Positions 1 to 64,000 of a stretch of 64,000 nucleotides of DNA are shown here, one piece after another (the stretch's first letter is position 1; each line of letters begins with the position of its first letter). A model generated the notes under the pieces. It had not been told where the DNA came from and ran no database searches. It saw only the letters and a list, made by a program, of their open reading frames with translations. Source of the DNA: a virus. Lineage: Duplodnaviria > Heunggongvirae > Uroviricota > Caudoviricetes. The stretch lies in the IMG/VR virus record IMGVR_UViG_3300020061_000005, one strand, 5' to 3'. The position numbers and the translations under genes are program-made.

Positions 1-3000
1 GACGGCTACAACATCCTGGCAGCCGGCACCCAGACGGCAGCAAGCGCCACGACGGTCAACTTCGCCAACTCCAATGGCATCACCTTCGGGATGTCCGGCT
101 CCGCGCAGATCACCGCGAGCCATAACGGCCTCACCTCGCAGAGCGCACAGGCGTTCTCTGCGGCGAATGGCTCCAGCGCTTTCCAGACCCTGAGTTTTGG
201 CGACAGCAACGGTCTGTCCTTCTCGGTATCCAACGGCTCGATCGTCGGCTCGTATGACCAGACGAACCAAACGGTGGGCTTCTACGGGGTGAGCAACACG
301 ACCGGGGATGCGAGCGCAGGCACCTTCGATGCCCGTACCTTGAGCATCCAGGGCGCCGGCATTGCCTCGGTGGGCATGTCCAACGGCTCAGTCATCATTT
401 CGGTCCCGGCAGGCGGTGGCGGTGGGGATGGAGCGAACATCCTGGCGGCTGGCACGCAGACCGCGACCAGCCTGGGCACCGTCGTCTTCTCGAACTCCAA
501 CGGCATCAGCTTCGGCATGTCGGGCTCGACGCGCATCACTGCAAGCGTTGCCGCGCAGACCATCGGTGTCTACGCAGTCTCGAACTCCACGCAGGGCTCC
601 TCGGGCACAGTGGATGCGCGCACCTTAAGCATTCAAGGCGCGGGTATCGCCTCGATCGGCTTCTCGAACGGCTCGTTGATCGTCTCCGTCCCCGCAGGTG
701 GTGGTGTGGGCGATGGTGGCAACATCATCATCGCCGGCACGCAAACCGCGGTGACGCTGGGCTCGGTATCATTCGCGGACTCCAACGGGATCAGCTTCGG
801 GCTCTCTGGATCCACGCGGCTGACCGCCTCTCACAACGGGCTGACCAGCCAAAGCAACCAGGCGCTCTCCGCAGCGAATGGCAGCTTTGCCTTCCAGACG
901 GCGAGCTTCAGCAATGCCAATGGCGTGTCCTTCGGCACCTCGGCCGGGTCTGCCATCACGGCCTCGGTGGCCGCGCAGACGGCGCAAACCGTGGGCTTGT
1001 ACGCCTCTTCGAATACGACGGGGCAGAGTTCCAGCAGCACGGTGGATGCACGCTCTTTGTCGATCCGCGGGGTGGGCAACATCTCGGTTGGCCTGTCAGG
1101 CGGGCAAATCATCATCTCTGGATCTGGCGGTGGCGGCGGTGGGGTCAACCTCTCGGCGGGTGCCAACAGCATCAGCAACGCGCTGGTGGTGTTCAGCAAT
1201 GCCAATGGTGTGAGCTTTGCGCTCAACGGCTCGACCATCACCGCATCCCATGACGGACTGACCTCGCAGTCGAATCAAGCGCTGTCGGCCGCCAATGGCT
1301 CATTCGCCTTCCAGACCGCCAACTTCTCCAATGCGAACGGGATCAGCTTTGGTACGTCCGCAGGTTCGGCGATCACGGCCTCGCACAACGCTCTGACGAC
1401 CGCTGCGCAGTCAAACCACAGCCATGGCAACCCTACCCTGGCGCTCACGAATCTCACGGGCACCACGGCCTCGGCAAGCAATGGCCTGACGCTCTCGCTG
1501 TCCGCGGCGGCGGCGGGTAGCCTGAACCTCTCGGCAGGCACCACCAGCAACAACCTGACGGCGGTCACGTTCTCGAACTCGAACGGGATCAGTTTCGGGA
1601 TGAATGGTTCGACGATGACGGCGAGCCACAACGCTGCCACCTCGAACCACTCGCACGGCAATCCGACGCTGGCGCTGACCAACCTGACCGGCACCACGGC
1701 GAGTGCCAGCAACGGCTTCACGCTCTCGCTAAGTGCCGCGGCGGCCGGCGGGGCGAACTCGTTCACGGTCTACGCGCTCTCCAACACGACCGTGAACTCC
1801 TCGGGCACGATCGCCGCCTCGGCTCTATCGATGCGTGCGTACGGCGTGCTCTCGATCGGCACCAGCAATGGCTCGCTGTTGTTCAGCACGCCAGATCCGG
1901 AGGAGTTCACGCAACTGTCGGTCGGCTTCTCGACCAACGGCAACACGGCGGGCAACACCGGCCTGGTGACCGGGCAGATGGTCCTGGCCGGCGGCGCGAA
2001 CATCACGCTCTCCGGCTCGACCAACGGCAACTCCATGACGGTGAGCGTGATCGGTGGGGCTGGCGGTGGTGGCGGTGGCGTCGGAGTCTCCGCGGGTACG
2101 CAGTCCGTCTCCACCGGAACGATGGTCTTCAGCAACTCGAACAACGTCTCGTTCGGGATGTCCGGCAGCTCCAGGATCACGGCGAGCGCCGTGGTGAATG
2201 TGTCCGGCGGCACCACCAGCAACAATCTCTCGGCGATCGTCTTCTCCAATTCCAACGGCATCTCCTTCGGGATGAATGGGTCGACCATGACGGCCTCCGT
2301 GGGGGCTGGTGGAGCAGCTGGCTCGATCTCAGCCGGTACGACCAGCGTGGGTCTTGGCCAGGTGGTGTTCTCGAACTCCAACGGGGTGTCCTTCGGCCTC
2401 AATGGTTCGACCATCACGGCCAGCGCCGCCGCCGCTGGTGTTGCAACCCTCTCGGTGTTCGGCACCAGCAACACGACGGTCAACAGCTCGGGCAGCTTCG
2501 ATGCGCGCTCCCTGACGATTCGCGCCTACGGCATCGTCTCTATCGGTACTTCGAACGGCTCGTTGCTGCTGTCGAGTCCGGATGCGGTCGATTTCACCCA
2601 ACTCTCCGTGGGCTTCTCCACAAACGGCAATACCGCAGGCAATACCGGACTGTTCACGGGTCGCGTCGTATTCGCGGGCGGCGCCAACATCACTCTGTCT
2701 GGCAGCTCCAACGGCAACTCGGCCACGATCTCGGTCATCGGCGGGGCTGGCGGCGGCGGTGGCGGCGTGGCGGTGTCGGCTGGAACACAGTCAGTGTCGA
2801 CGGGGACGCTGGTGTTCTCGAACAGCAACGGCATCGAGTTCGGGATGAGCGGCTCCAGTCGCATCACGGCGAACGCGACGTTGGACATGTACGCCAACGG
2901 CAACACGACCGGGCAATCCAGCTCGACCTCGCGCTCCATCCAGTCGGTGTTGTTCAACGGCCAGGGCGGTGTGTCGGTCGGCTACTCGGTGGGATCGGGG

Positions 3001-3708
3001 CTCGTCATCTCCGGGCCTGCGGTCTCCAGCCTCTCGGCGACCGGGCAGGTGTCGATCAGCGTCAACGGCAGCACGATCAGCATCGGCGTGCCCAGCCCGG
3101 TGACCAACACCAACGGGTATTTCCCCTATGGCGATCTGCAACTGACCACAGCGCAGGTGGGTCAAGCGTCTTTGTTGTTCGATCCGCAGAGCTTCGACAA
3201 TGTCGCCTTTGATCGCGTCCTGTTCCCGGTTTTCAACACCAACGCGACCAACAGCAGCGGATCCCACACTGTTTCGATCTGGATGGGCCTCTACAGTCGC
3301 AATGTGTCGACGCTCTCATTGGTGGGTAGCACCTCGGGGTCATTCGCAGCAACGCACTCCGGAACGGTGGGTAGTTACTCGCTGTTCTCCGGCATCAGGC
3401 ACTTCTCGGTGGGCAGCACTGCGACCGTCACTGCTGGCAAGTACTGGATGGCTGTCGTGTCGCGTAGCACTTCCGGTGGCGCGGATGGCACGTACGGCAA
3501 CGTGGTGCCATCGAACATGACCAGTGCACCTTTCTTCGGCATCTTCGGCTCTTCGGTGAATGCATCGCGGCAGTTCACGTTGGGCCAGGGATACTACAGC
3601 GCGACCACTAGCGGCATGCCAGCGAGCGTGGCGTTCAGCCAGATCGTTGGTAACAACGGTGGAGCGGTGCAACCCCAGGCTTTGTTGTTCGCTAACTCAA
3701 CTATTTGA
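1..3708 (+). CDS. Repetitive Ser/Gly/Thr/Asn-rich tail fibre/adhesin-like protein, 5'-partial
   Basis: Reading frame is open from nt 1, so the start lies upstream. About 14 degenerate repeats of the GISFGMSGSTRITAS...GGGGG type, then a non-repetitive C-terminal ~230 aa. High GC3. Confidence 0.6.
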   Translation, partial: DGYNILAAGTQTAASATTVNFANSNGITFGMSGSAQITASHNGLTSQSAQAFSAANGSSAFQTLSFGDSNGLSFSVSNGSIVGSYDQTNQTVGFYGVSNTTGDASAGTFDARTLSIQGAGIASVGMSNGSVIISVPAGGGGGDGANILAAGTQTATSLGTVVFSNSNGISFGMSGSTRITASVAAQTIGVYAVSNSTQGSSGTVDARTLSIQGAGIASIGFSNGSLIVSVPAGGGVGDGGNIIIAGTQTAVTLGSVSFADSNGISFGLSGSTRLTASHNGLTSQSNQALSAANGSFAFQTASFSNANGVSFGTSAGSAITASVAAQTAQTVGLYASSNTTGQSSSSTVDARSLSIRGVGNISVGLSGGQIIISGSGGGGGGVNLSAGANSISNALVVFSNANGVSFALNGSTITASHDGLTSQSNQALSAANGSFAFQTANFSNANGISFGTSAGSAITASHNALTTAAQSNHSHGNPTLALTNLTGTTASASNGLTLSLSAAAAGSLNLSAGTTSNNLTAVTFSNSNGISFGMNGSTMTASHNAATSNHSHGNPTLALTNLTGTTASASNGFTLSLSAAAAGGANSFTVYALSNTTVNSSGTIAASALSMRAYGVLSIGTSNGSLLFSTPDPEEFTQLSVGFSTNGNTAGNTGLVTGQMVLAGGANITLSGSTNGNSMTVSVIGGAGGGGGGVGVSAGTQSVSTGTMVFSNSNNVSFGMSGSSRITASAVVNVSGGTTSNNLSAIVFSNSNGISFGMNGSTMTASVGAGGAAGSISAGTTSVGLGQVVFSNSNGVSFGLNGSTITASAAAAGVATLSVFGTSNTTVNSSGSFDARSLTIRAYGIVSIGTSNGSLLLSSPDAVDFTQLSVGFSTNGNTAGNTGLFTGRVVFAGGANITLSGSSNGNSATISVIGGAGGGGGGVAVSAGTQSVSTGTLVFSNSNGIEFGMSGSSRITANATLDMYANGNTTGQSSSTSRSIQSVLFNGQGGVSVGYSVGSGLVISGPAVSSLSATGQVSISVNGSTISIGVPSPVTNTNGYFPYGDLQLTTAQVGQASLLFDPQSFDNVAFDRVLFPVFNTNATNSSGSHTVSIWMGLYSRNVSTLSLVGSTSGSFAATHSGTVGSYSLFSGIRHFSVGSTATVTAGKYWMAVVSRSTSGGADGTYGNVVPSNMTSAPFFGIFGSSVNASRQFTLGQGYYSATTSGMPASVAFSQIVGNNGGAVQPQALLFANSTI
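60..2900 (+). repeat. In-frame degenerate tandem DNA repeats inside the fibre gene
   Basis: Recurring aacggcatcagcttcggc...ggtggcggtgg units. Unit boundaries are approximate. Confidence 0.5.
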
Positions 3709-3721
3709 GGGAGACTACTTA

Positions 3722-4009
3722 ATGAAATTTCTGATAGCCATCACATCCGTGGATCTGCTGGCGCTTCCAGGTCAAATCGTGGTGCGCGGGGACATGTACG
3801 ACAGCGCTGGCGCCACGATCAATGGATATGGGCAAGTGGCGATCAGCGATCTGAAGGTAACAGAACAGTTGGTGGCTGCTGTCGTGGAGGGCCTCAGCGC
3901 AAGCTGGTCTGCCTACCCGGTATTGCCGACTGACGAATTCTTCGTCACAGGGCAGCAGTACGTGGATTTTGACGGCCCACTGGTTCGCGGGCTTGTGCGC
4001 GCGCCATAA
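3722..4009 (+). CDS. Hypothetical small protein (95 aa)
   Basis: ATG preceded by a GGAG RBS. It is internal to the longer track ORF 3560..4009. Confidence 0.45.
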   Translation: MKFLIAITSVDLLALPGQIVVRGDMYDSAGATINGYGQVAISDLKVTEQLVAAVVEGLSASWSAYPVLPTDEFFVTGQQYVDFDGPLVRGLVRAP

Positions 4010-4026
4010 ACAACTTCAGTGTGTAA

Positions 4027-5424
4027 ATGGCCAATGTCTACAAGATCGGCAGCAACATCATCCGCCTCGCTGGAGGGGGCGGATCTGTCTTTGGCACGCC
4101 ATCAGGCACCTTCCCGCTCTCGATCAGTGGCCGGCACCTGCAGACTGCCTCTGGTAGCCCCTTCCTGCTGATTGGCGATGCGCTGTGGTCTCTGGAAGTA
4201 CAGGCGAGCTTGGCGCAGATCACCACCATCCTCACGAACCGCGCGGCCAAGGGCTACACCTGCTTCGTGATGGAGGCGTTCGAGCGGCTGTACAGCGACT
4301 CCACGCCGCCGTGGGCGAACGTCAACGGCAACATCCCCTTCACCACGACCAATAACTCCGGCTCGATGACCTGGACGGCCCACACCGAAGCGTATTGGGT
4401 CTTCCTTGATCACATCGTGAACACGGCTAAGGCGCTAGGGATGGCGGTGATCATCAATCCCGCGTACGCCGGTTACGCTGGCACGGCCAGCACCGATGGT
4501 TGGATGACCGCCATGAATGCCGCCTCGGATGCTGACCTGCAGAGCCACGGCGTCTTCCTCGCCAATCGCTACACGCAGGGCAATGTCATCTGGTGCGAGG
4601 GTGGGGATTACGCAGGCGATGCTGGCGTGACGACGCCTGGGGCCGAGCGCGACAAGATGTGGCAGATCATCCTGGGCATTCGCTCGGTGCGCACCACGGA
4701 TCTGGTGACCGGCCACACCGCGCGCAGCGGCAACACCGGGGCGACCACCGATGGCGATGCGTATGTCGCGTGGAGCACCTACACCGGCTTCAACCTGCCG
4801 AACATCTACGGCAAGTCCGATGCGACGGATACCTATTCGCTCGCTGCGACGGCCTACGCGCGCGGTCTGCCGTTCTTCATGATCGAAGGACCGTACGAGA
4901 ACGATGCCAGCAACAACACCTCGGAGTTCATGCGCAAGGCCATGTGGCAGGCCATGCTCTCGGGTAGCTGCGGTGCGCTGGGCGGCAACTGGCCGCGCTG
5001 GGCGGTTGGCGCAACAGCCGCCGATGGTGCGGGCGTGGCCGACTGCATCACCAATCACCTCAATACGCAGGGCGACACCGACTGCAGCAGCATGGTCGCG
5101 CTGTTATCGTCCTATAACTGGTCGGGGCTGGTGCCGAAGACCGATACCAGCCTGATCACCACGAGTCTGGGGAGCGCCGCTTCGCGCATCTGCGGTGCGC
5201 TCATCGGCAGTTCGGCTGCGCTGATCTACACCCCGGCTGGCGGGTTCACCGTGGCGATGACCGTGTTTGCGCAAGGCAGCGTCCGTGCGCGCTGGTTCGA
5301 CCCGATGGATGGCTCCTTCGCCAACGTATCCGGCCAACCCTTCGCGAACACTGGTACACACGCCTTCACCACCACCGGCAACAACTCAGGCGGTCGGACC
5401 GACTGGGTTCTGGTACTCGACTAA
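4027..5424 (+). CDS. Putative glycoside hydrolase, GH140/DUF4038-like (tail-associated depolymerase candidate)
   Basis: N-terminal SGRHLQTASGSPFLLIGDALW resembles the DUF4038/GH140 'dGkPFfwlgDTaW' opening. 465 aa. Confidence 0.45.
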   Translation: MANVYKIGSNIIRLAGGGGSVFGTPSGTFPLSISGRHLQTASGSPFLLIGDALWSLEVQASLAQITTILTNRAAKGYTCFVMEAFERLYSDSTPPWANVNGNIPFTTTNNSGSMTWTAHTEAYWVFLDHIVNTAKALGMAVIINPAYAGYAGTASTDGWMTAMNAASDADLQSHGVFLANRYTQGNVIWCEGGDYAGDAGVTTPGAERDKMWQIILGIRSVRTTDLVTGHTARSGNTGATTDGDAYVAWSTYTGFNLPNIYGKSDATDTYSLAATAYARGLPFFMIEGPYENDASNNTSEFMRKAMWQAMLSGSCGALGGNWPRWAVGATAADGAGVADCITNHLNTQGDTDCSSMVALLSSYNWSGLVPKTDTSLITTSLGSAASRICGALIGSSAALIYTPAGGFTVAMTVFAQGSVRARWFDPMDGSFANVSGQPFANTGTHAFTTTGNNSGGRTDWVLVLD

Positions 5425-6599
5425 TGGCTGGAATCTGGAAACGTAGCGGCAACATCCTCGTACCACCAGGTGGCGGCGGACTGTGGACGCCACCTGCTGG
5501 CGGCGGCGGTGGCGGCACGTATTCGCATGGCGATGATGTGGTGCTGACAGATCCATCCATCAGCGGCTCGGCCTGGGCGCAAGCGTTTGCCGGCGGCGCA
5601 CAGGGACCGATTGAGACCACCACGGTGGGACAGATTCCGGCCAATACGCTGGGTGGTGTGAACCCGCAGTCGGCAGCTACCAACCCGACTGATGGACCAG
5701 CCACGACGAACAACTCATGGTCCTGGCGCCGCTTCTCCCAACGACCGATCGTTGCCAACGATGCGACCCGCGGCAAAGTCATTGGTGGTGCTTACAGCGG
5801 CTTCGGCTCCAATCCCGATGTGGCGATGGAGTACCGCTTCCCTGGAACAATCGCCAATGGCGGCAGGGTCTACACCAGCTTCAGGACGAAGGTTAGTTAC
5901 TCCCCTGGCAGCGCTGGCCAACACAAGATCTTGCGCCTGTGTGGTGGTAGTGAGTCGGCCATAGAGGACACGCTGACTAACTTCGTGTTCTCGAACCAAC
6001 AATTCAACGGCTCGGTGTCCATGTTGGCTAACACGGCGAACAGCGGCACCAATCAGCAGACCTGGTACAACACCGACGTTTCTCAGTGGGACGATACGAA
6101 TACCGTGTGGCAGTTCACGGAATTGTTCCTGCAGATGTCCTCTGGCACCGGCGTGCGCGATGGCCAGATCTTCATCCGCAATTTCACCGGCGGCAGTGTC
6201 CCAACGCCAGCGAATCCATCGGCCTTCGACGGCAATGGCAATCCGCTCGCCAACAACCTGAACAGCCAGTGGCTCTCCAGGCCATCGAACAACAGCAGCG
6301 CGTTGATGATGTCGTTCCTCTGGGAGAACTATGTCGGCAACTCCTGGACGGCGGCGAATCTCTTTCAGGATGACTACTACGTAAACACGAGCGACTGGCG
6401 CCGGCTGCAATTATGGAATACTGCCAGCGCAGCAACCGCAACCGTACGCGAAGCTCAGGAGCTGAAGTCACTCGGATCAGGCACGCTGACGTTCCGACTC
6501 AACGAAGGCGGCTTGGCACCAGGGGACTACTACGCAACCCTGCTGGGCAACACCGCTTCGGACTCGATCGTCTACCAAGAACTCATCACGTTGGTGTGA
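5424..6599 (+). CDS. Hypothetical virion protein, Gly-rich N-terminus (fibre-like)
   Basis: ATG overlaps the upstream stop (TAATG). GGGG runs in the N-terminal region. Confidence 0.5.
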   Translation: MAGIWKRSGNILVPPGGGGLWTPPAGGGGGGTYSHGDDVVLTDPSISGSAWAQAFAGGAQGPIETTTVGQIPANTLGGVNPQSAATNPTDGPATTNNSWSWRRFSQRPIVANDATRGKVIGGAYSGFGSNPDVAMEYRFPGTIANGGRVYTSFRTKVSYSPGSAGQHKILRLCGGSESAIEDTLTNFVFSNQQFNGSVSMLANTANSGTNQQTWYNTDVSQWDDTNTVWQFTELFLQMSSGTGVRDGQIFIRNFTGGSVPTPANPSAFDGNGNPLANNLNSQWLSRPSNNSSALMMSFLWENYVGNSWTAANLFQDDYYVNTSDWRRLQLWNTASAATATVREAQELKSLGSGTLTFRLNEGGLAPGDYYATLLGNTASDSIVYQELITLV

Positions 6600-6600
6600 T

Positions 6601-7194
6601 ATGGCACTTCCGGCACAAGACAACATGACCGGCACGGAGGGGCAGGGCCTCGCTGTGTACAACCCCAATTGGACGATTGGGCTGGGTGGTTTCACGATCG
6701 ATCAGTTCCCCACGCAGGCGTTGGGGCCGAATGATGCTGCTGACAGCTATGCATGGTGGAACGCAGACGTTTTCCCGAACAGTCAGTACGCGCAATGCCT
6801 CATGCAAGCGCTCGCGGCGGCAGATGCATGGATCGGTGTGGCGGTTCGCTGCAGCCCTGGCGGAAATTTTGTCTTTGCCTACTCCGACAACGTGAACGCA
6901 TACTTCGGCAAGTTCGTGGCTGGGGTGGAGACGCTGTTCCCAGCATCGCCGTTGGCGCCGTGGGCACCAGGGGACGTCCCGCGGTTGGAGTCAGTCGGCA
7001 CACTCATGACGCTCAAGCTGAACGGCGGAACGATCGCCACCGCTACCGCCGCTGATGCAGCCCTGGCTACTGGCGCTGGTGGTGTGTCTGGCTACGGTAA
7101 TCTGTACAGCGCGAACAACATCCGCCTCTGGGAAGCCGGATCTCTTGGCGGCGGCGGAAGCGGTGGCGGACCAATTGCATGGCTCAGGGCTTAA
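6601..7194 (+). CDS. Hypothetical protein
   Basis: ORF immediately downstream with a GGGGSGGG C-terminal tail. Confidence 0.45.
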   Translation: MALPAQDNMTGTEGQGLAVYNPNWTIGLGGFTIDQFPTQALGPNDAADSYAWWNADVFPNSQYAQCLMQALAAADAWIGVAVRCSPGGNFVFAYSDNVNAYFGKFVAGVETLFPASPLAPWAPGDVPRLESVGTLMTLKLNGGTIATATAADAALATGAGGVSGYGNLYSANNIRLWEAGSLGGGGSGGGPIAWLRA

Positions 7195-7206
7195 ACACAG
7201 GCACGT

Positions 7207-7941
7207 ATGAAACCACAGCTCGTTAACTTCGATGGCGGCCAGCACAACGCGGACCTGCCGAAATCCTCGCAACGCATCCTGGAGGGCGGCTCCTGGAAGA
7301 AGCAGCGAGTGATTGTCCTGTTGCCATCGGCGGCGACGATTCCAACGAAGGTAGCCTTCTCGCATTGGTCCCTCGCCTTTCCACCGAACCAGTCGGTGCA
7401 TAGGATGCTCGCACTCGGCATGGAGGTCGGGGATGCGTACAGCAACGCGATTGCGGAGATCATTGCGCACCCGGATCTGAGCCAGTGGGAATACATCCTC
7501 ACGATCGAGGCGGATAATTGCCCGCCAGGGGATGGTCTGGTGAAGCTGATCAAGCAGATGGAAGCGCATCCGGAGTTCGCCTGCATCGGCGGGCTCTACT
7601 GGTGCAAGGGGCCGGATGGGTGCCCGCACATTTGGGGTGATGTGAAAGATCCGCAGCTGAACTATCGACCGCAGGTGCCGATCCCAAACCAACTGGTGGA
7701 GTGCGTGGGCACCTCGATGGGATTCAACCTGTGGCGAATGTCGATGTTCAAGGACGCACGGTTACGTCGACCGTGGTTCGCCACGCTCGATGGCTCAGAG
7801 GGCAAGGGCATCGGCACGCAGGATCTGTATGCGTGGTCTGACTTTAGAAAATACGGCTATCGCTGCGCGGTCGACTGCGGGGTGCTGGTGGGGCACTACG
7901 ATCATGAAGGAAAGTTCGGCTTGCCGGACACAATGTGGTAA
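7207..7941 (+). CDS. Putative GT-A fold glycosyltransferase
   Basis: An acidic EAD/DxD-like motif sits in EYILTIEADNCPPGDGLV. Overall layout resembles family-2-like glycosyltransferases. Confidence 0.4.
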   Translation: MKPQLVNFDGGQHNADLPKSSQRILEGGSWKKQRVIVLLPSAATIPTKVAFSHWSLAFPPNQSVHRMLALGMEVGDAYSNAIAEIIAHPDLSQWEYILTIEADNCPPGDGLVKLIKQMEAHPEFACIGGLYWCKGPDGCPHIWGDVKDPQLNYRPQVPIPNQLVECVGTSMGFNLWRMSMFKDARLRRPWFATLDGSEGKGIGTQDLYAWSDFRKYGYRCAVDCGVLVGHYDHEGKFGLPDTMW

Positions 7942-7955
7942 CCAAAGAGGTACGT

Positions 7956-8957
7956 ATGAAGATACTCGTCACAGGCGGCGCCGGATTTATCGGCCATCAT
8001 TTCGTGGAAGCTTTGCTTAAGCACACGGATTACGACATCACGCTTGTCGATCGGCTGGACAGCTCCGGGAACCTGAATCGCCTGGCCGAGATCGGCGCAG
8101 CGAAGAACAAGCGTGTGCGCTTCGTCTACCACGACCTGCGAGCGCCGCTGAACGATCAGCTCTGTGCACAGATCGGTGCCCACGAGCACATCGTGCACCT
8201 GGCGGCCGGCACGCATGTCGATCGCAGCATCGAGAACCCGATGGAATTCGTGCTCGATAACGTCGTGGCCACCACCAACATGCTCGACTTCGCACGCAAG
8301 GTGGGTTGCGCGAAGTTCATCAACTTCTCCACCGATGAGGTATTCGGTCCGGCGCCCAAGGGCGTTGCGTACAAGGAGGATGACCGCTACAACGCTGGCA
8401 ACCCCTACGCTGCCACCAAGGCCGGTGCGGCGCAGCTCGGTGTCGCCTACCACAACACGTACGGCCTGCCTGTGATCACGACCCACACGATGAACGTGGT
8501 TGGCGAGCGCCAGCATCCAGAAAAGTTTGTACCGATGGTGATCGCGAAGGTGCAGGCCGGGGATCTGGTGACCATCCATGCGGATGCGAAGCGCTCAACC
8601 CCTGGATCGCGCTTCTACATCCATGCGCGCAACGTCGCCTCTGCGGTGCTGTTTCTGCTGGATGGCGGCAGACCGGGTGAGAAGTACAACATCGTGGGCG
8701 AGCGCGAGGTGAACAACCTGGAGCTGGCGCAGATCATCGCAGGCTACATCGGCAAGGATCTGATCGCGGAGCTGGTGGACTTCCATTCCAGCCGGCCAGG
8801 CCACGACCTGCGCTATGCGCTCGATGGCAGCAAGCTCAAAAAGCTCGGCTGGGTGCCGGACAGCTCGATCGATCAGGGCATCAAGGAAATCGTGCAGTGG
8901 ACGCTAGAAAATCCGCATTGGCTGGTGACGCTCCCAGCGACGAAGGTGGCAGCATGA
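7956..8957 (+). CDS. NAD-dependent epimerase/dehydratase, dTDP-glucose 4,6-dehydratase (RfbB)-like
   Basis: GGAGFIGHHF Rossmann motif, STDEVFG, and YAATKAGAAQLGVAYHNTYGLPVITT (YxxxK). AAGAGG RBS before the ATG at 7956. Confidence 0.75.
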   Translation: MKILVTGGAGFIGHHFVEALLKHTDYDITLVDRLDSSGNLNRLAEIGAAKNKRVRFVYHDLRAPLNDQLCAQIGAHEHIVHLAAGTHVDRSIENPMEFVLDNVVATTNMLDFARKVGCAKFINFSTDEVFGPAPKGVAYKEDDRYNAGNPYAATKAGAAQLGVAYHNTYGLPVITTHTMNVVGERQHPEKFVPMVIAKVQAGDLVTIHADAKRSTPGSRFYIHARNVASAVLFLLDGGRPGEKYNIVGEREVNNLELAQIIAGYIGKDLIAELVDFHSSRPGHDLRYALDGSKLKKLGWVPDSSIDQGIKEIVQWTLENPHWLVTLPATKVAA

Positions 8958-9631
8958 GCACCGTAGCAGAGTCGGTGAGCACCGCGATAAACACGCCGAT
9001 CAAGCTCGATATCGGTTGCGGCAAGAACAAGAAGGAAGGCTTCATCGGAATCGACATCTACGACTTTCCCGGTGTGGATATCGTGGCGGACGTACGACGC
9101 AAAACGTGGCTGGCCACACAAGTGCCGGAGGAGCTGAAGGCGCGGATGATCGAAGATGACGGCGAGGATGAGCCGAATGAGTTGGAGGTCATCGCCTGGC
9201 GCTTCCCGGACAACTCGGTGGACGAAGCTCACGCCAGTCACTTCCTGGAGCACCTGACCAACTTCGGCGACAAGTGGGAGCGAGTGAACTTCTTCAACGA
9301 GCTGTACCGCATCCTGAAGCTCGGCGCGCAGGCGTCGCTGATCTTCCCGCATTGGGCATCGAATCGTTACTACGGCGATCCGACGCACAAGGAGCCATTC
9401 AGCGAGATGGGCTTCTACTACTTGAAGCGCGAGTGGCGGCTGGACCAGGGCAACGCACCGCACTCCGACAGCAGCGTGAATCCCAACGGCTACTCCTGCG
9501 ATTTCGAGGCCACCTGGTCGTACACGCTGCACCCTGGGCTTGCCAACCGGCACGTCGAAACGCAGCAGTTCGCCATCACCTGGGGCAAGGAAGCGGTCCA
9601 GGATATCGTGGCGACACTCACGAAGAGGTGA
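8956..9631 (+). CDS. Class I SAM-dependent methyltransferase
   Basis: LDIGCGKNKKEGFIGIDI (motif I). ATGA overlap with the upstream stop. Confidence 0.65.
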
Positions 9632-9634
9632 TCC

Positions 9635-10411
9635 ATGTCATTTCAGCTCGACGCCTTCCAGAGCGGTGCCTTCCAGGGCCCGTATGTGATCCCTGTAACT
9701 GCCGGCATCATCACCGGTATTTACAGCCAGTTCACGCTGGAGATCGCCGAGCTGTTCGAGGAAGCCTTCGAGCGAGCGCAGCTCTCCCCGATGGCGATCG
9801 GCCAGGAGCACATCAATTCCGCGATGCGCTCGGTGAAGTTCCTGCTCTCGGAGTGGCAGACTTGTGGACTGCGCGATCTGGCCATGAAAAACGGCACCGA
9901 AACGTTGGTGAGCGGCACCAACACCTGGACCATGCCGGTAGGTGCGGTTGACATCTTCGATGCGGTGCTGCACCGGGATGGTAACGACACGCCGATGTAT
10001 CGCATGGCGCGCAAGGAGTACCTGGAGATTGCCACCAAGGTGCAGCGTGGCCGGCCGGATCGCTACTTCGTTGATCGTAAGTACAACCAGAACGTGGTCT
10101 ACCTGTGGCCAACGCCTGAGAATTCGACCGACCAGATCGTGTACGAGTACATGCGCTCGCTCTCCGATCCCGGCCGGCCAGCGAACATCCTGGAGCTGCC
10201 ACCGCACATGCTTGAAGCCTTCGTGGCTGGCCTGGCGATGAAGATCTCGCAGAAATACTCGCGGGACGTTTACCCAGACTTGCGCGTTGACTACGGCGGC
10301 CCGCGCTACCCAGAGGCCATGGGCGGCAAGATTCAGCTTGCTCGCATGGAGAACGGTGAGCGCGCGGACGTGATGTTCTCCTTCGGCTACTCGCGCAGGT
10401 ACGGTCGATGA
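9635..10411 (+). CDS. Hypothetical protein
   Basis: GAGGTG RBS. 258 aa with high GC3. Confidence 0.5.
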   Translation: MSFQLDAFQSGAFQGPYVIPVTAGIITGIYSQFTLEIAELFEEAFERAQLSPMAIGQEHINSAMRSVKFLLSEWQTCGLRDLAMKNGTETLVSGTNTWTMPVGAVDIFDAVLHRDGNDTPMYRMARKEYLEIATKVQRGRPDRYFVDRKYNQNVVYLWPTPENSTDQIVYEYMRSLSDPGRPANILELPPHMLEAFVAGLAMKISQKYSRDVYPDLRVDYGGPRYPEAMGGKIQLARMENGERADVMFSFGYSRRYGR

Positions 10412-10755
10412 GTGTATTCGGTCACCTGTTTCCAATCGCTATCAAGAGGGCTATTTTCATGCTTCACAATGCACAACCACGATTCGCTTACGACTCGGAA
10501 GACGACACGATTCTCGACTACGCCACCAGCAAGTCCTACCCGGCCACCGGGAAGATCGACCTGGTGGATGGCGAGTGGGACCTGGACCTGCTGAAAGACC
10601 TGCTGAAGAAGCAGTTGCCGATCTTCGGCGCCTGGAGCGGTGCGCGCGACAAGGTGGAAACTTCCAACGCGCATTTCATCAACGACAATGATCCACCGCC
10701 GTTCAGTGAGCCGGTGAGCGGCCATAGCACCTCGCCCACAGGGCCAACGGAGTGA
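10408..10755 (+). CDS. Hypothetical protein
   Basis: ATGA-coupled ORF. Confidence 0.45.
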   Translation: MSVFGHLFPIAIKRAIFMLHNAQPRFAYDSEDDTILDYATSKSYPATGKIDLVDGEWDLDLLKDLLKKQLPIFGAWSGARDKVETSNAHFINDNDPPPFSEPVSGHSTSPTGPTE

Positions 10756-10758
10756 TCC

Positions 10759-11274
10759 GTGACCGTTGGACGCGAATATGCCCGCGGCACGATGGCGTGG
10801 GCGATCTGCCAGCGGTGCGGCCTGCGCCTGCTGTTGGGAGATTCCGTGTTCGATGGTCGTTTCGCCTGGCTCATAGTGCACCCGGAGTGCTATGAGCCAG
10901 TTCATCCGCAGGAGCGGCTGATCTCGGTATTCGATCCGGTTACGCTGTATCGACCTTCCCCTGAGTCGGACAACACCGTCTCCCCGGTGCTGGACATCCC
11001 GATCGTCACGCCTCCGGTCATCTCACTCACCTGGTCTTCGGCCTTCACCCTGGGCGCCAGGATCGAGGGATACCGGGTAATGCGGTCCACGGACGGCGAG
11101 ACGTATACTCTGGTGGTCGATCTGCCCATCGTCAGGACGTTCCTGGGTGAAATCACCTCCGAACCACTGGCGTACGACGACACTCCAGCGGCCGGCAGCT
11201 ATCTCTACGCAATCGATGCGTACGATTGCTACCAGCACACGCTGCGATCCAATCTTGTGAGCGCAACGGTGTGA
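10759..11274 (+). CDS. Hypothetical protein with FN3-like segment
   Basis: GTG start after a GGAG RBS. C-terminal GYRVMRSTDGETYTLVV is FN3-like. Confidence 0.45.
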   Translation: MTVGREYARGTMAWAICQRCGLRLLLGDSVFDGRFAWLIVHPECYEPVHPQERLISVFDPVTLYRPSPESDNTVSPVLDIPIVTPPVISLTWSSAFTLGARIEGYRVMRSTDGETYTLVVDLPIVRTFLGEITSEPLAYDDTPAAGSYLYAIDAYDCYQHTLRSNLVSATV

Positions 11275-11275
11275 C

Positions 11276-11935
11276 ATGTCCGCATTCACTTATGCCGAGC
11301 TGGTAGCCGCGCTGCAGTCCTGGCCGGAGGATGACGCGAGCGAGTACAACGACGCGCTGCCGCGGATCATTTCTCTGGGTGAGACCCGGCTGATCGTTGA
11401 CTTGAACTTCGAGATCTTCGATCTCACCGATCCCACCATCGTCGTCACTGGCAACAACCAGGTGATCGCCAAGCCTGCTGACCTGATCGTGGGGCGCTCG
11501 CTGTGGCTGCTCACTGGCGGGATTCGCTCCGCGATCGTGCAGCGCTCACGCGACTTCTGCCTGAATTACTGGCCCGATGACAGCGCGCTGGGTGTGCCGA
11601 AGTATTTCTACGATGTGGACGATGCTACTTGGCGGATCGTTCCCACGCCGAACCAGAGTGGCAACGTGGTAGCCACCTACGTCGCGCGTCCCCCTGGTCT
11701 CTCGGTGAGCAACCCCGCGACCTGGCTCTCCACCTACTGCGGGGATCTGCTGTTCTGCTGCTGCCTGATGGAAGCGGAGCAATGGATCAAGGCGGATGAT
11801 CGCTACGGCGACATGAAAACGAAGTACACCACGGAGCTGCTGCCTTCGCGCCGCGCCGAGATGCGCAACCTGATCCGCAACGGCGACTACAACCCTTGGA
11901 AGCCCGCCGCACAGAGGTTAACCGCCAATGGCTGA
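11276..11935 (+). CDS. Hypothetical virion protein
   Basis: ORF coupled to its neighbours. Confidence 0.45.
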   Translation: MSAFTYAELVAALQSWPEDDASEYNDALPRIISLGETRLIVDLNFEIFDLTDPTIVVTGNNQVIAKPADLIVGRSLWLLTGGIRSAIVQRSRDFCLNYWPDDSALGVPKYFYDVDDATWRIVPTPNQSGNVVATYVARPPGLSVSNPATWLSTYCGDLLFCCCLMEAEQWIKADDRYGDMKTKYTTELLPSRRAEMRNLIRNGDYNPWKPAAQRLTANG

Positions 11936-13532
11936 TACATTCTCGTCCTGGCTGAAGGCACGGCTGATCCAGACCGGCGCCTACAACAACACCTGGGGCG
12001 CGGTGCTCAACGCCGACGCCCTGAACATGCTCGATGATGCTATCGCTGGCCGTTCAGATATCACGCTCACCGGGCTCACCTACTCGCTGCCTGCACTCGG
12101 CAACGGCACAGATTCTGACTCGCGCGCTGCGATCCTGCGCTTCATCGGCTCCCCGGCCGGTGCGGTGGATGTGACGGTGCCTGGCGGGGTGACGAGCAAG
12201 CTCTACGCGATCGATAACCAGTCCGGGCAGACGGTCACCATCAAGTATTCTGGCTCGGTCGTGACCGCGGCGATTGCCACCGGCGTGCGCGCCCTGGTGC
12301 TGTGCGATGGCACCAACACCTACCTCTTTGGCGGCGGTGTCACCAACGCGGACACGCTCGGGGGCATTGCGGCCGCAAACTACGCGCGTCGCGATATCGC
12401 CAACACCTTCCTCAAGACCAACAACTACCCCTGGATCACGGTGGTGGAAGATCCGACCACGACGGTCGATGCAGCGCTCGGCAATCACCAGCGGCTGATC
12501 CTGACCGGGGATCGCAACATGGCCACACCGATCAATCCGGTGGATGGCCAGCAGCTCGTGATCCAGGTGGTCCAGGATGCGGTGGGCGGGCGGACGCTCA
12601 ACTGGAGCACGGCCTTTCTCTTCCAGAATGGCCTGCAGCCATCGCTTTCCACCGTCGCCAATGCGGTTGACTTGTTCCTGTGTTTCTACGATGCGTCGAC
12701 CACGAAGTGGATCGTTGCCCAAGCCGGTAGCATCTCCGCGGCGACGGGTGCGAGCTACAACATCACCCTGAGTGCCAACCAGTGCGATGTGAGCCTGGCG
12801 GCTCTCCTGGGCAGCGTGCCGGTGGCTTCTGTCGTGAACCTGGTGATCGCGCAGGGCTGCGTGCTGCAGGCGCTATCCGCGGGCTCCTACGCGCTGGATC
12901 TGTCGAACATCCTCCCGGTGGGTTCGACGCTGAATCTGACCAACCTGGGCTACATCCTGGCGCACGGCGGGGATGGTGGGATCGGCGGGCGGCTGCACAG
13001 CTCGAACTCCAATTCCGTGGTGGTCATCGACGGCGCTGGCAGCGGTTCAGCCGGCGGCGCGGCCATGCGAGCGCCAGGCGCTGGCATCACCTTCAACATC
13101 GTCAACGCGGATGGCCATATCTGGGGCGGTGGTGGCGGCGGTGGCGGTGGCGGCGTGGCATCGACCGGCGGCGGTGGCGGCAAGGCAGCGCAAGGCGGCG
13201 CGGGCGGCGGCGGCGCGGGCGGCGGCCAGGGCGGCTATGGCTTCGGCAACAACTCGACCCCTGGCAGTAAGGGCGCCGATGGTTCGACGGGTGTTAACGG
13301 CACCTTTGGCGCCGGCCAGGCGGGGCACATTGAAAGCGCTGGTAGCGCCGGAGTTGGTGGGTCTGGTGGAACCTGGGGCGCCGCGGGCGCATCCGGTGGC
13401 GCTGTGAGCAGCACCAACAACGGCATCCAGGGCGCTGGAGGCGCGGCTGGCAAGGCCATCGAATTGGCCGGTGGTACCGCGACCTTCGTCTCTGGTAGCG
13501 GCTCGCCGAATGTGATCGGAGCCGTTAGCTGA
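11928..13532 (+). CDS. Tail fibre-like protein with Gly-rich C-terminal region
   Basis: 534 aa. The C-terminal third is GGGGGGGG / GxGGxG rich. Confidence 0.5.
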   Translation: MADTFSSWLKARLIQTGAYNNTWGAVLNADALNMLDDAIAGRSDITLTGLTYSLPALGNGTDSDSRAAILRFIGSPAGAVDVTVPGGVTSKLYAIDNQSGQTVTIKYSGSVVTAAIATGVRALVLCDGTNTYLFGGGVTNADTLGGIAAANYARRDIANTFLKTNNYPWITVVEDPTTTVDAALGNHQRLILTGDRNMATPINPVDGQQLVIQVVQDAVGGRTLNWSTAFLFQNGLQPSLSTVANAVDLFLCFYDASTTKWIVAQAGSISAATGASYNITLSANQCDVSLAALLGSVPVASVVNLVIAQGCVLQALSAGSYALDLSNILPVGSTLNLTNLGYILAHGGDGGIGGRLHSSNSNSVVVIDGAGSGSAGGAAMRAPGAGITFNIVNADGHIWGGGGGGGGGGVASTGGGGGKAAQGGAGGGGAGGGQGGYGFGNNSTPGSKGADGSTGVNGTFGAGQAGHIESAGSAGVGGSGGTWGAAGASGGAVSSTNNGIQGAGGAAGKAIELAGGTATFVSGSGSPNVIGAVS

Positions 13533-15892
13533 TGGCTGGCCAGCGCCAAGCGAAAGACACTGACCTGATCCTCCAGCCAGGCGTTGTCACCAATCTCACG
13601 GACCGCGATGCACGCGGTCGATGGAAGGACTCCAACCGCATCCGTTGGCACAAGGGTTTGCCAGAGAAGCTCGGCGGCTGGGTGCGCCAGCTCCTCACAG
13701 GTGCAAACAATGGTATCTACATTGGCGTGGCCCGCGCGCTGCACGATTGGTCATCGCTCGACACGCAGCAGTGGATCAGCATCGGCACTAACTGCAAGCT
13801 GTATCTCATCAACAACGGCACGCTGTTCGATATCACGCCGCTGCGCAAAGCCTCGAACACGACGAACAGCCTCTCCGTCACGATGGGCTCGCCGATCATC
13901 ACGGTTACCGATATCGACCATCGAGCAAGCGATGGCGATCACGTCAACATCACCGCCTCCTTGCCGATCGGCGGCTTCGTGGTGAGCGGCACCTTCGATA
14001 TTGCCTCGATCATCGACCCGGATACTTACACGGTCACCTTCACCTCAAACTTCTCCAATAACGAAGTGGGTGGCGGAGATGTGACGATCGAGTACGACAT
14101 CTCCTGTGGCCTGGAGGAGAACGGCGAACTGCTGGGCTACGGCACCGGTGAATACGGCATGGGCACCTTCGGCACGCCGCGCCCGGTGGGCTCAGGCGTT
14201 CCAGCGCGCGCGCGTACCTGGTCACTCGACAATTGGGGCGAGGATCTGGTCTCCTCGTATTCCGATGGCGAGTTCTTCTGGTGGGACAAGACCACCGGGC
14301 CGAACTCGCGCGCGGTGCTGATCCCAGAGGCTCCGACTGATATCCAGCGGATGCTGGTGAACCCGGAGAATCGGCACGCCATTGCGATTGGCTGCTCGGG
14401 GCTGGATGGCGTGGCCGATCCGATGCTCATTCGCTGGTGCTCGCAGGGCGACTTCAGCGACTGGATTCCCACCAAGGAGAACACCGCGGGGGATAAGCGC
14501 CTGGATTACGGCTCGCGCATGATCACCGGCATCAAGAGCCGCTCGCAGAATTACCTGTGGTCCGACACGCAGATGTACACGATGCAGTACGTCGGGCCGG
14601 ACTTCATCTTCGTGTTCGACCCCAAGGGCGCCTGCAAGATCGTCGGGCCGAACGCCGCGGTGGACGTGAACGGCACCGCCTATTTCATGGCCTTCGATGA
14701 CTTCTTTATCTACGACGGCACGCTGCGCGTCATGGATTGCGATGTGCACACCCGGATCTTCGGGGACGAGGATCGCAACGTCGAAGGGGACTTCGATCGC
14801 ACGCAGGCCACCACGGTCTATTGCGCAAGCTACATGCCGAAGAACGAGGTGACCTGGTACTACCTGGCCACCACCGGGGTGATCCGCTACGTCACCTACA
14901 ACTATGCGGTGAACTGCTGGTATTACGGGGCAATGCAGCGCACCGCGTTCCATGATGTGTCCGAAGCCATCACCGGTTACAAGACCAACCCTTACGGGGT
15001 GAACGGTGGCTACCTCTACAAGCACGAAGCTGGCACCGATGAGATCGAGGGCGAAGAGATCAATCCGCAAGACTGGTTCCTGGAGTCCTACGACAACAAC
15101 GTGGGCGGCTCGGATGCAGTGATGTTGATCAACCGCATTATCCCGAACTTCGATCGACTGTCAGGCTCGATGCGGATGCTGCTGCGCAAGAAGTCCAAGC
15201 CGCGTCAGGCGCTGTACCAGGAACGCGGTCCGTATCTGATTGAGGAGGACACATTGGAGTTGGGCGTGCGCTGCAAGGCGTCGCAGATCGCGCTGCGCCT
15301 GTATAGCAACCAAGAGCTGGGAGAGGACTTCCGCATGGGCGTCTTCCAGGTGCAGGCAACCCCGTACGGCGGACGGGTAGGCAATGAGACCGGTGTCGCT
15401 CCTTCGCCCCCCGGTCCGGTGGTGCTGGCCGCTGAGTGGTTCGGTCCCGATGCCCCGCCAGCCCTGCCAGTGATTCTGGATGCTGCACTGTTGAACTATG
15501 CCGGAGTCATCCCTTATTACGGTTACAACACCATTCACGGGACGAGCGATCCTTACATGGCGGCCAATTGGGGTGATTTCAGTGAGACAGAAGTCCTGGA
15601 TATTTACACCCTTATTTCTCTGGTCTACGCGCCCGACACGGACCAGGGGATGTACTTCGCACTGCAGGGCGCCACGCTGCCGCCGAATGATGCGTTTGTC
15701 TCGCTTTCGTGGACGGATGATGGTGATGTTGAGCGTACGCTGCTTGCGACGGATGCAACTATTTTGCTGATCGATGGCGGCGTCGGTGCTGGCGTGGTTA
15801 AGGTGTGGAGATGGCAAAACGCCACGGGGAATTGGCCTTTCCCGACGAATGCGGGCTTCACTGAAAACAGCTATGAGATAACGATAGCCTGA
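13532..15892 (+). CDS. Large virion structural protein (786 aa)
   Basis: Size and position fit a tail tubular or baseplate-type protein. No enzymatic motif seen. Confidence 0.5.
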   Translation: MAGQRQAKDTDLILQPGVVTNLTDRDARGRWKDSNRIRWHKGLPEKLGGWVRQLLTGANNGIYIGVARALHDWSSLDTQQWISIGTNCKLYLINNGTLFDITPLRKASNTTNSLSVTMGSPIITVTDIDHRASDGDHVNITASLPIGGFVVSGTFDIASIIDPDTYTVTFTSNFSNNEVGGGDVTIEYDISCGLEENGELLGYGTGEYGMGTFGTPRPVGSGVPARARTWSLDNWGEDLVSSYSDGEFFWWDKTTGPNSRAVLIPEAPTDIQRMLVNPENRHAIAIGCSGLDGVADPMLIRWCSQGDFSDWIPTKENTAGDKRLDYGSRMITGIKSRSQNYLWSDTQMYTMQYVGPDFIFVFDPKGACKIVGPNAAVDVNGTAYFMAFDDFFIYDGTLRVMDCDVHTRIFGDEDRNVEGDFDRTQATTVYCASYMPKNEVTWYYLATTGVIRYVTYNYAVNCWYYGAMQRTAFHDVSEAITGYKTNPYGVNGGYLYKHEAGTDEIEGEEINPQDWFLESYDNNVGGSDAVMLINRIIPNFDRLSGSMRMLLRKKSKPRQALYQERGPYLIEEDTLELGVRCKASQIALRLYSNQELGEDFRMGVFQVQATPYGGRVGNETGVAPSPPGPVVLAAEWFGPDAPPALPVILDAALLNYAGVIPYYGYNTIHGTSDPYMAANWGDFSETEVLDIYTLISLVYAPDTDQGMYFALQGATLPPNDAFVSLSWTDDGDVERTLLATDATILLIDGGVGAGVVKVWRWQNATGNWPFPTNAGFTENSYEITIA

Positions 15893-15909
15893 GCCATGGA
15901 CACATCACC

Positions 15910-16605
15910 ATGAATTTACCAGAGGACACGCTGTCGATCGCCACAGGAACTCCGGTTGTTGGCAACAACATCGATGTGGACCTGACACTGGATGGTGCTG
16001 CGGTGTCAGGTGGGGTCGCATCCTTCGCCGTGTCTGTGCAACTGATCTTCACCATCGACGTGCTCGATGCTGGCGGCGGCGGGCAGATCGGTACCTTCCA
16101 CATCACTGGCGAACTCGACGGCAATCTAGTGACTGAGGACGTCTCGTTCACGAACGACAATACGTTCGGTCAAACCTGTCAGTCGATCAATAGCTACGAC
16201 AGTGTTTCGCTGATCAACTTCACCATGATGAGCGGCCCTGACGCGCTGCTTCGCGCTGGCAACTTGGCGGGCGGCAGCGCGCAAGGGGAATTTATTGACC
16301 TGAGCTGGACGGAGGCGACTGCTGGCACTTTCCCGATTGCGCAATACCGCCTTTTCCGCGGTGTGAATGGTGGGGCCATGTCGCTGCTGACGACAGTAGC
16401 GGCAGAATCTCCGCGCGTGTATACGGACATGGATGTGATCGGGGACCTCAACACCTATGCCTATGAAGTTATTGTGCGCGACACGAGCGGCTTGGATTCA
16501 GTGCCTTCGAATGTGGTGATCCTGCCGTTCTTCCGTATCGCTGAAGACGGGCGGGCGCGCGAGATCGAGCAGAACATTGATCGTCGAATAGTCGAGGAAC
16601 TGTAA
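15910..16605 (+). CDS. Hypothetical protein with FN3-like segment
   Basis: The second ATG is used, because the first ATG hits a stop after 5 codons. LSWTEATAGTFPIAQYRLFRG is FN3-like. Confidence 0.45.
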   Translation: MNLPEDTLSIATGTPVVGNNIDVDLTLDGAAVSGGVASFAVSVQLIFTIDVLDAGGGGQIGTFHITGELDGNLVTEDVSFTNDNTFGQTCQSINSYDSVSLINFTMMSGPDALLRAGNLAGGSAQGEFIDLSWTEATAGTFPIAQYRLFRGVNGGAMSLLTTVAAESPRVYTDMDVIGDLNTYAYEVIVRDTSGLDSVPSNVVILPFFRIAEDGRAREIEQNIDRRIVEEL

Positions 16606-17277
16606 ATGGCCAACGTAAAGATCACTGAGATGCCAAACGCCACACTGCCGCTCGCCGGCACCGAGCCGCTGGAGGTGGTGCAGGGCGGTCAAAGCAGGCA
16701 GGCACCCGCATCCGCCTTTGGCGGCGGCGGTGACGTGGTGGTCCTGGCGACCGACTTCAACACGAATTTCAAGGCAGCAAACGACACAGCAACGAGTGTC
16801 CTTTTGGAATACACCATCCCAGCCGGAACGCTGATCGGGGTGCGGTTGCTGGAGGTAGAGTCTTGGTACAAATACACCAATGTGCTCTTCGTTGGCGGCA
16901 CCACTCCACGATGGGAACTGACGAGTCGAGTCGATAGCACGGAGCTTTTTGATCAAGTCATGCCGGCCAACGCGCCTACTGATACTTTCTGGTTTGGTGG
17001 TGGCTATTTGCGATTGAACCTGCGTTTTCAGGCATTCAATGCTCCAGACGCGCAGCGCAACACCTTCGTGCTCGATGAGATGCTCCTTTATCAGACCGTG
17101 GGTGCTTTCGCGCTCACCAGGCCAATTCAATTCAATAGTGGCCAGTTATCGCTAAACGAATCTGCATTCGACATGACCGGTGATCGCGTGTTGCAGATTA
17201 GAGCGAAGGGCAATCAAGGCGCCGGGACTTCTCTGCTGACGCACCACTACACGCGCATGATGAGATACGGCGCGTGA
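16606..17277 (+). CDS. Hypothetical virion protein
   Basis: ORF. Confidence 0.45.
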   Translation: MANVKITEMPNATLPLAGTEPLEVVQGGQSRQAPASAFGGGGDVVVLATDFNTNFKAANDTATSVLLEYTIPAGTLIGVRLLEVESWYKYTNVLFVGGTTPRWELTSRVDSTELFDQVMPANAPTDTFWFGGGYLRLNLRFQAFNAPDAQRNTFVLDEMLLYQTVGAFALTRPIQFNSGQLSLNESAFDMTGDRVLQIRAKGNQGAGTSLLTHHYTRMMRYGA

Positions 17278-17816
17278 TCGCAATCACCATCCCGAGCGAT
17301 GACCACGTGAAGGCTGGGTTTGCGATGTGCTTGGCGGATCTGTGCGCGTACTCCGCTCTGAATGGCATCCAGTATTGGCGGCAGAATCCGCGCAGCAGCA
17401 GCATCGTGGCGAGCCGCTGTCATGGGGTACACACAGCGGTGGATATTGGTGCTTCGCATATCCTGTGGCTGGACTCAGACCTAGAATTCCCCGCCGACAC
17501 GCTGGAACGCTTTCTTGCGCATGACGTGCCAATCGTCGGGGCGACCTATCGCGGTCGGCGCATCCCGTTCGATGATTTGGCGGTCAACACGCAAAATCCC
17601 AACGAAGCGCAGGCGCTGCCAGGCGGATGCTTGCTGGTGCGCACTGAGGTCTACGTTAAGTTGGGCCGCCCGTACTACCGCTCGCCGCAGACCGAAGATT
17701 ACCAGGTGGGCGAGGATTATGATTTCAGCCGGCGCGCGCATGATGCCGGTTACACCCTGCACATTGATCGCTCCATCCACCTGACGCATCTTGGCGAAGC
17801 GCGGCTGAATCTATGA
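17274..17816 (+). CDS. Putative glycosyltransferase (DxD)
   Basis: GTG start overlaps the upstream stop (GTGA). HILWLDSDLEFPADTLERF carries a DxD motif. Confidence 0.4.
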   Translation: MIAITIPSDDHVKAGFAMCLADLCAYSALNGIQYWRQNPRSSSIVASRCHGVHTAVDIGASHILWLDSDLEFPADTLERFLAHDVPIVGATYRGRRIPFDDLAVNTQNPNEAQALPGGCLLVRTEVYVKLGRPYYRSPQTEDYQVGEDYDFSRRAHDAGYTLHIDRSIHLTHLGEARLNL

Positions 17817-18091
17817 CCGTCCAACAGATCAAGCAGGTGGATATCCAGTTTCCGGAGGATGAGAAGCTGGCGCGGCTGGTGCAGTCGTTGCGTAGCACGC
17901 AGAGCGCGCTCAACGCGATCATCACGGCGAACAACGCAGCGCAGCTTCTGAAACCATCGTCAGATGCGACCAACGAGCTGGCGCCAGGGCAGTGGGAAGC
18001 GGTGGTGGTTGATGATGGGGTCGCGCCGGTGCTGAGAGTCCGCTATAACCGCGCGGGCTCCACATTCACCGCAGAGGTTCCCCTGGTATGA
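17813..18091 (+). CDS. Hypothetical protein
   Basis: ATGA-coupled ORF. Confidence 0.4.
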   Translation: MTVQQIKQVDIQFPEDEKLARLVQSLRSTQSALNAIITANNAAQLLKPSSDATNELAPGQWEAVVVDDGVAPVLRVRYNRAGSTFTAEVPLV

Positions 18092-18672
18092 ACATTTACT
18101 CCATCGTGGTCGATGACTTCCTGGCTGACTTCGAAGCGGCCCGCAAGTATGCGGACAGCGCGGTCTACAAGGATGTCGAGAATCCGGCCGATGGGGTGAT
18201 CTACCCGATGATCAGTCCGGATCTCGCACCCGGCATGGGCAGTGAGATCGCAATGAACCTGATGTTCATCATGGGCAAGCCGATCTACATGAACATGGCC
18301 TTCATGCGGCTCTCCCCGGCCGGGGTCTACGTGCCGCACCAGGCGCACACCGACAAGCTGATGGGCGAGTGGTCGATGATGCTGTACCTGAATAGGCCAG
18401 AGCATTGCTCCGGTGGCACCTCAGTGCTACGCCACGTCACTGGTATGGATCGGCACCCCACGCAGCCGGAGGATATCCAGATTTGGCGCGAGGACATGAA
18501 CGATGAATCGAAGTGGCAGATCACCGATTTCTGCCGTATGCAGACCAACCGGGCTTTCATCTTCCGCTCCGACCTGTTCCACCGAGCGGAGCCGGCTGGT
18601 GGCTTCGGCCGCGGGCCGCGCAATGGCCGGTTGGTCTGCACGGCGTTCTTCAACACCACGGAGCCAACATGA
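18088..18672 (+). CDS. Hypothetical protein, possible 2OG-Fe(II) oxygenase-like
   Basis: An HxD...H arrangement (HQAHTD ... LFHRAEP) with an RxS motif. Weak evidence. Confidence 0.3.
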   Translation: MNIYSIVVDDFLADFEAARKYADSAVYKDVENPADGVIYPMISPDLAPGMGSEIAMNLMFIMGKPIYMNMAFMRLSPAGVYVPHQAHTDKLMGEWSMMLYLNRPEHCSGGTSVLRHVTGMDRHPTQPEDIQIWREDMNDESKWQITDFCRMQTNRAFIFRSDLFHRAEPAGGFGRGPRNGRLVCTAFFNTTEPT

Positions 18673-19160
18673 TCGCCCGCCACGCGACACCGGCTGATAT
18701 CCCCCGGATCATCGAGATGGGGCGCCCCTTCTGGGAGCAAACCCTGTACCGGGACACACCGTACGACCCGGATTCGATGGATCACTTCTGCCGCGTCATG
18801 CTCGACATGAACATGCTGCTGGTGGCGGAATTCGACGGGAAGGTGGTCGGCGCGGTGGGTGGGGTGCTCTCCCCGCTGTATGCCAACATGGATGTCCTGG
18901 CGGGGGCGGAGCTATTCTGGTGGGTAGAAGAAGGGTATAGAGGCGGGGGTGCAGGTAAACTCCTGCTCCACGGAATCGAAGAGGCAGCGGCAAAGGCCGG
19001 TGTCACCTATTGGGCGATGATGGTCCTTGAGGGTGCTGGTGACCCCGAGCGCGCTGCTGCCATCTATCTCGCCAACGGCTATCAGCGGGCAGAGAGAACC
19101 TTCATGAAGAGGTTGTCATGGCCGCCATCACCGGAGCCGCAATCGCCGCCGCAGGCGTAG
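18669..19160 (+). CDS. GNAT family N-acetyltransferase
   Basis: Internal ATG with GGAG and ATGA coupling. YRGGGAGKLLL is motif A. 163 aa. Confidence 0.65.
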   Translation: MIARHATPADIPRIIEMGRPFWEQTLYRDTPYDPDSMDHFCRVMLDMNMLLVAEFDGKVVGAVGGVLSPLYANMDVLAGAELFWWVEEGYRGGGAGKLLLHGIEEAAAKAGVTYWAMMVLEGAGDPERAAAIYLANGYQRAERTFMKRLSWPPSPEPQSPPQA

Positions 19161-20155
19161 CGAACAGCGCGTATCAGGGCAGCAAGAACCGTCAATCCAT
19201 CCGGGATCAGAACAACCGGACAGCCTGGATTGGCGACGCCCAGCAAGATCTTGTCTCGCGCTCCACCGAGATCGCGGATCGTCCCTATACGCCTTACAAC
19301 GGCAATCGGGTAGCTGACCTGTCGCAAAACGAAACGACTGCGATCGGAATGGCGAACAACGCCACCAACTTCAACGACTCGCGCGGCTATCTCGATAAGG
19401 CTGGCCAGCAGGCCGACCTGGTAGCCAACAACGACTGGAACGCCGACACCGCACAGAAGTACATGGACCCGTACATCGGCCAGGTGGTCGACAACTCGCT
19501 CAAGAAAGAGAACACCGCCTACCAGCAGAATCAGAACCAGATCCGCGGCAATGCAGCCAAGGCCGGCGCCTTCGGTGGAAGCCGCGCCACGCTGTTGGAG
19601 ACGCAGGGCACCGGGGAGCACCTGCAGGCGGTTGGCGATATCACCAGCAAGGGCTACTCCGATGCGTACCGCACGGCAATCAATACGTGGCAAGCGGACA
19701 ACTCGCGCCGCCTGCAGGCATCGCAGGCGTATTCCAATGTGGGCGGCGATATTTCAAAGCTCAACTCATCGCAGATCACTGACCTGCTGCGCACCGGCCA
19801 GGCCGACCGGGTGCTGCGCCAAGCGAATGCCGACTTCGATTACCAGCAGTTCATCGAGAACCGGGATTGGGATGTCAACAACCTGGATCCGCTGTTCAAA
19901 GCAGTCGGGGGTGCAACGGGTGGACCTACGCCGCAGCAAGTGCCGCGAGACAACACTGCGGGGCAATTGCTGGGTTTGGCGGGAACGCTAGTGGGCTACT
20001 TCGGTGGCACCGGCGATAGTGGAGGTAGCAGCGCGCCTTCTGCCATGTGGAGTTCGGATCGCATCGAGCAAGCGGGGCTCGCGCAGAACCAGCAGAACCT
20101 GAATGCCTATTGGGATGCGCAGCCCGTGCCTGACCTGGCGCCGATGGAGGGTTGA
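19118..20155 (+). CDS. Internal virion protein-like (Gln/Asn-rich)
   Basis: 345-aa ORF sitting directly before the giant protein. Confidence 0.45.
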   Translation: MAAITGAAIAAAGVANSAYQGSKNRQSIRDQNNRTAWIGDAQQDLVSRSTEIADRPYTPYNGNRVADLSQNETTAIGMANNATNFNDSRGYLDKAGQQADLVANNDWNADTAQKYMDPYIGQVVDNSLKKENTAYQQNQNQIRGNAAKAGAFGGSRATLLETQGTGEHLQAVGDITSKGYSDAYRTAINTWQADNSRRLQASQAYSNVGGDISKLNSSQITDLLRTGQADRVLRQANADFDYQQFIENRDWDVNNLDPLFKAVGGATGGPTPQQVPRDNTAGQLLGLAGTLVGYFGGTGDSGGSSAPSAMWSSDRIEQAGLAQNQQNLNAYWDAQPVPDLAPMEG

Positions 20156-21444
20156 TCATGGATCTCACGAGCTATCGAGACCAGCTACGCAAGCGCATCG
20201 ACTCGATGCAGTTGCCGACCATGGGAGCCACCGAAGGCGATCTGGTGCCACCGCAAGCTGGTGGGGCAATGCAGCCAACGCCATCACCGCAGCCGCCCAA
20301 CACGCCACCGTTCACCGATACCGGCGAGGGTCCGTGGGTGGATGAAGGCGGTGAGCCTGCGCCGCCTGCTGATCAGGCAGCGGATCTCACTGCGGGACAA
20401 GGCGGTGCTGGTCCTTCGCCGCAGCAAGGTACTGGCGGTGCGCCAGGAGCACCTGGTGGAGCAAAGCCGCCGTTCGAGATCAAATACAAAGAAGGCGCGC
20501 TCGATGAGGTGAAGGGGTTCGGCGATGTCGTGAAGGCGATGCAGCCGAAATCACAGAACAAATACATGGATTGGTGGGAGCAGCAATACGGCTCCATCGA
20601 TCAGAAGTGGGATGCGCTGCAGTCGGAGCTGGGTAAGCGGCCAGACCCGAAGGGCAAGCTATCACGCAAAGAGAAGTTCGGGCTCCTGATGGAGTTCGGG
20701 CTGGAACTCATGCGTGCATCGCAACCTGGACAAGACACCGGAGGTGGGGCGACGACTGCAGCGTATAACGCCGTCCGGAACACGCAGGCCGAGCGCAAGG
20801 GTGATCAGCGCGATTGGGATATCCAGAATCAGCTGGTGACGCAAGGCCGGCAGAAAGATCTCTCCGCCATCGGCTCGCGCGGCCAGGCCATGGCGACGCA
20901 ATCGAGGATGGATGCCGATCAGTCACGTTCTGCCAAAGACCTGGCCATCGCTGGTCGTCCGCCGAAGAAGCAGACGATCAACACCGACCAGGGCGTGATG
21001 GATATCTCCGGGGATGAGCCCAAGGCGATGACGGTCGACGGCAAGCCGCTCACCAACCTGAAAGTTGGATCACGTGGTGGTGCTGCGCATGACACGCGCC
21101 CTGCGGAGCAGAAGAAGTACGAGCACCTGGTGAGCCTGGGCGTTGGTGATGAGACCGCGCGGCGCATCGCGTATCGTCAATCGAGCGGTGATCCTCGCAA
21201 GGACTACAAGGATGTGTTGAACGCGACGCTGCGCGCGAATGGCGGCGATCAGGATGCCGCGAAGCAAGGTGCGCAGGAGTTCATCGATATGGCCTACGGT
21301 CCGGATGCGATCAACAACGCGCGCACGCCGGACATCAACAAGCCGAACCAGATCAACTCGCAAACTGACTACGACGCACTCCCCGTGGGCGCGACCTACA
21401 CCGCACCCGATGGCAAGCTACGCAAAAAACAAGCTCCAAAGTGA
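20152..21444 (+). CDS. Pro/Gly-rich internal virion protein-like
   Basis: 430-aa ORF with a low-complexity N-terminal half. Confidence 0.45.
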   Translation: MIMDLTSYRDQLRKRIDSMQLPTMGATEGDLVPPQAGGAMQPTPSPQPPNTPPFTDTGEGPWVDEGGEPAPPADQAADLTAGQGGAGPSPQQGTGGAPGAPGGAKPPFEIKYKEGALDEVKGFGDVVKAMQPKSQNKYMDWWEQQYGSIDQKWDALQSELGKRPDPKGKLSRKEKFGLLMEFGLELMRASQPGQDTGGGATTAAYNAVRNTQAERKGDQRDWDIQNQLVTQGRQKDLSAIGSRGQAMATQSRMDADQSRSAKDLAIAGRPPKKQTINTDQGVMDISGDEPKAMTVDGKPLTNLKVGSRGGAAHDTRPAEQKKYEHLVSLGVGDETARRIAYRQSSGDPRKDYKDVLNATLRANGGDQDAAKQGAQEFIDMAYGPDAINNARTPDINKPNQINSQTDYDALPVGATYTAPDGKLRKKQAPK

Positions 21445-21447
21445 ACC

Positions 21448-24400
21448 ATGGCCAATTTCTGGGACAACGATCCGGTTGAGGCAGAGCCGTGGGAAGCTGA
21501 TCCGGTAGTCGATCTCAACCCTGCGAAGAAGTCAGTGGAGGCGCCGATCGAGGCACCTTCGTATCTGGATGCGCTGAAGGAACGCACCGCGGATCTCGGC
21601 GACTCGCTGATGCACCTACCCGGTGAAGTGAAGAACCTGGTGGGGCCAACGGCACGCGAGATGGGCGCTGGTATCAACCGTGCTGGTTACGATCTGCTGG
21701 CCAAGTCGAAGGACTACCAGGCGCGGCGCCTGCGTGATCTCTCCATTCCGGAGCTGCGTGAAGGTGGCAACACGCCGGCCGATGTGGCAAGCGAAGAAGC
21801 GTTCAACGCTGAGATGAAATCCGGCGCTGCCGGTCGCGTCGCGCGTCGCGCCAACCTTGAACAGCAGGAGGCAATCCGTCCTGAAGCTGGTCCACTGGAA
21901 AGCGCCGCCGCGCAGGGCCTATCGAGCGCGGCGATCTCCGCGCCTGCGATCCTGGCGGCTGGACCGGTGATGGGCTCTGCGTTGCTCGGCGCCGGCACCG
22001 GTGGCCAGCGCTACACGCAGCTCCTGGACAAAGGTGTGCCGCAAGCTGCCGCGGCGAAGAGCGCGCTCATGATGGGCTCGCTTGAAGGGCTGACCGAATT
22101 CCTCCCCGGCCAGGCGCTCGTCAAGAACGTGCCGGGATTCTGGAAGCATCTGGGCGAGTTCATGGTGGCGGAGCTTCCAGGGGAGAACATCAACTCGGTC
22201 GCGCAGTTGATCGATGACTACCGCCTGCAGCTACGCGATGACGTCACCAAGGATGACTTGCTCAAGGCGATCGAGGACACGACGCTGCAGACCATTATTG
22301 CCGGCGGCGCGCAGACCGGTGCGGCTCACCTGCTGCAGCAAAGTGTCGATAAAGCGAACCAGGCGAAGCCAGCAGCGGGTAAGACTCCACAGTTCACGAT
22401 GCCCGAGCCGGTGGTGCCTGAGCCGGCGCCGCTGTCCCTGCCAGCGCCAGGTGCCACCTGGACACCGCCTGATGCTGATTTCGTGGTGGATGCGGCCGGC
22501 AACGCCGCCCCTCCTGGTGAGCAACAGAAGGCGCTGCCACACTTGCCGGAAGCGCCCACCGGACAGTTCGAAGCTGGACAGGAGGGTGTCCGACAGCTCA
22601 CTACACCAGAGGTTTCAGCCCGTGAGCAAGAAGAAGAGCGACGCCAATCACTTGGGCTCGGAAACGTCGAGCGAGTCCCAGGATCTGAGCCTGTTTCACG
22701 GGGAACGTCGCCGCAGGAGACCACCGACCTATCGGCGCTCCAAGCGGCCAAAGATGGCACTGCTACGCCGGAACAACTCGCCGGACTGAAGGGGTTCGTC
22801 AACGGGAGCGGCCAGATCCTACCCGCTGGCCGGCGCGCGCTCAAGAGCGCGCAAACCGAGCAGGTAAACGCAGCCGCCACGCTCGCCGGTCCAAAGGCGC
22901 GCATCACTGTAAAGCCACGTGAGGGTCGCTGGGTCGTCGCAATGGACGGCGAGGAGCAGGTGGTGGTCGACAGCGAAGCGCTCGCCAGGGACATCGCCAA
23001 GGAGGCCAGGCAGCACCTGTCGGGTCCGGTGGAAGTGCTGGGCCAGCAAGTGGAGCATCCAACCGATCCCACCGAAGGCCAGAAGGACGCCGGCAACTAC
23101 AAGAAGCCGACGATCAATTTCGCAGGGATGGAGATCGCGATCGAAAACCTCACCGGCTCAACCCGCCAGGGAAAGGATGCGAGCGGCAAGCCGTGGTCGC
23201 GCGTGATGCGCGCACCGTACGGCTACGTGAAGCGCACCGAAGGGGCTGATGGTGATCCGGTGGACGTGTATCTCGGGAAGAACCCGCAGTCCGACTCGGT
23301 GTACGTGATCGACCAACTCTCGCCCAATGGCAAAGCGTTCGATGAACACAAGGCCGTGATCGGAGTGAACAACCAGCAGGAGGCCGAGGCGCTGTACCTC
23401 AAGCACTACCCTGCCGGGTGGAAGGGCATGGGCGCGGTGACGCCGATGCCGGTTGCGAAGTTCAAGGAGTGGGCGCGCAGCGGCAACACCAAGGCGCCAG
23501 TCACCTGGAAAGATCCGGCGCTGCTGCCGAAGCGCTCGACCAAAACGCCACAGGCGCAGCACGACTCGATCCTGGAATTCATCTCGAAGACGAAGCTGCA
23601 CTCCGCTGAGAAGAACGGGCTCGACCTGGATGCGCTGGTGGCTGAAGGGCTCGATCCGAAAGAGCTGCGCGCCGCGAAGGGCCACGGGATCAATCGGCCG
23701 TTCACCAAGGGCGGTGCATCGCTCGATGCGATGGCTGAGATGCTGAATGATGCCGGCTACCCGGTGCAGAACGAGAAGGGCGACTACGACAAGAACAAGT
23801 TGCTCGATCTGATCACGAAGGAGCTGCGCACCGGATCGCGCGTCACCGCGCAGGCCAAGAATTTCGACATGGAGCTGGAGGATCTGTCGAAGAAGTACGA
23901 CCAGCCGGCCAAGGATCTCGACATTCCTGATGACCTGACCGGGATGACGGATGAGGAGCTGTCTGCGCTGTCGCGCCGGATCGATGAGATGAGTGCCAAG
24001 CTCGATGAGGCCGAGGCCAAGGTGGAGGCGACGCGCGAGCGCAAGTCAATCCAGGATGAGCCGATGTTCCAGCGCGACAAGAGCGCTAAGGATCGCGTGG
24101 ATGAAGAAAAAGAGCGGCGCGCCGAGAAGAATCTGCTGATCCAACACAACCTGACGGCGGCGAATCTGCTGCACTCCGTGAAGATGGGCGGCATCCCGAT
24201 TCCTTCGCTTGCGATCACGAAGAAGGACCAGGGTCTCACCAACTTTGGTGAGATCACCTTGCTGGGTCCGGTCCAGATGGCCGATCCGCGAGGCTACGCG
24301 CGCACTCGTGTGTTCGGTGCGGATGTGTACTCGCCGCGGTATCCCAGCGTCTCGTACTCGGTGAGCAGCAAGGCTGTGGATCGACTGTCCGCGTTGATCG

Positions 24401-27400
24401 CGCCGCACGCGAAGCGATTGGGGCATCGTGAATTCATCGGCGGGGATGAGCTGAAGGATGGTCCGCGGGAGTTGGAGAACACTGCTGCCGTGATGGATAT
24501 GTTCCTTGCCAGTAAGGGCATCACCGTCAAGGTAGATCCGAAGGAGGAGCAGTCTTACGTGGCCACCGAAGCGCTGCGCAAGCGCATCCGCACGGAGGGT
24601 ATGGAGGAGGAGTTCAGCGATTATGTCTCCGAGCTGTTCGCCTCGCTGTCGCCGGCCGAGCGGCTGTTCCAGGGATTCACCTACTCGGGTAATCGCCGCT
24701 ACAAGCCGCACACCCTGGCCAATGTGATGGCGATGCTGAAGAAGGAGCTGCGCGGCGGTGAAGGCTTCAACTACGGTGTGGGATCGCTGCGCTCGAAGTT
24801 CACGCCGCAATTCAGTAGCCTCAAACAGATCAGCGAGAATCAGGATCGCCTGCTGACCGAAGAAGAATTCAAAGCCGTCAAGGAGCAGATCGATACTGAG
24901 TTTTGGGAAGTCGCTGGCAAGCTCGCGCCGTACAGCGGGCGCGGCAAGGAATTCGGCTGGGGCGACACCGTGATCCACATCATGGAGGACGCCGCGAAGA
25001 TGGGGATCGGTCGTGCGCTCAACGAGTACAGCATCGAAGATGTCTCCGATGACGTTCAGAACGACATGCGCGAGTTCATGGGCAAGCTGCGCACGCTACC
25101 CACGGAGTACTTCGAAGCGAAGATCATGCGCGAGGTGGATCTGGCCGAGTTCGCGCACGCCGTGGCGCCCAAGGGAACCTCACAGAAGGCGCTCGATGCG
25201 CTGGCAGCGCGTGGTGTCAAGGTCACGTTCTACAAAAAGGGTGATGATGCGGATCGGCGCCGAGCCATCCAGCAAGCAGCCGAATCATCTTCCAATGTGC
25301 TGTTCAAGAAAGGTGAGGCGCCGCCAGCCGGTGCGCGCACGCTCACTAGTCGAGATATTCGCGATGAAGTGAACCGCATCCTCAAGGAGTTCAAGACCCG
25401 GCCGCGGCTGCTGGTGGTGGACAACGGCAACCAATTCCCGCCGGATCTGCTGGCGCAGATGAAGGGCGGTCGCTCCGATCCCAACGAGGTGCACGCGGTC
25501 CAGTGGAACGGCGGCATCTACATCAACGCCTCTAAGTACACCAACCTGGAGGATGTGTTCGACACCGTGATGCATGAGACGGTGGTTCACTTCGGGCTGC
25601 GCTCGGTGCTGGATATCGACACGCACACCGCGATCCTCGATGGCATTGCCGCGAGCCAGCCGATGGCGGTTCGTCGCATGGGCCAGTTGGAGTACGGTAG
25701 CAAGTTCAATTGGGAAAACCTGCAGCAGCGCCGCATCGCAGCCGAAGAGGTGCTGGCCTACTACGCACCGCTGTACCTGAAAAATAAACCGGTGCCTGGC
25801 GCGCTCAAGCAGTGGCTGAAGCAGTTCATCGACGCGATCAAGGCGTTCATCGCGCGCGTTCGCGGCACGAAGCCCGACACGATGGTGTTGCCTGATGACT
25901 TCGATAAGAAGGCGATGAACAACATCATCGACTCGCTGCACGACTACCTGAAGGGCGGCAAGCAGCCCGACTACGTGGAGACCGCAGAGCAGGCGATGGC
26001 ACAGAAGCCAGCGCCCACCTTCTACTCCGCGCTCACTCGCTCCGCGATGGAAGCCAAGCGCACCATCGGCACCGCGGCGGAGTGGCTGAACACGCTGCGC
26101 AACATGCCTGGGGTCAAGAAGGAAGAGATGGAGTGGTCCGGCCTGGAGGAGTGGATCAACGGCCTGGATCATCGCGCCACGCAAGCGGAGGTGGTCGACT
26201 ACCTGCAGAAGAACGAGATCGAGGTGCAGGATGTCGTGAAAGGCGCCGAGTTCGAAGGACAGGACACGCCAGCGCAGGCGTTGAAGCGCCAGAACGATGA
26301 TTTGGTGGTGAAGATCAGCGCGCTGGGATTTGCCCCGAGCATGTATGACGGCACCTCGGACATGTTTCTCTACCGCAACGATGTCAATGAAACCTACCGC
26401 CACGTCGGCACCAACGTTGGTCGGTGGAAGGATTTTGCCACCGGTGCATGGGCACCTGATGCGGTAGCTAAACTCGCCGATGAGTTGCGTGCCGTGCGCC
26501 AGGAGATGATCAACGTGTCCTGGAAGCGCGACCGCAACGCGGCCACGCAGTACGACCAGTACACCACGCCAGGCGGTGAGAACTACCGCGAGCTGCTGAT
26601 GACGCTGCCAGCGCAGCCGTCGCCTGATGCTGGACCGCGCGGCTGGGGAGATACCGGTGGCGGCACCTACGATACGGTCAACTATCACTCCTCGCATTGG
26701 GATGAGCAGAACATTCTGGCGCACGTCCGCTTCGATGAGCGCACCGACGCCGATGGCAAGCACGTGCTGTTCATCCAGGAGATCCAGAGTGATTGGCACC
26801 AGGCTGGGCGCAAGCGCGGCTACAACGAACCGGACACCATGCAGAAATACATGGAGGCCAAGAAGAGGAAAGGCCAAGCCCGTGAGGAAGCTGCTGCCGC
26901 ACTCAGGCGCAACGACTATCTTGGTTTCGACCAAGTGGTGGATGCAGCGGAGGCGGTGCGTTCGCATCCTGACTGGCTGCAACGCTGGCACGTAGAGGAT
27001 GCCGCAGATGTCGCCGCTATCCAGGAGTACGTCGATGCGCACCAGGAAGTGGAGCGCTTCGGCAAGATGAGTGATGTGCCAGATGCTCCCTTCAAGACCA
27101 CCTGGCCGGAGCTGGCCTTCAAGCGAATGATCCGGTGGGCTGCGCAGCATGACTTTGATCGTATCGCTTGGACGCCAGGGCAGATCCAGGCAGATCGGTA
27201 CGACCTGAGCAAGCAGGTTGGCAGCGTGATCGCCACCAGGGAACGCAGCGATACTGTCTGGCTGGAGATCCGCAAACCAAACGGTGCGTTGATCGACCGC
27301 GGTGAACGGCAGATGTCGCGCCTGGAGGAGATGGTCGGGCAAGACCTGGCGCGCAAGATCGAAGCGCTGCCAGTTGGTGAGGCTCGTAAGTTTACCGGCC

Positions 27401-30252
27401 TGGATCTGCGTGTCGGCGGCGAGGGCATGATCGGCTTCTACGACAAAATCTTGCCGCAGACCGTCAACAAGATGGTGAAGCGCTTCGGTGCGAAAGTCGG
27501 CACGACGAACATGTCGGTTGGCGAATTTCGCGGTGCGGTGAGTGGCCAGATGGTTATGGAGGATCTTGGAATCCCGGAAGAACAACGCCGCGACTATTGG
27601 GGTGGACTTGAGTCTGTCCGGCGCAGCGAGTTGATGAATGAATATCGAAGCAGGGCACAGACTCGCACGCAGCCATTTCACTCCGTCGATGTCACCGACT
27701 CCATGCGCGCCTCTGCGATGGAAGGCCAGCCGATGTTCCAGCAGCGTCACAACGAGGAAGCGGTGGAGCGCACCCGGCCGGTGGGCGAGCAGATCGCCGG
27801 CTACAAGGCAGCGGCACAGCGCGCCATTGATGCCTGGAACCACAAGGTTGGCTGGCTGTGGGGACCGCTGGGCAAGCTGCCCGAGAAGGACAACTATCTG
27901 CGGCTGCGTTACCGAACACTCGGTGACCTAACGGAGATTCGCGTGATCTCGCGCGATATCTTCGACACACTGATGAAGTCCACACCGGAGGACAGCCAGG
28001 CGGCTTATGAGTACCTGACCAACCGCGAGGCGAAGGCAGACACCATCCAGGATCAGAAGATCCGGGCCACCGCAGAGCGCGTGAAGGCGATGTTCGATGT
28101 ACAGGGCCAGCGCCTGGTCGACGCCGGACTGATCCCGCAGGAGTCCTTCGATACTTACGCCGGCCAATATCTGCCGCGGCTGTACCTGAAGCACATCCTG
28201 GGCGACCAGCTGCACGCAGCGATGGGCTCGGGCAAGAAGATGTCGAACCTCGGGCAGACCAAGAAGCGCGACAACACCATTCCCGAAGAGGTCCGCAAGG
28301 TGATTCTCGGGCAGATCCAAGACCCGGCGTTCCTCGCCTCCTTCGGCGTGTCACGCACCATGCGGGATCTGGCGATGATGGATTTCCTCTCCGAAGTGTC
28401 GAAGAACGAGGCATGGACGCCCCCTGAGATGCTGGTCGAGTGGAATGGCCGCAGGGTCTCGCCGTTCTGGATGCACAGCGAGGCGGTACGGCTGCGCAAG
28501 ATGGCCGACTTCATGAAGGGTCACGAGCTGGCTGGTAAGGCGCGTGCCGTGGCGGATCGCATGGACACGCTGGCGAACGCGGCCATTGCGAGGCTTGAGC
28601 GTGCGGAGCTGGATGGCTTCAAGCAGATCCCAGATACACCCTCCTACGGCGCGCTGCGCGGACTGTGGGTGCGCAATGAGATCTACGAAGACCTGGTGGG
28701 TGCGGCGAACTTCATCGATCCGAACTCCGCGGAAGCCTGGATGCGCAAATGGTCCGGCAAGATCACGCGCGCCTGGAAGACCAGCAAGGTGGCGCTCAAC
28801 CCGCCTTCGCACTTTCGCAATATGATGGGCAACTCGATCATGATGCAGTTGGGTGGCGTGCCTTTCCGCACGCAGCCGCTGCGCATGGTGCAAGCGATCA
28901 ACTCGCTGCGTCACAAGGATCGCTTCTACCAGGTTGCCAAGAAGTACGGCATGTTCGAAGCCACCTTCGCGAACGTGGAGCTGGCGCGCATCGCGGATGA
29001 GTGGTTGTCGCTGCAGGACACCAAGGGCTCGCATTTTGGCAAACTGAATGCGATGGCCGGACGTGTGACGAATGCGATCGGCGATCTCTACCAGTTCGAG
29101 GAGGCGCTGTTCAAGCTGATGAAGCTGCGCCACAACATTGAGCAAGGCATGGAGGAAGGGGACGCGATGATCGACGCCCACAAGTGGCTGTTCGATTATT
29201 CCCTGGTGCCGCGCTGGGTTCGCTGGATGCGCAATGCGCCGTTGGGCGTGCCATTCCTCACCTACACCTACAAGGCGGTCCCGCGGATGCTCGAAGCCGC
29301 GATCCTCACCCCGCATCGGTACTTGCCGTACATCGCTGCGGTTTATGCCTTGAAGGAGCTGCTGGAGTATGCCTTCGATGTCGATGACGATGATCTGAAG
29401 AAACTCAAGCAGGCATACCCGAGTTACATGGAGAACAAGGGCGGCCTGATGCTGCTGCCCACGCGCGACGCCAACGGCAACCTGCAGCTCTTCGACATGG
29501 GCTATATCGTTCCCTGGGGCATGGCCGCAGATGTCGCCCGCCAAGGCGAGCACATGGAAGGTGGGATGATCCTTGACTCGCTTGGCATTATGAGTGGACC
29601 GATCGCCGACAACATCGCCGCCTGGAAGACCGGCATCGATCCCTTCACCCGCAAGCCGATCGTGAACCCGAGTGACAGCACGAAGGATCAGATGAAGCAA
29701 CGGCTGTGGTACGCATGGTCGCTCGCCGCACCGCCATTCCTCACTCCCTCTGGTGCTGGCGGCAAGCTCTACGACTACGCCACTGGCGCGGTCGACAAGC
29801 GCACTGGCGAGCAGAAGCTGACCGGCGGCCAGGTGGCGGCACGCTTCTTCGGCCTCACGATCTATCCGGTGAATCCACAGAAAAGCCGTGACACCAACAT
29901 CTACTTCATGCAGAAAGAGATCGATGAGATGCAGTTCCGGGAGCGGCAGCTCACGCGCGACAAGAACCTGGATGCAGCCGGCAAGGCCGAGATCCACAAA
30001 GCGTTTCGCGAGATGGTGAAGCAGAAGCGCACTGAGCTACAGCAGTACAAAAAGGACTCGGAGGTTCACCCGAACCTGCGAAATCAGGAGATAGAGGACA
30101 AGGTTGGAGCCTTGATCGATGGGAAACGGAAGCCCGAAGCGGTAAAAGCGCTGCGTGATGCCGGCTACCCAGCGCTCGCCGGACTACTTGAGGAAATGCC
30201 AGCTCGACACCGGCCGGTGGTTGCGCAGGCACTTCAACAAATGATGGCGTAG
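21448..30252 (+). CDS. Giant multi-domain protein (2934 aa); polyvalent or ejection protein-like
   Basis: Single 8.8-kb ORF with high GC3 throughout. It embeds an inorganic pyrophosphatase-like signature, DGDPVDV...FDEHKAVIGV...YLKHYPAGW. It also carries an HW(D/E)EQNILAH...FIQEIQSDWHQ block. Confidence 0.7.
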   Translation: MANFWDNDPVEAEPWEADPVVDLNPAKKSVEAPIEAPSYLDALKERTADLGDSLMHLPGEVKNLVGPTAREMGAGINRAGYDLLAKSKDYQARRLRDLSIPELREGGNTPADVASEEAFNAEMKSGAAGRVARRANLEQQEAIRPEAGPLESAAAQGLSSAAISAPAILAAGPVMGSALLGAGTGGQRYTQLLDKGVPQAAAAKSALMMGSLEGLTEFLPGQALVKNVPGFWKHLGEFMVAELPGENINSVAQLIDDYRLQLRDDVTKDDLLKAIEDTTLQTIIAGGAQTGAAHLLQQSVDKANQAKPAAGKTPQFTMPEPVVPEPAPLSLPAPGATWTPPDADFVVDAAGNAAPPGEQQKALPHLPEAPTGQFEAGQEGVRQLTTPEVSAREQEEERRQSLGLGNVERVPGSEPVSRGTSPQETTDLSALQAAKDGTATPEQLAGLKGFVNGSGQILPAGRRALKSAQTEQVNAAATLAGPKARITVKPREGRWVVAMDGEEQVVVDSEALARDIAKEARQHLSGPVEVLGQQVEHPTDPTEGQKDAGNYKKPTINFAGMEIAIENLTGSTRQGKDASGKPWSRVMRAPYGYVKRTEGADGDPVDVYLGKNPQSDSVYVIDQLSPNGKAFDEHKAVIGVNNQQEAEALYLKHYPAGWKGMGAVTPMPVAKFKEWARSGNTKAPVTWKDPALLPKRSTKTPQAQHDSILEFISKTKLHSAEKNGLDLDALVAEGLDPKELRAAKGHGINRPFTKGGASLDAMAEMLNDAGYPVQNEKGDYDKNKLLDLITKELRTGSRVTAQAKNFDMELEDLSKKYDQPAKDLDIPDDLTGMTDEELSALSRRIDEMSAKLDEAEAKVEATRERKSIQDEPMFQRDKSAKDRVDEEKERRAEKNLLIQHNLTAANLLHSVKMGGIPIPSLAITKKDQGLTNFGEITLLGPVQMADPRGYARTRVFGADVYSPRYPSVSYSVSSKAVDRLSALIAPHAKRLGHREFIGGDELKDGPRELENTAAVMDMFLASKGITVKVDPKEEQSYVATEALRKRIRTEGMEEEFSDYVSELFASLSPAERLFQGFTYSGNRRYKPHTLANVMAMLKKELRGGEGFNYGVGSLRSKFTPQFSSLKQISENQDRLLTEEEFKAVKEQIDTEFWEVAGKLAPYSGRGKEFGWGDTVIHIMEDAAKMGIGRALNEYSIEDVSDDVQNDMREFMGKLRTLPTEYFEAKIMREVDLAEFAHAVAPKGTSQKALDALAARGVKVTFYKKGDDADRRRAIQQAAESSSNVLFKKGEAPPAGARTLTSRDIRDEVNRILKEFKTRPRLLVVDNGNQFPPDLLAQMKGGRSDPNEVHAVQWNGGIYINASKYTNLEDVFDTVMHETVVHFGLRSVLDIDTHTAILDGIAASQPMAVRRMGQLEYGSKFNWENLQQRRIAAEEVLAYYAPLYLKNKPVPGALKQWLKQFIDAIKAFIARVRGTKPDTMVLPDDFDKKAMNNIIDSLHDYLKGGKQPDYVETAEQAMAQKPAPTFYSALTRSAMEAKRTIGTAAEWLNTLRNMPGVKKEEMEWSGLEEWINGLDHRATQAEVVDYLQKNEIEVQDVVKGAEFEGQDTPAQALKRQNDDLVVKISALGFAPSMYDGTSDMFLYRNDVNETYRHVGTNVGRWKDFATGAWAPDAVAKLADELRAVRQEMINVSWKRDRNAATQYDQYTTPGGENYRELLMTLPAQPSPDAGPRGWGDTGGGTYDTVNYHSSHWDEQNILAHVRFDERTDADGKHVLFIQEIQSDWHQAGRKRGYNEPDTMQKYMEAKKRKGQAREEAAAALRRNDYLGFDQVVDAAEAVRSHPDWLQRWHVEDAADVAAIQEYVDAHQEVERFGKMSDVPDAPFKTTWPELAFKRMIRWAAQHDFDRIAWTPGQIQADRYDLSKQVGSVIATRERSDTVWLEIRKPNGALIDRGERQMSRLEEMVGQDLARKIEALPVGEARKFTGLDLRVGGEGMIGFYDKILPQTVNKMVKRFGAKVGTTNMSVGEFRGAVSGQMVMEDLGIPEEQRRDYWGGLESVRRSELMNEYRSRAQTRTQPFHSVDVTDSMRASAMEGQPMFQQRHNEEAVERTRPVGEQIAGYKAAAQRAIDAWNHKVGWLWGPLGKLPEKDNYLRLRYRTLGDLTEIRVISRDIFDTLMKSTPEDSQAAYEYLTNREAKADTIQDQKIRATAERVKAMFDVQGQRLVDAGLIPQESFDTYAGQYLPRLYLKHILGDQLHAAMGSGKKMSNLGQTKKRDNTIPEEVRKVILGQIQDPAFLASFGVSRTMRDLAMMDFLSEVSKNEAWTPPEMLVEWNGRRVSPFWMHSEAVRLRKMADFMKGHELAGKARAVADRMDTLANAAIARLERAELDGFKQIPDTPSYGALRGLWVRNEIYEDLVGAANFIDPNSAEAWMRKWSGKITRAWKTSKVALNPPSHFRNMMGNSIMMQLGGVPFRTQPLRMVQAINSLRHKDRFYQVAKKYGMFEATFANVELARIADEWLSLQDTKGSHFGKLNAMAGRVTNAIGDLYQFEEALFKLMKLRHNIEQGMEEGDAMIDAHKWLFDYSLVPRWVRWMRNAPLGVPFLTYTYKAVPRMLEAAILTPHRYLPYIAAVYALKELLEYAFDVDDDDLKKLKQAYPSYMENKGGLMLLPTRDANGNLQLFDMGYIVPWGMAADVARQGEHMEGGMILDSLGIMSGPIADNIAAWKTGIDPFTRKPIVNPSDSTKDQMKQRLWYAWSLAAPPFLTPSGAGGKLYDYATGAVDKRTGEQKLTGGQVAARFFGLTIYPVNPQKSRDTNIYFMQKEIDEMQFRERQLTRDKNLDAAGKAEIHKAFREMVKQKRTELQQYKKDSEVHPNLRNQEIEDKVGALIDGKRKPEAVKALRDAGYPALAGLLEEMPARHRPVVAQALQQMMA

Positions 30253-30280
30253 CCATGGAACCACGCTGCGATCAGGTGTC

Positions 30281-30598
30281 GTGATGATGGAGCCGTGGGC
30301 TTGGGCCATCATCCTCCCAGTCATCATCGGTCTGATCGGTGTCATTTACACTGCTGGTCAACGCCGCGATGATAAGCAGGATGTACGCATGGAGAAGAAC
30401 GAACAGGCGTTCGATGACAAGGTGAAAGCTGACGCGGCGCTACACGAGCGAGTGGTGCGCACCGAAACCAAGGTTGAAATCAACGTGGACGAGATTGCTA
30501 AACTTCGGGACATGCGCCACAGCATCTTGGATGACGTAACTAAAACACTGGCTGGCTGGTACAGCGAAATCATGGATCAGATAAGAAAATGGAAATAG
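30281..30598 (+). CDS. Membrane-anchored coiled-coil protein (lysis cassette; holin/antiholin/spanin-like)
   Basis: N-terminal TM segment WAIILPVIIGLIGVIYTA followed by charged helical repeats. Confidence 0.45.
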   Translation: MMMEPWAWAIILPVIIGLIGVIYTAGQRRDDKQDVRMEKNEQAFDDKVKADAALHERVVRTETKVEINVDEIAKLRDMRHSILDDVTKTLAGWYSEIMDQIRKWK

Positions 30599-31119
30599 AA
30601 ATGACACCGGAAACGCTCCTCAAGATCATGCCGTACACCGCCTCGCGCGCCGGCACCTATGCGCCACTGCTAACGGCAGCAATGGTTGAGTTCAATATCG
30701 ACACCGCGCTGCGCCAGGCTGCGTTCTTGGCGCAGGTGTGCCACGAGTCTGGATCGCTGCGATACACGCTGGAGGTTGCGGATGGACGGGCATACGAGGG
30801 CAAAGCCGATTTGGGTAACACCCAGCCAGGAGATGGACCACGCTATCGAGGTCGGGGGCTCATACAGATCACCGGACGAGCCAACTACGGGGCCGCAGGA
30901 TTGGCGCTCGGACAGGATTTACTTGCGACTCCCGAAATGCTGGAGCAACCCGCGCTTGCTGCTCGCTCTGCAGGTTGGTTCTGGAAAAGTCGAGGACTGA
31001 ACGCGATGGCCGACACGGATGCATTCGGCTCGATGACCAAGAAAATCAACGGCGGCTACAACGGTCTGGATGACCGCCTGGTTCACTGGCTACGGGCTCG
31101 CAAGGTACTCGGGCTATGA
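30589..31119 (+). CDS. Endolysin, glycoside hydrolase family 19 (chitinase-like lysozyme)
   Basis: AAFLAQVCHESGSLRYTLE ... YRGRGLIQITGRANY ... WFW ... INGG are GH19 hallmarks. Confidence 0.8.
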   Translation: MEIEMTPETLLKIMPYTASRAGTYAPLLTAAMVEFNIDTALRQAAFLAQVCHESGSLRYTLEVADGRAYEGKADLGNTQPGDGPRYRGRGLIQITGRANYGAAGLALGQDLLATPEMLEQPALAARSAGWFWKSRGLNAMADTDAFGSMTKKINGGYNGLDDRLVHWLRARKVLGL

Positions 31120-31448
31120 ACAAGCAACAGTGGTTGAGTTGGGCTGAAGTGTTTGACTCCTGGCGCGTCATTCCGCGGGTCTTCTTCACGGCCTGTTTCA
31201 TCTGGGTGGTCTACACGACGGACGTGCTTTTGCGCTGGTATGTCGCGTTGCCGAAGGATGAGCGTGGTTTGGAAGCGGCTGGTTTCGGCGCGATCGTCTT
31301 TACTGCGCTGGTCGGGTTCCTCAAACTGGTGTTCGATACCTACTCGAAGAACGGACGGGATTGGAATCAGCAGCCTATCCAGACCACCAGCACCACGATG
31401 CAACAGACCACCATCTCAACGCCCCCTAAACCAGTGGAGCCGGAATGA
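31116..31448 (+). CDS. Holin-like protein (2 TM)
   Basis: ATGA-coupled to the endolysin. Two hydrophobic segments. Confidence 0.5.
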   Translation: MNKQQWLSWAEVFDSWRVIPRVFFTACFIWVVYTTDVLLRWYVALPKDERGLEAAGFGAIVFTALVGFLKLVFDTYSKNGRDWNQQPIQTTSTTMQQTTISTPPKPVEPE

Positions 31449-31678
31449 TCTTCGAGCCAGGTAAAGAGAAGGACCGCGTGCCGGTACTGCAAGACGGCCT
31501 GCCTGTGTGGGCAGAGCATGGTGAGTACGTGATCTCGCGCGCAGTGACGGCGGTGGGCATTCGCTCGGATGCCTGGCTGCGACAGTACGATGCCAGCGGA
31601 CGGCGTGATCTCCCTCTTCAATTGGCTGGTAGTGTCACAGCGCGCGAAGCGCTCAAAGCCTGCCAGGGACCACGCTAA
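31445..31678 (+). CDS. Hypothetical protein
   Basis: ATGA-coupled ORF. Confidence 0.4.
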   Translation: MIFEPGKEKDRVPVLQDGLPVWAEHGEYVISRAVTAVGIRSDAWLRQYDASGRRDLPLQLAGSVTAREALKACQGPR

Positions 31679-31689
31679 ACAGGTGACTC

Positions 31690-32742
31690 GTGAAAAAACT
31701 ATTCCTTAGCCTTGCGCTTCTCGCCTTGGGCACCGTCCAGGCTGAAGGCGTCTACGTCAGTTCCTGGGTGGTTGGCCAGCAGCCCAACTATCCCGCGCAG
31801 TACAGCGTTGTTGCCAAGCCGGGGCCGACCGCGATTGTTTCCGTGTGCGATAGCGCCGCGACGCCGGTGGGCCCGGTGGACATGTGGAGCTGTCCACGCC
31901 GCTGGGTGCTGCAGAGCACGGTGAAGCCGACTGACAAGATCGGCTATTGCTACGGTGCGGGCACAGTGGTGGCCAACTGCACGCAGGGGTTCCAGCTGGC
32001 CAGCGTGATCTGGGGAGGAGTGACGCCGGAGCCGCCGGTGATCGAGCCGCCCGTTGTCGGCAACAACACCATCAACGTGAAGTGGATACCGCCGACGCAG
32101 AACACGGACAACTCACCGGTTACCAATCTGGCCGGCTACCGCATTGAGTACGGCAGGGCCACCGGCGGCGGTGCGTTCTCGTGGTATCAGCTGATCGAGG
32201 TTCCTGGCGCGACCGTCAAGACCTACACCATCACGGCATTGCCGGATGGGACTTACCAGATCAGCGTCAAGGCGTACACGTCGACAGGCGCCGAATCAGA
32301 TCCATCGGCCACAGTGAGCGTGACCAAGGGCGGCACGACTCCACCGGCCTGCACCGCACCGAAGCCAGCGAACAAGGTGAACGCCTGCCCGCCTGGGACC
32401 ACGGGCACGTGGACGCAAACCTATGTGGCCGCTGCTTACCCCACCTGCTGGACTGCGACGCCTACCAGCGCTCCGGCGGGCGCGTGCGTGGCTGTTCCGC
32501 CGCCCACGAAGACGCTCAAGACCGCTGAGACGATCGGCTACAAGCTGAACATCGGCAACGCGAACAAGGGCACGTACCAGCGAGTGGGAACGTTCCCCGC
32601 GCCCGTGGCCTGCACTGTGGCCGCATACAGCGATCTGAACGGGCTGGTGCGCAACGTGATCAGCGACTACCGCAAGGTGGTGGTGGATGCTGTCGGGAGC
32701 AAGCCGCCATTGCAGGTGTATGCGAAGTGCGCGCTGCAATGA
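31690..32742 (+). CDS. Secreted Cys-rich protein with FN3-like domain
   Basis: GTG start after AGGTGA. Signal peptide MKKLFLSLALLALGTVQAEG. Confidence 0.5.
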   Translation: MKKLFLSLALLALGTVQAEGVYVSSWVVGQQPNYPAQYSVVAKPGPTAIVSVCDSAATPVGPVDMWSCPRRWVLQSTVKPTDKIGYCYGAGTVVANCTQGFQLASVIWGGVTPEPPVIEPPVVGNNTINVKWIPPTQNTDNSPVTNLAGYRIEYGRATGGGAFSWYQLIEVPGATVKTYTITALPDGTYQISVKAYTSTGAESDPSATVSVTKGGTTPPACTAPKPANKVNACPPGTTGTWTQTYVAAAYPTCWTATPTSAPAGACVAVPPPTKTLKTAETIGYKLNIGNANKGTYQRVGTFPAPVACTVAAYSDLNGLVRNVISDYRKVVVDAVGSKPPLQVYAKCALQ

Positions 32743-32960
32743 CAGAGAAGAGGAAGGCCAAGGGACGGCCGATTGCGGTAACGGAGAAAGATCGAGGCAT
32801 GTGGTGGCGGTTGTACTTGCATGGCCTGACTCCCAAGGCAATCGCCGTCAAGTACGAGGTATCGGAGGGGGCCGTGCGCCGCGACCTGTTCGGCCGGCCC
32901 GCCAGGGATGGTTACAACAGGGGCCAATTGTGCGGGATGCGCATCGGCATTTACGAATGA
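32727..32960 (+). CDS. Small HTH DNA-binding protein
   Basis: GLTPKAIAVKYEVSEGAVRR is HTH-like. Confidence 0.4.
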   Translation: MRAAMTEKRKAKGRPIAVTEKDRGMWWRLYLHGLTPKAIAVKYEVSEGAVRRDLFGRPARDGYNRGQLCGMRIGIYE

Positions 32961-32968
32961 GGTGAGCC

Positions 32969-33460
32969 ATGGGCCTGATCCTGAAGTTTCTCGGCGGACC
33001 GCTTGGGCTGTATGCGCTGATCGCGGTGGGCGCGAGCCTGGCTGGCCTCACTGCCTACGGCTATGTGCAGCACGCGAACGCAGCGCGCTACCAGGTGGAG
33101 CGCGACCAGGCGCGCACGCAAGTCAAGGGCCTCGTGGTGGCCGTGGAGTCGAAGGACAAGCTGATCGCAGATCTCACGACAGCACTGCAAACCTGGCAGA
33201 AACGTGCTACGGAAAGCAAGGTGGCCTCCGATGCGGCTGGCGATCGTGCCCAGCAATACCAATCCCAACTCAGCGCCGCCAGAACCAAGATCCACGCGCT
33301 GTCGGAGAGTGACCGTGCGTTACCTGATTGCTCGAAGCTACTGGCTGTTGATCTCGCTGCCGTTTGTCCTGGGAACGCTCTGCGGATGCGCGAGTGGACC
33401 AAGCGTGGTCTACAAGGACCGAGTGGTGGAAGTGCCAACCCCGGTAGTCCAACCGGTTGA
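32969..33460 (+). CDS. i-spanin (Rz-like)
   Basis: GAGGTGA RBS. N-terminal TM then a coiled-coil. Carries the embedded +1-frame lipoprotein gene. Confidence 0.6.
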   Translation: MGLILKFLGGPLGLYALIAVGASLAGLTAYGYVQHANAARYQVERDQARTQVKGLVVAVESKDKLIADLTTALQTWQKRATESKVASDAAGDRAQQYQSQLSAARTKIHALSESDRALPDCSKLLAVDLAAVCPGNALRMREWTKRGLQGPSGGSANPGSPTG

Positions 33461-33620
33461 TCCGCGGCTGCTGGGGGACTGCGCACCGGTGATCAGCCTG
33501 CCAGGCACCGGCGCACTGACGATCAACGATCTGCTGGAGCGTCTGGGAGCGGTGGAGTTCGCGCTGGATCTGTGTCGGAACGACAAGGCGGAGCTTCGGA
33601 AGTCTCAGCCTGTTCCTTGA
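33315..33620 (+). CDS. o-spanin (Rz1-like) lipoprotein, embedded in and extending past Rz
   Basis: GTG seven nt after GGAG. Signal peptide MRYLIARSYWLLISLPFVLGTLCGC with a lipobox-like Cys, followed by a Pro-rich mature part. Confidence 0.55.
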   Translation: MRYLIARSYWLLISLPFVLGTLCGCASGPSVVYKDRVVEVPTPVVQPVDPRLLGDCAPVISLPGTGALTINDLLERLGAVEFALDLCRNDKAELRKSQPVP

Positions 33621-33777
33621 AATGCTCATCGAGCCAGCCCTTCAGCCAGCGGCACCACAGCAGGCATTGGTGTGAGTGTTGCTTGAGCGGCGTGAGCGCC
33701 CAGCCATCATAAGGATTCACTTCGGAGCCGGCGTGAAAGGCCATGACACCTGCGGTGTACGCCTGCCGCGCCTCCAT
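33523..33777 (-). CDS. Ribosome modulation factor (Rmf)-like protein
   Basis: ARQAYTAGVMAFHAGSEVNPYDG...WLKGWLDE parallels Rmf (RAHQRGYQAGIAGRSKEMCPY...WLGGWREA). Its ATG overlaps the upstream stop (TGATG). Confidence 0.4.
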   Translation of the reverse strand: MEARQAYTAGVMAFHAGSEVNPYDGWALTPLKQHSHQCLLWCRWLKGWLDEHFKEQAETSEAPPCRSDTDPARTPPLPDAPADR

Positions 33778-34103
33778 CAAGTGGCGGCGTCGCTGCTCTC
33801 TGGTTTCGGTGGTGTTGTCGTAGCGCACACTGCCTCGTATTCCTGCCACTTACTGCATGCTGGTGTGCGCGCCAGGATGTCGGTACCGCGACCGTGTGTC
33901 CACCTGGCGCGGATCAGCTCGCACTTGAGCCAGCGCCGCCCGCGCACGGCGAACTTGCATGAGCCGCACGTCTCATCGGTCGGACCAGTGCCAGGCATGG
34001 CGGCATAGCCCTTGGGCTGGACGTAGTGCTTGCCGCCCTTCGGGCCGCGGCCTCTGGTGGTCGGCTGGGATTGCTCAGGTGCGTCGCCGAAGAGATCTTT
34101 CAT
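33777..34103 (-). CDS. Hypothetical Cys-containing protein
   Basis: ORF with CGSCKF...C...C. Confidence 0.45.
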   Translation of the reverse strand: MKDLFGDAPEQSQPTTRGRGPKGGKHYVQPKGYAAMPGTGPTDETCGSCKFAVRGRRWLKCELIRARWTHGRGTDILARTPACSKWQEYEAVCATTTPPKPESSDAAT

Positions 34104-34341
34104 TCAGCTTCTCCCACGCATTCAGCACGATGTGGCCCACGGTGTTGAGGCGGTAGAGCGGGCGCGCGATCGACGGGCCTCTATCCACGTCGACCACGCC
34201 CTTGATCTCCAGTCGCTTGAGGAACACGTACACCGAGGAGAGATTGATTCCCCGCACCGAAAGCTGCTTGCCATACTGCCAGTCCCTGTTATTCAGGGCT
34301 CGCATGACGGTAATTTCTCCAGGTGAGGGGAAGGTAATCAT
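34075..34341 (-). CDS. Winged-helix transcriptional regulator-like
   Basis: GEITVMRAL...GINLSSVYVFLKRLEIKGVV is wHTH-like. Confidence 0.4.
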   Translation of the reverse strand: MITFPSPGEITVMRALNNRDWQYGKQLSVRGINLSSVYVFLKRLEIKGVVDVDRGPSIARPLYRLNTVGHIVLNAWEKLNERSLRRRT

Positions 34342-34504
34342 TTACGTCTTCGCGCATCTCGCTGCGCTTGAGCGTAGCCACGTATATAGCCTGAGTTCCA
34401 GTATTGCCGCAGGACAGTCGTTAGTTCATTCGGTGGCACCGGTCGTGTCCACCTTATGAACCGGGCCGCTGCAGCCGCAGCCCGGCCATGGAGAGACTTG
34501 CGTT

Positions 34505-35035
34505 TCATTGCATTAGCAACTGTGGTTGATCGCCAGGCTCTTCCTCCTCTTCTTCCTCGTCCTCCGCAGCGCCGAACATCTCCTCCTGCGTCGCCTCGAA
34601 TTCGATATCGCAGTCGGTGTCCATCATCTTGATCAGCCGCGCCGCATCGCGCTCGGCATCGATCTCCACCTGCAACGTGCCCGTCACCTGGATCTCGTGC
34701 CGGTTGTTGAAGGTGATCTCGATGTTCTTCAGCTTGCCGCCGCTGAACGACAGGTACGGCTTCTTGAGGTCGATGCCATACATGCGGATGTCCAGCCCTT
34801 CTGGCTTGCGGTGCACTTTGAGCGGTGAGAGGTAGGGGAAGAGAAACGCGCCGCCTTCATAGGCTATGTCGCTGAACTTGCCATCCTGCACCGGGATGAA
34901 GCGATCGATGTCGCGCTTGGTGCCACGGAAGGAGATGGGGATATCGACGGCGGGTACTTTGTCTTTGCCGTGCAGCTCGTTGCGAGTGTTGAGCTTGCCT
35001 ACGTGCATCGTTCGTCGGTCAATGATTAGTCGCAT
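34505..35035 (-). CDS. Hypothetical protein with poly-Glu C-terminal tail
   Basis: 176 aa ending EDEEEEEEEPGDQ. Confidence 0.5.
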   Translation of the reverse strand: MRLIIDRRTMHVGKLNTRNELHGKDKVPAVDIPISFRGTKRDIDRFIPVQDGKFSDIAYEGGAFLFPYLSPLKVHRKPEGLDIRMYGIDLKKPYLSFSGGKLKNIEITFNNRHEIQVTGTLQVEIDAERDAARLIKMMDTDCDIEFEATQEEMFGAAEDEEEEEEEPGDQPQLLMQ

Positions 35036-35036
35036 A

Positions 35037-35279
35037 CTATTTCGGTCGCCTCATGCTGGTGAGAATAACTCTGGTGCCTTTGTCGGTCCGCTCCACTGTA
35101 TAGATCACGCCACGTTTTCGGGATTGCTTGGAAGCCTGCACCCTAATCGACTGTTCATCCTTGCGTCCAGGTACGTGGAAGTCGTCACCCTTCTTTTTCA
35201 ATGCATCCCATGGGTAGCTTCGTCGGATGGGGGCAGGCTTGCCAGACCTGACTGAAATTTCTTGTGATGGAACTGTCAT
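35037..35279 (-). CDS. Hypothetical basic protein
   Basis: ORF. Confidence 0.45.
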   Translation of the reverse strand: MTVPSQEISVRSGKPAPIRRSYPWDALKKKGDDFHVPGRKDEQSIRVQASKQSRKRGVIYTVERTDKGTRVILTSMRRPK

Positions 35280-35288
35280 AGAGGACGG

Positions 35289-35312
35289 AATTTACAAGGT
35301 AATACGGGTTAT
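35289..35312 (+). promoter_or_regulatory. Phage direct-repeat motif instance (TTTACA-A-GGTAATAC-GGGTTATAGC)
   Basis: Lies in the intergenic region below the sigma-factor gene. In + orientation it would read antisense into that gene. Confidence 0.35.
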
Positions 35313-35314
35313 AG

Positions 35315-35863
35315 CTAGAAGGATGCACCGCGCCTGCCCCTCTTGATGGGAATCCGTTCCATATAATCCTGTAGCGCTTGAGAATTTCGCAGCGCTGCGT
35401 ACGCGCGAGCCAGATCACGAAGCACGGTGCGGTAAGTCAAATGATACTTATCGGCTATCTGCTTGTAGGTGAGCTTTTCGAAGGCGTGCTCCATCAACAG
35501 GTACGCCTGTCGCGGTGGAAGCGTCTCCAATGCCCGATACAACACCACCTCGAACTCCTCGGCTGAGAGAATGTCATCTGGCGTACCGCGCTCGATCTCA
35601 ATGTCCTCCAGTCCCTCATCATCATGTGGATGGGCGTTGCGGCTGCGCTCACGCCATTCATTCGCGACGTTGGCAGCGATGCGGAAGAGATAGCTCTGCG
35701 GGTTAGTGATCAGCACATCATCGCTGTAGCGCAGGACGCGAAGGAACACTTCTTGGGCAAGATCATCTATGTCGGCGGTGGGAATGGAGGAGCGAGTAGC
35801 GAGCCACCGTTTTATCGGGGCTTGCCACGTGGAGAACAGTGCAGCCAGGTTATTGGCCGGCAT
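35315..35863 (-). CDS. ECF-type sigma-70 family RNA polymerase sigma factor
   Basis: Region 2 is DDLAQEVFLRVLRY...YLFRIAANVANEWRER. Region 4 is LPPRQAYLLMEHAFEKLTYKQIADKYHLTYRTVLRDL. Start taken at the internal Met to avoid overlap with Lar. Confidence 0.7.
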   Translation of the reverse strand: MPANNLAALFSTWQAPIKRWLATRSSIPTADIDDLAQEVFLRVLRYSDDVLITNPQSYLFRIAANVANEWRERSRNAHPHDDEGLEDIEIERGTPDDILSAEEFEVVLYRALETLPPRQAYLLMEHAFEKLTYKQIADKYHLTYRTVLRDLARAYAALRNSQALQDYMERIPIKRGRRGASF

Positions 35864-36128
35864 TCCCCTTATCCTCTGCTCTCGTTTCCATCCTTGCTCT
35901 CGCGCGTTCCTGTTCAACTGGGCAGTGCGGAGCATGCCAACCTGGTCCTAAAGTCCGCGGTCCATCACAACAATTCTCCACGTACACTGTTGCCCTGGTG
36001 TTCCAGCGCTTCAGCGATTGAGCCGTGGCGCCACAGGTCTCGCATTCAGGCCCGCGCTCGCCTTCGCCATTGAGCCAGCCGTTCGGATCGACGCTGCCAC
36101 CACAGAACGGACAGTCGAGGTCACTCAT
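35850..36128 (-). CDS. Lar-family restriction alleviation protein-like
   Basis: Begins MSDLDCPFCGG...CETCG. GGAGAGGAAG RBS. Confidence 0.5.
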   Translation of the reverse strand: MSDLDCPFCGGSVDPNGWLNGEGERGPECETCGATAQSLKRWNTRATVYVENCCDGPRTLGPGWHAPHCPVEQERARARMETRAEDKGNAGQ

Positions 36129-36235
36129 TCACTTCCTCTCCCGCAGCAGCTCGTGCATCGACCAGTGCTTGCGCCCACGCAATTGTCTTTTCATCCCACA
36201 GCCAGGGACTTTTCAGGACGAGTACTGGATCTAGG

Positions 36236-36598
36236 TCAATCATCGTTCTCTCCCTGAGTCGGACGTTTGAACTGCAGCACCTTTGCCGTCGGCGCGGGCT
36301 CGCCGAAGAACTCCGCTTTCCCGCGCTCCCACTTCAGTGCCAGCTCCGGAAGGAAACGTAGCCTATATTCCAGCTTGCGCATGTACGCGGAGCGCAGAGT
36401 TGCCTCCGTGATGACGTGATAGACGTCCAACGTCACCAGCTGCGCCATCGGCTTCTGTGCGGTCGGCCGTAACTCAAGCGCGGTGATTCGTTCTTCGCTC
36501 CCCGGACCGATCAGCACCCACAGGTCGCCGACGCGAAGGGGTATTGCACGGCGTTCGCGCAGCTTTCTGACGCGGTACGTCACGACTGGTCCTCGCAC
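36236..36598 (-). CDS. Hypothetical protein
   Basis: GTG start. Confidence 0.45.
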   Translation of the reverse strand: MRGPVVTYRVRKLRERRAIPLRVGDLWVLIGPGSEERITALELRPTAQKPMAQLVTLDVYHVITEATLRSAYMRKLEYRLRFLPELALKWERGKAEFFGEPAPTAKVLQFKRPTQGENDD

Positions 36599-36939
36599 TT
36601 CGTTGCGGTTGAGTAGCGCTCAAGCTCGCTGATCGCCTCGCATACGTGGCACTCCGGGCCGAAGTCCAGATGCTTACGCAGAGAAGGCAAGATCCACGCG
36701 GCGATACGCTGTATATCTTCGAGCGGAACCGTTGGCCTGGCGGCCTTTTTCGCCCGACCGAATTCCTCTAACTGGTTGGCACCTTCCAGCCAGCTCACGA
36801 TCATCATCTCGCGCGCCGCCTTTATCGAGATCCGCAAATCATCTGGGATACCCAGCGGTACAGCCTGCGCGACTGAGGCGGTGGCTTGCGCGAACAGCGG
36901 GTGATCGAGCAGATCCTTGTATTCTATGCACTTGGTCAT
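36580..36939 (-). CDS. Hypothetical protein
   Basis: ORF. Confidence 0.45.
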   Translation of the reverse strand: MTKCIEYKDLLDHPLFAQATASVAQAVPLGIPDDLRISIKAAREMMIVSWLEGANQLEEFGRAKKAARPTVPLEDIQRIAAWILPSLRKHLDFGPECHVCEAISELERYSTATKCEDQS

Positions 36940-37184
36940 GGCTTGGGCCGGATTGCTGGCGTGTCGATGGAAATCTTTACCAGATCGAAGGGATAGCAGC
37001 CTTGCGCTATGGTGCCATCCCAGCCAAAGCGAGCCACCGCCTTGTCGAACTTCACGAAGCAGGTGTTGAGATCGCTCACGCTCGATATGGCACCATCCTC
37101 GCAGTCGTGATGGCGGATGTCATCGTAGGCGTGGCCAGGGACGTAGCGCACCCGATCGCCTGGCTTGAATTGTGTGGCGCTCAT
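36936..37184 (-). CDS. Hypothetical protein
   Basis: Internal ATG coupled to the upstream stop. The longest ORF starts at a TTG. Confidence 0.4.
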   Translation of the reverse strand: MSATQFKPGDRVRYVPGHAYDDIRHHDCEDGAISSVSDLNTCFVKFDKAVARFGWDGTIAQGCYPFDLVKISIDTPAIRPKP

Positions 37185-37591
37185 TCCAGGATGAACTCCT
37201 CTTCGCAATGCGGACAGGTGACCTTCTTGCCGGTGACGGCGACTTCCACGCGAGAGGCCACGCCATCCTCGCCGATCACCAGCCGCCAGCGATCTGTAAT
37301 ATCTTCGCCCTGCGCTTGCAGCTCGCCAATGAGACCGAAGCGCGGGAATTCCTTGCGCATGTGTTCGACCACGGCGTTGACTTGCTTCTCCATCTCATAG
37401 GTCTTTTCAGCACCGTTCCATTCGAGTCCGCCGCGCTTGATCTCCAGATCGATGTACGCCAGATCCTTGACCTTCCACGGATGGATGGCCTGGTCATCGT
37501 TCAGGATGCTGTTGAGGAAAGCGCGCTCTACGGCACCGCTCAGAGGCGGATCGAAGTGCAGCGTGCCAACGAATCGAGTGGTGTAGCCCAT
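37181..37591 (-). CDS. Hypothetical protein (C-terminal CxxC)
   Basis: ATG at 37591 after GGAGA. The longest ORF begins with TTG. Confidence 0.45.
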   Translation of the reverse strand: MGYTTRFVGTLHFDPPLSGAVERAFLNSILNDDQAIHPWKVKDLAYIDLEIKRGGLEWNGAEKTYEMEKQVNAVVEHMRKEFPRFGLIGELQAQGEDITDRWRLVIGEDGVASRVEVAVTGKKVTCPHCEEEFILE

Positions 37592-37653
37592 GAGATCTCC
37601 AGAAAAAGAGGGCGCCGGCCAATGGGAGGACAAGCCACCGGCGCCCGTAAAAC

Positions 37654-39036
37654 TTACTCTTCCTCGTCGTACTCCACCTCGGTCTCCTCGCCAGCCACGA
37701 TGTTGCGCATCACGGCGTCGAGGGTGATCTTCTGCTTCGGCTTCTTGCCATTCAGCAGCTCGATCTGCGGCAGGATGGTGTTGGCCGCATCCAGCAGCGC
37801 ATCCCCGGACAGCATCGAGACCATCGTGCCAGGCTCCTGCAGCGCGAGCTGCGCGATCTTGGCGCGCTTCACCACCTCGGCCACGACAGCCGGGATGTTG
37901 CCGGCCAGCAACTCGCCCACGGGCGCGAGATCTGCCGCAGGGTCGATCGCGCCCTTGCCGTACGCCAGGATCAACCTGGTGATCGCCTCGCCATCAGGCG
38001 GTGGCACCTCGATCACTGCATCCAGGCGGCCTGGGCGCAGCATGGCGCGGTTGATCTTGTCCATGTGGTTGGTGGTCAGCACCACGATGATGTTGGCGGT
38101 CTTGCTGTCGATGCCATCGATCGTGTTCAGGATATCGTCCATCTTCACGGAGCGGTCCCCGGTCACGACCCGATCGATGTCCTCGCAGAAGATCACGCAG
38201 GCGGGTGACTGGTACTGCTTGGCGAAGCTGATCGCCTCGGCCAGCTCATCCGCGCGCGGGATGTAGAGGTAGGTGATCCCTGCGCGCACCGCGAGCTTGG
38301 AGGCCACTGCTGCGGTCATCGTCTTGCCGGTGCCGTAGATGCCACCGAGCAACACGCCGCGCTTGAGCGCGATGCCGTTGGCCAGCAGATCCTTTGTGCG
38401 GGTGATCGGCGTGAACAGGTTCACGTTTACCATGCGCTCGATCGACTTCGGCAGGATCAGCATCTTCTCATCGATGTTCTCGGTCTCCAGGAATTTCGGC
38501 TCCGGCATGAGTAGCTTGCCACCCGCATCATCGAAGAAGCGGATGCGCAGCGCCTTGCCGCGATAGATGCTGTTGGTGGCGATTTGCTCGCGCAGATCCG
38601 CAAAGATCGCCTTGATGGTCGGCTCGTCCTTGCGCAGCACGGAGGCCGCGACGGCGAACACGTATCGACCGTTCTTCATCGAGAACGAGTTCTGGATGAT
38701 GCCTGTGATGTTGGGTAGCTTGAACTTGCCCCATGGCACCTGGCACACCTGGTTGAACCCGATCTCGACGTTGATCATCTGCGGGTAGAAATCAGCGGAA
38801 GGGATAAAGCCGAAACGGCGTGTGAGTACAGCTTCGAGCTGCACTGCGCCGTCCAGCGGGAATACTTCGAAGGCTTCGGTCAGGTTGATCTCCTGCTGCT
38901 CGTAGACCCGGCGAGCCTGGATCAACTTCTCTGCTTCATCGAGTGTCATGCCATCGGGGAGAATCATCTTCTCTCCCATGAACACGATGTCGGCAGCAAC
39001 GTGTCGGGTGATGGCGTCTTTCAGTTCCGTAGGCAT
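37654..39036 (-). CDS. AAA+ ATPase
   Basis: Walker A GGIYGTGKT, Walker B VIFCEDID, and SRH MLRPGRLD. GGGAGA RBS. Confidence 0.75.
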   Translation of the reverse strand: MPTELKDAITRHVAADIVFMGEKMILPDGMTLDEAEKLIQARRVYEQQEINLTEAFEVFPLDGAVQLEAVLTRRFGFIPSADFYPQMINVEIGFNQVCQVPWGKFKLPNITGIIQNSFSMKNGRYVFAVAASVLRKDEPTIKAIFADLREQIATNSIYRGKALRIRFFDDAGGKLLMPEPKFLETENIDEKMLILPKSIERMVNVNLFTPITRTKDLLANGIALKRGVLLGGIYGTGKTMTAAVASKLAVRAGITYLYIPRADELAEAISFAKQYQSPACVIFCEDIDRVVTGDRSVKMDDILNTIDGIDSKTANIIVVLTTNHMDKINRAMLRPGRLDAVIEVPPPDGEAITRLILAYGKGAIDPAADLAPVGELLAGNIPAVVAEVVKRAKIAQLALQEPGTMVSMLSGDALLDAANTILPQIELLNGKKPKQKITLDAVMRNIVAGEETEVEYDEEE

Positions 39037-39068
39037 ACAGCGTCTCCCATTGGGTTAGTGTTTCAAGG

Positions 39069-39092
39069 CGGCGCGAGTATTACCTGTGTTAC
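39069..39092 (-). promoter_or_regulatory. Phage promoter-motif instance (TTGCGG-N-GGTAACAC-AGGTAATAC) upstream of AAA+ ATPase operon
   Basis: + strand reads GTATTACCTGTGTTACC, between the PurA-like stop and the AAA start. Confidence 0.45.
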
Positions 39093-40216
39093 CTCAGATC
39101 CGCAACCGAATCTCGCGTTTGACCGTCGCTGGTGTAGCTGGCGTACGGTTGCAGTGCGTCTGGCATCGGTAACTGATCGATGTGCGAGACCGCGAGGCGG
39201 CAGAGCACACGGTTGCCGATCGCATCGTTCGCGGTGTTGATGATCATTTGCTTCACGTCCAAATACCCGAAACGCAGCGTGCCCTGGAATTCGTGCGGTG
39301 CGTTGGTGTCATCGGCGAATTTCATCTCAGGTTCTTCGCCTGGCAGCGGCCCTGCACCGTGGCGTGTGAGATAGGTGCGTGTGCAATAGATCGCCTCCAA
39401 TTCATCGATTCCCCATTCGTTCGCGAGCGTCGCCACGTTCTTGGATCCGGTGTTGGAGCGGGTGAGGTGCGGGAAGTCCGCCGTGTTGTTCTGATCCAGC
39501 AGCAGCCCCTGCGCGCCTTCGAATACAATTCTCTGTGGTCGGTTATGCTCATTCGGCGGCGGTACCAAGAGCACTCGCTGGGTGAACATCATCACGTCAT
39601 ACAGGAACCCATCGATCGCATCCTTCGAGTTCCATTGCTTGGAGTACTGGTTGAAAACGTCTGGCTCTATCCCAGCGATTCCCAACTCGAAAGAGCTGTG
39701 TGCTTGGATTGCGGCAATCAGGTGGCGCACCCCGGTAGTGCTACGGTAAAGATCACGCACCGTTAGCGGGATCTTGCGGTGCCGCTCGATGGTCTGGTTG
39801 AAGCCAACCCCGCAGCTCCCGTGTCGGGCTTCGCCGCGGTGATTCTCCTGGAGCTGGTTCACCATCATGTCCCACGGCGTCGTCACCATGCACTCGCCGT
39901 CGACAAACACACGTGGCCAGTTGTTGGTGAAGCAGCCCTTGCCGTGGCCTTCCAGCTCCACGCTCTCCTGGTTGAACAGGATGGGATTCACCACAAAGAA
40001 TCGGCTCAGGTACGTGGGCACGTTCAGGAACGTCCCCGAGCCGAAGTGATGGAACACATGGCGGCGGCCATCGGGAGTCACGACGGTGTGCCCTGCCTGC
40101 GCGCCTCCGTTGAAGCGCACGACAAGATCGACTGTGTGCCTTGAGCACAAGTAGTCGACCATCTTTCCCTTACCCTCGTCGCCGTAGTTGGCGCCGATGA
40201 CCGCCCATGCCTTCAT
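39089..40216 (-). CDS. Adenylosuccinate synthetase family protein (PurA paralogue; candidate PurZ-like)
   Basis: GANYGDEGKGKMVDYL, GGAQAGHTV and FEGAQGLLLD...TRHGAGPLPGE match PurA. 375 aa, shorter than canonical PurA. ATGA-coupled to the VWA gene. Confidence 0.75.
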   Translation of the reverse strand: MKAWAVIGANYGDEGKGKMVDYLCSRHTVDLVVRFNGGAQAGHTVVTPDGRRHVFHHFGSGTFLNVPTYLSRFFVVNPILFNQESVELEGHGKGCFTNNWPRVFVDGECMVTTPWDMMVNQLQENHRGEARHGSCGVGFNQTIERHRKIPLTVRDLYRSTTGVRHLIAAIQAHSSFELGIAGIEPDVFNQYSKQWNSKDAIDGFLYDVMMFTQRVLLVPPPNEHNRPQRIVFEGAQGLLLDQNNTADFPHLTRSNTGSKNVATLANEWGIDELEAIYCTRTYLTRHGAGPLPGEEPEMKFADDTNAPHEFQGTLRFGYLDVKQMIINTANDAIGNRVLCRLAVSHIDQLPMPDALQPYASYTSDGQTRDSVADLR

Positions 40217-41133
40217 ACCCTGACTGCGCCTCCCGTATCGGTGCCCTTGGCCAGCGCGCTCGTTGCCGTGCGCACCACCAAAGCAGTGGAACCATCCCAG
40301 CTATTCACCACCGCATCCACGTCCGCACCCTCGTTGATCTGGATGGTGGATACGATCACCTCGCCCAGCTTCGTATGGTCCGACAGCAGTAGCGCTCGCT
40401 CGCCCAGCACCTTGCGCCAGGCGGGCAGGAAGCGGTCGCTGTAGGAACCTTCCTGAACGACCAGGTGGAACACGTGGTACATGCGCTGCGCGAGCTGCAG
40501 CAGTTCGGCTGCGGAGTAATCGCGCTCCACATCATCGCCGATGAAGCGCTTCAGGTGGTCCTTGGTGAGACCGGCCGGCACGCTTTCATCCCCGAGCGTG
40601 AACAGGTAGCCCTTCTTGTTGCGCTTCTCCAGGCAATCGATGGAGGTGTGCAGGCCAGCGAAATACCAGGGCAGATCGTAGGATTCGGTCTGGTTGCCAC
40701 CACCGTCGCCCTCGATGTAGATATCGGTGAGCTGATCCACGATGCGGTTATCCGCCTCGAACTGCGATACCTGCAGCGGCACCTGGTCGCTGCGCGCATC
40801 GCCGATCGCCATGAACATCAGATGCGGATCGGTGACCGGCTTGCGTGACAGGATCTCGTTGAACAGCGTGCCCAGGCCGTGCTTCGCGATCTTCTCGGCC
40901 AGCATTCCCATGCTGCCTGTCACATCCACGCCCACGATGATCGCGGTGGAGTTCGGGTTGTCGATCGAATCGCGGGACTCGCGGATCTTCACGCCGTGGG
41001 GATTGAGGTGCTTGGCAGCACCGGTGAGCACAGCCGATGCCGTGCGGGTCTTGTATATGTCATCGACGCTCTTGCTCGCGATGTTCGCCGAGTAACTTGC
41101 GTACGCATTGGAGTCAAACCTTCCACTACCCAC
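40213..41133 (-). CDS. von Willebrand factor A domain protein
   Basis: MIDAS motif in IIVGVDVTGSMG. GTG start six nt after GGAGA. Confidence 0.65.
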   Translation of the reverse strand: MGSGRFDSNAYASYSANIASKSVDDIYKTRTASAVLTGAAKHLNPHGVKIRESRDSIDNPNSTAIIVGVDVTGSMGMLAEKIAKHGLGTLFNEILSRKPVTDPHLMFMAIGDARSDQVPLQVSQFEADNRIVDQLTDIYIEGDGGGNQTESYDLPWYFAGLHTSIDCLEKRNKKGYLFTLGDESVPAGLTKDHLKRFIGDDVERDYSAAELLQLAQRMYHVFHLVVQEGSYSDRFLPAWRKVLGERALLLSDHTKLGEVIVSTIQINEGADVDAVVNSWDGSTALVVRTATSALAKGTDTGGAVRV

Positions 41134-41144
41134 TAGAATTCTCC

Positions 41145-41624
41145 TTACCTTGAAAATTTGCGACTCTCAGCGGGAGTCGTGACCGCTTTGGCTCGGTTCC
41201 AGCCATAAACCTTGATGCGACGATATGCCGTCTGGTACTTAACGACGCCATGCTTTCGCACGGCGCGGGTCAGTGTCAATCTCTCGCCGCCGATTCGGAC
41301 CATCACGTTGGAGCGAGAGTTATTGTTCTGCTCTTCCTTTGAGGTGAAGCGACAATTGCCGGGTGAGTAGTTGCCATTATTGTTTTCGCGATCGAGCGTG
41401 TGGCCGCTCGGGATAGTCCCCTGCTGATCGCACCATCTCAGGAACGCATGAGGGCGGCTTCGCCAGGCGCAACATACACTGATGCCGCGAGCACCATAGC
41501 GGTTGTAATCCTTAGAGGAAGTGACATGGCAGCGCTGCACCATCGCGTGCCAGGTGCCGTAGAACCTATGGTGAGACAGGCCATGCGTCCGATTACGCTC
41601 CGCTAGATCAAGTCTTTGCCACAT
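41145..41624 (-). CDS. HNH/AP2-like DNA-binding or homing endonuclease-like protein
   Basis: YGTWHAMVQRCH...YGARGISVCCAW pattern, as in phage HNH/AP2-type proteins. Confidence 0.4.
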   Translation of the reverse strand: MWQRLDLAERNRTHGLSHHRFYGTWHAMVQRCHVTSSKDYNRYGARGISVCCAWRSRPHAFLRWCDQQGTIPSGHTLDRENNNGNYSPGNCRFTSKEEQNNNSRSNVMVRIGGERLTLTRAVRKHGVVKYQTAYRRIKVYGWNRAKAVTTPAESRKFSR

Positions 41625-42639
41625 AGATATCTTCTGCTGTGAGCTTCAGCTCCACGAACTTGCGCGGGCCGTAGCTCTCTTTCAAAACTCTCGACCAATC
41701 GGCGTACTCCTCGAAGGCGGGAAGATACGCGGTGCTGCGAAGCCAGTGAACCAGGGGCTTCGGATACTTCATGGAAAGGAGGCGCGAACCGATGGTGTCC
41801 CCTAGCAGCTCGCGCCCCGTGGCCTTGATCAACTCGGAGTTCATCCTGTCGATCGCCTTCTTGTCCGGCAGCAGCGGCGTCCCGTATTGAACGGTGCGCG
41901 GTGGCAGTGCAATCAGCCTTTCCCCTTCGCGCCTGGCGTACCACCAGCCACCAAAAAGCGCCGCGTCGTGATCGGCCGGGTGAATAAACACGTTACGCGG
42001 CGAAATATCGCAATGCACCAAACCGGCCAGCTTCAGGTAACAGTTCAGGTTGTAGAGGCAGCTCAAGATCCAGGCGACATGGCGCTCCTCGATCTTGCCG
42101 CCAAGGTGCGTCAGGACGTCGCTCAAGCGCAGATAGGCTGGGTTCTTCTCGATGACCAGGTAGTAGCCGGTCTTCACCTGGATGAGCCGCTGGAGCCTTG
42201 GGAGGTGCCTGCTGTGCTCTGCCTTCAGGTGGCCATCGGCGAAGGTAAAGTGCCGCTCCATGTGGTCCTGGGCGACGCGCACCAGGTCGGCATATTCATC
42301 ACGGATGTAGTACGCCAGCACTGATTTACCAATGTAGGCGCGTCCCAGCTCGAACTCCTCGGATTTGAGATACCCGAAGGCGAAGTTATGGCCGCGCACG
42401 TCGGCGAACATGAGCTGCCCCATCCCGCGCCAGGTGCCGCCGTCGATCGCATCCATGGCGCGATCGTAGAGCGCGTTGATGTGCGCCATGACGGCCGGGT
42501 TCACGGAGTTGGTGTCCGGGTGCCACTTGGAGCGCAGGCGCTGCCATTGGGCTTTGGCGGCCGGCCGCACCCCGGTGAACAGCCGCTCGGGCATGTCCAC
42601 CGGGATCGCCAGGATCTGGGCTTCGGTCAACTCCGTCAT
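41608..42639 (-). CDS. J-domain / protein-kinase-like fusion protein
   Basis: N-terminal RLRSKWHPDTN...INALYD is a J domain with HPD. Downstream HCDISPRNVFIH looks like a kinase catalytic loop. Confidence 0.5.
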   Translation of the reverse strand: MTELTEAQILAIPVDMPERLFTGVRPAAKAQWQRLRSKWHPDTNSVNPAVMAHINALYDRAMDAIDGGTWRGMGQLMFADVRGHNFAFGYLKSEEFELGRAYIGKSVLAYYIRDEYADLVRVAQDHMERHFTFADGHLKAEHSRHLPRLQRLIQVKTGYYLVIEKNPAYLRLSDVLTHLGGKIEERHVAWILSCLYNLNCYLKLAGLVHCDISPRNVFIHPADHDAALFGGWWYARREGERLIALPPRTVQYGTPLLPDKKAIDRMNSELIKATGRELLGDTIGSRLLSMKYPKPLVHWLRSTAYLPAFEEYADWSRVLKESYGPRKFVELKLTAEDIYVAKT

Positions 42640-42870
42640 ACGCTGATCGGAACGTTCAGCTCGCGCTGCTTGGCGTTGATCTCTTCCTTGGTGAAAGGAC
42701 CGAAGTCGTAGTCCGCTGGGTCATCGCTTTGGCAGGTGGCGAACCACTCCAGGCAATGCCAGCAGCGACACGAATACTGGTGGTTGCTCGCCACCAGCGT
42801 CACCTCGCGCTCGCGCGGCGTCATGCCTTCCAGCAGCTCGTCCGCCATCTCTTGAATCTGATCGGCCATG
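42636..42870 (-). CDS. Small Cys-rich protein
   Basis: ATG at 42870. SCRCWHC...C cluster. Stop overlaps the next start. Confidence 0.4.
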
Positions 42871-42871
42871 G

Positions 42872-43024
42872 TTACCTCGATGTCGAAGGTGGCGAAGACT
42901 GCTCGATGGTCTGCGGTGCCCGCGCCTTCTTGTGTTTCGTGGCACTGAGCGCTATCACAACCAGGATGCCAACGATCACGACTGTGACCAGCAGCTCGAT
43001 GAGGGTGAAGCCGCGGCGCTTCAC
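42872..43024 (-). CDS. Prepilin-like micro-protein (50 aa)
   Basis: GTG start overlaps the SPFH stop (GTGA). Encodes MKRRG|FTLIELLVTVVIVGILVVIA, a type IV pilin class III signal. Sits inside the longer track ORF 42872..43135. Confidence 0.35.
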   Translation of the reverse strand: MKRRGFTLIELLVTVVIVGILVVIALSATKHKKARAPQTIEQSSPPSTSR

Positions 43025-43815
43025 TTGGGCGGCTCGACACTGATGAAGGGAATCGCGCCATTGCCACCGCTCCAGGACGGGACCGTGCCGTTCCATTTCT
43101 GGATGGCGGCGCGCTGCACCTGCAGGCGTTCCCACTCGATCAGTCCCTGGTTCTCGCGAATGGCGCGCGCTCGATCAGCCATCGCTTCGGCGTCTGCCTT
43201 AGCGCGGGCTTTGTTCTGCTCACCCTCCTGCACCACCTCAGAGGTCTTGTTCGCAGCAGCGAGCGCATCCTGGGCAGCAACCACCTTGCGCTCGACCGAA
43301 TTCTCATAGCCATCATCGAAGTCGATGTTGGTCACCGCAAGGCCGGTCACCTGGACGTGCTTCGGTGCCAGCACCTTGCGCACCTCATCGTACATCTCGG
43401 TGATCGCGCGGCCACGGTTCGATATCAGCTCGGCCGCCTCGTACTTGCCGGCGATGCTCTTGATGCCATCGAACACGTCCTGGCCCACCAGCTTGTCCGC
43501 CCATTCGGTGCCCACCTCGGCCAGCACAGCCGGCGCAGCCGCTGGCTCCAGGCGATAGTTCACGGTCACATCGAGGTCCGCTTTCTGGATGTCCTTGGTG
43601 TAGACGGGCGTCTTGAATTCCCACTTCAGCACGCGCACGTCCATCTCGGTGATGTTGTCGGTGATCGGGTTGTACCAGTGCAAGCCTTCCCCGAGTGATT
43701 CTGGGTGCACCTTGCCATAAGTGGTCTGCACACCGCGGTGGCCGGTGTCGACGATCTCGAAGCCGCAGCCGGTCAGGGCGAAGGCAAGCAGGCAAAGCAC
43801 GATCAGTCGCGTCAT
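43021..43815 (-). CDS. SPFH/band-7 (HflC/prohibitin-like) lipoprotein
   Basis: Lipobox LTGCG. SPFH core, then an Ala/Glu/Gln-rich coiled-coil. Confidence 0.7.
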   Translation of the reverse strand: MTRLIVLCLLAFALTGCGFEIVDTGHRGVQTTYGKVHPESLGEGLHWYNPITDNITEMDVRVLKWEFKTPVYTKDIQKADLDVTVNYRLEPAAAPAVLAEVGTEWADKLVGQDVFDGIKSIAGKYEAAELISNRGRAITEMYDEVRKVLAPKHVQVTGLAVTNIDFDDGYENSVERKVVAAQDALAAANKTSEVVQEGEQNKARAKADAEAMADRARAIRENQGLIEWERLQVQRAAIQKWNGTVPSWSGGNGAIPFISVEPPK

Positions 43816-43819
43816 ACGA

Positions 43820-44026
43820 TTACTCCTTGAACAGATTGAAGATGTCGAACAGGATCTGCCGGCCAGGCTTGGTCATGATTGCCAGCGGCCAGATCAGCAG
43901 CATTTGGAACTCACGCAGGAAGCGCTTGCCATCGCGCGTGAACATCACCCGCGTGAGCGAGAAGCACAGCGCCAGCAGTTGCATGGTGATGTACAGCTCC
44001 AGCGCCGTGATCAGCAAACGGTTCAT
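43820..44026 (-). CDS. Small membrane protein
   Basis: Two hydrophobic helices. Directly upstream of the SPFH gene. Confidence 0.4.
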   Translation of the reverse strand: MNRLLITALELYITMQLLALCFSLTRVMFTRDGKRFLREFQMLLIWPLAIMTKPGRQILFDIFNLFKE

Positions 44027-44433
44027 TTGTTTAGCTCCTGTGCTTCGTAGTCGGCGTTAGTGTGAGAGTCATCACACCCATAAGGCTCACGAAGCCATTT
44101 GATGTGGGCCTTGATCTCGCGAACCACGTGGCTCACGGGGCGATCTGACTGGTAATAGAAGATCTCCTCGGTGCCAATACCGCCGAAGAACGAACGTGCA
44201 TCAGTGATGTCGTAATTACCCTTTTTATCGAAATTCAGCGTGAAGCCGCGGCGCCTGAACCACGGGTCCAGCCCGCAATGGCCAGCCGCGCAGGCGATGG
44301 TTCCGCACTCGGTGAGGTTGCCCCAAATACCCATGTCCCAATGATTGCGCTTGACGTGCGCCGGTAGTGCCTGCAGGACGCGCGCTGCGTTCTCCCAGCG
44401 CTCGATGATTAGTGGACCGGTGGCCGTTTTCAC
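44023..44433 (-). CDS. Hypothetical protein
   Basis: GTG start. Contains CGTIACAAGHC. Confidence 0.45.
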   Translation of the reverse strand: MKTATGPLIIERWENAARVLQALPAHVKRNHWDMGIWGNLTECGTIACAAGHCGLDPWFRRRGFTLNFDKKGNYDITDARSFFGGIGTEEIFYYQSDRPVSHVVREIKAHIKWLREPYGCDDSHTNADYEAQELNK

Positions 44434-45377
44434 TTCGTCGCTCCCTTCGGTGGTGGTTCTTCCGCCAGCTCGTGGCGCAGCTTCTTGTACTCATCCTCGA
44501 TGTCTGGCGGCACGGGTTCGCCACAGAAGTCGAAGTCCTCCAGGATCACGTTCCACAGCGGCTCCAGCGCCTTGCGGTTGGCCGCGGTGCGCAGCAACTT
44601 GACGGCGTTCTCGCTGGTGTACTGCGGTTTGCGCTTCTCGCCAGGCGGGTCGATCGGCACGTCGGTAGGAAGTTCATCAGCCTTGAGGGTTGCCGGAGGA
44701 ACATCGCCCACCAGGGTTGCGGTGGCGTCGCCTGCTTTGGCGCTGCCGCCGACCATCCGCCGTGCCGCTTCGGTCGCTGCGCTGGTGCGCGAGGCGCCAG
44801 GCGTGACGTTCACCGGCTGTGCGTCGGCCTGGGCCGCGAGGATGCGCTGCGCTTCGTCCTCGTCGTAGATCCCAGCGAAGCCGAAGGCCACGCGCGCGCA
44901 CTGGATCAGGGTCTTGTGGCGCAGCATCCGGTTCGGGTGCGTCTGCCACGGTCCCGCGTTCGCACGGAAGCACTCCTCCATGTACTCCGTAATCGAGATA
45001 GGGCGGCTGCGGTCCTTGCGCCAGATCGAGCAAGTCATCTCGACCACCTTGCCGGCCTCGTCCTTGAACGCCGCGAACTCGATGCCGTCCATCTGCGGAT
45101 GTTCATTGATGATCCGCACCCAGCCGTCTACCGACACGATCGGAACGATGCCCTTATACCTGTCCGGGTAGGCGTAGATCTCTTTCGTGAAAGGATTTAG
45201 CGAATACTGATCCGCCACGATCAGCAGACTCATCATCTGCTCGTTGCTGATCTCCTTGTCCGACTGGAAGGCGGTGGCCTTCAGCGTCGTGAGGAGCTTG
45301 TCGGGATCGACGCCGTACTTACCGGCGAACTTGGAGACCAGACCCTGCGAGGGCGGCTTGGAGACAACGGCGTTCAT
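44430..45377 (-). CDS. RecT/Bet-family single-strand annealing protein
   Basis: LLIVADQYSLNPFTKEIYAY...GIVPIVSVDGW is the RecT family core. Confidence 0.7.
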   Translation of the reverse strand: MNAVVSKPPSQGLVSKFAGKYGVDPDKLLTTLKATAFQSDKEISNEQMMSLLIVADQYSLNPFTKEIYAYPDRYKGIVPIVSVDGWVRIINEHPQMDGIEFAAFKDEAGKVVEMTCSIWRKDRSRPISITEYMEECFRANAGPWQTHPNRMLRHKTLIQCARVAFGFAGIYDEDEAQRILAAQADAQPVNVTPGASRTSAATEAARRMVGGSAKAGDATATLVGDVPPATLKADELPTDVPIDPPGEKRKPQYTSENAVKLLRTAANRKALEPLWNVILEDFDFCGEPVPPDIEDEYKKLRHELAEEPPPKGATK

Positions 45378-46321
45378 TTCTTACCTTTAACGGTGGAGGG
45401 TTTCTTGGTGCGCAGCACGCGATAGGCCGCGCGCTTCTTGTAGTAAGGGGAGAGGTTGATGTCCGGATGGCCTTTCTGCAGGGCGTCCGTATCGAAGTAG
45501 CTGGAGCCGGCCTGTGATTTGTAGGTGGCGAGCAACTTGCCGCTGGAATCGACCAGCTCCGGGGAATCCCCGAAGGCTTCGCCGATCATCGCGTAGAGCT
45601 GTTCCTGGCGCTCCTCCAGGTTCTTCAGTAGCAGCTTATTCGCTTCGAACTTGGTGAATGCGGATAGCACGTCTACGCTCGCGATAGCCGGTTTCATGCC
45701 GTGCACGTCGTAGGGATAGAGGATCTTCAGATCCTGCTTCGTGGTGGCCGGCGGTGGATCGCTCTCGGTGACGTGACGCCAGAAGCGCTTCTCGCCTTCG
45801 CGCAGGATCTCAATCAACTCCTCGTTGCGCTCGACGCGGTAGATGCGGATACGGGTGTTGCCGATGATGACCGGCACCCACGCCGCGCCGAGGTCAGCGC
45901 AGTCCAGGTCGTGCTGGATCTGGTAGATGTACTGCAGCGGGATCTCGTCCGTATCGTCCTTTCCCCATTGCTGGCCGATGAAGCCTGCGGTCTTCGCCTC
46001 CACCAGCAAGCCATCGGAGCCGATGCCATCGACCGTTGCGCGGCGCCACGGATTCTTCGGATCAACGAAGCGGGTCTGGCGCGAATGGATTGCGATCTTC
46101 TTCTTCTGCTCCAGCTTCAAGAGCACCAGCGGCTCAACCAGCTGGCCCACCTGCGCGGGGAGGTTCAGATCCTCCTCCTCGTCCATATCCTCCGCGAGTC
46201 CCTTCTTCTCCCGATAGAGCTGCAGCGGGGACTTCCATTGTGATAATCCGATCGCGGCTGCGCACTCTGAGCCTCCCAGAAAATCACGCCGCTCGATCAA
46301 TTCGTCTTTCGTCAATGCCAT
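45374..46321 (-). CDS. YqaJ-like (lambda Exo-type) recombination exonuclease
   Basis: Start taken at MALTKDELIERRD...GGSECAAAIG. PD-(D/E)xK-like core. ATGA-coupled to RecT. Confidence 0.65.
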   Translation of the reverse strand: MALTKDELIERRDFLGGSECAAAIGLSQWKSPLQLYREKKGLAEDMDEEEDLNLPAQVGQLVEPLVLLKLEQKKKIAIHSRQTRFVDPKNPWRRATVDGIGSDGLLVEAKTAGFIGQQWGKDDTDEIPLQYIYQIQHDLDCADLGAAWVPVIIGNTRIRIYRVERNEELIEILREGEKRFWRHVTESDPPPATTKQDLKILYPYDVHGMKPAIASVDVLSAFTKFEANKLLLKNLEERQEQLYAMIGEAFGDSPELVDSSGKLLATYKSQAGSSYFDTDALQKGHPDINLSPYYKKRAAYRVLRTKKPSTVKGKK

Positions 46322-46352
46322 GTGGCCGCACCTTGTTTCGTGTAGGTGGATT

Positions 46353-46377
46353 GTGTTACCACTATTACCTTGAGAAT
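46353..46377 (-). promoter_or_regulatory. Phage promoter-motif instance (GGTAATAGTGGTAACAC, minus orientation) upstream of exo-recT operon
   Basis: Motif copy GTGTTACCACTATTACC on the + strand. Confidence 0.4.
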
Positions 46378-46398
46378 AACAATTTGCAAGGGGATCGA

Positions 46399-46596
46399 AT
46401 GGCCGGCACATTCAGCTACCACGTCAACCGCAGTGACATGACGAACTTCCAGTGGGATACCTGCAGGATCTGCAGCGAGTCGATCATCACCGCGCACGTA
46501 AAGATGCAGCACCGCAGCTTCGATCCGAAGCCGACCGGCGGTACGGAGATGAACCCGGTCTATTCCACGCACGTCTGTCCGAGGAAGGATGATTGA
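46399..46596 (+). CDS. Small Zn-ribbon-like protein
   Basis: GGGGA RBS. Contains CRICS...H...C. Confidence 0.4.
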   Translation: MAGTFSYHVNRSDMTNFQWDTCRICSESIITAHVKMQHRSFDPKPTGGTEMNPVYSTHVCPRKDD

Positions 46597-46898
46597 ACCG
46601 CGAGCGCAGGCGGCAGCGTCGGGTCAAGCGTCGGCAGTTCAAACACCAGAAGGGCCTGTGTTGCTGGTGCAATGAACGCATGGCGATCAGCGATGAGGTG
46701 CCGAACGAGCATCCGCGCAAGGCGAGCTGGGAGCACGTGATCCCGAAAAGCCAGGGTGGCGGCAGTCGCCTGGAGAACCTGGTCCTGGCCCACCGCAAGT
46801 GCAACCTGGATCGCGGCGTGGAGGTGCGGGTGCCCCTTTACTCCTCCTATAAGCTGGCTGCAACAAAACAGAAAAAATTGACGGTGCTGAATTCCTGA
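46593..46898 (+). CDS. HNH endonuclease
   Basis: CCWCN...WEHVIPKSQGG...LVLAHRKCN. Confidence 0.7.
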   Translation: MNRERRRQRRVKRRQFKHQKGLCCWCNERMAISDEVPNEHPRKASWEHVIPKSQGGGSRLENLVLAHRKCNLDRGVEVRVPLYSSYKLAATKQKKLTVLNS

Positions 46899-46907
46899 GC
46901 GTAAAAA

Positions 46908-46950
46908 GACAACGCCTCGGCAGGTTTCCCCGTCGAGGCGTTGGTGGATC
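46908..46950. terminator. Stem-loop terminator candidate (10-bp perfect stem CAACGCCTCG/CGAGGCGTTG); U-run on minus strand
   Basis: AAAAAGA sits before the stem on the + strand, which gives a TCTTTTT run after the stem on the minus strand. Confidence 0.4.
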
Positions 46951-47065
46951 ACGAAGGGCGCATCCTTCGGGAGCCGGTGTAAGGCGAAGCTGGACGCACG
47001 CCTGACATCGCAGATGATGCACATCTAGTGCTACATCCGCAAGCGATAAACATCGCTAAATCCCG

Positions 47066-47090
47066 AAAGTTCCGTATTACCTCTGTTACC
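47066..47090 (-). promoter_or_regulatory. Phage promoter-motif instance (GGTAACAGAGGTAATAC, minus orientation)
   Basis: + strand reads GTATTACCTCTGTTACC. Points leftward, toward the terminator at 46.9 kb. Confidence 0.4.
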
Positions 47091-47462
47091 TGCCATCTCG
47101 TGGCCGTTGTGCTGTGCACGCGGGGGTGGCCTGAAGCCGTCCAGCGCAGGGGTGGGTCCCAGACCAAGCACCTTTGCGCTACACGCTTGGCTGGTAACCA
47201 AGTCAATCACTACACCGTGTAACTGGATGCAAGTTCCAGCTCGCCGCAAGGCGATGTGGGTTAAATGCGCCGCGCACTCGTCAAGAACCAGCGGCCCAGC
47301 TCAACGCAGTCACCGCGAGAACGTGGCAGGCGGCGGAGTTCCCTAACCTCACCAGTTGCGTGGGGTTAGGGGGCTCCGTCTGTGGGGTTTCAGAGTTCTA
47401 CAAGATTCCAGGAAAAGATTCCGGAAGAAGAACGGTATGAGCTGTCATCGAAACACTTGCAG

Positions 47463-47488
47463 CCTTGAGGTAACAGAGGTAATACTTC
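47463..47488 (+). promoter_or_regulatory. Phage promoter-motif instance (GGTAACAGAGGTAATAC) upstream of gene at 47528
   Basis: Inverted copy of the site at 47066-47090. Confidence 0.45.
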
Positions 47489-47527
47489 GAGTGCCAGATA
47501 AAACCCTTCAACCTTGAGGACACGCAC

Positions 47528-47956
47528 ATGGATCCACTGAACCCATTGGCTCACATCCAGAAGCTCGTTGCGAATCAGCGCGATCCGGAGAACACCGGCC
47601 AATTTCACGCTGAGATGGCCAGCGCCTTTGACTGCCTGGCGGCGGCGGCGCGTCTTGGCCACCTCAAAGCCATGACCGTCGTGACGCTGATTTCGGAGGA
47701 AGGTGCCAAGCTGGGCGACTACGGTTGCGGTCCTGGTATCGTGTTCGCGAAGCGCTCGAACAAAAATCACATTTCGCAGCATCTGCGTGCGCTCGCCGAT
47801 ACGATCAATGCTGACAATGAATCTCCGGCGGACGGCATTCGCTCGCTGCTGGAGAGCCTGCTGCGCGACCGCGGTGTGGAGGTGCATGTTACTAGGATCG
47901 ATATGGATGATCTGTTGAACAGCGCTGCGGACAAGCCAGCGGAGCGGGGGAATTGA
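47528..47956 (+). CDS. Hypothetical protein
   Basis: ORF. Confidence 0.5.
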   Translation: MDPLNPLAHIQKLVANQRDPENTGQFHAEMASAFDCLAAAARLGHLKAMTVVTLISEEGAKLGDYGCGPGIVFAKRSNKNHISQHLRALADTINADNESPADGIRSLLESLLRDRGVEVHVTRIDMDDLLNSAADKPAERGN

Positions 47957-48222
47957 AGCGCGTCACCCTGTGCATCTGCGGCGCCACGATGCAGCGCACC
48001 GAGACTGCGATGGAGTCCGGCAAGCGCTGCATCGTCTTTCAATGCGCAAACTGCTACACCAGGGAGGTCGAGCTTCAATCGCGCTCGGGCGCTCTGCTTC
48101 GATGGTCGCGCGACAAGCACAATCCAGGAGAGCGCAATGGGAGCATTGATCATGATCGGCCTGATCGTGGCGGCGATGATCGTCGAGAATGGCCTGCTGG
48201 AAATAGCGCGATCGATACGTAA
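47953..48222 (+). CDS. Small Zn-finger protein (TTG start); C-terminal extent doubtful
   Basis: CICG...C..C..C. GC3 collapses after about 48130, where an alternative-frame membrane peptide ORF (48136..48246) has high GC3. Confidence 0.4.
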   Translation: MKRVTLCICGATMQRTETAMESGKRCIVFQCANCYTREVELQSRSGALLRWSRDKHNPGERNGSIDHDRPDRGGDDRREWPAGNSAIDT

Positions 48223-48224
48223 CT

Positions 48225-48297
48225 GCGGCAGCAAAAAGGCCGGGTAGTAAGAATTTCAACTCTGAAACCGTGGGTTCGATTCCCACCTGCCGCGCCA
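48225..48297 (+). other. tRNA-like element: canonical T-arm plus 7-bp acceptor plus CCA, but no foldable D or anticodon arms
   Basis: gcggcag...gtgggttcgattcccac-ctgccgc-g-cca. Possible degenerate tRNA, tRNA mimic or att remnant. Confidence 0.3.
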
Positions 48298-48394
48298 ACC
48301 TGGAGGGACTTGTGTCATGTGGTGAATGCATACGTGGACCGCCCTAATCGTGCGGCGCTGGGTTTCCCCAACAATTCACGAGTAGAGGTGTGAG

Positions 48395-48880
48395 ATGGAC
48401 GGACGAGTATTTTTGAAGGTCAAGATCAAGTCGTTAGCCGAGGAGTCGAAGATCATTCGCCACGAGGAGCGCAAGCGGAAGGTGCCACAGCGTGATCGCA
48501 AGCACGGTAAGACGGATACCCCGGTGACGCTGTTCGACGCGGCAGAGCGACGCGAAGGTGATCGCGTGTGGAGAAAGGCGCGACGCGATCGAGCGTGGTA
48601 TCCGCAGTCGGTGGCCGAGCTGCATCAACTCCAGTTGCATCGGGTGAACGTGGTGAGCAAGGAGGCGCGGCTGTCGCACCTCGCGTATGGCTACATCCGC
48701 GGTCGCAACCTAGTGCAAGTCGATGGCTGCAAGGGGCTCACGTACGAGGATGCGGCGCGCGTGAAGGTGATGGTCAAGAAGTACGGCCAGGTGGGTGCCG
48801 AGGATTCGTTCTACGGCTGGCTGGGCGTCCCGCCACCGGATGTAACGGTTGCGCCGACGATGGCGCTGGTAGCAAATTAA
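48395..48880 (+). CDS. Hypothetical basic protein
   Basis: ORF. Confidence 0.5.
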   Translation: MDGRVFLKVKIKSLAEESKIIRHEERKRKVPQRDRKHGKTDTPVTLFDAAERREGDRVWRKARRDRAWYPQSVAELHQLQLHRVNVVSKEARLSHLAYGYIRGRNLVQVDGCKGLTYEDAARVKVMVKKYGQVGAEDSFYGWLGVPPPDVTVAPTMALVAN

Positions 48881-48980
48881 ATGGTGACCGGCCCGCGCGG
48901 ACCTGTGGCGTATGCTGTTTGGACTCACCGTACGCAGGTTCAGTCCGATCGCGCGGGCCGGCCATCTCCAGCGGAGAAAA

Positions 48981-49250
48981 ATGATGAGTGAATTTACCGC
49001 GGACCAGATTTTCCTCTCGGTCAGGCTGCACGAAATCCTCTCGAAGCGTGAGCTGGAAGTGGCCGGACTGATCGCGGATGGCCAGCCACCGGAGGCGATC
49101 TCGAAGAAGTTGGCGCTGAGTGTCAAAACCGTATCGACGTACCGCGCCCGCGTGATGGACAAGCTAAAGCCGCACGGCGTTGAGAGCAACGCGCGCCTGG
49201 CGGTGCTGCTGTTCCAGGCTGGGCTCACTCCTGCGGTCAAGCTGCAATGA
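48981..49250 (+). CDS. LuxR/GerE-type HTH transcriptional regulator
   Basis: LSKRELEVAGLIADGQPPEAISKKLALSVKTVSTYRARVMDKL. GGAGAAAA RBS. Confidence 0.6.
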   Translation: MMSEFTADQIFLSVRLHEILSKRELEVAGLIADGQPPEAISKKLALSVKTVSTYRARVMDKLKPHGVESNARLAVLLFQAGLTPAVKLQ

Positions 49251-49888
49251 GCCATTACGACACCTTGGGCGTTGCGCGCGATGCCACGGCGGCGGAGATC
49301 AAGCGCGCCTATCGCAAGCTCGCGAGCAAGCACCACACCGACCGCGACCATGGCGATCACGACACAATGGCGCAGATCAACCGCGCCTATGAAACGTTGT
49401 CGAATCCGGAGAAGCGCAAGCGCTACGATGCGAGCGGCGAGGACGGTCCCGCGCCGAAGTCGATCGAGGAGAGCGCCACCGAGGCCGTGATGCAAGTCAT
49501 GACGCAGATGGTGGACTCAGATTTCGATGGCAATATTGTGGCGGAGTTGAACAGTCACTTCCGCAAGATGCTCTCTAAGATGACCGCGCAGAACACCGCC
49601 TGCGAGGCAAAGATCGCGAAGCTGCTGAAGCGCCGAGCGAAGATCAAAGCCAAGGAGGGCGTGGTGAATTTCATGCACCAGATCATCGATGAGGCGATCG
49701 GTAAGCTGAAGCAGCGCATCGAAGGTAACAAGCAGCAGGTGCCGTTGTGCGAGATGGCGCTGGCGATCGTTGCGGACTTCACTGACGAGTCGTCGGTTGT
49801 CAAAGCTGACGATGATATGTTCGGCGTCATGCTGCAGATCTTGGAATCGCAGCGCGGCGGTAAACGCGGAGGTGCGTATGGATTCTGA
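49247..49888 (+). CDS. J-domain protein with non-canonical HTD tripeptide
   Basis: YDTLGV...EIKRAYRKLASKHHTDRDHG...AYETLSNPEKRKRYD. The canonical HPD is replaced by HTD. Confidence 0.6.
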   Translation: MSHYDTLGVARDATAAEIKRAYRKLASKHHTDRDHGDHDTMAQINRAYETLSNPEKRKRYDASGEDGPAPKSIEESATEAVMQVMTQMVDSDFDGNIVAELNSHFRKMLSKMTAQNTACEAKIAKLLKRRAKIKAKEGVVNFMHQIIDEAIGKLKQRIEGNKQQVPLCEMALAIVADFTDESSVVKADDDMFGVMLQILESQRGGKRGGAYGF

Positions 49889-50321
49889 GCACATCGAATT
49901 GGTGAAGCGCTTCCGCCGCTTGGTGGTCGACGTGCAGGCCAAGGTGACCGAGATGGACCAGATCGTCACCATGCTGGCCGATGAGATACCAACGCGCCAG
50001 GTGAAAGAGCAGGATGAGTACGGCGAGCCGACCTGGGCCTACATGGTGAAGGTGGCGATCCCGAAGGACATTAAACTCACGCGCCGGCTGCGCGAGTACG
50101 CGGTAGAGGCTGGCTTCCAGGAGAGCGCGGTGTCTGAGCTATGGAATGGTGGGCCCACCTCTGAGGGCTTCGTGCGCTATTACCGGCGCACCGGCAGGAG
50201 GTGGCTCAACTGGTCTTTGGTGTGGATGAAGTGGGTGAGAGATGAAAAAGTCAGGAAACACGGGGTTCCCGCGCGAGGTGGCGAGTCGCGCTTCGACCGA
50301 CTCAGCCGAGTGGGGAAATAA
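49878..50321 (+). CDS. Hypothetical protein
   Basis: GGAGG RBS. Internal Met of the longer ORF. C-terminal part overlaps the next gene. Confidence 0.4.
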   Translation: MDSEHIELVKRFRRLVVDVQAKVTEMDQIVTMLADEIPTRQVKEQDEYGEPTWAYMVKVAIPKDIKLTRRLREYAVEAGFQESAVSELWNGGPTSEGFVRYYRRTGRRWLNWSLVWMKWVRDEKVRKHGVPARGGESRFDRLSRVGK

Positions 50322-50904
50322 GGCGGCCAACATCGTATGGAAGGCACTGCGTGAATCATTCGGTACATCGTGGATCGACAAATTCGGCACCGAGCCATCG
50401 GGTGCCTGGATCGAGGAGATGGGTGGGCTCAAGTACCCACAGATCAAGGGCGCCCTTACCAAAATCAGGAACCACCAGGTTCCGTATCCTGGTTGGGTGC
50501 CATCGCTATCTGAGTTCCTGGGCTTCGTGCGCGGCGTCACGGTCGGCGCCACGGTGCATGATCCAGGGCCGCAGCTCGATGCGGTTGAGATCACGGCCAA
50601 CAAGGTTCTTTTCAGCTACCTACTGAAGCGCAACGCATGTTCAAGCACATCCTTGGCGAAGATGCTGGCAGCAAAGAAGCTGGTGGAGGAGGCGTACCGG
50701 ATCATCATCACGGAGGAGGAGGTGACGAAGGGGGAATTCCAGGACAAGCTGGAGATCCAGTTCAACCGGGTGTACCAGCCAGCGTCGCCGGAGGAGATCG
50801 AAGGCTTCCGGGACCGGCGATTCCATCGATCATCGCGTACTCAGGGGATGTCGAACTCCTCAACGCCAACTGGTCCCTCGACTCAGGCAGAACTTTTGAG
50901 GTGA
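50242..50904 (+). CDS. Hypothetical protein
   Basis: GGTGAGAG RBS. Confidence 0.45.
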   Translation: MKKSGNTGFPREVASRASTDSAEWGNKAANIVWKALRESFGTSWIDKFGTEPSGAWIEEMGGLKYPQIKGALTKIRNHQVPYPGWVPSLSEFLGFVRGVTVGATVHDPGPQLDAVEITANKVLFSYLLKRNACSSTSLAKMLAAKKLVEEAYRIIITEEEVTKGEFQDKLEIQFNRVYQPASPEEIEGFRDRRFHRSSRTQGMSNSSTPTGPSTQAELLR

Positions 50905-51512
50905 GGTTGATCGAAGCCGATGATGATCCCGATCGAGTGCATCCCCTCAAACAGTACGTGCGCCGCCGTGGTGGCCGAGTTGGACAGCTCTTCCATGGGG
51001 TCATCATCCACCATGGTGATAACCATCCGGTCTACGACGACATGGTGCAGTTGGCCGGCTGGGCCGACACCGAGCGAGGAAAAACGGGGCGCTTTTGGCT
51101 CGATGAGGAGGCTGAACGCCATCCGTTCGCAGGTTACAAGAAACGCAATGCAAAGGAGCCAGGGTCTCTTTTCGGCTTTGTGCTTGTACAGCTCACCGAT
51201 GACCATAAACCCGTGGACCAGGATGCGCTGGCCAGTGCGGAGGCGCTTCAGCAGCCGCCAGGGAAACGCAAACTATCGGCCGAGGCGCACCTGATGGTGA
51301 CCAGCCACTGGTTCGTGCAGTACCTGAAGGAGCGCGTGAAGCAACCCAGATCGGGACCGTGGACCGCGGAGAGCGCCAGGCGCTGGGTGAAGTGGAAGAT
51401 CCAGATCGAAAGCCTCTCTGACCTGGACCGCAGCGAGGAGAAAGCGCACCGCTTCCATGAGGAGATTCGCAAACCGTTCGCCAAGTGGAGTGGACCGCGT
51501 GACCGAGACTAA
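50901..51512 (+). CDS. Hypothetical protein
   Basis: GTG overlaps the upstream stop (GTGA). The longer 50637 ORF reading runs against the upstream gene. Confidence 0.4.
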   Translation: MRLIEADDDPDRVHPLKQYVRRRGGRVGQLFHGVIIHHGDNHPVYDDMVQLAGWADTERGKTGRFWLDEEAERHPFAGYKKRNAKEPGSLFGFVLVQLTDDHKPVDQDALASAEALQQPPGKRKLSAEAHLMVTSHWFVQYLKERVKQPRSGPWTAESARRWVKWKIQIESLSDLDRSEEKAHRFHEEIRKPFAKWSGPRDRD

Positions 51513-51708
51513 TGCCGAGCAACTGATCGAGATCAACAAGTTGATCGCCGAAATGGAGCCGAAGGACCGCGTGTTCGTGGAGCGCTTCGCAAATCACTTC
51601 CGCAGTGTGCTCAAGGAAGGTGGCCATCACGCTGGCTGCGCCTACGCGCAGGTCGGCTGCGAGATGGCCGTCATGGTCGAGCGAGAAGCACTAAGCAACA
51701 AGCACTAA
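51457..51708 (+). CDS. Hypothetical small protein (start uncertain; GTG at 51490 or 51502 likely)
   Basis: ORF overlaps the previous gene. Confidence 0.3.
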   Translation: MRRFANRSPSGVDRVTETNAEQLIEINKLIAEMEPKDRVFVERFANHFRSVLKEGGHHAGCAYAQVGCEMAVMVEREALSNKH

Positions 51709-51954
51709 ATGACGTTCGATGAATCTTATCGGTGGCTGCAGATCCACGGCCTGGATATCGGCCAGCTCGCGCTCAACGGGTACGAGCTGGCCAAGCATGT
51801 GATCCTCGCCTATCAGGAGTGGCATGTGGACAAGCTCAACCCGATGAAGCAAGCCAAGCTACTGAAGCTGGTGAACGAGATGGCCCTGGCGAGCCTCACG
51901 GACAGTGAATTGGCCGAGCTGCAGCGGCTGTACGGGTTTAAGCTGCATGAATGA
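51709..51954 (+). CDS. Hypothetical protein
   Basis: ORF. Confidence 0.4.
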   Translation: MTFDESYRWLQIHGLDIGQLALNGYELAKHVILAYQEWHVDKLNPMKQAKLLKLVNEMALASLTDSELAELQRLYGFKLHE

Positions 51955-52406
51955 AGCGCGTACCGCAGGAGATCCGGGAACATTGGCAGCGAGTAGTAGA
52001 GCTGGGCTGCGTCGTGTGCGGCAACATGCTCACCACCATCCACCACGTGCATTCGCGCGAGCTGTCGGCCATGGAGCTAGGTCGCGGGATCTCGCAAAAA
52101 GTAAACCATTGGCTGGTCATTCCGCTGTGCGTGAAGCACCACACCGGCGAGGAGGGCGTTGATGTCATCGGAATCGAAAGCTGGGAAAAAAGGTTCGGAT
52201 CGCAAGTTGACCTACTCCGATCCGTGGGGCATCGAATCGGAATCGACCCATACGAGCGAGCCCGATCTGCTGGACCCTATCGAACAGAGGCCGAACGCAG
52301 TTATAAAAAACGGCGGGCCGCAATTGCTCAAAGGGCTGATGCTGCCGCTGCCGCCATCGGCCAATCGGTACTGGAAGAGCTTCCTGATGGTGCGCAAGGG
52401 GACTAG
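51951..52406 (+). CDS. Hypothetical Cys/His-containing protein
   Basis: CVVCGN...HHVH. Confidence 0.4.
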   Translation: MKRVPQEIREHWQRVVELGCVVCGNMLTTIHHVHSRELSAMELGRGISQKVNHWLVIPLCVKHHTGEEGVDVIGIESWEKRFGSQVDLLRSVGHRIGIDPYERARSAGPYRTEAERSYKKRRAAIAQRADAAAAAIGQSVLEELPDGAQGD

Positions 52407-52782
52407 GTTCCCGCTGCTGATTGCTTCCATGAAGGCGCTCTACACACACGTGCGGCACATGAATGCGCCAGGCGAGGATGCGGTGGCCTACTCCAAGCAC
52501 CTGGAGGAAGTCGCCAACCAACGCGGCTTTCGCTTCTTCACCAACAAGCCACTGCGCGTCGACTTGGTAGTGTGCCCGCGTGATCGGCGCTCGATCGATG
52601 CGCACAACTACGCGAAGGTGATCCTCGATGTGTTCGAGCACATTGGGGTGTACGAGGATGATGCGCAGGTGGAGGACTTGCGGGTGCGGCTGGGTCCGGT
52701 GATCCCTGGCGGGCGAATCCTGGTGTCGCTGTGGGAGATCCAGCCAGAGAAGCAAAAGATTCTCGATGAGGCGTGGCGATGA
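52339..52782 (+). CDS. RusA-family Holliday junction resolvase
   Basis: MLPLPPSANRYW...SIDAHNYAKVILDVF...GVYEDDAQVEDLRV parallels RusA. Confidence 0.65.
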   Translation: MLPLPPSANRYWKSFLMVRKGTRFPLLIASMKALYTHVRHMNAPGEDAVAYSKHLEEVANQRGFRFFTNKPLRVDLVVCPRDRRSIDAHNYAKVILDVFEHIGVYEDDAQVEDLRVRLGPVIPGGRILVSLWEIQPEKQKILDEAWR

Positions 52783-52982
52783 AGCGTGTGGTGTGGCGCT
52801 GCAAGTACCGGCTGAAGCGCGGCCCGCGGGCTGGCCAGATGTGCCAGGCGCCAATCGAGTATTGCTTAGGGCATGTCTCAAACTTCTGCTTGGAGCACCG
52901 GCTTCAGGATCTGATCAAGCGGGCCAATGATGCTGCCGCTCAAGCAGCTCCAGGCAGCGGCCCGCATTCTCCGAAGCCTTGA
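52773..52982 (+). CDS. Small Cys-rich protein
   Basis: WRCKYRLKRGPRAGQMCQAP...C..H. Confidence 0.35.
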   Translation: MAMKRVVWRCKYRLKRGPRAGQMCQAPIEYCLGHVSNFCLEHRLQDLIKRANDAAAQAAPGSGPHSPKP

Positions 52983-53238
52983 TGTACCGCAGGCGCCACT
53001 GCGCCAGGTTCTCGACACCGTGCGCCAGGCGGATCTGGGCGACGCAGGAGTGCATGTCCTTCCAGGCGTAGAGATAGCGCTGTCCTTCCGGTGTATCCTC
53101 TACCCGGCGGTGAAACTCTCGCATGTCGATGTCTTTGATCATGCAACTCGTAATGGACACGATCTTCTGTGACTCGCTGGAATTTACCATTCCATCGGTC
53201 CACCTGACCAATCGCCCCTTCGTGGCGGTCGAGGACAA
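52915..53238 (-). CDS. Hypothetical protein (minus strand)
   Basis: GC3 is about 70% on the minus frame against about 45% for the competing + ORF at 52927..53172. Confidence 0.35.
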   Translation of the reverse strand: MSSTATKGRLVRWTDGMVNSSESQKIVSITSCMIKDIDMREFHRRVEDTPEGQRYLYAWKDMHSCVAQIRLAHGVENLAQWRLRYIKASENAGRCLELLERQHHWPA

Positions 53239-53364
53239 GGTGCGCTTCGCCTGCGAGATGGTGGGGATCGAGCTGATGAACTACGACACGGCGATGATCA
53301 TCCCCAAGCCCGACGCCAATAGCGACGCGCGCGTGTACGGCAAAACCTGGATACGAAAACAGCA

Positions 53365-54045
53365 ATGAGGCGCTGGGCGGCTGGATCCAAGAAAGGACGC
53401 GAGCCGAACAACGAACGGGAGAAGAAGTTCGCCGATGCGTACCTGCGCTCGCACGACGCGCAAGCCGCGTGGCTCGAAGCGGGTTACTCACCCCACACCG
53501 GCACGCGTGAGGCGGCCGTGAAGGTGCAGCTCCTGGCGCCGTACATCGAGCGAACGCAAAACGCCATCGCCAAGGAAGTGAGTAAGGTGTTCGTGCTCGA
53601 TCAGCAGACCATCCTGGATGAGATGATCGCGGTGGCCTTCGCCAATCCGCAGGACTATATCGATGAGGTGGTGCAGATCGTGGATGGCCAGGAGGTGCGC
53701 AAGCACGTGCGCAAACCCATCATGTCGCTCACTCGCTCGCAGGCCGCGGCGATCTCGGAGATCACATTCAACCCGGATGGCACGGTGTCATACGTGCTAC
53801 CTGGCCCGAAGGAGAAGCACCCCTTCCAGAAGGATCTTGGCCAGCACTTAGGGCTATTCCATCCGAAGCTGATCCAGGAGCATCGCCATCGGCATATGCA
53901 CGCGCACATCGACATGAAGGATGTCGACCAGAAATCCCTGTTGGGCGCGGAACAAATGCTACTGCAGGCGCTTGGGCACCGTGGGAACCTGCTTTTGGGC
54001 TTGCAGCCACACCCGGATGACGAGGACGAGTCGGAAAATATTTGA
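53365..54045 (+). CDS. Terminase small subunit (Terminase_2-like)
   Basis: EKKFADAYLRSHDAQAAWLEAGYSPHTG. ATGA-coupled. Confidence 0.65.
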   Translation: MRRWAAGSKKGREPNNEREKKFADAYLRSHDAQAAWLEAGYSPHTGTREAAVKVQLLAPYIERTQNAIAKEVSKVFVLDQQTILDEMIAVAFANPQDYIDEVVQIVDGQEVRKHVRKPIMSLTRSQAAAISEITFNPDGTVSYVLPGPKEKHPFQKDLGQHLGLFHPKLIQEHRHRHMHAHIDMKDVDQKSLLGAEQMLLQALGHRGNLLLGLQPHPDDEDESENI

Positions 54046-54070
54046 CAGGGAAGGTTATACGGGTAATATT
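54042..54070 (+). promoter_or_regulatory. Sigma70-like promoter TTGACA-N17-TAATAT containing the phage direct-repeat motif GGTTATAC-GGGTAATATT
   Basis: Exact -35 and a near-consensus -10 at 17-nt spacing. Sits over the TerS stop codon. Confidence 0.5.
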
Positions 54071-54094
54071 CGCGCCCACAGGAGGTCCAGGGCT

Positions 54095-54274
54095 GTGCGT
54101 GCAAACGTCATTGTGAGAAGCGAATCCAACAGCATCGTTCACCTCGTTGATACCAACATCGACGAGCAGAGCGTGCTGGACGTGGTGGCGCGACTTCGCA
54201 GGGACTACGGCGCCGGCTACAAGATCGACCTGGCACAAATTGAATTGGCGCGGCTGGCAGCAGCCACGCAGTGA
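54095..54274 (+). CDS. Small protein (59 aa)
   Basis: AGGAGG nine nt upstream of a GTG. GC3 about 72%. Confidence 0.4.
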   Translation: MRANVIVRSESNSIVHLVDTNIDEQSVLDVVARLRRDYGAGYKIDLAQIELARLAAATQ

Positions 54275-54278
54275 AAGG

Positions 54279-55045
54279 CGAGCCGGATTGCGGCGGGTTA
54301 ACACCGTTAATGCTATCCCCGTCACTGTTGACACGTTCGCCCCTGATTGAAGTATGCGAGCCGGAGCACCGAGGGTTATCTTCCAAATCTGACATCCCTC
54401 ACCGCACTTACACGTTCGCAGCCGAGTGTGATTCAAGCTGGTTGAGCTGCCTTCGGGTGGATCGATTCAGTGGCAAAAGCCCACCGCATGTACCCGGCGA
54501 TATAGGGGCAACGATTTTGAAAGGCGAGTCGGAAGTGGTTCGTTATCGACTTGTAATCGAGAGGTCGTGGGTTCGAGTCCCATCGGGTGCTTCGGTGCCT
54601 GTAGCTCAGTTGGTCAGAGCGCTAAACGCGGACTGCATTTACACATTCGCCGCTGATTGAGGAAGACGAGCCGGAGTTGAAGGGTTAACGCAAAACTGTG
54701 GGTCGTGGGTTCGAATCCCATCATTCGCTTCGGCGGGTGTAGCTCAGTCTGGTAGAGCAATAGTAAAATATCCTTCTGCGCTACACGTTCGTCGTTTGAA
54801 TTCGGAAGATGGGCCGATAGGGATTGGTTATCTTGGTTAACGTAGGTTCGACTCCTATCGTCACCTGGGCGAAAGCAGAGGTGGCGTAATCCGATCTCGC
54901 ATTACACGCCCATCGTTGATTTTGGTATTCGGGCCGGAAGGGTCTCGTTATCCTTCGCCAAAACTTGAAGGCTTGGTGTAATCAGGTGCACGCCGTTTCC
55001 AACAGGGGACGGAGGATGGGTTCGAATCCCGAGCAAAACGCGAGG
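54279..55045 (+). ncRNA. Array of Y-RNA-like / tRNA-mimic modules (YrlA-like candidates) upstream of Ro60 gene
   Basis: ORF-free region. Two tRNA-like D-arms sit at 54602-54620 and 54740-58. Four T-arms with GGTTCGANTCC loops sit at 54567-83, 54705-21, 54842-58 and 55016-32. Adjacent halves do not pair into tRNAs. Six copies of GRGYCGGARG...GGTTAWC units occur, each preceded by TTACACGTTCGCC...TGATTGA. Boundaries are approximate. Confidence 0.5.
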
Positions 55046-55101
55046 TCTGCTGACACGTCCGAATTTGTTTCTTCCACGACTCAGTATGAGAGGGTCCGAT
55101 C

Positions 55102-56757
55102 ATGGTCAACTACGCAAAGCACGTCTCCCCTGCTGCGACTCCGCAGTCCCAGCCACTTCCTGGCCGCACCGACATGGTGAAGAACGCAGGCGGTGGCTAC
55201 GTCTTTCAGGTGTCCGACATGGAGCGTGTCCGTCGCTTCCTGATCCTGGGTTCCGAGGGCGGCACTTACTACGCATCCGAAGCCAAGCTCACGCGCGACA
55301 ACGCGGCCACCGTGCTGGCTGCGCTCGACGCAGATGCGACGAAGGTCATCGACTTGGCGGTGGAGGTTTCCGACAAGGGCCTGGCACCGAAGAACGATCC
55401 TGCGATCTTCGTCCTGGCGCTCGCGTCAGTCTCGAAGGACGTGGGCACTCGCCAGTACGCGCTGTCGAAGCTCTCGGAGATCTGCCGCATCCCGACGCAC
55501 CTGTTCACTTTCGTGCAGTTCCGCCATGATCTGGGCGGTGGCTGGGGTCGTGGTGCGCGCAAGGCGGTTGCTGCCTGGTACACGAAGCAGTCGCCCACGG
55601 GGCTTGCGATCAATGCGCTCAAGTACCAGTCGCGCAACGGCTGGGCTCACCGCGATCTGCTGCGCCTGGCGCACCCGGTCACGAAGGATGCTGGCATGGT
55701 CAAGGTGTTCGATGCGATCAGCCAGCCAGCGGGTGGCGAGCGTCGTGCGCCGAGCACCTCGAAGACCGAGCCACCGCGTAATCGTGGTGATGGTGCTGGC
55801 TGGGAAGGTCTGCGCTCGATCAGCGTGGTGGATGGCTGGCTGAAGATCCAGGCGGGCGATCTGAAGCCTGCGCAGGCGGCCAAGGTCATCACGGACCATC
55901 GCCTGCAGCGTGAGTTCATCCCGACCGAGCTGCTTACCAGTGCAGAGGTGTGGGAGGCATTGCTGCCGAACCTGGGTTACACGGCGCTGCTGCGCAACCT
56001 GGGCACCATGTCGAAGGTGGGGCTGCTCGCTCCATTGTCGGCCGCCTCGAAGTACGTGCAGGCCAAGCTGGGCGAGGGTGAGTCGATCACCAAGGCTCGC
56101 GTGCATCCGTTCAGCGTGCTCCTGGCGCTGCGTACGTATGCACAGGGCCATGGCTTCAAGGGCAGCAACACCTGGACGGTGGTGCCGCAGGTAGTCGACG
56201 CACTGGATTCGGCGTTCGATCTGTCGTTCGGCAACATCGTGCCAACCGGCAAGCGCTTCATCCTGGGCATCGACGTCTCCAGCTCAATGTCCACGCAGAT
56301 CAACGGTAGCCCGATCAGCTCGGCAGAGGCGGCGGCGGCGTTTGCGATGATCACGGCGCGCACCGAGCCGGCTTATGGTGTGTTTGGCTTCACGGATCGC
56401 TTCCAGGATCTGAAGGTGACGGCGCGCGATTCGCTGGCCACGGTGTGCACGAAGGTGCAGCAACGCAATTTCGGTTCGACCGACTGCGCGGTGCCGCTGC
56501 GCTGGGCTCGTCAGAACAAGGTGGTGGCCGATGCGGTGCTCGTTTACACGGATAACGAGACGCACGCGGGTCCGACGCACGCGCTGACGGAGCTGCAGGC
56601 GTACCGCAAGGAGTCGAGCATCAACACCAAGCTGGGCCTGGTGGCGTTCACCGCGACCGCGCATTCGGTAGCAGACCCGACCGATGCCGGCTCGATGAAC
56701 TTCGTGGGCCTGGATGGTTCGCTGCCTCAGGCGATTGCGGCGTTCGTGACTGGCTGA
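55102..56757 (+). CDS. rsr: Ro60/TROVE-domain protein (Rsr ortholog) with C-terminal vWA
   Basis: GGYVFQVSDMERVRRFLILGSEGGTYY, ICRIPTHLFTFVQFRHDLGGGWGRGARKAVAAWY, KYQSRNGWAHRDLLRLAHP, TALLRNLG, ARVHPFSVLLALRTY and PTGKRFILGIDVSSSMS are all colinear with human Ro60. Confidence 0.9.
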   Translation: MVNYAKHVSPAATPQSQPLPGRTDMVKNAGGGYVFQVSDMERVRRFLILGSEGGTYYASEAKLTRDNAATVLAALDADATKVIDLAVEVSDKGLAPKNDPAIFVLALASVSKDVGTRQYALSKLSEICRIPTHLFTFVQFRHDLGGGWGRGARKAVAAWYTKQSPTGLAINALKYQSRNGWAHRDLLRLAHPVTKDAGMVKVFDAISQPAGGERRAPSTSKTEPPRNRGDGAGWEGLRSISVVDGWLKIQAGDLKPAQAAKVITDHRLQREFIPTELLTSAEVWEALLPNLGYTALLRNLGTMSKVGLLAPLSAASKYVQAKLGEGESITKARVHPFSVLLALRTYAQGHGFKGSNTWTVVPQVVDALDSAFDLSFGNIVPTGKRFILGIDVSSSMSTQINGSPISSAEAAAAFAMITARTEPAYGVFGFTDRFQDLKVTARDSLATVCTKVQQRNFGSTDCAVPLRWARQNKVVADAVLVYTDNETHAGPTHALTELQAYRKESSINTKLGLVAFTATAHSVADPTDAGSMNFVGLDGSLPQAIAAFVTG

Positions 56758-56850
56758 TACGGTGGCGGCCTGGTAGCAACCTGGTCGCCATCTCTAACTC
56801 AACTGAAGGAGGTTCCCATGACGAAATGAAGCCGATAAGGAGGCAACGTC

Positions 56851-57015
56851 ATGGCCCACAAAGAGGGCAAGAAGAACCGCAAGTACGCCAGCAACAAGGT
56901 GGTGTGCGCGCGTTACCGCAGCGAGGGGCGCCAGGAGAAGAACCGCAAGCGCCGCATCCTGCGTCACCTGAAGAAGTTTCCCAACGATCTGTCCGCGCTC
57001 AAGGCTCTGCAATAG
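56851..57015 (+). CDS. Small highly basic protein (54 aa)
   Basis: AAGGAGG seven nt from the ATG. Preceded by a 3-codon uORF (ATGACGAAATGA) with its own GAAGGAGG. Confidence 0.45.
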   Translation: MAHKEGKKNRKYASNKVVCARYRSEGRQEKNRKRRILRHLKKFPNDLSALKALQ

Positions 57016-57048
57016 CGCGGCAACCAGGATTGATCAGCCAGGGATGGC

Positions 57049-57138
57049 CGTTAGGGGATTAGCTCAGTCTGGTAAGGGGATGCCGGACTCGAACCGACGA
57101 CCATTCGCTCCCAAAGCGAACGCTCTTAGCAGCATCCG
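57049..57138. other. Degenerate or rearranged tRNA-like remnant (minus-strand anticodon arm UGG/Pro-like plus T-arm; plus-strand D-arm half)
   Basis: Minus strand carries TTCGC-TTTGGGA-GCGAA and GTCGG-TTCGAGT-CCGGC. + strand carries GGGGATTAGCTCAGTCTGGTA. No complete cloverleaf on either strand. Confidence 0.3.
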
Positions 57139-57182
57139 GGTTGTGGTAGATTTCCGTCCCATCTCACATAACGAGGTGGCCC

Positions 57183-57422
57183 ATGCCCAACCGCAGCATC
57201 CGCGACGAGCGCCAAGAGTACGGCCGTCCCAAGGTCGGACCCGCCGACCCAGCCACCATCCACGCCAAACTAGAGGAGCGCCTGGCCGAGCGTGAACCAG
57301 CGCCGCCGAAGGCCGCAGCCCCCGCCGAGACACCCAGCCCAACCAAGGATCTTTCCCTGGTCGGCGCGGCCGGCAAGATCCGCGGGCGCAAGTCGAGGAT
57401 CGATGAGGCTTCCGATTTCTGA
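57183..57422 (+). CDS. Hypothetical protein
   Basis: GAGGTGG RBS. Confidence 0.45.
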   Translation: MPNRSIRDERQEYGRPKVGPADPATIHAKLEERLAEREPAPPKAAAPAETPSPTKDLSLVGAAGKIRGRKSRIDEASDF

Positions 57423-57673
57423 TGACTGTGGCGCTCGCCGAGATCCCCAAGGAGCTATCCGCGATTGACCAGGTGAAGCTGGTCTTCATCGACGGGCTGA
57501 ACGCGCGCATCGAGAAGATGTTTCCGAGCCGCTACAAGGCGGCCGAGTTTCTGGACCAGGGGCAGGACACCCTGAGCTTCGTGCGCCACCGGCAGTACAA
57601 CAAGGTCTCATTGGCCTGGCTGGTGCAGCAGACCGATCGCCTGGGAGCGAAGATCACGATCACGATCGAATAG
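57422..57673 (+). CDS. Hypothetical protein
   Basis: ATGA-coupled ORF. Confidence 0.45.
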   Translation: MTVALAEIPKELSAIDQVKLVFIDGLNARIEKMFPSRYKAAEFLDQGQDTLSFVRHRQYNKVSLAWLVQQTDRLGAKITITIE

Positions 57674-57698
57674 CTCTCTCCCCACGGGAACCCGTGCG

Positions 57699-59339
57699 AT
57701 GCTCGATGAACACACCGCACGGCTGATTGCCGGCGAGAAGAAACCAACTCCCATTCAATTACTCACGATGGTTGCGGCCGAGCGTATGCGCCGCGAGTTC
57801 ATCACGTTCGCGCAGCGTGCCTGGCACATCATCGAGCCGAAGTCCTGCAAGTGGAACTGGCACATGGATGCTATCGCCGAGCACCTGGCGTACGTGACTA
57901 CCGGGGATATTCGCTTCCTGATGGTGATGATCCCACCGCGCATGTCGAAGTCGCTGCTGTGCACGGTGCTGTGGCCCGCCTGGCACTGGTTGCAAAAGCC
58001 GCAGACGCAGTTCATCTGTGCGAGCTACAACGCAAATCTCTCCCTGGGTCACTCCGCGCTCTCGCGCCGCATCATCGAGTCTGGCTGGTTCCAGCAGTTC
58101 TACGCGAATGAGTGGTACCTGTTGCCCGATGAGAATCGCGTCGACAAGTTCCGCAACTCGATGGGCGGCTACCGGCTCACCACCTCGGTCGATGGGCGCA
58201 CCACCGGTGAGGGCGGCGATGTCCAGTTAGGCGATGACTTCCACGATGCGAAGAAGGTCGAGTCCGATGCGGTGCGGCAATCTGCGCTCGCCTGGCACGA
58301 CAACGCCTGGCGCTCGCGCGTGAACGATCCGAACAACTCGCAAAAGGTCTACATCGCGCAGCGCACGCACGATGCTGATGTCATGGGCCACGTGATCCAG
58401 CAGGAGGGCCAGCGCTGGGTGCAGCTGTGCCTTCCCATGGAGTTCGATCCCCACCGCAGGTGCATCACGTATCTGAACAAGGGCCGCGGGGATATCAAGG
58501 ACAAGGAGATCTTCCGCGATCCGCGCGTGAAGGAGAACGAGCTACTGAACCCAAAGCGCTTCAACAAGGAAACTTCCGCGATAGAGAAGGCTTCGGGCAT
58601 GACACCGCGCGCCTGGAACGCGCAATACCAGCAGCAGCCCGAAGGACAGGGCGGCCTGATCCTGAAACGGCACTGGTGGCGGCAGTGGGTGTATCCGGAC
58701 TGGCATGAACTCGCCGGCCAGGATCGGCCGTTGCCTGACTTCTTCGAGGTCATCCAGGTTTACGACACCGCGTTCGAGACCGATGAGGAGGCGGACTTCT
58801 CGGCCATGACGTGCTGGGGCTTGTTCACATATCGAGAGAATGATCGCAACCCGAAGACCGGGCTCATGCGTGAGGGGCAGCAGCGCGTGTGCGCCATGCT
58901 GCTGGACAAAATGTGCGATCGATACGCTTATCCAGAGCTGCGCGAGAAGGTGATTTACTACGACAATGAATACGCACCGGATTGGGTGTTGATCGAGAAG
59001 AAAGCGAGCGGGCATTCTCTGATCCAGGAGCTGAAGCGCAAGAAGATCCCCATCAAGGCGGTGAAGCTCACGGATGGCGGGGATCTGATCGCGCGCGTGC
59101 ATGAAGCGTCCCTCATGCTGTACTCGGGCTGCATCTGGTACGTTCCAAGGCAGTGGGCGTACAGCGTGATCGACTCGGCCGCCAAGTTCCCAGCCGGCGC
59201 GCACGATGACTTGGAGGCGACGCTTGCCATCGCCTGGCAGTACATGCGCCGCTACTACGATCTAACCCTGCCAGATGATGAGCCGATCGATGAGATCAGT
59301 CCCTTCCGCTGGAAGCGCGAGCGTCGCAGTTACGCTTGA
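57699..59339 (+). CDS. Terminase large subunit
   Basis: 546 aa. N-terminal ATPase-like region (GDIRFLMVMIPPRMSKS) and a C-terminal nuclease-like region. Typical TerL size. Confidence 0.65.
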   Translation: MLDEHTARLIAGEKKPTPIQLLTMVAAERMRREFITFAQRAWHIIEPKSCKWNWHMDAIAEHLAYVTTGDIRFLMVMIPPRMSKSLLCTVLWPAWHWLQKPQTQFICASYNANLSLGHSALSRRIIESGWFQQFYANEWYLLPDENRVDKFRNSMGGYRLTTSVDGRTTGEGGDVQLGDDFHDAKKVESDAVRQSALAWHDNAWRSRVNDPNNSQKVYIAQRTHDADVMGHVIQQEGQRWVQLCLPMEFDPHRRCITYLNKGRGDIKDKEIFRDPRVKENELLNPKRFNKETSAIEKASGMTPRAWNAQYQQQPEGQGGLILKRHWWRQWVYPDWHELAGQDRPLPDFFEVIQVYDTAFETDEEADFSAMTCWGLFTYRENDRNPKTGLMREGQQRVCAMLLDKMCDRYAYPELREKVIYYDNEYAPDWVLIEKKASGHSLIQELKRKKIPIKAVKLTDGGDLIARVHEASLMLYSGCIWYVPRQWAYSVIDSAAKFPAGAHDDLEATLAIAWQYMRRYYDLTLPDDEPIDEISPFRWKRERRSYA

Positions 59340-59345
59340 AAAAAG

Positions 59346-59376
59346 TTGACACGGTAATATTACCCGTATTACCTTC
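59346..59376 (+). promoter_or_regulatory. TTGACA -35 plus phage direct-repeat motif containing 12-bp palindrome GGTAATATTACC
   Basis: Sequence is TTGACACGGTAATATTACCCGTATTACC. Lies upstream of the 59443 gene. Confidence 0.4.
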
Positions 59377-59442
59377 TACCTCGACGAAGCACATCGCTTC
59401 AGTTGGTTCACCGGCGCCGAGTCCGGTATCGAGGATCTAGCA

Positions 59443-60534
59443 ATGTCAACTCTCACACAGGCTTCAACGCAGTGGATGAATCGCCCTTCCGACCAGCGTT
59501 TCACCTCGCTCATCGAGCTGAACGCACACTGTCTGGAAGCTCGCCGCACCTCCATCGCCAAGACTCTCTCCTCCCGCGGGATCACTGCGCAGCCGGTCGA
59601 TGGCCAGCGCGATGGCCTGCAAGTCATCGGTCCTAACGGTGGCGCCGTCAACCTCACGCATTGGTCTTTCGGGCAGCTCGCGCAACGCGCTGGCGCACCC
59701 GCAGGCTACCTGCGTGATCTGCCTTCGCCGATCGCAGCCGACTGCATCAACTACGGGCTCAAGTACCACCGCGATGTCGAGGATCTGGGCATCCTGCTTC
59801 ACCAGAATGGCGGTCCTGCCGAGCTACGCGCGGTCACCGGCCCGAACTATGGCCGCGTGTGGAACAACACCATCACGGATTCCCTGGTCAAGCGCTTTGG
59901 CGATGGCGTCACTGGTCACTTCCGCGTCCCTGGCGAGTTCGGCAAGCGCGTGGATGTCACCAAGGCCAACACGACCCTCTACGCTTCGGACCGCGACATG
60001 TTCGTGTTCCTGGCTGATGAGGAGAACCGCATCGAGATCCCGAACCGTCGCGATGGCCAGGCTGGCACGCTCGCTCGTGGCTTCTTCGTGTGGAACTCTG
60101 AGGTGGGTTCAACCTCCTTCGGGATCGCGATGTTCCTGTTCGATTACGTGTGCTGCAACCGCATCGTGTGGGGCGCGCAGGGGTACGAGGAGATCCGCAT
60201 CCGCCACACCACGAGTGCGCCTGATCGTTGGATCGAGGAAGTGGTTCCGGCCATCGAGGCATACGCTTCCAGCTCCGCGGTGCCGGTGCGCCAGGCGATC
60301 ATGGCGGCGCAGGCCAAGCGCCTGGATGATATCGATTCGTTCCTCAAGGGCCGATTCAGCAACACGCAGGTGTCGGGCATCAAGGCCGCGCACATGGCGG
60401 ATGAGCAGCGGCCTATAGAAACCCTCTGGGACGCAGCCACAGCCGTCACGGCCTACGCTCGCGGCATCCAGTACCAGGACGAGCGGGTCAAGCTCGAACG
60501 CGAGGGTGGCAAGATTCTCAAGCTCGCTGCCTGA
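59443..60534 (+). CDS. DUF932-like phage/plasmid protein
   Basis: SFGQLAQRAGAPAGYLRDLP resembles the DUF932 family core. Confidence 0.45.
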   Translation: MSTLTQASTQWMNRPSDQRFTSLIELNAHCLEARRTSIAKTLSSRGITAQPVDGQRDGLQVIGPNGGAVNLTHWSFGQLAQRAGAPAGYLRDLPSPIAADCINYGLKYHRDVEDLGILLHQNGGPAELRAVTGPNYGRVWNNTITDSLVKRFGDGVTGHFRVPGEFGKRVDVTKANTTLYASDRDMFVFLADEENRIEIPNRRDGQAGTLARGFFVWNSEVGSTSFGIAMFLFDYVCCNRIVWGAQGYEEIRIRHTTSAPDRWIEEVVPAIEAYASSSAVPVRQAIMAAQAKRLDDIDSFLKGRFSNTQVSGIKAAHMADEQRPIETLWDAATAVTAYARGIQYQDERVKLEREGGKILKLAA

Positions 60535-60588
60535 GTCTCCTGCTGTGATGCGCCTGCCTTTCGGGGGCGCATCCACAAGGAGATTCAC

Positions 60589-60795
60589 ATGACGAGGATT
60601 ATTCACGTGCGCAAGCGCATCGCTGAAGGGTTCGATTATCGCGTGCAGCAACCAGCCGCGCGTCCGGTCGCAGACTGGCGGGCCGACGCTGCCGCTGCGC
60701 TCGCCGAGGGCGGGATGCGCCGGGTCGAGAATGGCGAGACGTTCATCAAGGACCGTGCTGGCAAGATTCTCTTCGAGGTCTACGCATTCGTATGA
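60589..60795 (+). CDS. Hypothetical protein
   Basis: AAGGAG RBS. Confidence 0.45.
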   Translation: MTRIIHVRKRIAEGFDYRVQQPAARPVADWRADAAAALAEGGMRRVENGETFIKDRAGKILFEVYAFV

Positions 60796-60983
60796 AGCAC
60801 GAAACCGAACCTGAGACGCGCGCCGGCAACTGCTGCGGCTGCCACACCTGGCCGGTGCTGCTGTTCAGGGTGCCTGGTCCCTTTCGCTATCGCTGCGCCG
60901 CGTGCTTCGAGAAAGAAACCGGTGCGCCGCACCACCTGGCGCCGCGCCCGGTCACCATCGCTGATCACATGGGAGCACAATGA
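60792..60983 (+). CDS. Small Cys-rich protein
   Basis: CCGC...C..C. ATGA-coupled. Confidence 0.4.
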   Translation: MKHETEPETRAGNCCGCHTWPVLLFRVPGPFRYRCAACFEKETGAPHHLAPRPVTIADHMGAQ

Positions 60984-61124
60984 TGTACGCCAACGATGAT
61001 TCTGTAAGCCTGGGCCGCAGCGTGATCAACATCGCCAAGGGCATTGCCTGCCTGGGCGCGATCGTCCTGGGGCTGATCTTCCTGGCCGTGCATCGCGAGT
61101 GAGCCCTGCCTTCAAGCTGTTCCT

Positions 61125-61448
61125 GTGGGCCATGATCTTTATGGCCTGCAGCCTTTCACTCTGGATACTCGAATGAAGCCACGAATCCCGATCACGCTAC
61201 GCCAGCTCTCCACCTATGCGGTGTACTGGTTCGATGCGCGCGAGCGCAACATGCTTTCGCTCGGGCGCTGGTATCAGTGTTGGGCATTCCGTGCTGGCTC
61301 CCCTGAGCGTAGCGCGCACAACCTGCAGGACTTGCGCGACACGATCGACCTGGCGCGCTATCGGCAGATCGAGTTCACGCGCCGCAATCATTGCAAGATC
61401 CCGAAGCGGCGTCTGCGCTTGGTGCGAAGCGTGAGGGCCGCACAGTGA
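61125..61448 (+). CDS. Hypothetical protein
   Basis: ORF. Confidence 0.4.
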   Translation: MGHDLYGLQPFTLDTRMKPRIPITLRQLSTYAVYWFDARERNMLSLGRWYQCWAFRAGSPERSAHNLQDLRDTIDLARYRQIEFTRRNHCKIPKRRLRLVRSVRAAQ

Positions 61449-61699
61449 GGTACGAGATCCAGGAGATCCCTGGCTACGGCGGCGGCTACCGCATCACCGA
61501 CACCATCGGGGATAATCGTGTGGCCACCTGTTGGGACCCGCACAACGCCAGGCTGATCGTCTCCGCGCTGAACGCCTTCAACGGTACGCACGACTGCGAC
61601 AACGCCAAGCCCTGCGATGCGGCGCATCCCTGGCGCTGCCGCAATCAGCGCGCCATGACGCCTTGCCTGTGCCTATGCCACCGGCCGGCGGACGTATGA
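61445..61699 (+). CDS. Small Cys-rich protein (GTG start)
   Basis: GTGA overlap with the upstream stop. Confidence 0.35.
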   Translation: MRYEIQEIPGYGGGYRITDTIGDNRVATCWDPHNARLIVSALNAFNGTHDCDNAKPCDAAHPWRCRNQRAMTPCLCLCHRPADV

Positions 61700-62157
61700 G
61701 CAAGATTCGCTACGAGCAGCGCACCGTCACCGCGGCGATCGCTGGCATGGGCGTTGCGTTCGCGGCCAACTTCAGCGGGGACGAATACATAATCGTCGCC
61801 GCGGACATCAACGCGCTGGAGAAAGCCTGGCGCCGCATGTGCACCGACAAGGCGCCGCTGCTGGATATCGAGAAACTCAGGCAGGTGGCGGTCTTCGGCC
61901 GCGCCTCCACCATCATTCACGTAGAAGGGGAGTCGTATGCTGTGGCGTCTGATCGGGTGGGTGGTGACGAGGCCGCGGATCACGGATTGGCTGATCCGGC
62001 GGGCGCAACGGCGCCCCTTCACGCACCTGAAGGGCTACATGAACCGCTGGTGGCTGTTCAACCCGCGCTGGCACCTAAGCCGCTGGCCGCTGAAGTCCCT
62101 CCCAGCGATCCGCATTCACCAGATCCTGCGTCGGGATCTGGATCCAGCTCTGCATGA
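61696..62157 (+). CDS. Hypothetical protein; 3' ~220 nt overlap next gene in a low-GC3 frame
   Basis: ATGA-coupled start. GC3 is high up to about 61935, then drops. Confidence 0.4.
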   Translation: MSKIRYEQRTVTAAIAGMGVAFAANFSGDEYIIVAADINALEKAWRRMCTDKAPLLDIEKLRQVAVFGRASTIIHVEGESYAVASDRVGGDEAADHGLADPAGATAPLHAPEGLHEPLVAVQPALAPKPLAAEVPPSDPHSPDPASGSGSSSA

Positions 62158-62443
62158 TCACCCCTTCGACTGGCGCACGATCGTGCTGCGTGGCTCCTAC
62201 ATCGAGGAGGATGTGTTCGGGGATCTCGCGCCGCGCTATGTGGGGGACACCTGCTTTCGGCGCGCCACCGAGTTTCACAACATCATTCATGTTTCCCCTG
62301 GCGGTGTGTGGACGCTGTTCATTTGCGGCCGCAAGGTTCAACGCTGGGGATTCCTGGTTGGGACGCCGGCACGCAAGGTATGGCATCGACGCCACAACCA
62401 GGAGCGCGCCCCGCTAACCGATGAGGTGAGTCATGCTGAGTAA
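61937..62443 (+). CDS. Hypothetical Trp/Arg-rich protein
   Basis: GGGGAG RBS. GC3 about 85%. Confidence 0.5.
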   Translation: MLWRLIGWVVTRPRITDWLIRRAQRRPFTHLKGYMNRWWLFNPRWHLSRWPLKSLPAIRIHQILRRDLDPALHDHPFDWRTIVLRGSYIEEDVFGDLAPRYVGDTCFRRATEFHNIIHVSPGGVWTLFICGRKVQRWGFLVGTPARKVWHRRHNQERAPLTDEVSHAE

Positions 62444-62564
62444 GGTTCTCTCCTTCTGCCTGGCCGCTGCCATGGTGGGGATCTGCCTCACTGCCAGCAC
62501 CTGGCTGATCTTCTCCATCTGCGTAGTGCTGTGGGCGATCGACCATTCGGGGATGCTCAAGTCA

Positions 62565-62860
62565 TGAGCGAGCCATTCCACGTGGGTGAGATCGTGCTGA
62601 CACAGAACCTGCCGGCCTACTTCGCCCCCAACCTGGTCGACGGCCAGGAGGTCGAGGTCTGCGCCCTGGAGGGCCACCACCTGGCGATGCTGAAGGGCGA
62701 GCTTGGCGTCTTCACCGGTTTCGTGGTCAGCGATTTGCTCGGCGACCAGTATGGGGTTTGCCGTAACCATCTGCGCAAGCGCCAGGCACCGCAGGATTCG
62801 CGCACCATCACCACCTGGGACGAGTGTCCCTTCCAACCCGCCAAGGAGCCCGCCGTATGA
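62565..62860 (+). CDS. Hypothetical protein
   Basis: ATGA overlap with the small membrane ORF at 62433..62567. Confidence 0.45.
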
Positions 62861-63054
62861 TCAAGTCACGATTCTCAGAGTGGGGCGAGACCGCGGAGCA
62901 CCGCGCCCGCCTGGAGCGCGTAGAGCGCACCCGCACAGACCGCTCACTACGTATCCGCCAGCGCCAGATCGACGCCCAGCGCCGCCTGAAGGAAGAGCTG
63001 GCCACCATGACAGCCAATCCCTTCGCTGTCCGCGAAGGCCACACCACTCGCTGA
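62857..63054 (+). CDS. Hypothetical protein
   Basis: ATGA-coupled ORF. Confidence 0.4.
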   Translation: MIKSRFSEWGETAEHRARLERVERTRTDRSLRIRQRQIDAQRRLKEELATMTANPFAVREGHTTR

Positions 63055-63063
63055 CCTACACCC

Positions 63064-63276
63064 ATGTCAGTAGGTAACAAGGCGGCTGGGGTTGAATGCG
63101 CTCGCCTCATCCGTGAGGGTGGAGTTCGCAACGTGGATCTCGCCGCCGTGATCGGCGTACACCCCAAGCGGATCTCCCAATGGAAGCACCAGCGCCATCC
63201 TCCAGCCGCCTATGCCCCTGCTGCCATCAAGTGGGGCCTTTTGGTGCTCGGCAAGTCAGTGAAGATCAAACCATGA
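63064..63276 (+). CDS. Putative HTH DNA-binding protein
   Basis: VDLAAVIGVHPKRISQW is HTH-like. Confidence 0.4.
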   Translation: MSVGNKAAGVECARLIREGGVRNVDLAAVIGVHPKRISQWKHQRHPPAAYAPAAIKWGLLVLGKSVKIKP

Positions 63277-63569
63277 CGCAACCCTTTCTTTCTCCTGAAG
63301 ATATCAAACTCCTGTTCGAAGTGAATGGGATCACCAATGACACCACCTTCCTGGTCGATCAGTTGGGCGCCAAGGCCAACTACTCGATCCCCTTCATCCT
63401 GGCGCGCGTGGATGAGATCCCGCAGGTGTGGGGCACGACATCCACCAATGAAGCCGAGGTGCGCTGGGCCGTCACCAAGCGCTTCCTGGAGCTGCTGGCC
63501 GCAGAGGTGAGGCGGCTGCAGCTCATTGAAAAGGTTTACACGCAACTACTCCTGAAGGTCGGACAGTGA
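63273..63569 (+). CDS. Hypothetical protein
   Basis: ATGA-coupled ORF. Confidence 0.4.
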   Translation: MTQPFLSPEDIKLLFEVNGITNDTTFLVDQLGAKANYSIPFILARVDEIPQVWGTTSTNEAEVRWAVTKRFLELLAAEVRRLQLIEKVYTQLLLKVGQ

Positions 63570-63769
63570 GCATCTCTGAAGCCTTGGACGCGGTGCATAC
63601 GCTGCATCGGCGCTACGGGACCGGCATTCACTGCAGCCAGCCGACCTGCAGCGTGTGCGCCTGTTTCGCCCTGGCCAAAGAGGTCGAGCGGTTGAGGGTC
63701 AAGGCCAAGCTGTGCACGCACTGCGATGAGCCTATGGTTGACGGGATCTGCGCCAGATGCAGCCTGTGA
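63566..63769 (+). CDS. Small Cys-rich protein
   Basis: GTG start. CxxC...CxxC pairs. Confidence 0.35.
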   Translation: MSISEALDAVHTLHRRYGTGIHCSQPTCSVCACFALAKEVERLRVKAKLCTHCDEPMVDGICARCSL

Positions 63770-63857
63770 CGCAAGATTCCACCGGTAGAAGCTCAACACG
63801 CGCCGCGTTCCAGCAAAATTCACGAGCCGCTATAGCAGGTAATTGCGTGAGGAGCCC

Positions 63858-64000
63858 ATGAGCGACTACACCCCCGAGGAGCTGGCTTTCATCGAGCGCA
63901 TGAAGGGTGAGGCGATTCACTGCCTGGTCAAGATGCCAACCGGTGAGTGGGCTGGGCTGCACCAGTTCTTCTTCACCACGGGTCTGCTGCTGGGTGTGAC
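63858..64000 (+). CDS. Hypothetical protein, 3'-partial at window end
   Basis: ATG with the frame still open at 64000. Confidence 0.35.
   Translation, partial: MSDYTPEELAFIERMKGEAIHCLVKMPTGEWAGLHQFFFTTGLLLGV

Follow-up and report, generated by a model that had tools for sequence, protein, structure and literature searches.

What does a protein do that joins a J domain to a protein-kinase fold, and is it a kinase at all? The question is raised by a gene (JK) in the window analysed here, a 64,000-nucleotide stretch of a Caudoviricetes virus (IMG/VR record IMGVR_UViG_3300020061_000005). The original prediction was a canonical J domain continued into a kinase-like region, possibly a chaperone-targeting kinase for host takeover comparable to T7 gp0.7, plus a second J-domain protein (J2) that may trap DnaK. 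The features considered are listed in Table 1.

Table 1. Positions, strands and supporting matches of the JK operon, its neighbours and the J2 genes in the window.
Feature	Position	Strand	Basis
AAA+ ATPase, directly 3' of the module	37654..39036	-	Pfam AAA E=1.6e-16; phrog_10440 E=3.5e-182
PurA-like GTP-dependent enzyme, 375 aa	39089..40216	-	Pfam Adenylsucc_synt E=4e-45
vWA-fold protein, 306 aa, MIDAS-like D70-x-T72-x-S74, invariant N-terminal Met-Gly; JK partner gene	40213..41133	-	
HNH endonuclease gene, between the JK and vWA genes	41145..41624	-	phrog_3377 E=4e-42
JK, J-domain/kinase-fold fusion protein, 343 aa	41608..42639	-	ORF, ATG start
Protein-kinase-fold domain of JK, aa 70-343, degenerate active site	41611..42432	-	
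GGWW of JK (G230-G231-W232-W233), at the DFG place	41941..41952	-	hhalign to PKA, phmmer to Aurora A
Catalytic-loop remnant of JK (H209-C-D211-I-S-P-R-N216)	41992..42015	-	Aligned to PKA
J domain of JK, aa ~19-66 (helix II, HPD loop, helix III)	42442..42585	-	Family profile, model helices
HPD motif of JK (H40 P41 D42), codons CAC CCG GAC	42514..42522	-	
GerE/LuxR-type HTH gene, 4-bp overlap with J2 start	48912..49250	+	Pfam GerE E=7e-14
J2, 213 aa, J domain aa 3-61 and helical C-terminal region	49247..49888	+	Pfam DnaJ E=4e-19
H30-T31-D32 of J2 replacing HPD, codons CAC ACC GAC	49334..49342	+	

The JK gene is a real ORF on the minus strand and its product starts with an HPD-bearing J domain. 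The motif lies in the context RLRSKWHPDTN, and in the AF2 model (pLDDT 93.4) helices 25-39 and 48-66 flank its loop. The JK sequence taken alone had no match to Pfam DnaJ (PF00226) at E<1. Homologues were found as 327 entries in the word index and 889 cluster representatives (E<=1e-30); 26 of the 39 that were aligned matched PF00226 (best 3e-8), and the family profile matched solved PDB J domains with E=2e-5 (profile positions 26-89). Among 230 unique members the motif is kept as H226/P224/D225. This conservation, together with the profile match, places the HPD of JK far beyond a chance tripeptide. The J-domain assignment appears valid at the family level only, and a single sequence is insufficient for it. 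The HPD and helices II-III could be recognised but not helices I and IV, so that the domain was rightly predicted and the word canonical was an overstatement. Neither JK nor the vWA protein of the same operon is covered by an NCBIfam model, and a megablast search of 9 kb around the JK genes against 50,697 phage records gave no match.

A full bilobal kinase fold was found in the remainder of JK, and the HxD catalytic-loop-like motif that had been predicted is present (HCDISPRNVFIH, aa 209-220). Residues were mapped onto known kinases from sequence and profile alignments, in which PKA Y164-R-D166-L-K168-P-E-N171 aligns with the catalytic-loop remnant. A close subclade (P0002-P0008) retains both the HxD aspartate and the catalytic-loop asparagine, as the window protein does. 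Across the 230 members the D211 column reads A136/D43/G38 (alanine or glycine in 174) and the N216 column T150/N36/S33 (threonine or serine in 183); both residues are kept in just 10 members, and 95% are without the pair. The position of the DFG aspartate is occupied by an invariant glycine (G230-G231), within a GGWW motif counted as G229/G229/W230/W227. Tyr111 stands at the place of the beta3 (VAIK) lysine, in a family column with V88/L49/E32/A19/S15/F9 as the commonest residues; lysine never predominates there and is absent from this list. No conserved lysine was found elsewhere in the N-lobe strands, and the glycine-rich loop is absent from the domain. JK scored 13.1 bits against Pfam PF00069, below the gathering threshold of 31.7, and any kinase model was matched by only one of the 39 homologues. 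In a BFVD viral fold search, the matches of JK were all generic kinases from viruses of eukaryotes. The best explanation would be that the kinase fold lost canonical phosphotransfer chemistry and is a pseudokinase. The residues invariant in the family instead are K165, H224, GGWW, W70, W190, W315 and R276, a pattern that seems to fit a conserved binding surface and not decay. JK is a fusion of a J domain, the putative DnaK recruiter, with a protein-kinase fold whose active site has degenerated.

JK almost always heads an operon in which a vWA gene and a gene for a PurA-like enzyme follow. Among 128 JK loci the vWA gene was present in 117 and the PurA-like gene in 113, all on the same strand; by HMM search the full trio was found in 112, in phages and bacteria. 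The gap from JK to the vWA gene has a median of 4 bp across loci, and in the window the start of the PurA-like gene overlaps the stop of the vWA gene by 4 bp. The HNH gene has a GC3 of 0.64 vs about 0.8 in its neighbours and is probably a mobile insertion outside the module. The AAA+ ATPase has no homologues in the 128 loci and is possibly a phage-specific addition, not conserved with the module. An SPFH protein and J2 were rejected along with it as general module members (0 homologues in the 128 loci). Neighbourhood clustering of these loci gave no conserved gene besides JK, vWA, PurA-like and a bacterial NrtR-type regulator; JK thus has no conserved phosphatase (PP2C) partner. PADLOC returned weak matches to its PD-T4-6 kinase model for JK only (E=1.7e-4) and none for the vWA and PurA-like proteins, which indicates that the module is no catalogued defence system. 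In 10 of the 128 loci, mainly of a Clostridium clade, neither vWA nor PurA-like gene lay within 8 kb, so JK can work without an adjacent partner. The 80 phage vWA loci contained the PurA-like gene in 77 cases; JK was present in 42, a Met/Gly-rich protein stood in its place in 13 and neither was found in 25. The commoner core of the module is the vWA/PurA-like pair, and its frequent occurrence without JK casts JK in the role of an accessory or regulatory subunit.

The vWA protein has a Rossmann-like vWA fold with a DxSxS-type metal site; by sequence it matched none of Pfam's vWA models. The PurA-like enzyme matched PDB PurA with E=2e-43 over about 325 residues, and its score against the NCBIfam PurA model (130 bits, cut-off 402) is below equivalog level. 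A PurZ/Z-base pathway was rejected for this gene: the match to PDB PurZ reached merely 3.5e-6 and was confined to residues 2-59, and the NCBIfam PurZ model gave 45.6 bits (cut-off 300) from the N-terminal P-loop only. The enzyme keeps the fold of its superfamily and a GTP site. Like PurA, the enzyme has the GDEGKG P-loop, the catalytic His, FEGAQG and TRxGAGP. Unlike PurA, it carries F-Q-G-x-L-R for the aspartate-binding T-T-G-R loop (T300-T301-G-R303) and Ser-Cys for the IMP-phosphate Thr-Thr, and its C-terminus is shorter by about 55 residues.

Of the JK loci found, 73 lie in bacterial genomes of many phyla and 51 are viral, so that the family is no rarer in bacterial chromosomes than in phages, and vWA loci in viral contigs numbered at least 591. 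The carriers of the module are jumbo phages, mid-sized phages, Bxz1-like mycobacteriophages and many bacterial phyla. A tblastn search with JK against isolated phages gave a single weak partial match. The mycobacteriophage JK homologue was located through its vWA neighbour and then confirmed by profile comparison. It is gp251 of the Bxz1-like Mycobacterium phage Cali (SAVHPDR and a kinase-like domain; hhalign probability 98.4%, E=1e-14), encoded in gp251-gp254 with gp252 (vWA) and gp254 (PurA). Cali gp251 exceeds the Pfam Pkinase threshold (33.8 vs 31.7 bits), retains the catalytic-loop Asn and has the Asp of 'IDW' at the DFG place.

A NUDIX and NrtR_WHD gene lies directly 5' of the operon in 36 of 77 bacterial loci, in several phyla. 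The regulator matches the NCBIfam model of an ADPR-responsive repressor (E=3e-40) at 138 bits, below the equivalog cut-off of 400, and its ADP-ribose-type ligand is accordingly assumed. The intergenic regions contain lineage-specific palindromes. Phage copies of the module are without the NrtR-type repressor; in Rhizobium phage RHph_Y65, NMN adenylyltransferase/Nudix and PRTase genes lie near the module. The bacterial spread, the operon and the NrtR-type repressor point to a conserved cellular module and not a phage weapon. A likeness to T7 gp0.7 is not supported, as JK occurs in 73 bacterial loci, often with the repressor upstream, and its catalytic residues are missing.

Could JK nevertheless be an active, atypical kinase that phosphorylates DnaK, a DnaK client or the vWA protein from a non-canonical site, with the J domain as a docking device, in takeover or signalling? 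The fold is complete, H209-x-D211 and N216 are in register with PKA D166 and N171, the P0002-P0008 subclade keeps both residues, and Cali gp251 passes the Pfam threshold with its 'IDW'. WNK, which is without the beta3 Lys, and CASK, which is without the DFG Asp, are active kinases nonetheless, and vWA and kinase pairs are known from TerY-P triads (PMC11090510). Against this, JK lacks the beta3 Lys, with no conserved Lys in other N-lobe strands as a substitute, and has the invariant Gly for the DFG Asp. The family members without the Asp and Asn pair have the same architecture and operon, so the conserved function of JK cannot depend on that pair. No PP2C phosphatase is among the conserved neighbours, and a bacterial chromosomal family under a metabolic-type repressor fits a takeover weapon poorly. 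We consider this activity unlikely, and the chaperone-targeting takeover kinase of the original prediction finds no support, given the two lost catalytic residues and a family that is not phage-specific. A pseudokinase that senses a ligand (ATP, ADP-ribose or the product of the PurA-like enzyme) and so gates the access of the J domain to DnaK is, in our view, quite unlikely. Conserved polar residues (K165 at the hinge, H209, H224, S213) do cluster where the active site once was, STRADalpha, which binds ATP without catalysis, is among the structural neighbours of JK, and the operon is tied to a nucleotide-forming enzyme and an ADP-ribose-type regulator. However, the phosphate-holding glycine-rich loop is missing together with the beta3 Lys, and nothing separates ligand sensing from plain protein-protein binding.

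The second J protein raises the question of DnaK capture separately. As predicted, J2 is a clear J-domain protein with KHHTD (K28-H29-H30-T31-D32) in place of HPD, and the signature is otherwise intact (Y-R-K-L-A in helix II, H30, D32, AYETL in helix III). The same codons recur in two proteins from other samples (L129 and L130, 48% identical to J2), in which the pairing with the HTH gene is repeated; P0122 also has HTD, and two more distant relatives have HSD. The substitution is therefore an inherited variant, selected or tolerated, and not the sequencing variant that had been considered. In the 15 full-length homologues the middle residue is P10/T3/S2, with His and Asp invariant. That this J domain would bind DnaK without stimulating its ATPase, and so sequester or inhibit the host chaperone, appears very doubtful. 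The replacement of Pro by Thr in an intact J domain agrees with such a trap, as do the retention of HTD in three diverged proteins and of HSD in two more, and Pro34 of E. coli DnaJ was reportedly essential in scanning mutagenesis. On the other side, 10 of the 15 family members have HPD, including P0123 at 48% identity, so one function seems to tolerate HTD, HSD and HPD alike. The invariant His and Asp are the DnaK-contacting residues, the literature search found no paper mentioning an HTD variant, and the same data are covered by a milder reading, in which J2 would be a co-chaperone that is weaker or tuned and whose C-terminal client domain is specific to the phage. J2 is a separate J protein of the phage early region and most likely serves DnaK as a co-chaperone, weakened or specialised, that has a helical client domain of its own.

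The architecture of JK recalls class C (type III) J-domain proteins such as auxilin/GAK and Rki of phage RB43, in which an HPD J domain is likewise joined to an unrelated specificity domain and the recruitment of Hsp70/DnaK to one particular target is expected. Like JK, GAK carries its kinase and J domains on a single polypeptide; this likeness is one of architecture, and no sequence relationship is claimed. Unlike auxilin/GAK and Rki, JK has an N-terminal, minimal J domain (helices II-III) joined to a catalytically degenerate kinase fold, is encoded in prokaryotes and phages, has about 345 aa and is operon-locked with the vWA and PurA-like genes. According to the passage in PMC12619734 that cites Perrody et al. 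(2012), Rki is a phage-encoded J protein that acts on host DnaK. Eukaryotic-like pseudokinases (STRADalpha, VRK3, STK40, BubR1, ULK4) share only 10-15% identity with JK, which differs from them in its unique invariant GGWW for DFG, its J-domain fusion and its bacterial and phage distribution. The TerY-P triad (TerY-type vWA, PP2C and Ser/Thr kinase) is a predicted metal-sensing switch, and related modules are anti-phage (PMC11090510). It is also a small mobile cassette in which a vWA/MIDAS protein and a kinase-fold protein are genetically coupled, but the JK module has no PP2C, its third gene encodes the PurA-like enzyme and its vWA protein matches no Pfam vWA model; the kinase fold of JK is degenerate, and a J domain stands where the TerY-P kinase has a zinc ribbon or OB fold. 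The JK module was rejected as a TerY-P triad, given that no conserved phosphatase partner occurs in the 128 loci. MoxR-type AAA+ ATPases assemble, activate or recycle complexes for vWA adaptors (NorQ-NorD, BchI-BchD). The JK module differs in that no MoxR gene is conserved with it and the ATP-driven partner would be host Hsp70, reached through the J domain; the parallel would be an analogy of mechanism and not membership.

On the best reading, JK would be a J-protein adaptor dedicated to bringing host DnaK to the vWA/PurA-like module. We give a probability of roughly 50% to JK being a specialised J-domain co-chaperone, encoded by the first gene of a conserved operon, whose pseudokinase is the client- or partner-binding part. 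From the domain architecture, fold, residue losses, operon linkage and regulator neighbourhood that were observed, we infer a physical interaction, an involvement of DnaK and the chemistry of the module. The pseudokinase domain would bind the vWA protein or the vWA/PurA-like complex, the HPD J domain would dock onto host DnaK and trigger ATP hydrolysis, and Hsp70 would then assemble, activate or recycle the complex. In bacteria, the gene neighbourhood suggests that the operon is probably repressed by the NrtR-type, ADP-ribose-responsive regulator, which would place it in NAD/ADP-ribose-linked nucleotide metabolism. More tentatively, the three proteins of the module could together form a hitherto undescribed, Hsp70-dependent nucleotide-modifying system, in which the PurA-like enzyme would join a purine nucleotide to a non-aspartate amine at the expense of GTP; we regard this system, its switching by ADP-ribose and its use by phages in pool repair as possible, with the odds against it. 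The amine could be that of the invariant N-terminal Gly of the vWA protein, or could belong to a different protein or a metabolite. In bacteria the system would be turned on as ADP-ribose accumulates, and infecting phages would use it to replenish or rewire the nucleotide pools linked to NAD/ADP-ribose, for instance against NAD-depleting defences.

Hsp70 targets are chosen by J-domain proteins, and a J domain with a dead kinase fold in a vWA/PurA-like operon would be a new way to aim DnaK at one enzyme system. A literature search for the JK/vWA/PurA-like module found no description of it; the module, large and diverse, is a widespread three-gene operon uncharacterised in the literature found. 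Cultured systems suited to its study are Mycobacterium phage Cali/Bxz1 on M. smegmatis, Vibrio phage Va1 and Massilia sp. Leaf139. The lost aspartate pocket of the PurA-like enzyme implies a different nucleotide product. Through the NrtR-type regulator the module is connected with the biology of ADP-ribose and NAD, a central subject of present research on phage defence.

The product of the J-domain/kinase-fold fusion ORF (JK, also the name of its family) carries RLRSKWHPDTN, where H40-P41-D42 is encoded by CAC CCG GAC. Pfam DnaJ did not match the JK of the window at E<1 in a single-sequence search. A word-indexed search recovered 327 relatives of ~345 aa each, many with a precomputed PF00226 match, and an exhaustive profile search gave a family whose cluster representatives number 889 at E<=1e-30 and 1745 at the looser limit of E<=1e-10. 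Pfam DnaJ was matched by 26 of the 39 members of the JK alignment, and the family profile matched the solved J domains of DNAJB9 and E. coli DnaJ (E ~2e-5, profile positions 26-89). The HPD motif was conserved (His in 226, Pro in 224 and Asp in 225 of 230 unique sequences). In the kinase region, which includes HCDISPRNVFIH (aa 209-220), the window protein scored 13.1 bits against Pfam Pkinase (threshold 31.7 bits) and matched a PHROG 'kinase' (E=1e-4) and Aurora A (E=0.03). The AlphaFold2 model built on the 39-sequence alignment (pLDDT 93.4, pTM 0.85) contained the bilobal kinase fold on which the original prediction depended, and its first 60 structural neighbours include the pseudokinases STRADalpha, VRK3, STK40, BubR1 and ULK4. 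As the single-sequence evidence is marginal, the homologues decide, and the predicted fusion of a J domain to a kinase-fold domain was accepted on the family profile and the model.

Kinase residues were mapped by profile alignment to PKA together with the Aurora A alignment, and counted in the 230 JK sequences. PKA Y164-R-D166, with the catalytic Asp, corresponds to H209-C-D211 (position 211: Ala 136, Asp 43, Gly 38), K168 to S213 (Ser 131, Leu 34, Thr 31) and N171 to N216 (position 216: Thr 150, Asn 36, Ser 33). G230-G231-W232-W233 occupies the place of the DFG triplet (D184) and is nearly invariant (229, 229, 230 and 227 sequences). The VAIK lysine of beta3 corresponds to Tyr111, where V, L, E, A and S are commonest, and no conserved Lys was found in the strands near beta3 in the family alignment. 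Two of the five key kinase residues are retained in the window JK. Asp211 and Asn216 occur jointly in only 10 sequences, namely the clade of the window (homologues P0002-P0008) plus two more. Invariant or almost invariant positions are W70, G99, K165, H187, W190, H209, H224, GGWW, R276 and W315. Judged from these losses and invariant positions, the family lacks the canonical phosphotransfer residues yet is strongly constrained, as would be expected of a binding or scaffold domain.

JK is followed by a ~305-320-aa protein and a Pfam Adenylsucc_synt protein, in the same order, in the three homologue loci checked first (a Massilia chromosome, a 274-kb contig and a 360-kb contig). JK loci were fetched and their ORFs scored (73 bacterial and 51 viral). 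The ~306-aa protein gene was present in 117 of 128 JK loci and the PurA-like gene in 113, both always on the JK strand. The median gap from JK to the next gene was 4 bp, with the PurA-like gene directly afterwards. HMM searches gave 112 complete trios, and the exceptions were mostly truncated contigs. JK stood alone, amid housekeeping genes, in a Clostridium clade and one viral locus. In the divergent JK clade (L064-L067, L071 and L072 from Clostridium spp., and L101), the flanking genes are those for RNase J, DUF4130/radical-SAM and glycogen-debranching proteins, and neither a vWA nor a PurA-like gene lies within 8 kb of JK.

Features of the window discussed in the text
Feature	Coordinates	Strand	Remarks
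2934-aa ORF	21448-30252	plus	presumably giant virion or tail protein
AAA+ ATPase, 460 aa	37654-39036	minus	CDC48/PAN-like AAA domain; phrog_10440, E=3.5e-182, function unknown
PurA-like gene	39089-40216	minus	start overlaps vWA gene stop by 4 bp
vWA gene (306-aa protein)	40213-41133	minus	second module gene
HNH endonuclease	41145-41624	minus	phrog_3377, E=4e-42; GC3 0.64 vs ~0.8
JK	41608-42639	minus	343 aa
SPFH/Band-7 protein gene	43021-43815	minus	two genes upstream of JK
RecT / YqaJ-exonuclease recombination module	44430-46411	minus	upstream, same strand as JK operon
GerE/LuxR-type HTH gene	48912-49250	plus	overlaps second J protein gene start by 4 bp
Second J protein	49247-49888	plus	213 aa; Pfam DnaJ E=4e-19, aa 3-61

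In the window, the HNH gene lies between JK and the vWA gene and overlaps JK by 17 bp. It looks like a mobile, homing-endonuclease-like insertion into the operon, because other loci have only the 4-bp gap there. The next gene downstream of the PurA-like one, that of the AAA+ ATPase, does not accompany the module in other loci. Near the module, Band_7 genes are recurrent (a cluster of 13 viral loci, for example L111 2950-3921). The ORF directly upstream of the vWA gene in L154 (6160-6987) is SPFH-like by eye only.

No Pfam, NCBIfam, PADLOC or PDB-sequence entry matched the 306-aa vWA protein, whose homologues at 55-60% identity number more than 5000. D70-x-T72-x-S74 is invariant in the family, as is Met1-Gly2 (32/32 and 22/22 sequences), and an R-E-S-R-D-S motif is conserved before the first strand. 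An N-terminal glycine, if exposed, might serve as a site of modification. By its matches to Pfam (E=4e-45) and to PurA in the PDB (E=2e-43 over ~325 residues), the PurA-like protein is a member of the adenylosuccinate synthetase superfamily; it retains GDEGKG, the catalytic His, FEGAQG and TRHGAGP. Its chain is shorter than PurA, F-Q-G-x replaces the T-T-G-R of the PurA aspartate loop, and the IMP-phosphate T-T has become S-C. It scored 130 bits against the PurA equivalog (cut-off 402) and 45.6 bits against PurZ (cut-off 300). Both identities were rejected on these scores and the altered loops; the enzyme probably links a nucleotide to an amine that is not aspartate.

In viral contigs the vWA family had at least 591 matching stretches, against 51 for JK. 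Among the best 80 vWA viral loci, the PurA-like gene was present in 77 and JK lay upstream of the vWA gene in 42. A Met/Gly-rich protein of ~240 aa took the JK position in 13, and 25 had no conserved upstream partner. This protein (237-263 aa, from phages without JK) has a conserved N-terminal half and a low-complexity Met/Gly-rich tail; examples are L132 4222-4935 (Vibrio phage Va1) and L134 3777-4568 (Rhizobium phage RHph_Y65 gp016). The Va1 ORF is missing from the annotation of its record. The vWA protein was found in 220 isolated-phage records. Vibrio phages Va1 and pv27 encode vWA and 'adenylosuccinate synthase', and RHph_Y65-type Rhizobium phages encode vWA and PurA; a PRTase gene and an NMN-adenylyltransferase/Nudix gene lie 3-4 kb upstream of these. 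The records also cover Bxz1-type mycobacteriophages, of which Cali encodes gp251 (annotated 'kinase'), gp252 (vWA) and gp254 (PurA). SAVHPDR and a kinase-like HGAITPDN...LIDW are present in Cali gp251, which hhalign shows to be a homologue of the JK family (98.4% probability, E=1e-14). These neighbour counts and isolated phages indicate that the vWA/PurA-like pair is the core and that about half of the phage versions carry JK as an accessory gene in first position.

Clustering of neighbouring ORFs revealed one further recurrent gene, with a 230-270-aa product; in 36 of 77 bacterial loci it is the gene next upstream of JK, mostly divergent (for example L028 7143-7826 (-), L045 7141-7935 (+) and L074 6386-7381 (+)). 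These loci came from Massilia, Competibacter, Contendobacter, Rhizobiales, Geobacter, Geomonas, Pyrinomonadaceae and Lachnospiraceae. The product combines NUDIX and NrtR winged-helix domains (Pfam E down to 9e-26) and matched the NCBIfam ADP-ribose-responsive repressor model at E=3e-40, below the equivalog cut-off. Intergenic palindromes differ by lineage: TGTTATT-N4-AATAACA in Competibacter, TTGCAA repeats in Rhizobiales and an inverted repeat of 2x17 bp in Pyrinomonadaceae, whose operon begins with the regulator gene. The module probably sits in an NrtR-type regulon, with a link to ADP-ribose/NAD suggested by the known behaviour of that family.

The J domain with its intact HPD, the degenerate but constrained kinase fold, the tight coupling to a MIDAS vWA protein and a PurA-like enzyme, and the dispensability of JK in many versions suggest, with a probability of about one half, that JK is an accessory J-protein adaptor for the vWA/PurA-like module. 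In this reading the vWA protein, alone or in complex with the enzyme, would be the binding partner of the pseudokinase domain, and the J domain would recruit host DnaK for assembly, activation or recycling of that complex. An atypical active kinase, which the Asp211 and Asn216 of the window might favour, is unlikely against the residue losses of the family; the chance of residual non-canonical activity in the window JK is about one in six. It is also improbable that JK is a nucleotide-sensing pseudokinase gating its J domain. Of the original prediction, the architecture stood, but neither kinase activity nor a host-takeover role was supported. MoxR AAA+ ATPases act with vWA adaptors, as in NorQ-NorD and BchI-BchD, and the likeness of the adaptor module to these pairs is a functional analogy, not family membership.

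The second J protein carries KHHTD at the HPD place, as originally noted, with H30-T31-D32 encoded by CAC ACC GAC. Its relatives (15 aligned, full-length, ~200-220 aa) have the J domain and a C-terminal helical part in common and are located in phage early regions. The GerE/LuxR-J gene pair also occurs in the closest relatives (L129 and L130), which suggests that regulator and J protein are co-translated in the early region. In L131, a homologue of the second J protein has a 487-aa AAA protein nearby. All 15 aligned sequences have His30 and Asp32; between them stands Pro in 10 sequences, Thr in three (the window, P0122 and P0124) and Ser in two. The ACC codon is the same in contigs of other samples at 48% protein identity, so HTD is an inherited, tolerated variant and not a sequencing variant of HPD. 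As HPD, HTD and HSD members occur side by side in a single family, a co-chaperone of tuned or weaker action is favoured; the dedicated DnaK trap to which the altered motif had pointed is quite improbable. The second J protein stands apart from the JK module, with no homologue in the 128 JK loci.

The window is phage-like, with RecT, YqaJ exonuclease, HNH endonuclease, a sigma-like factor and the 2934-aa ORF, and the RecT/YqaJ pair recurs in the related 77-kb contig L129. No nucleotide-level relative of the window was found among 50,697 phage records. JK proteins are annotated elsewhere as 'hypothetical protein', 'J domain-containing protein', 'molecular chaperone DnaJ' or 'serine/threonine protein kinase'. 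Full-text literature searches turned up no work on J-domain/pseudokinase fusions of phages or bacteria, and none on a vWA/PurA-like pairing. A jumbo-phage survey mentions only sporadic DnaJ co-chaperones and one MoxR-vWA pair (PMC7824862), and TerY-P is a triad of vWA, phosphatase and kinase (PMC11090510). JK shares one feature with class-C J proteins that carry a dedicated client domain and one with pseudokinase scaffolds, and the module one each with the TerY-P triad and with vWA-MoxR pairs, but other features of each are unmatched. JK is classed as a variant of J-domain co-chaperones within a three-gene module that is perhaps new. We infer its mechanism and chemistry; the module itself is real, widespread, uncharacterised and experimentally tractable.

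Follow-up and report, generated by a model that had tools for sequence, protein, structure and literature searches.

A headless prepilin-like peptide encoded beside a prohibitin-like SPFH lipoprotein in a recurrent phage gene module

A cassette of three genes in the 64-kb window (the whole stretch of viral DNA that was analysed, 64,000 nucleotides) encodes, in the 5' to 3' direction, a 68-aa small membrane protein, an SPFH (Band 7) lipoprotein resembling prohibitin, and a very short peptide with a type IV prepilin signal and no globular head, referred to below as the micro-pilin. The trio is a recurrent phage module with the micro-pilin as a facultative third component. With the same three-gene arrangement in many unrelated phage contigs, it is probably a module of a so far undescribed kind that acts on the host envelope, and both the gene and the module are very probably real. 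The ingredients were already known separately, phage SPFH genes as phrog_200 and truncated phage pilins from Sztanko et al. 2026, where they were noted without a test, and no published description of a linkage between short pilins and SPFH genes was found.

Genomic setting of the cassette

All three genes lie on the minus strand where the earlier note on this DNA had placed them, with the small membrane protein at 43820..44026, the 264-aa SPFH protein at 43021..43815 and the micro-pilin gene, of 50 codons plus stop, at 42872..43024. The cassette has RecT on one side and a kinase-like gene on the other and sits among early genes approximately 10 kb from lysis-like genes. The micro-pilin is co-transcribed within a long same-strand early/recombination operon, and 6 kb around the cassette were identical in three independent assemblies. 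A phage lysis cassette of the holin/spanin kind was considered and rejected, as the sole lysis-like call (LysC, weak) was about 10 kb off and the lipoprotein is an SPFH protein of 264 aa, not a spanin. Within 10 kb of the cassette neither a prepilin peptidase nor any further T4P/T2SS gene was seen, and no Rfam family, excess RNA structure, terminator or promoter was found that explains the micro-ORF stretch. The downstream genes include one for a 77-aa product that had no match in Pfam, PHROG or NCBIfam, pilin families included, and a 136-aa product had two weak PHROG matches in the same three scans, which assigned it no function.

The micro-pilin

The stop codon of the SPFH gene (TGA, 43023..43021) overlaps the start codon of the micro-pilin (GTG, 43024..43022) in a GTGA junction at 43021..43024, as had been described earlier, and a 4-nt overlap was also present in the related loci L004 (GTGA), L006 and L007 (both ATGA). 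The overlap indicates that micro-pilin translation is probably coupled to SPFH termination. From the GTG the micro-ORF reads VKRRGFTLIELLVTVVIVGILVVIALSATKHKKARAPQTIEQSSPPSTSR up to its stop codon. Its prepilin layout, VKRRG/FTLIELLVTVVIVGILVVIA with the slash at the predicted cleavage site, is the same in 11 homologues. The leader peptide (M/V)KRRG (43010..43024) ends in Gly(-1) of the predicted prepilin-peptidase site, and its removal by a PilD/GspO-type peptidase is expected from the motif. The mature N-terminus FTLIE, with Phe(+1) and Glu(+5), and the hydrophobic alpha1-N helix together occupy 42938..43009, in line with the N_methyl match and hydropathy, and a short polar tail, TKHKKARAPQTIEQSSPPSTSR, predicted to be periplasmic, lies at 42875..42937.

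All parts of a class III signal are present, namely a short basic leader up to Gly(-1), Phe/Tyr at +1, Glu at +5 and a hydrophobic helix some 20 residues long, and the hydropathy span covers residues 4-31. The peptide scored 37 bits against Pfam N_methyl (PF07963; cut-off 21.2), the match covering residues 1-26, and 37.1 bits against NCBIfam TIGR02532 (cut-off 16.3), which bears out the earlier reading of a prepilin leader and N-terminal helix. After this 26-residue leader plus helix 24 residues remain, where about 25 had been reported. Leaders of the homologues were mostly 4-8 residues long with a net charge of +2 to +3, while that of locus L288 had 10 residues and a charge of +1. G(-1), T(+2) and E(+5) were invariant in 8 micro-pilins, an invariance that is partly built in by the motif-driven searches. 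The tail consists of a basic stretch and then a Q-x-[IV]-[ED]-Q...PPS motif common to the window, L004, L007, L006 and L161, and tail lengths across all micro-pilins were 12-29 aa.

The micro-pilin is thus described as a minimal, headless prepilin-type inner-membrane peptide made up of a 5-residue basic leader, a hydrophobic helix some 24 residues long and about 20 residues of polar tail. A structural type IV pilin or T2SS pseudopilin was rejected as an identity, with only 19-21 residues after the hydrophobic helix and neither a full alpha1 (approximately 53 aa) nor a beta-sheet head, and the NCBIfam pilin and pseudopilin equivalogs were all far under their cut-offs (GspH 29 vs 80, GspG 27 vs 89). 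Stable incorporation into a filament is doubtful because the mature peptide, at 45 aa, is shorter than the full alpha1 helix of a pilin, which is about 53 aa (PMC6201914).

An ORF this short with a GTG start might have arisen by chance in the spacer after the SPFH gene or be the relic of a decayed full-length pilin, and the ENA and Logan gene callers passed it over, leaving a 150-nt gap, while the JGI gene caller had it as P0036. The same ORF occurs at the same junction in L004/L005, L006 and L007, all close relatives with SPFH proteins 66-70% identical, so that the pilin-like stretch has been conserved rather than lost in related phages. The start codon is ATG in two of these relatives and GTG in one, and across four lineages the mature peptide keeps a length of 44-45 aa although the amino-acid sequences diverge by approximately 55% and the downstream genes differ. 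Strong Shine-Dalgarno sequences precede the ATG in L104 and L102. The micro-pilin dN/dS was 0.4-0.6, with dS saturated, resembling that of the conserved small membrane partner (0.24-0.52) and below 1. The motif was the sole one of its kind in six frames of the window, and both profile scores stood above curated cut-offs. A split pilin, with the downstream 77-aa gene as the frameshifted remainder, was also rejected, as that product lacks any pilin-family match and relatives carry an ECF sigma factor in its place. Conservation of the micro-ORF effectively refutes the view that it is not a gene, which is hardly conceivable.

The SPFH lipoprotein and the small membrane protein

The SPFH protein matched Pfam Band_7 with 113 bits (gathering threshold 23.6, E=2e-32) and phrog_200 'lipoprotein' at 5e-59. 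A sequence search of the PDB returned prohibitins at 4e-37 versus HflC at 1e-10. The AF2 model of the monomer (pLDDT 82) comprised an SPFH domain and a 73-residue helix (residues 168-240), a predicted succession of domain and long coiled-coil helix as in cage-forming members, and its best Foldseek match was the human prohibitin complex (9e-18), with stomatin, HflK/C and erlin ranking next. An HflK/HflC orthologue was rejected on the NCBIfam scores, which were 34.9 bits for TIGR01933 (cut-off 159.4) and 27 for TIGR01932 (cut-off 134.4). The protein had been called HflC/prohibitin-like, of which the prohibitin half stands and the HflC half does not, and the analogy drawn with the modulation of lambda cII by HflKC lacks specific support, the protein not being an orthologue of either subunit. 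SPFH dN/dS was 0.06-0.21. Near its C-terminus the SPFH protein has a conserved W-x-G-x-x-P...PF segment.

The signal peptide and lipobox L-T-G-C (Cys17) are encoded at 43765..43815, where LTGC after a hydrophobic signal helix matches the bacterial pattern [LVI][ASTVI][GAS]C. Among 14 SPFH homologues Cys17 was invariant and G18 and F19 nearly so, in agreement with the earlier identification of a lipobox lipoprotein. From the lipobox the protein is predicted to be lipid-anchored with its SPFH domain facing the periplasm.

Hydropathy shows a single clear TM helix in the 68-aa protein, at approximately residues 4-30. A second hydrophobic motif, VIWPLAL, is conserved but too short for a confident second TM segment, so that the two-TM description proposed earlier holds for the first helix only. 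The conserved motif reads VIWP[LM]AL..GRK, and the protein was without match in Pfam, PHROG, NCBIfam and PADLOC. In over 60 loci an HMM built from four copies had its match directly ahead of the SPFH gene. No NfeD domain (PF01957) was detected by Pfam, PHROG or NCBIfam in the 68-aa, 50-aa, 77-aa or 136-aa products, and no PADLOC defence-system model matched any of the three cassette proteins.

Recurrence and linkage of the module

Every strong micro-pilin HMM match in approximately 1 Mb of SPFH loci was within 300 nt of an SPFH gene. The reverse test used viral contigs retrieved by the pilin N-terminus alone, and here an SPFH neighbour was found for 12 of the 19 short pilin-like ORFs versus 1 of 65 normal-length pilins (Fisher p=5e-9, or 2e-6 once near-duplicates were collapsed). 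Three of five polar-tail micro-pilins taken from the protein database also adjoin a Band_7 gene (L285, L288 and L296), and the micro-pilin recurs beside SPFH genes of only 20-45% identity. The pilin-linked SPFH proteins fall into at least five groups that are only 20-30% identical, have either lipoprotein or TM anchors and occur in both gene orders, and small ORFs with two hydrophobic segments accompany these SPFH genes. In most cases the pair of pilin and SPFH gene comes with a gene for a small membrane protein. The type of tail tracks the SPFH group: micro-pilins of groups A, B and E carry polar Q/E/P tails and those of group D a small Cys domain.

These patterns bear on the proposal that the micro-pilin acts alone as a pilin decoy, competing for the peptidase as a substrate, terminating chains as a subunit or mimicking the membrane pilin pool that PilS/PleC-type kinases sense, with the SPFH adjacency reflecting a shared accessory-gene neighbourhood and nothing more. 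Polar-tail micro-pilins L286 and L287, in phage-like contigs without SPFH within 3.5 kb, fit such a proposal, as do the 7 of 19 short viral pilin ORFs that had no SPFH neighbour, a truncated PilA family of Pseudomonas phages described without mention of SPFH (PMC12952977) and a pilin TM peptide that is bioactive by itself (PMC7196804). Linkage across at least five SPFH groups in both gene orders, often with start/stop overlap, is hard to account for without a functional tie, and the agreement of tail type with SPFH group also speaks against it; a lone decoy is quite improbable.

Within the SPFH clade of the window the core is the small membrane protein with the SPFH protein (64 of 99 loci) and the pilin is facultative (8 of 99), which implies that the scaffold works without the pilin, as 91 of the 99 loci lack it. 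The pairing of micro-pilin and SPFH protein, which had been regarded as unusual, is recurrent and no published account of it was found, although phage micro-pilins themselves have precedent in small N_methyl PHROGs and in PMC12952977.

Distribution in isolated phages and bacterial genomes

By blastn the cassette matched none of 50,697 phage records. A tblastn search of phages with the 50-aa peptide likewise gave nothing, with the low-complexity filter probably masking the helix, and tblastn with the N-terminal 60 aa of PAO1 PilA returned pilin-like genes of normal length only, among them a 157-aa ORF of Vibrio phage 033B without an SPFH gene nearby. The micro-pilin was missing in the seven isolated phages with SPFH genes that were examined (Burkholderia CSP3, Citromicrobium RXM, Manatee Spring siphovirus, Acinetobacter nACB2, Rhizobium B1VFA, Rhizobium RHph_N1_10 and Fusobacterium phiFN37), so that no culturable carrier was found. 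In bacterial genomes the best SPFH match was 43% identical and all matches were MAGs, none with a micro-pilin, and these therefore gave no clue to a host or prophage. The nearest isolated phage terminase was only 38% identical, so that a host with type IV pili is an assumption of any pilus-related reading. An exhaustive phmmer search of the peptide returned only its own cluster below 1e-10. Many database matches to the peptide are 71 aa long, the size of Geobacter PilA-N. SPFH-pilin fusions were rejected after 10 internal matches in proteins of 245-335 aa were checked and proved to be tandem-pilin read-throughs with two N_methyl motifs.

Comparison with known systems

By architecture a close counterpart is the phage family noted as 'PilA N-terminal 60 residues' (Sztanko et al. 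2026, PMC12952977), also a pilin-family phage protein with the conserved N-terminal helix and no globular head. That family was found in lytic phages, and its proposed role is the blocking of pilus-dependent phages. The window peptide is shorter (50 aa as precursor, 45 aa mature), and its tail is polar and Pro-rich rather than a continuation into alpha1-C, in contrast to bacterial pilins of 59-62 aa. It is also apparently coupled in translation to an SPFH gene, whereas that paper mentions no SPFH link. The P-FimU proteins are full-length, functional pilus parts, unlike the window peptide.

Geobacter PilA-N, 61 aa when mature and encoded in an operon with PilA-C, is likewise a very short, essentially alpha1-only pilin of type IVa style. 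It retains the full alpha1 helix, has a chromosomal pilus system dedicated to its assembly and a beta-sheet 'head' protein as partner, whereas the window peptide is 16 residues shorter, phage-borne and partnered by an SPFH scaffold. Sensing of Caulobacter CIP, and of the pilin pool by PilS, shows that a bare pilin TM helix suffices in the inner membrane; the 17-residue CIP peptide alone signals via the kinase PleC and cuts pilus function, with susceptibility to a pilus phage down 77% (PMC7196804). The CIP belongs to the host's own pilin, in a signalling role, and Caulobacter PilA is type IVc (Flp-like) and not of the GFTLIE type, with neither phage origin nor SPFH partner.

Prohibitin, HflK-HflC and QmcA-YbbJ have in common with the cassette the domain, the predicted architecture and one or more small membrane partners in the operon, and the periplasm-facing topology predicted from the lipobox is HflK/C-like. 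These systems are anchored by a TM helix where the window SPFH protein has a lipobox Cys, and where some of them have NfeD-domain partners it is paired with the 68-aa protein and a pilin-type peptide, with no sign of a protease client. Taken singly, the SPFH gene and the micro-pilin gene each fall into a catalogued phage family, the families concerned being phrog_200, the small N_methyl families phrog_13280, 11263 and 10597, and phrog_3433 'pilin', all with putative functions at most; their co-occurrence as a module is not annotated. PfsE of Pf phage (a tiny inner-membrane peptide), Tip, Aqs1 and PlzR are small phage proteins that shut down host pili for superinfection exclusion; they bind PilC, PilB or PilZ, and none is known to be pilin-like or SPFH-linked.

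Proposed function

The explanation that we tentatively favour is that the headless pilin is the bait, or address, of the module. By analogy with the protein families, the SPFH protein would form a ring or cage over a membrane patch, as do prohibitin and HflK/C, and host prepilin peptidase would cleave the micro-pilin leader and N-methylate Phe1, leaving the N-terminus cytoplasmic and the tail periplasmic, where the SPFH domain would lie as well. The alpha1-N helix could then bind inner-membrane partners of pilin helices, such as the pilin/pseudopilin pool, the assembly platform, the peptidase or a pilin-sensing kinase, and the tail might tie the bound partner to the scaffold of SPFH and small TM protein. 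Early in infection this would jam or sequester the assembly of host type IV pilus or type II secretion filaments, and the loss of pilus receptors could give superinfection exclusion and keep progeny off doomed cells.

Interference with pili or type II secretion is a possible function, put forward with far less assurance than the gene and the module. The roles suggested in the earlier note, membrane remodelling, superinfection exclusion and interference with T4P/T2SS, are likewise hypothetical. Minor pilins encoded by prophages block phages that bind pili, and truncated PilA proteins of phages have been proposed to enter the pilus or inhibit its assembly (PMC12952977). Host SPFH proteins have no known link to pili, as P. 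aeruginosa without all nine SPFH genes was unchanged in swimming and in swarming, which is partly pilus-dependent (PMC13086221). A cyanobacterial PilD-suppressor paper mentions neither FtsH nor SPFH. The most specific form, in which a prohibitin-like cage with a headless pilin captures the host pilin/pseudopilin pool or the pilus/T2SS assembly platform as a previously unrecognised inner-membrane machine, is rather unlikely.

A membrane-protection or proteostasis role without any pilus link is somewhat doubtful, and nearly as likely as pilus interference. Here a lipid-anchored SPFH cage would need small TM subunits that are functionally NfeD-like, the pilin-type signal would be a convenient route to an N-in/C-out peptide, and the module would lend stability to the inner membrane or adjust the activity of an FtsH-type protease during infection, for instance to counter premature lysis or abortive-infection triggers. 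A bacterial SPFH protein and small membrane partners are reported to act in membrane-stress repair (PMC8581546). The optional status of the pilin beside the core pair points the same way, as do unrelated tiny TM ORFs beside the prohibitin gene of Rhizobium phage B1VFA and the presence of rIIB or rIIA within approximately 1.5 kb of SPFH in Acinetobacter nACB2 and Rhizobium RHph_N1_10; the closest folds, prohibitin and HflK/C, partner AAA proteases. However, neither an NfeD domain nor HflK/HflC orthology was detected, and enrichment specifically of short pilin-like ORFs beside SPFH genes is left unexplained. Also unexplained is why every lineage keeps the class III signal complete, from Gly(-1) and Phe/Tyr(+1) to the Glu(+5) buried in the membrane; a charged Glu within a TM helix is costly unless used.

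Conclusions

Two of three gene callers missed the ORF, and phage genomes therefore probably hold similar micro-pilins that annotation has passed over. Should the headless pilin block type IV pili or the T2SS, there would be a minimal, genetically encoded inhibitor for two major virulence machineries and a further mechanism in phage-versus-phage competition. The idea of a cage baited with a pilin, if true, would add a new mechanistic class to superinfection exclusion or host takeover and give an SPFH scaffold of a prokaryotic virus its first defined client. The function of prokaryotic SPFH proteins is a long-standing puzzle, to which a phage module with two defined small partners offers a tractable way in.

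Gene organization of the cassette

The cassette consisted of three minus-strand genes arranged head to tail, which encode a 68-aa small membrane protein (44026..43820), a 264-aa SPFH lipoprotein (43815..43021; Pfam Band_7/SPFH 2e-32, lipobox LTGC) and a 50-codon micro-ORF with a GTG start and a prepilin-type N-terminus (43024..42872). The GTG and the stop codon TGA of the 264-aa gene have two bases in common (GTGA, 43024..43021), confirming the overlap described in an earlier note on this sequence, and this arrangement implies translational coupling. The module is located within a long operon, all on one strand, of genes for recombination and nucleotide metabolism, the only lysis-like call was about 10 kb away, and defence-system models had no match in the cassette. 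The phage genome of about 77 kb was assembled in several datasets, and the ENA and Logan assemblies were identical to the window over 6 kb around the cassette. The micro-ORF was called by JGI (database protein P0036) but not by the ENA and Logan callers, whose annotation has a gap at this place. The window belongs to a tailed phage with a terminase and virion proteins including one of 2934 aa, for which no close isolated relative was found (best terminase match 38%, to Roseobacter phages).

Between RecT and the small TM gene is a 136-aa protein (44023-44433, minus strand) with the motif CGT[IV]ACAAGHCG[LM]DPWF, confined to the close clade and with weak PHROG matches alone. Two bases past the micro-ORF TAA is the ATG (42869), with GAGG just upstream, of a 77-aa Cys/His-rich protein (42636-42869, minus strand; CxC...HC...C) that was zinc-finger-like by eye and without a family match. 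This gene was not seen at the matching position in the relatives, where an ECF sigma factor was found instead, directly after the micro-pilin in all three (L004 4954-5463, L006 4958-5458 and L007 2823-3323). The sole sigma-factor gene seen in the window region (35315-35935, minus strand) is found some 7 kb downstream in the cassette operon, after the 77-aa gene, a kinase-like gene, an HNH endonuclease and a PurA/PurZ block. The kinase-like gene, second downstream of the micro-pilin (343 aa, 41608-42639, minus strand), resembled protein kinases only weakly (Pfam Pkinase 0.064, phrog_3043 'kinase' 1e-4, PADLOC PD-T4-6 2e-4).

A 375-aa adenylosuccinate-synthetase-family gene in the cassette operon (39089-40216, minus strand) matched phrog_1211, the PurZ-type '2-aminooxy adenylosuccinate synthetase' (2e-62), and was about 40% identical to Vibrio and Rhizobium jumbo phage genes; its P-loop is GDEGKGK, which we take to be the PurA form. 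The 2934-aa ORF (21448-30252, plus strand) probably encodes a giant protein that is associated with the virion or ejected from it; the segment at residues ~510-690 is transglycosylase/endolysin-like, and the protein is similar to DarB-like and to virion structural PHROGs.

The micro-ORF is a prepilin-type gene

The micro-ORF product, VKRRG followed after the predicted cleavage site by FTLIELLVTVVIVGILVVIA LSATKHKKARAPQTIEQSSPPSTSR, scored above the curated Pfam N_methyl and TIGR02532 cut-offs and was the sole instance of the prepilin-type motif in the six frames of the 64-kb window. Relatives of the SPFH protein were found in metagenomes only, at identities from 70% down to about 31%, and the four closest contigs shared the synteny YqaJ-RecT-~138aa-~70aa-SPFH. 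In each of these a 48-49-aa prepilin-type ORF begins at the SPFH stop, so that the pilin-like stretch, whose possible loss in related phages the earlier note had raised, is conserved there. Two of the contigs (L004/L005) had a GTGA junction and a called ORF with a Pfam N_methyl match; the junction was ATGA and the ORF uncalled in the others (L006, L007). More distant loci, with SPFH proteins 40-43% identical and a GC content of 45-56%, also carried the micro-pilin, with an ATG start (L018), strong Shine-Dalgarno sequences (L104, L102) or, as read from the junction, a probable TTG start (L101); in L161 it was located upstream of the SPFH gene.

The four close copies were 39-46% identical at the protein level with a constant mature length of 44-45 aa. 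Their dN/dS was 0.4-0.6 with saturated dS; the small TM partner had 0.24-0.52 and the SPFH gene 0.06-0.21. The stretch was not explained by any Rfam family, terminator, promoter or excess of RNA structure. Together, the profile scores, presence in relatives and dN/dS show that the micro-ORF is a real gene of prepilin type, as had been proposed.

The SPFH lipoprotein and its small partner

The SPFH protein, a member of phrog_200, was closest to prohibitins by sequence (4e-37 versus 1e-10 for HflC). In the predicted fold the SPFH domain was accompanied by a helix of 73 residues and a flexible, conserved C-terminus, and Foldseek placed the human prohibitin complex first, followed by stomatin, HflK/C, erlin and QmcA. 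The description as an HflC/prohibitin-like lipoprotein therefore held for the prohibitin likeness and the lipobox, while the protein is not an HflK/HflC orthologue. Given the lipoprotein signal and lipobox, the SPFH domain is predicted to be periplasmic. The 68-aa protein has one clear TM helix plus a short conserved hydrophobic motif, so that its earlier description as two-TM was partly correct.

Linkage of micro-pilins to SPFH genes

When every stop-to-stop segment in 205 loci with an SPFH gene was searched with a micro-pilin HMM, all strong matches lay 300 nt or less from that gene. Among the 99 loci with an HMM score of at least 300 bits, which make up the SPFH clade closest to the window, 64 had the small TM protein and 8 the pilin; loci scoring below 300 bits had none of the latter. 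The small TM and SPFH genes therefore form the constant pair and the pilin is facultative.

A reverse test started from 80 viral contigs retrieved by the pilin N-terminal pattern alone, in 13 of which an SPFH gene lay on the same strand no more than 3 kb away. An SPFH gene was adjacent to 12 of the 19 ORFs whose mature product has at most 100 aa and to 1 of the 65 longer ORFs (Fisher p=5e-9; 2e-6 once near-duplicates were collapsed). A third sample, five short polar-tail N_methyl proteins from a search of 5.8 billion proteins, included three that adjoin Band_7 genes in phage-like contigs (L285, L288, L296) and two that do not. In L296, a short contig, a CsrA-family gene (165-368) is directly upstream of the pair.

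The SPFH proteins of pilin-positive loci fell into at least five groups, 20-30% identical between groups. Their anchors were of lipoprotein or N-terminal TM type, and the genes occurred in both orders. Most groups had a 49-66-aa ORF with two hydrophobic segments beside the SPFH gene, with no detectable homology to the 68-aa protein of the window. These samples show that the three-part module is recurrent. Tail type followed SPFH group, being polar and Q/E/P-rich in A, B and E and a small Cys-containing domain in D. An SPFH-linked pilin-like family of 80-94 aa (L242, L246, L248, L249, L274, L224/L225, about positions 3001-3270), with the conserved Cys-containing domain GING.TESRCIEGYKFV.G..G.ARQ.LDE.GKGV.C, is an intermediate form between micro-pilin and normal pilin.

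Comparison with pilins

To our knowledge, the shortest assembling pilin is Geobacter PilA-N at 61 aa, and the micro-pilin is shorter (45 aa mature). It matched small phage families of unknown function and phrog_3433 'pilin', with no match to NCBIfam pilin or pseudopilin equivalogs. All class III signal features were present without a head or a complete alpha1 helix, which is about 53 aa in pilins (PMC6201914).

Chromosomal prepilin-type proteins of 59-62 aa occurred on many Stutzerimonas/Pseudomonas contigs (P0079, P0107, P0092, P0128, P0111; pattern ...QFNEYRAKANDSTAQAD.KN..TVM.AAQ) and may be a bacterial short-pilin class. They continue into an amphipathic alpha1-C, whereas phage micro-pilins have polar tails. 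Ten database entries of 245-335 aa, each with two N_methyl motifs (P0157, P0160, P0163, P0164, P0167, P0173, P0174, P0180, P0182, P0186), most likely arose where gene callers read through tandem pilin genes.

Possible function of the module

No culturable carrier was found and the function proposed here is hypothetical. By family, the SPFH protein would form a periplasm-facing cage and the micro-pilin would be processed by prepilin peptidase and adopt an N-in/C-out orientation. The pilin helix could then act as bait or address for host pilin-handling machinery, which the scaffold might sequester or jam, shutting down pili or T2SS early in infection. Precedents include a bioactive 17-residue pilin TM peptide that lowered susceptibility to pilus phages (PMC7196804), prophage FimU-like pilins that exclude pilus-tip phages and a family of truncated phage PilA proteins noted there as untested (both PMC12952977).

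The chief competing explanation is that the module serves membrane protection or proteostasis and that the pilin-type peptide is no more than a TM subunit of it, which would fit a pilin that is optional (8/99 loci). Also in favour of this view, prohibitin genes of isolated phages are adjoined by unrelated tiny TM ORFs, as in Rhizobium phage B1VFA, where two single-TM ORFs of 47 and 37 aa precede the gene (L293 2705-2961), and rII genes are within about 1.5 kb of it in two phages (rIIB in Acinetobacter phage nACB2, L292; rIIA in Rhizobium phage RHph_N1_10, L294). These neighbourhoods hint that micro membrane proteins and membrane-integrity genes are general companions of SPFH genes in phages. 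However, the membrane-buried Glu5 and the cleavage-site Gly were retained throughout, which speaks against this explanation, although the invariance stems partly from how the sequences were found.

Each gene family is already catalogued and a phage pilin without a head has been mentioned in the literature; a literature search found no description of SPFH and prepilin genes as a pair. The module brings together two known kinds, phage mimics of pilins and SPFH operons that have small partners, and the main result is their linkage, an association that is statistically strong across deep divergence.
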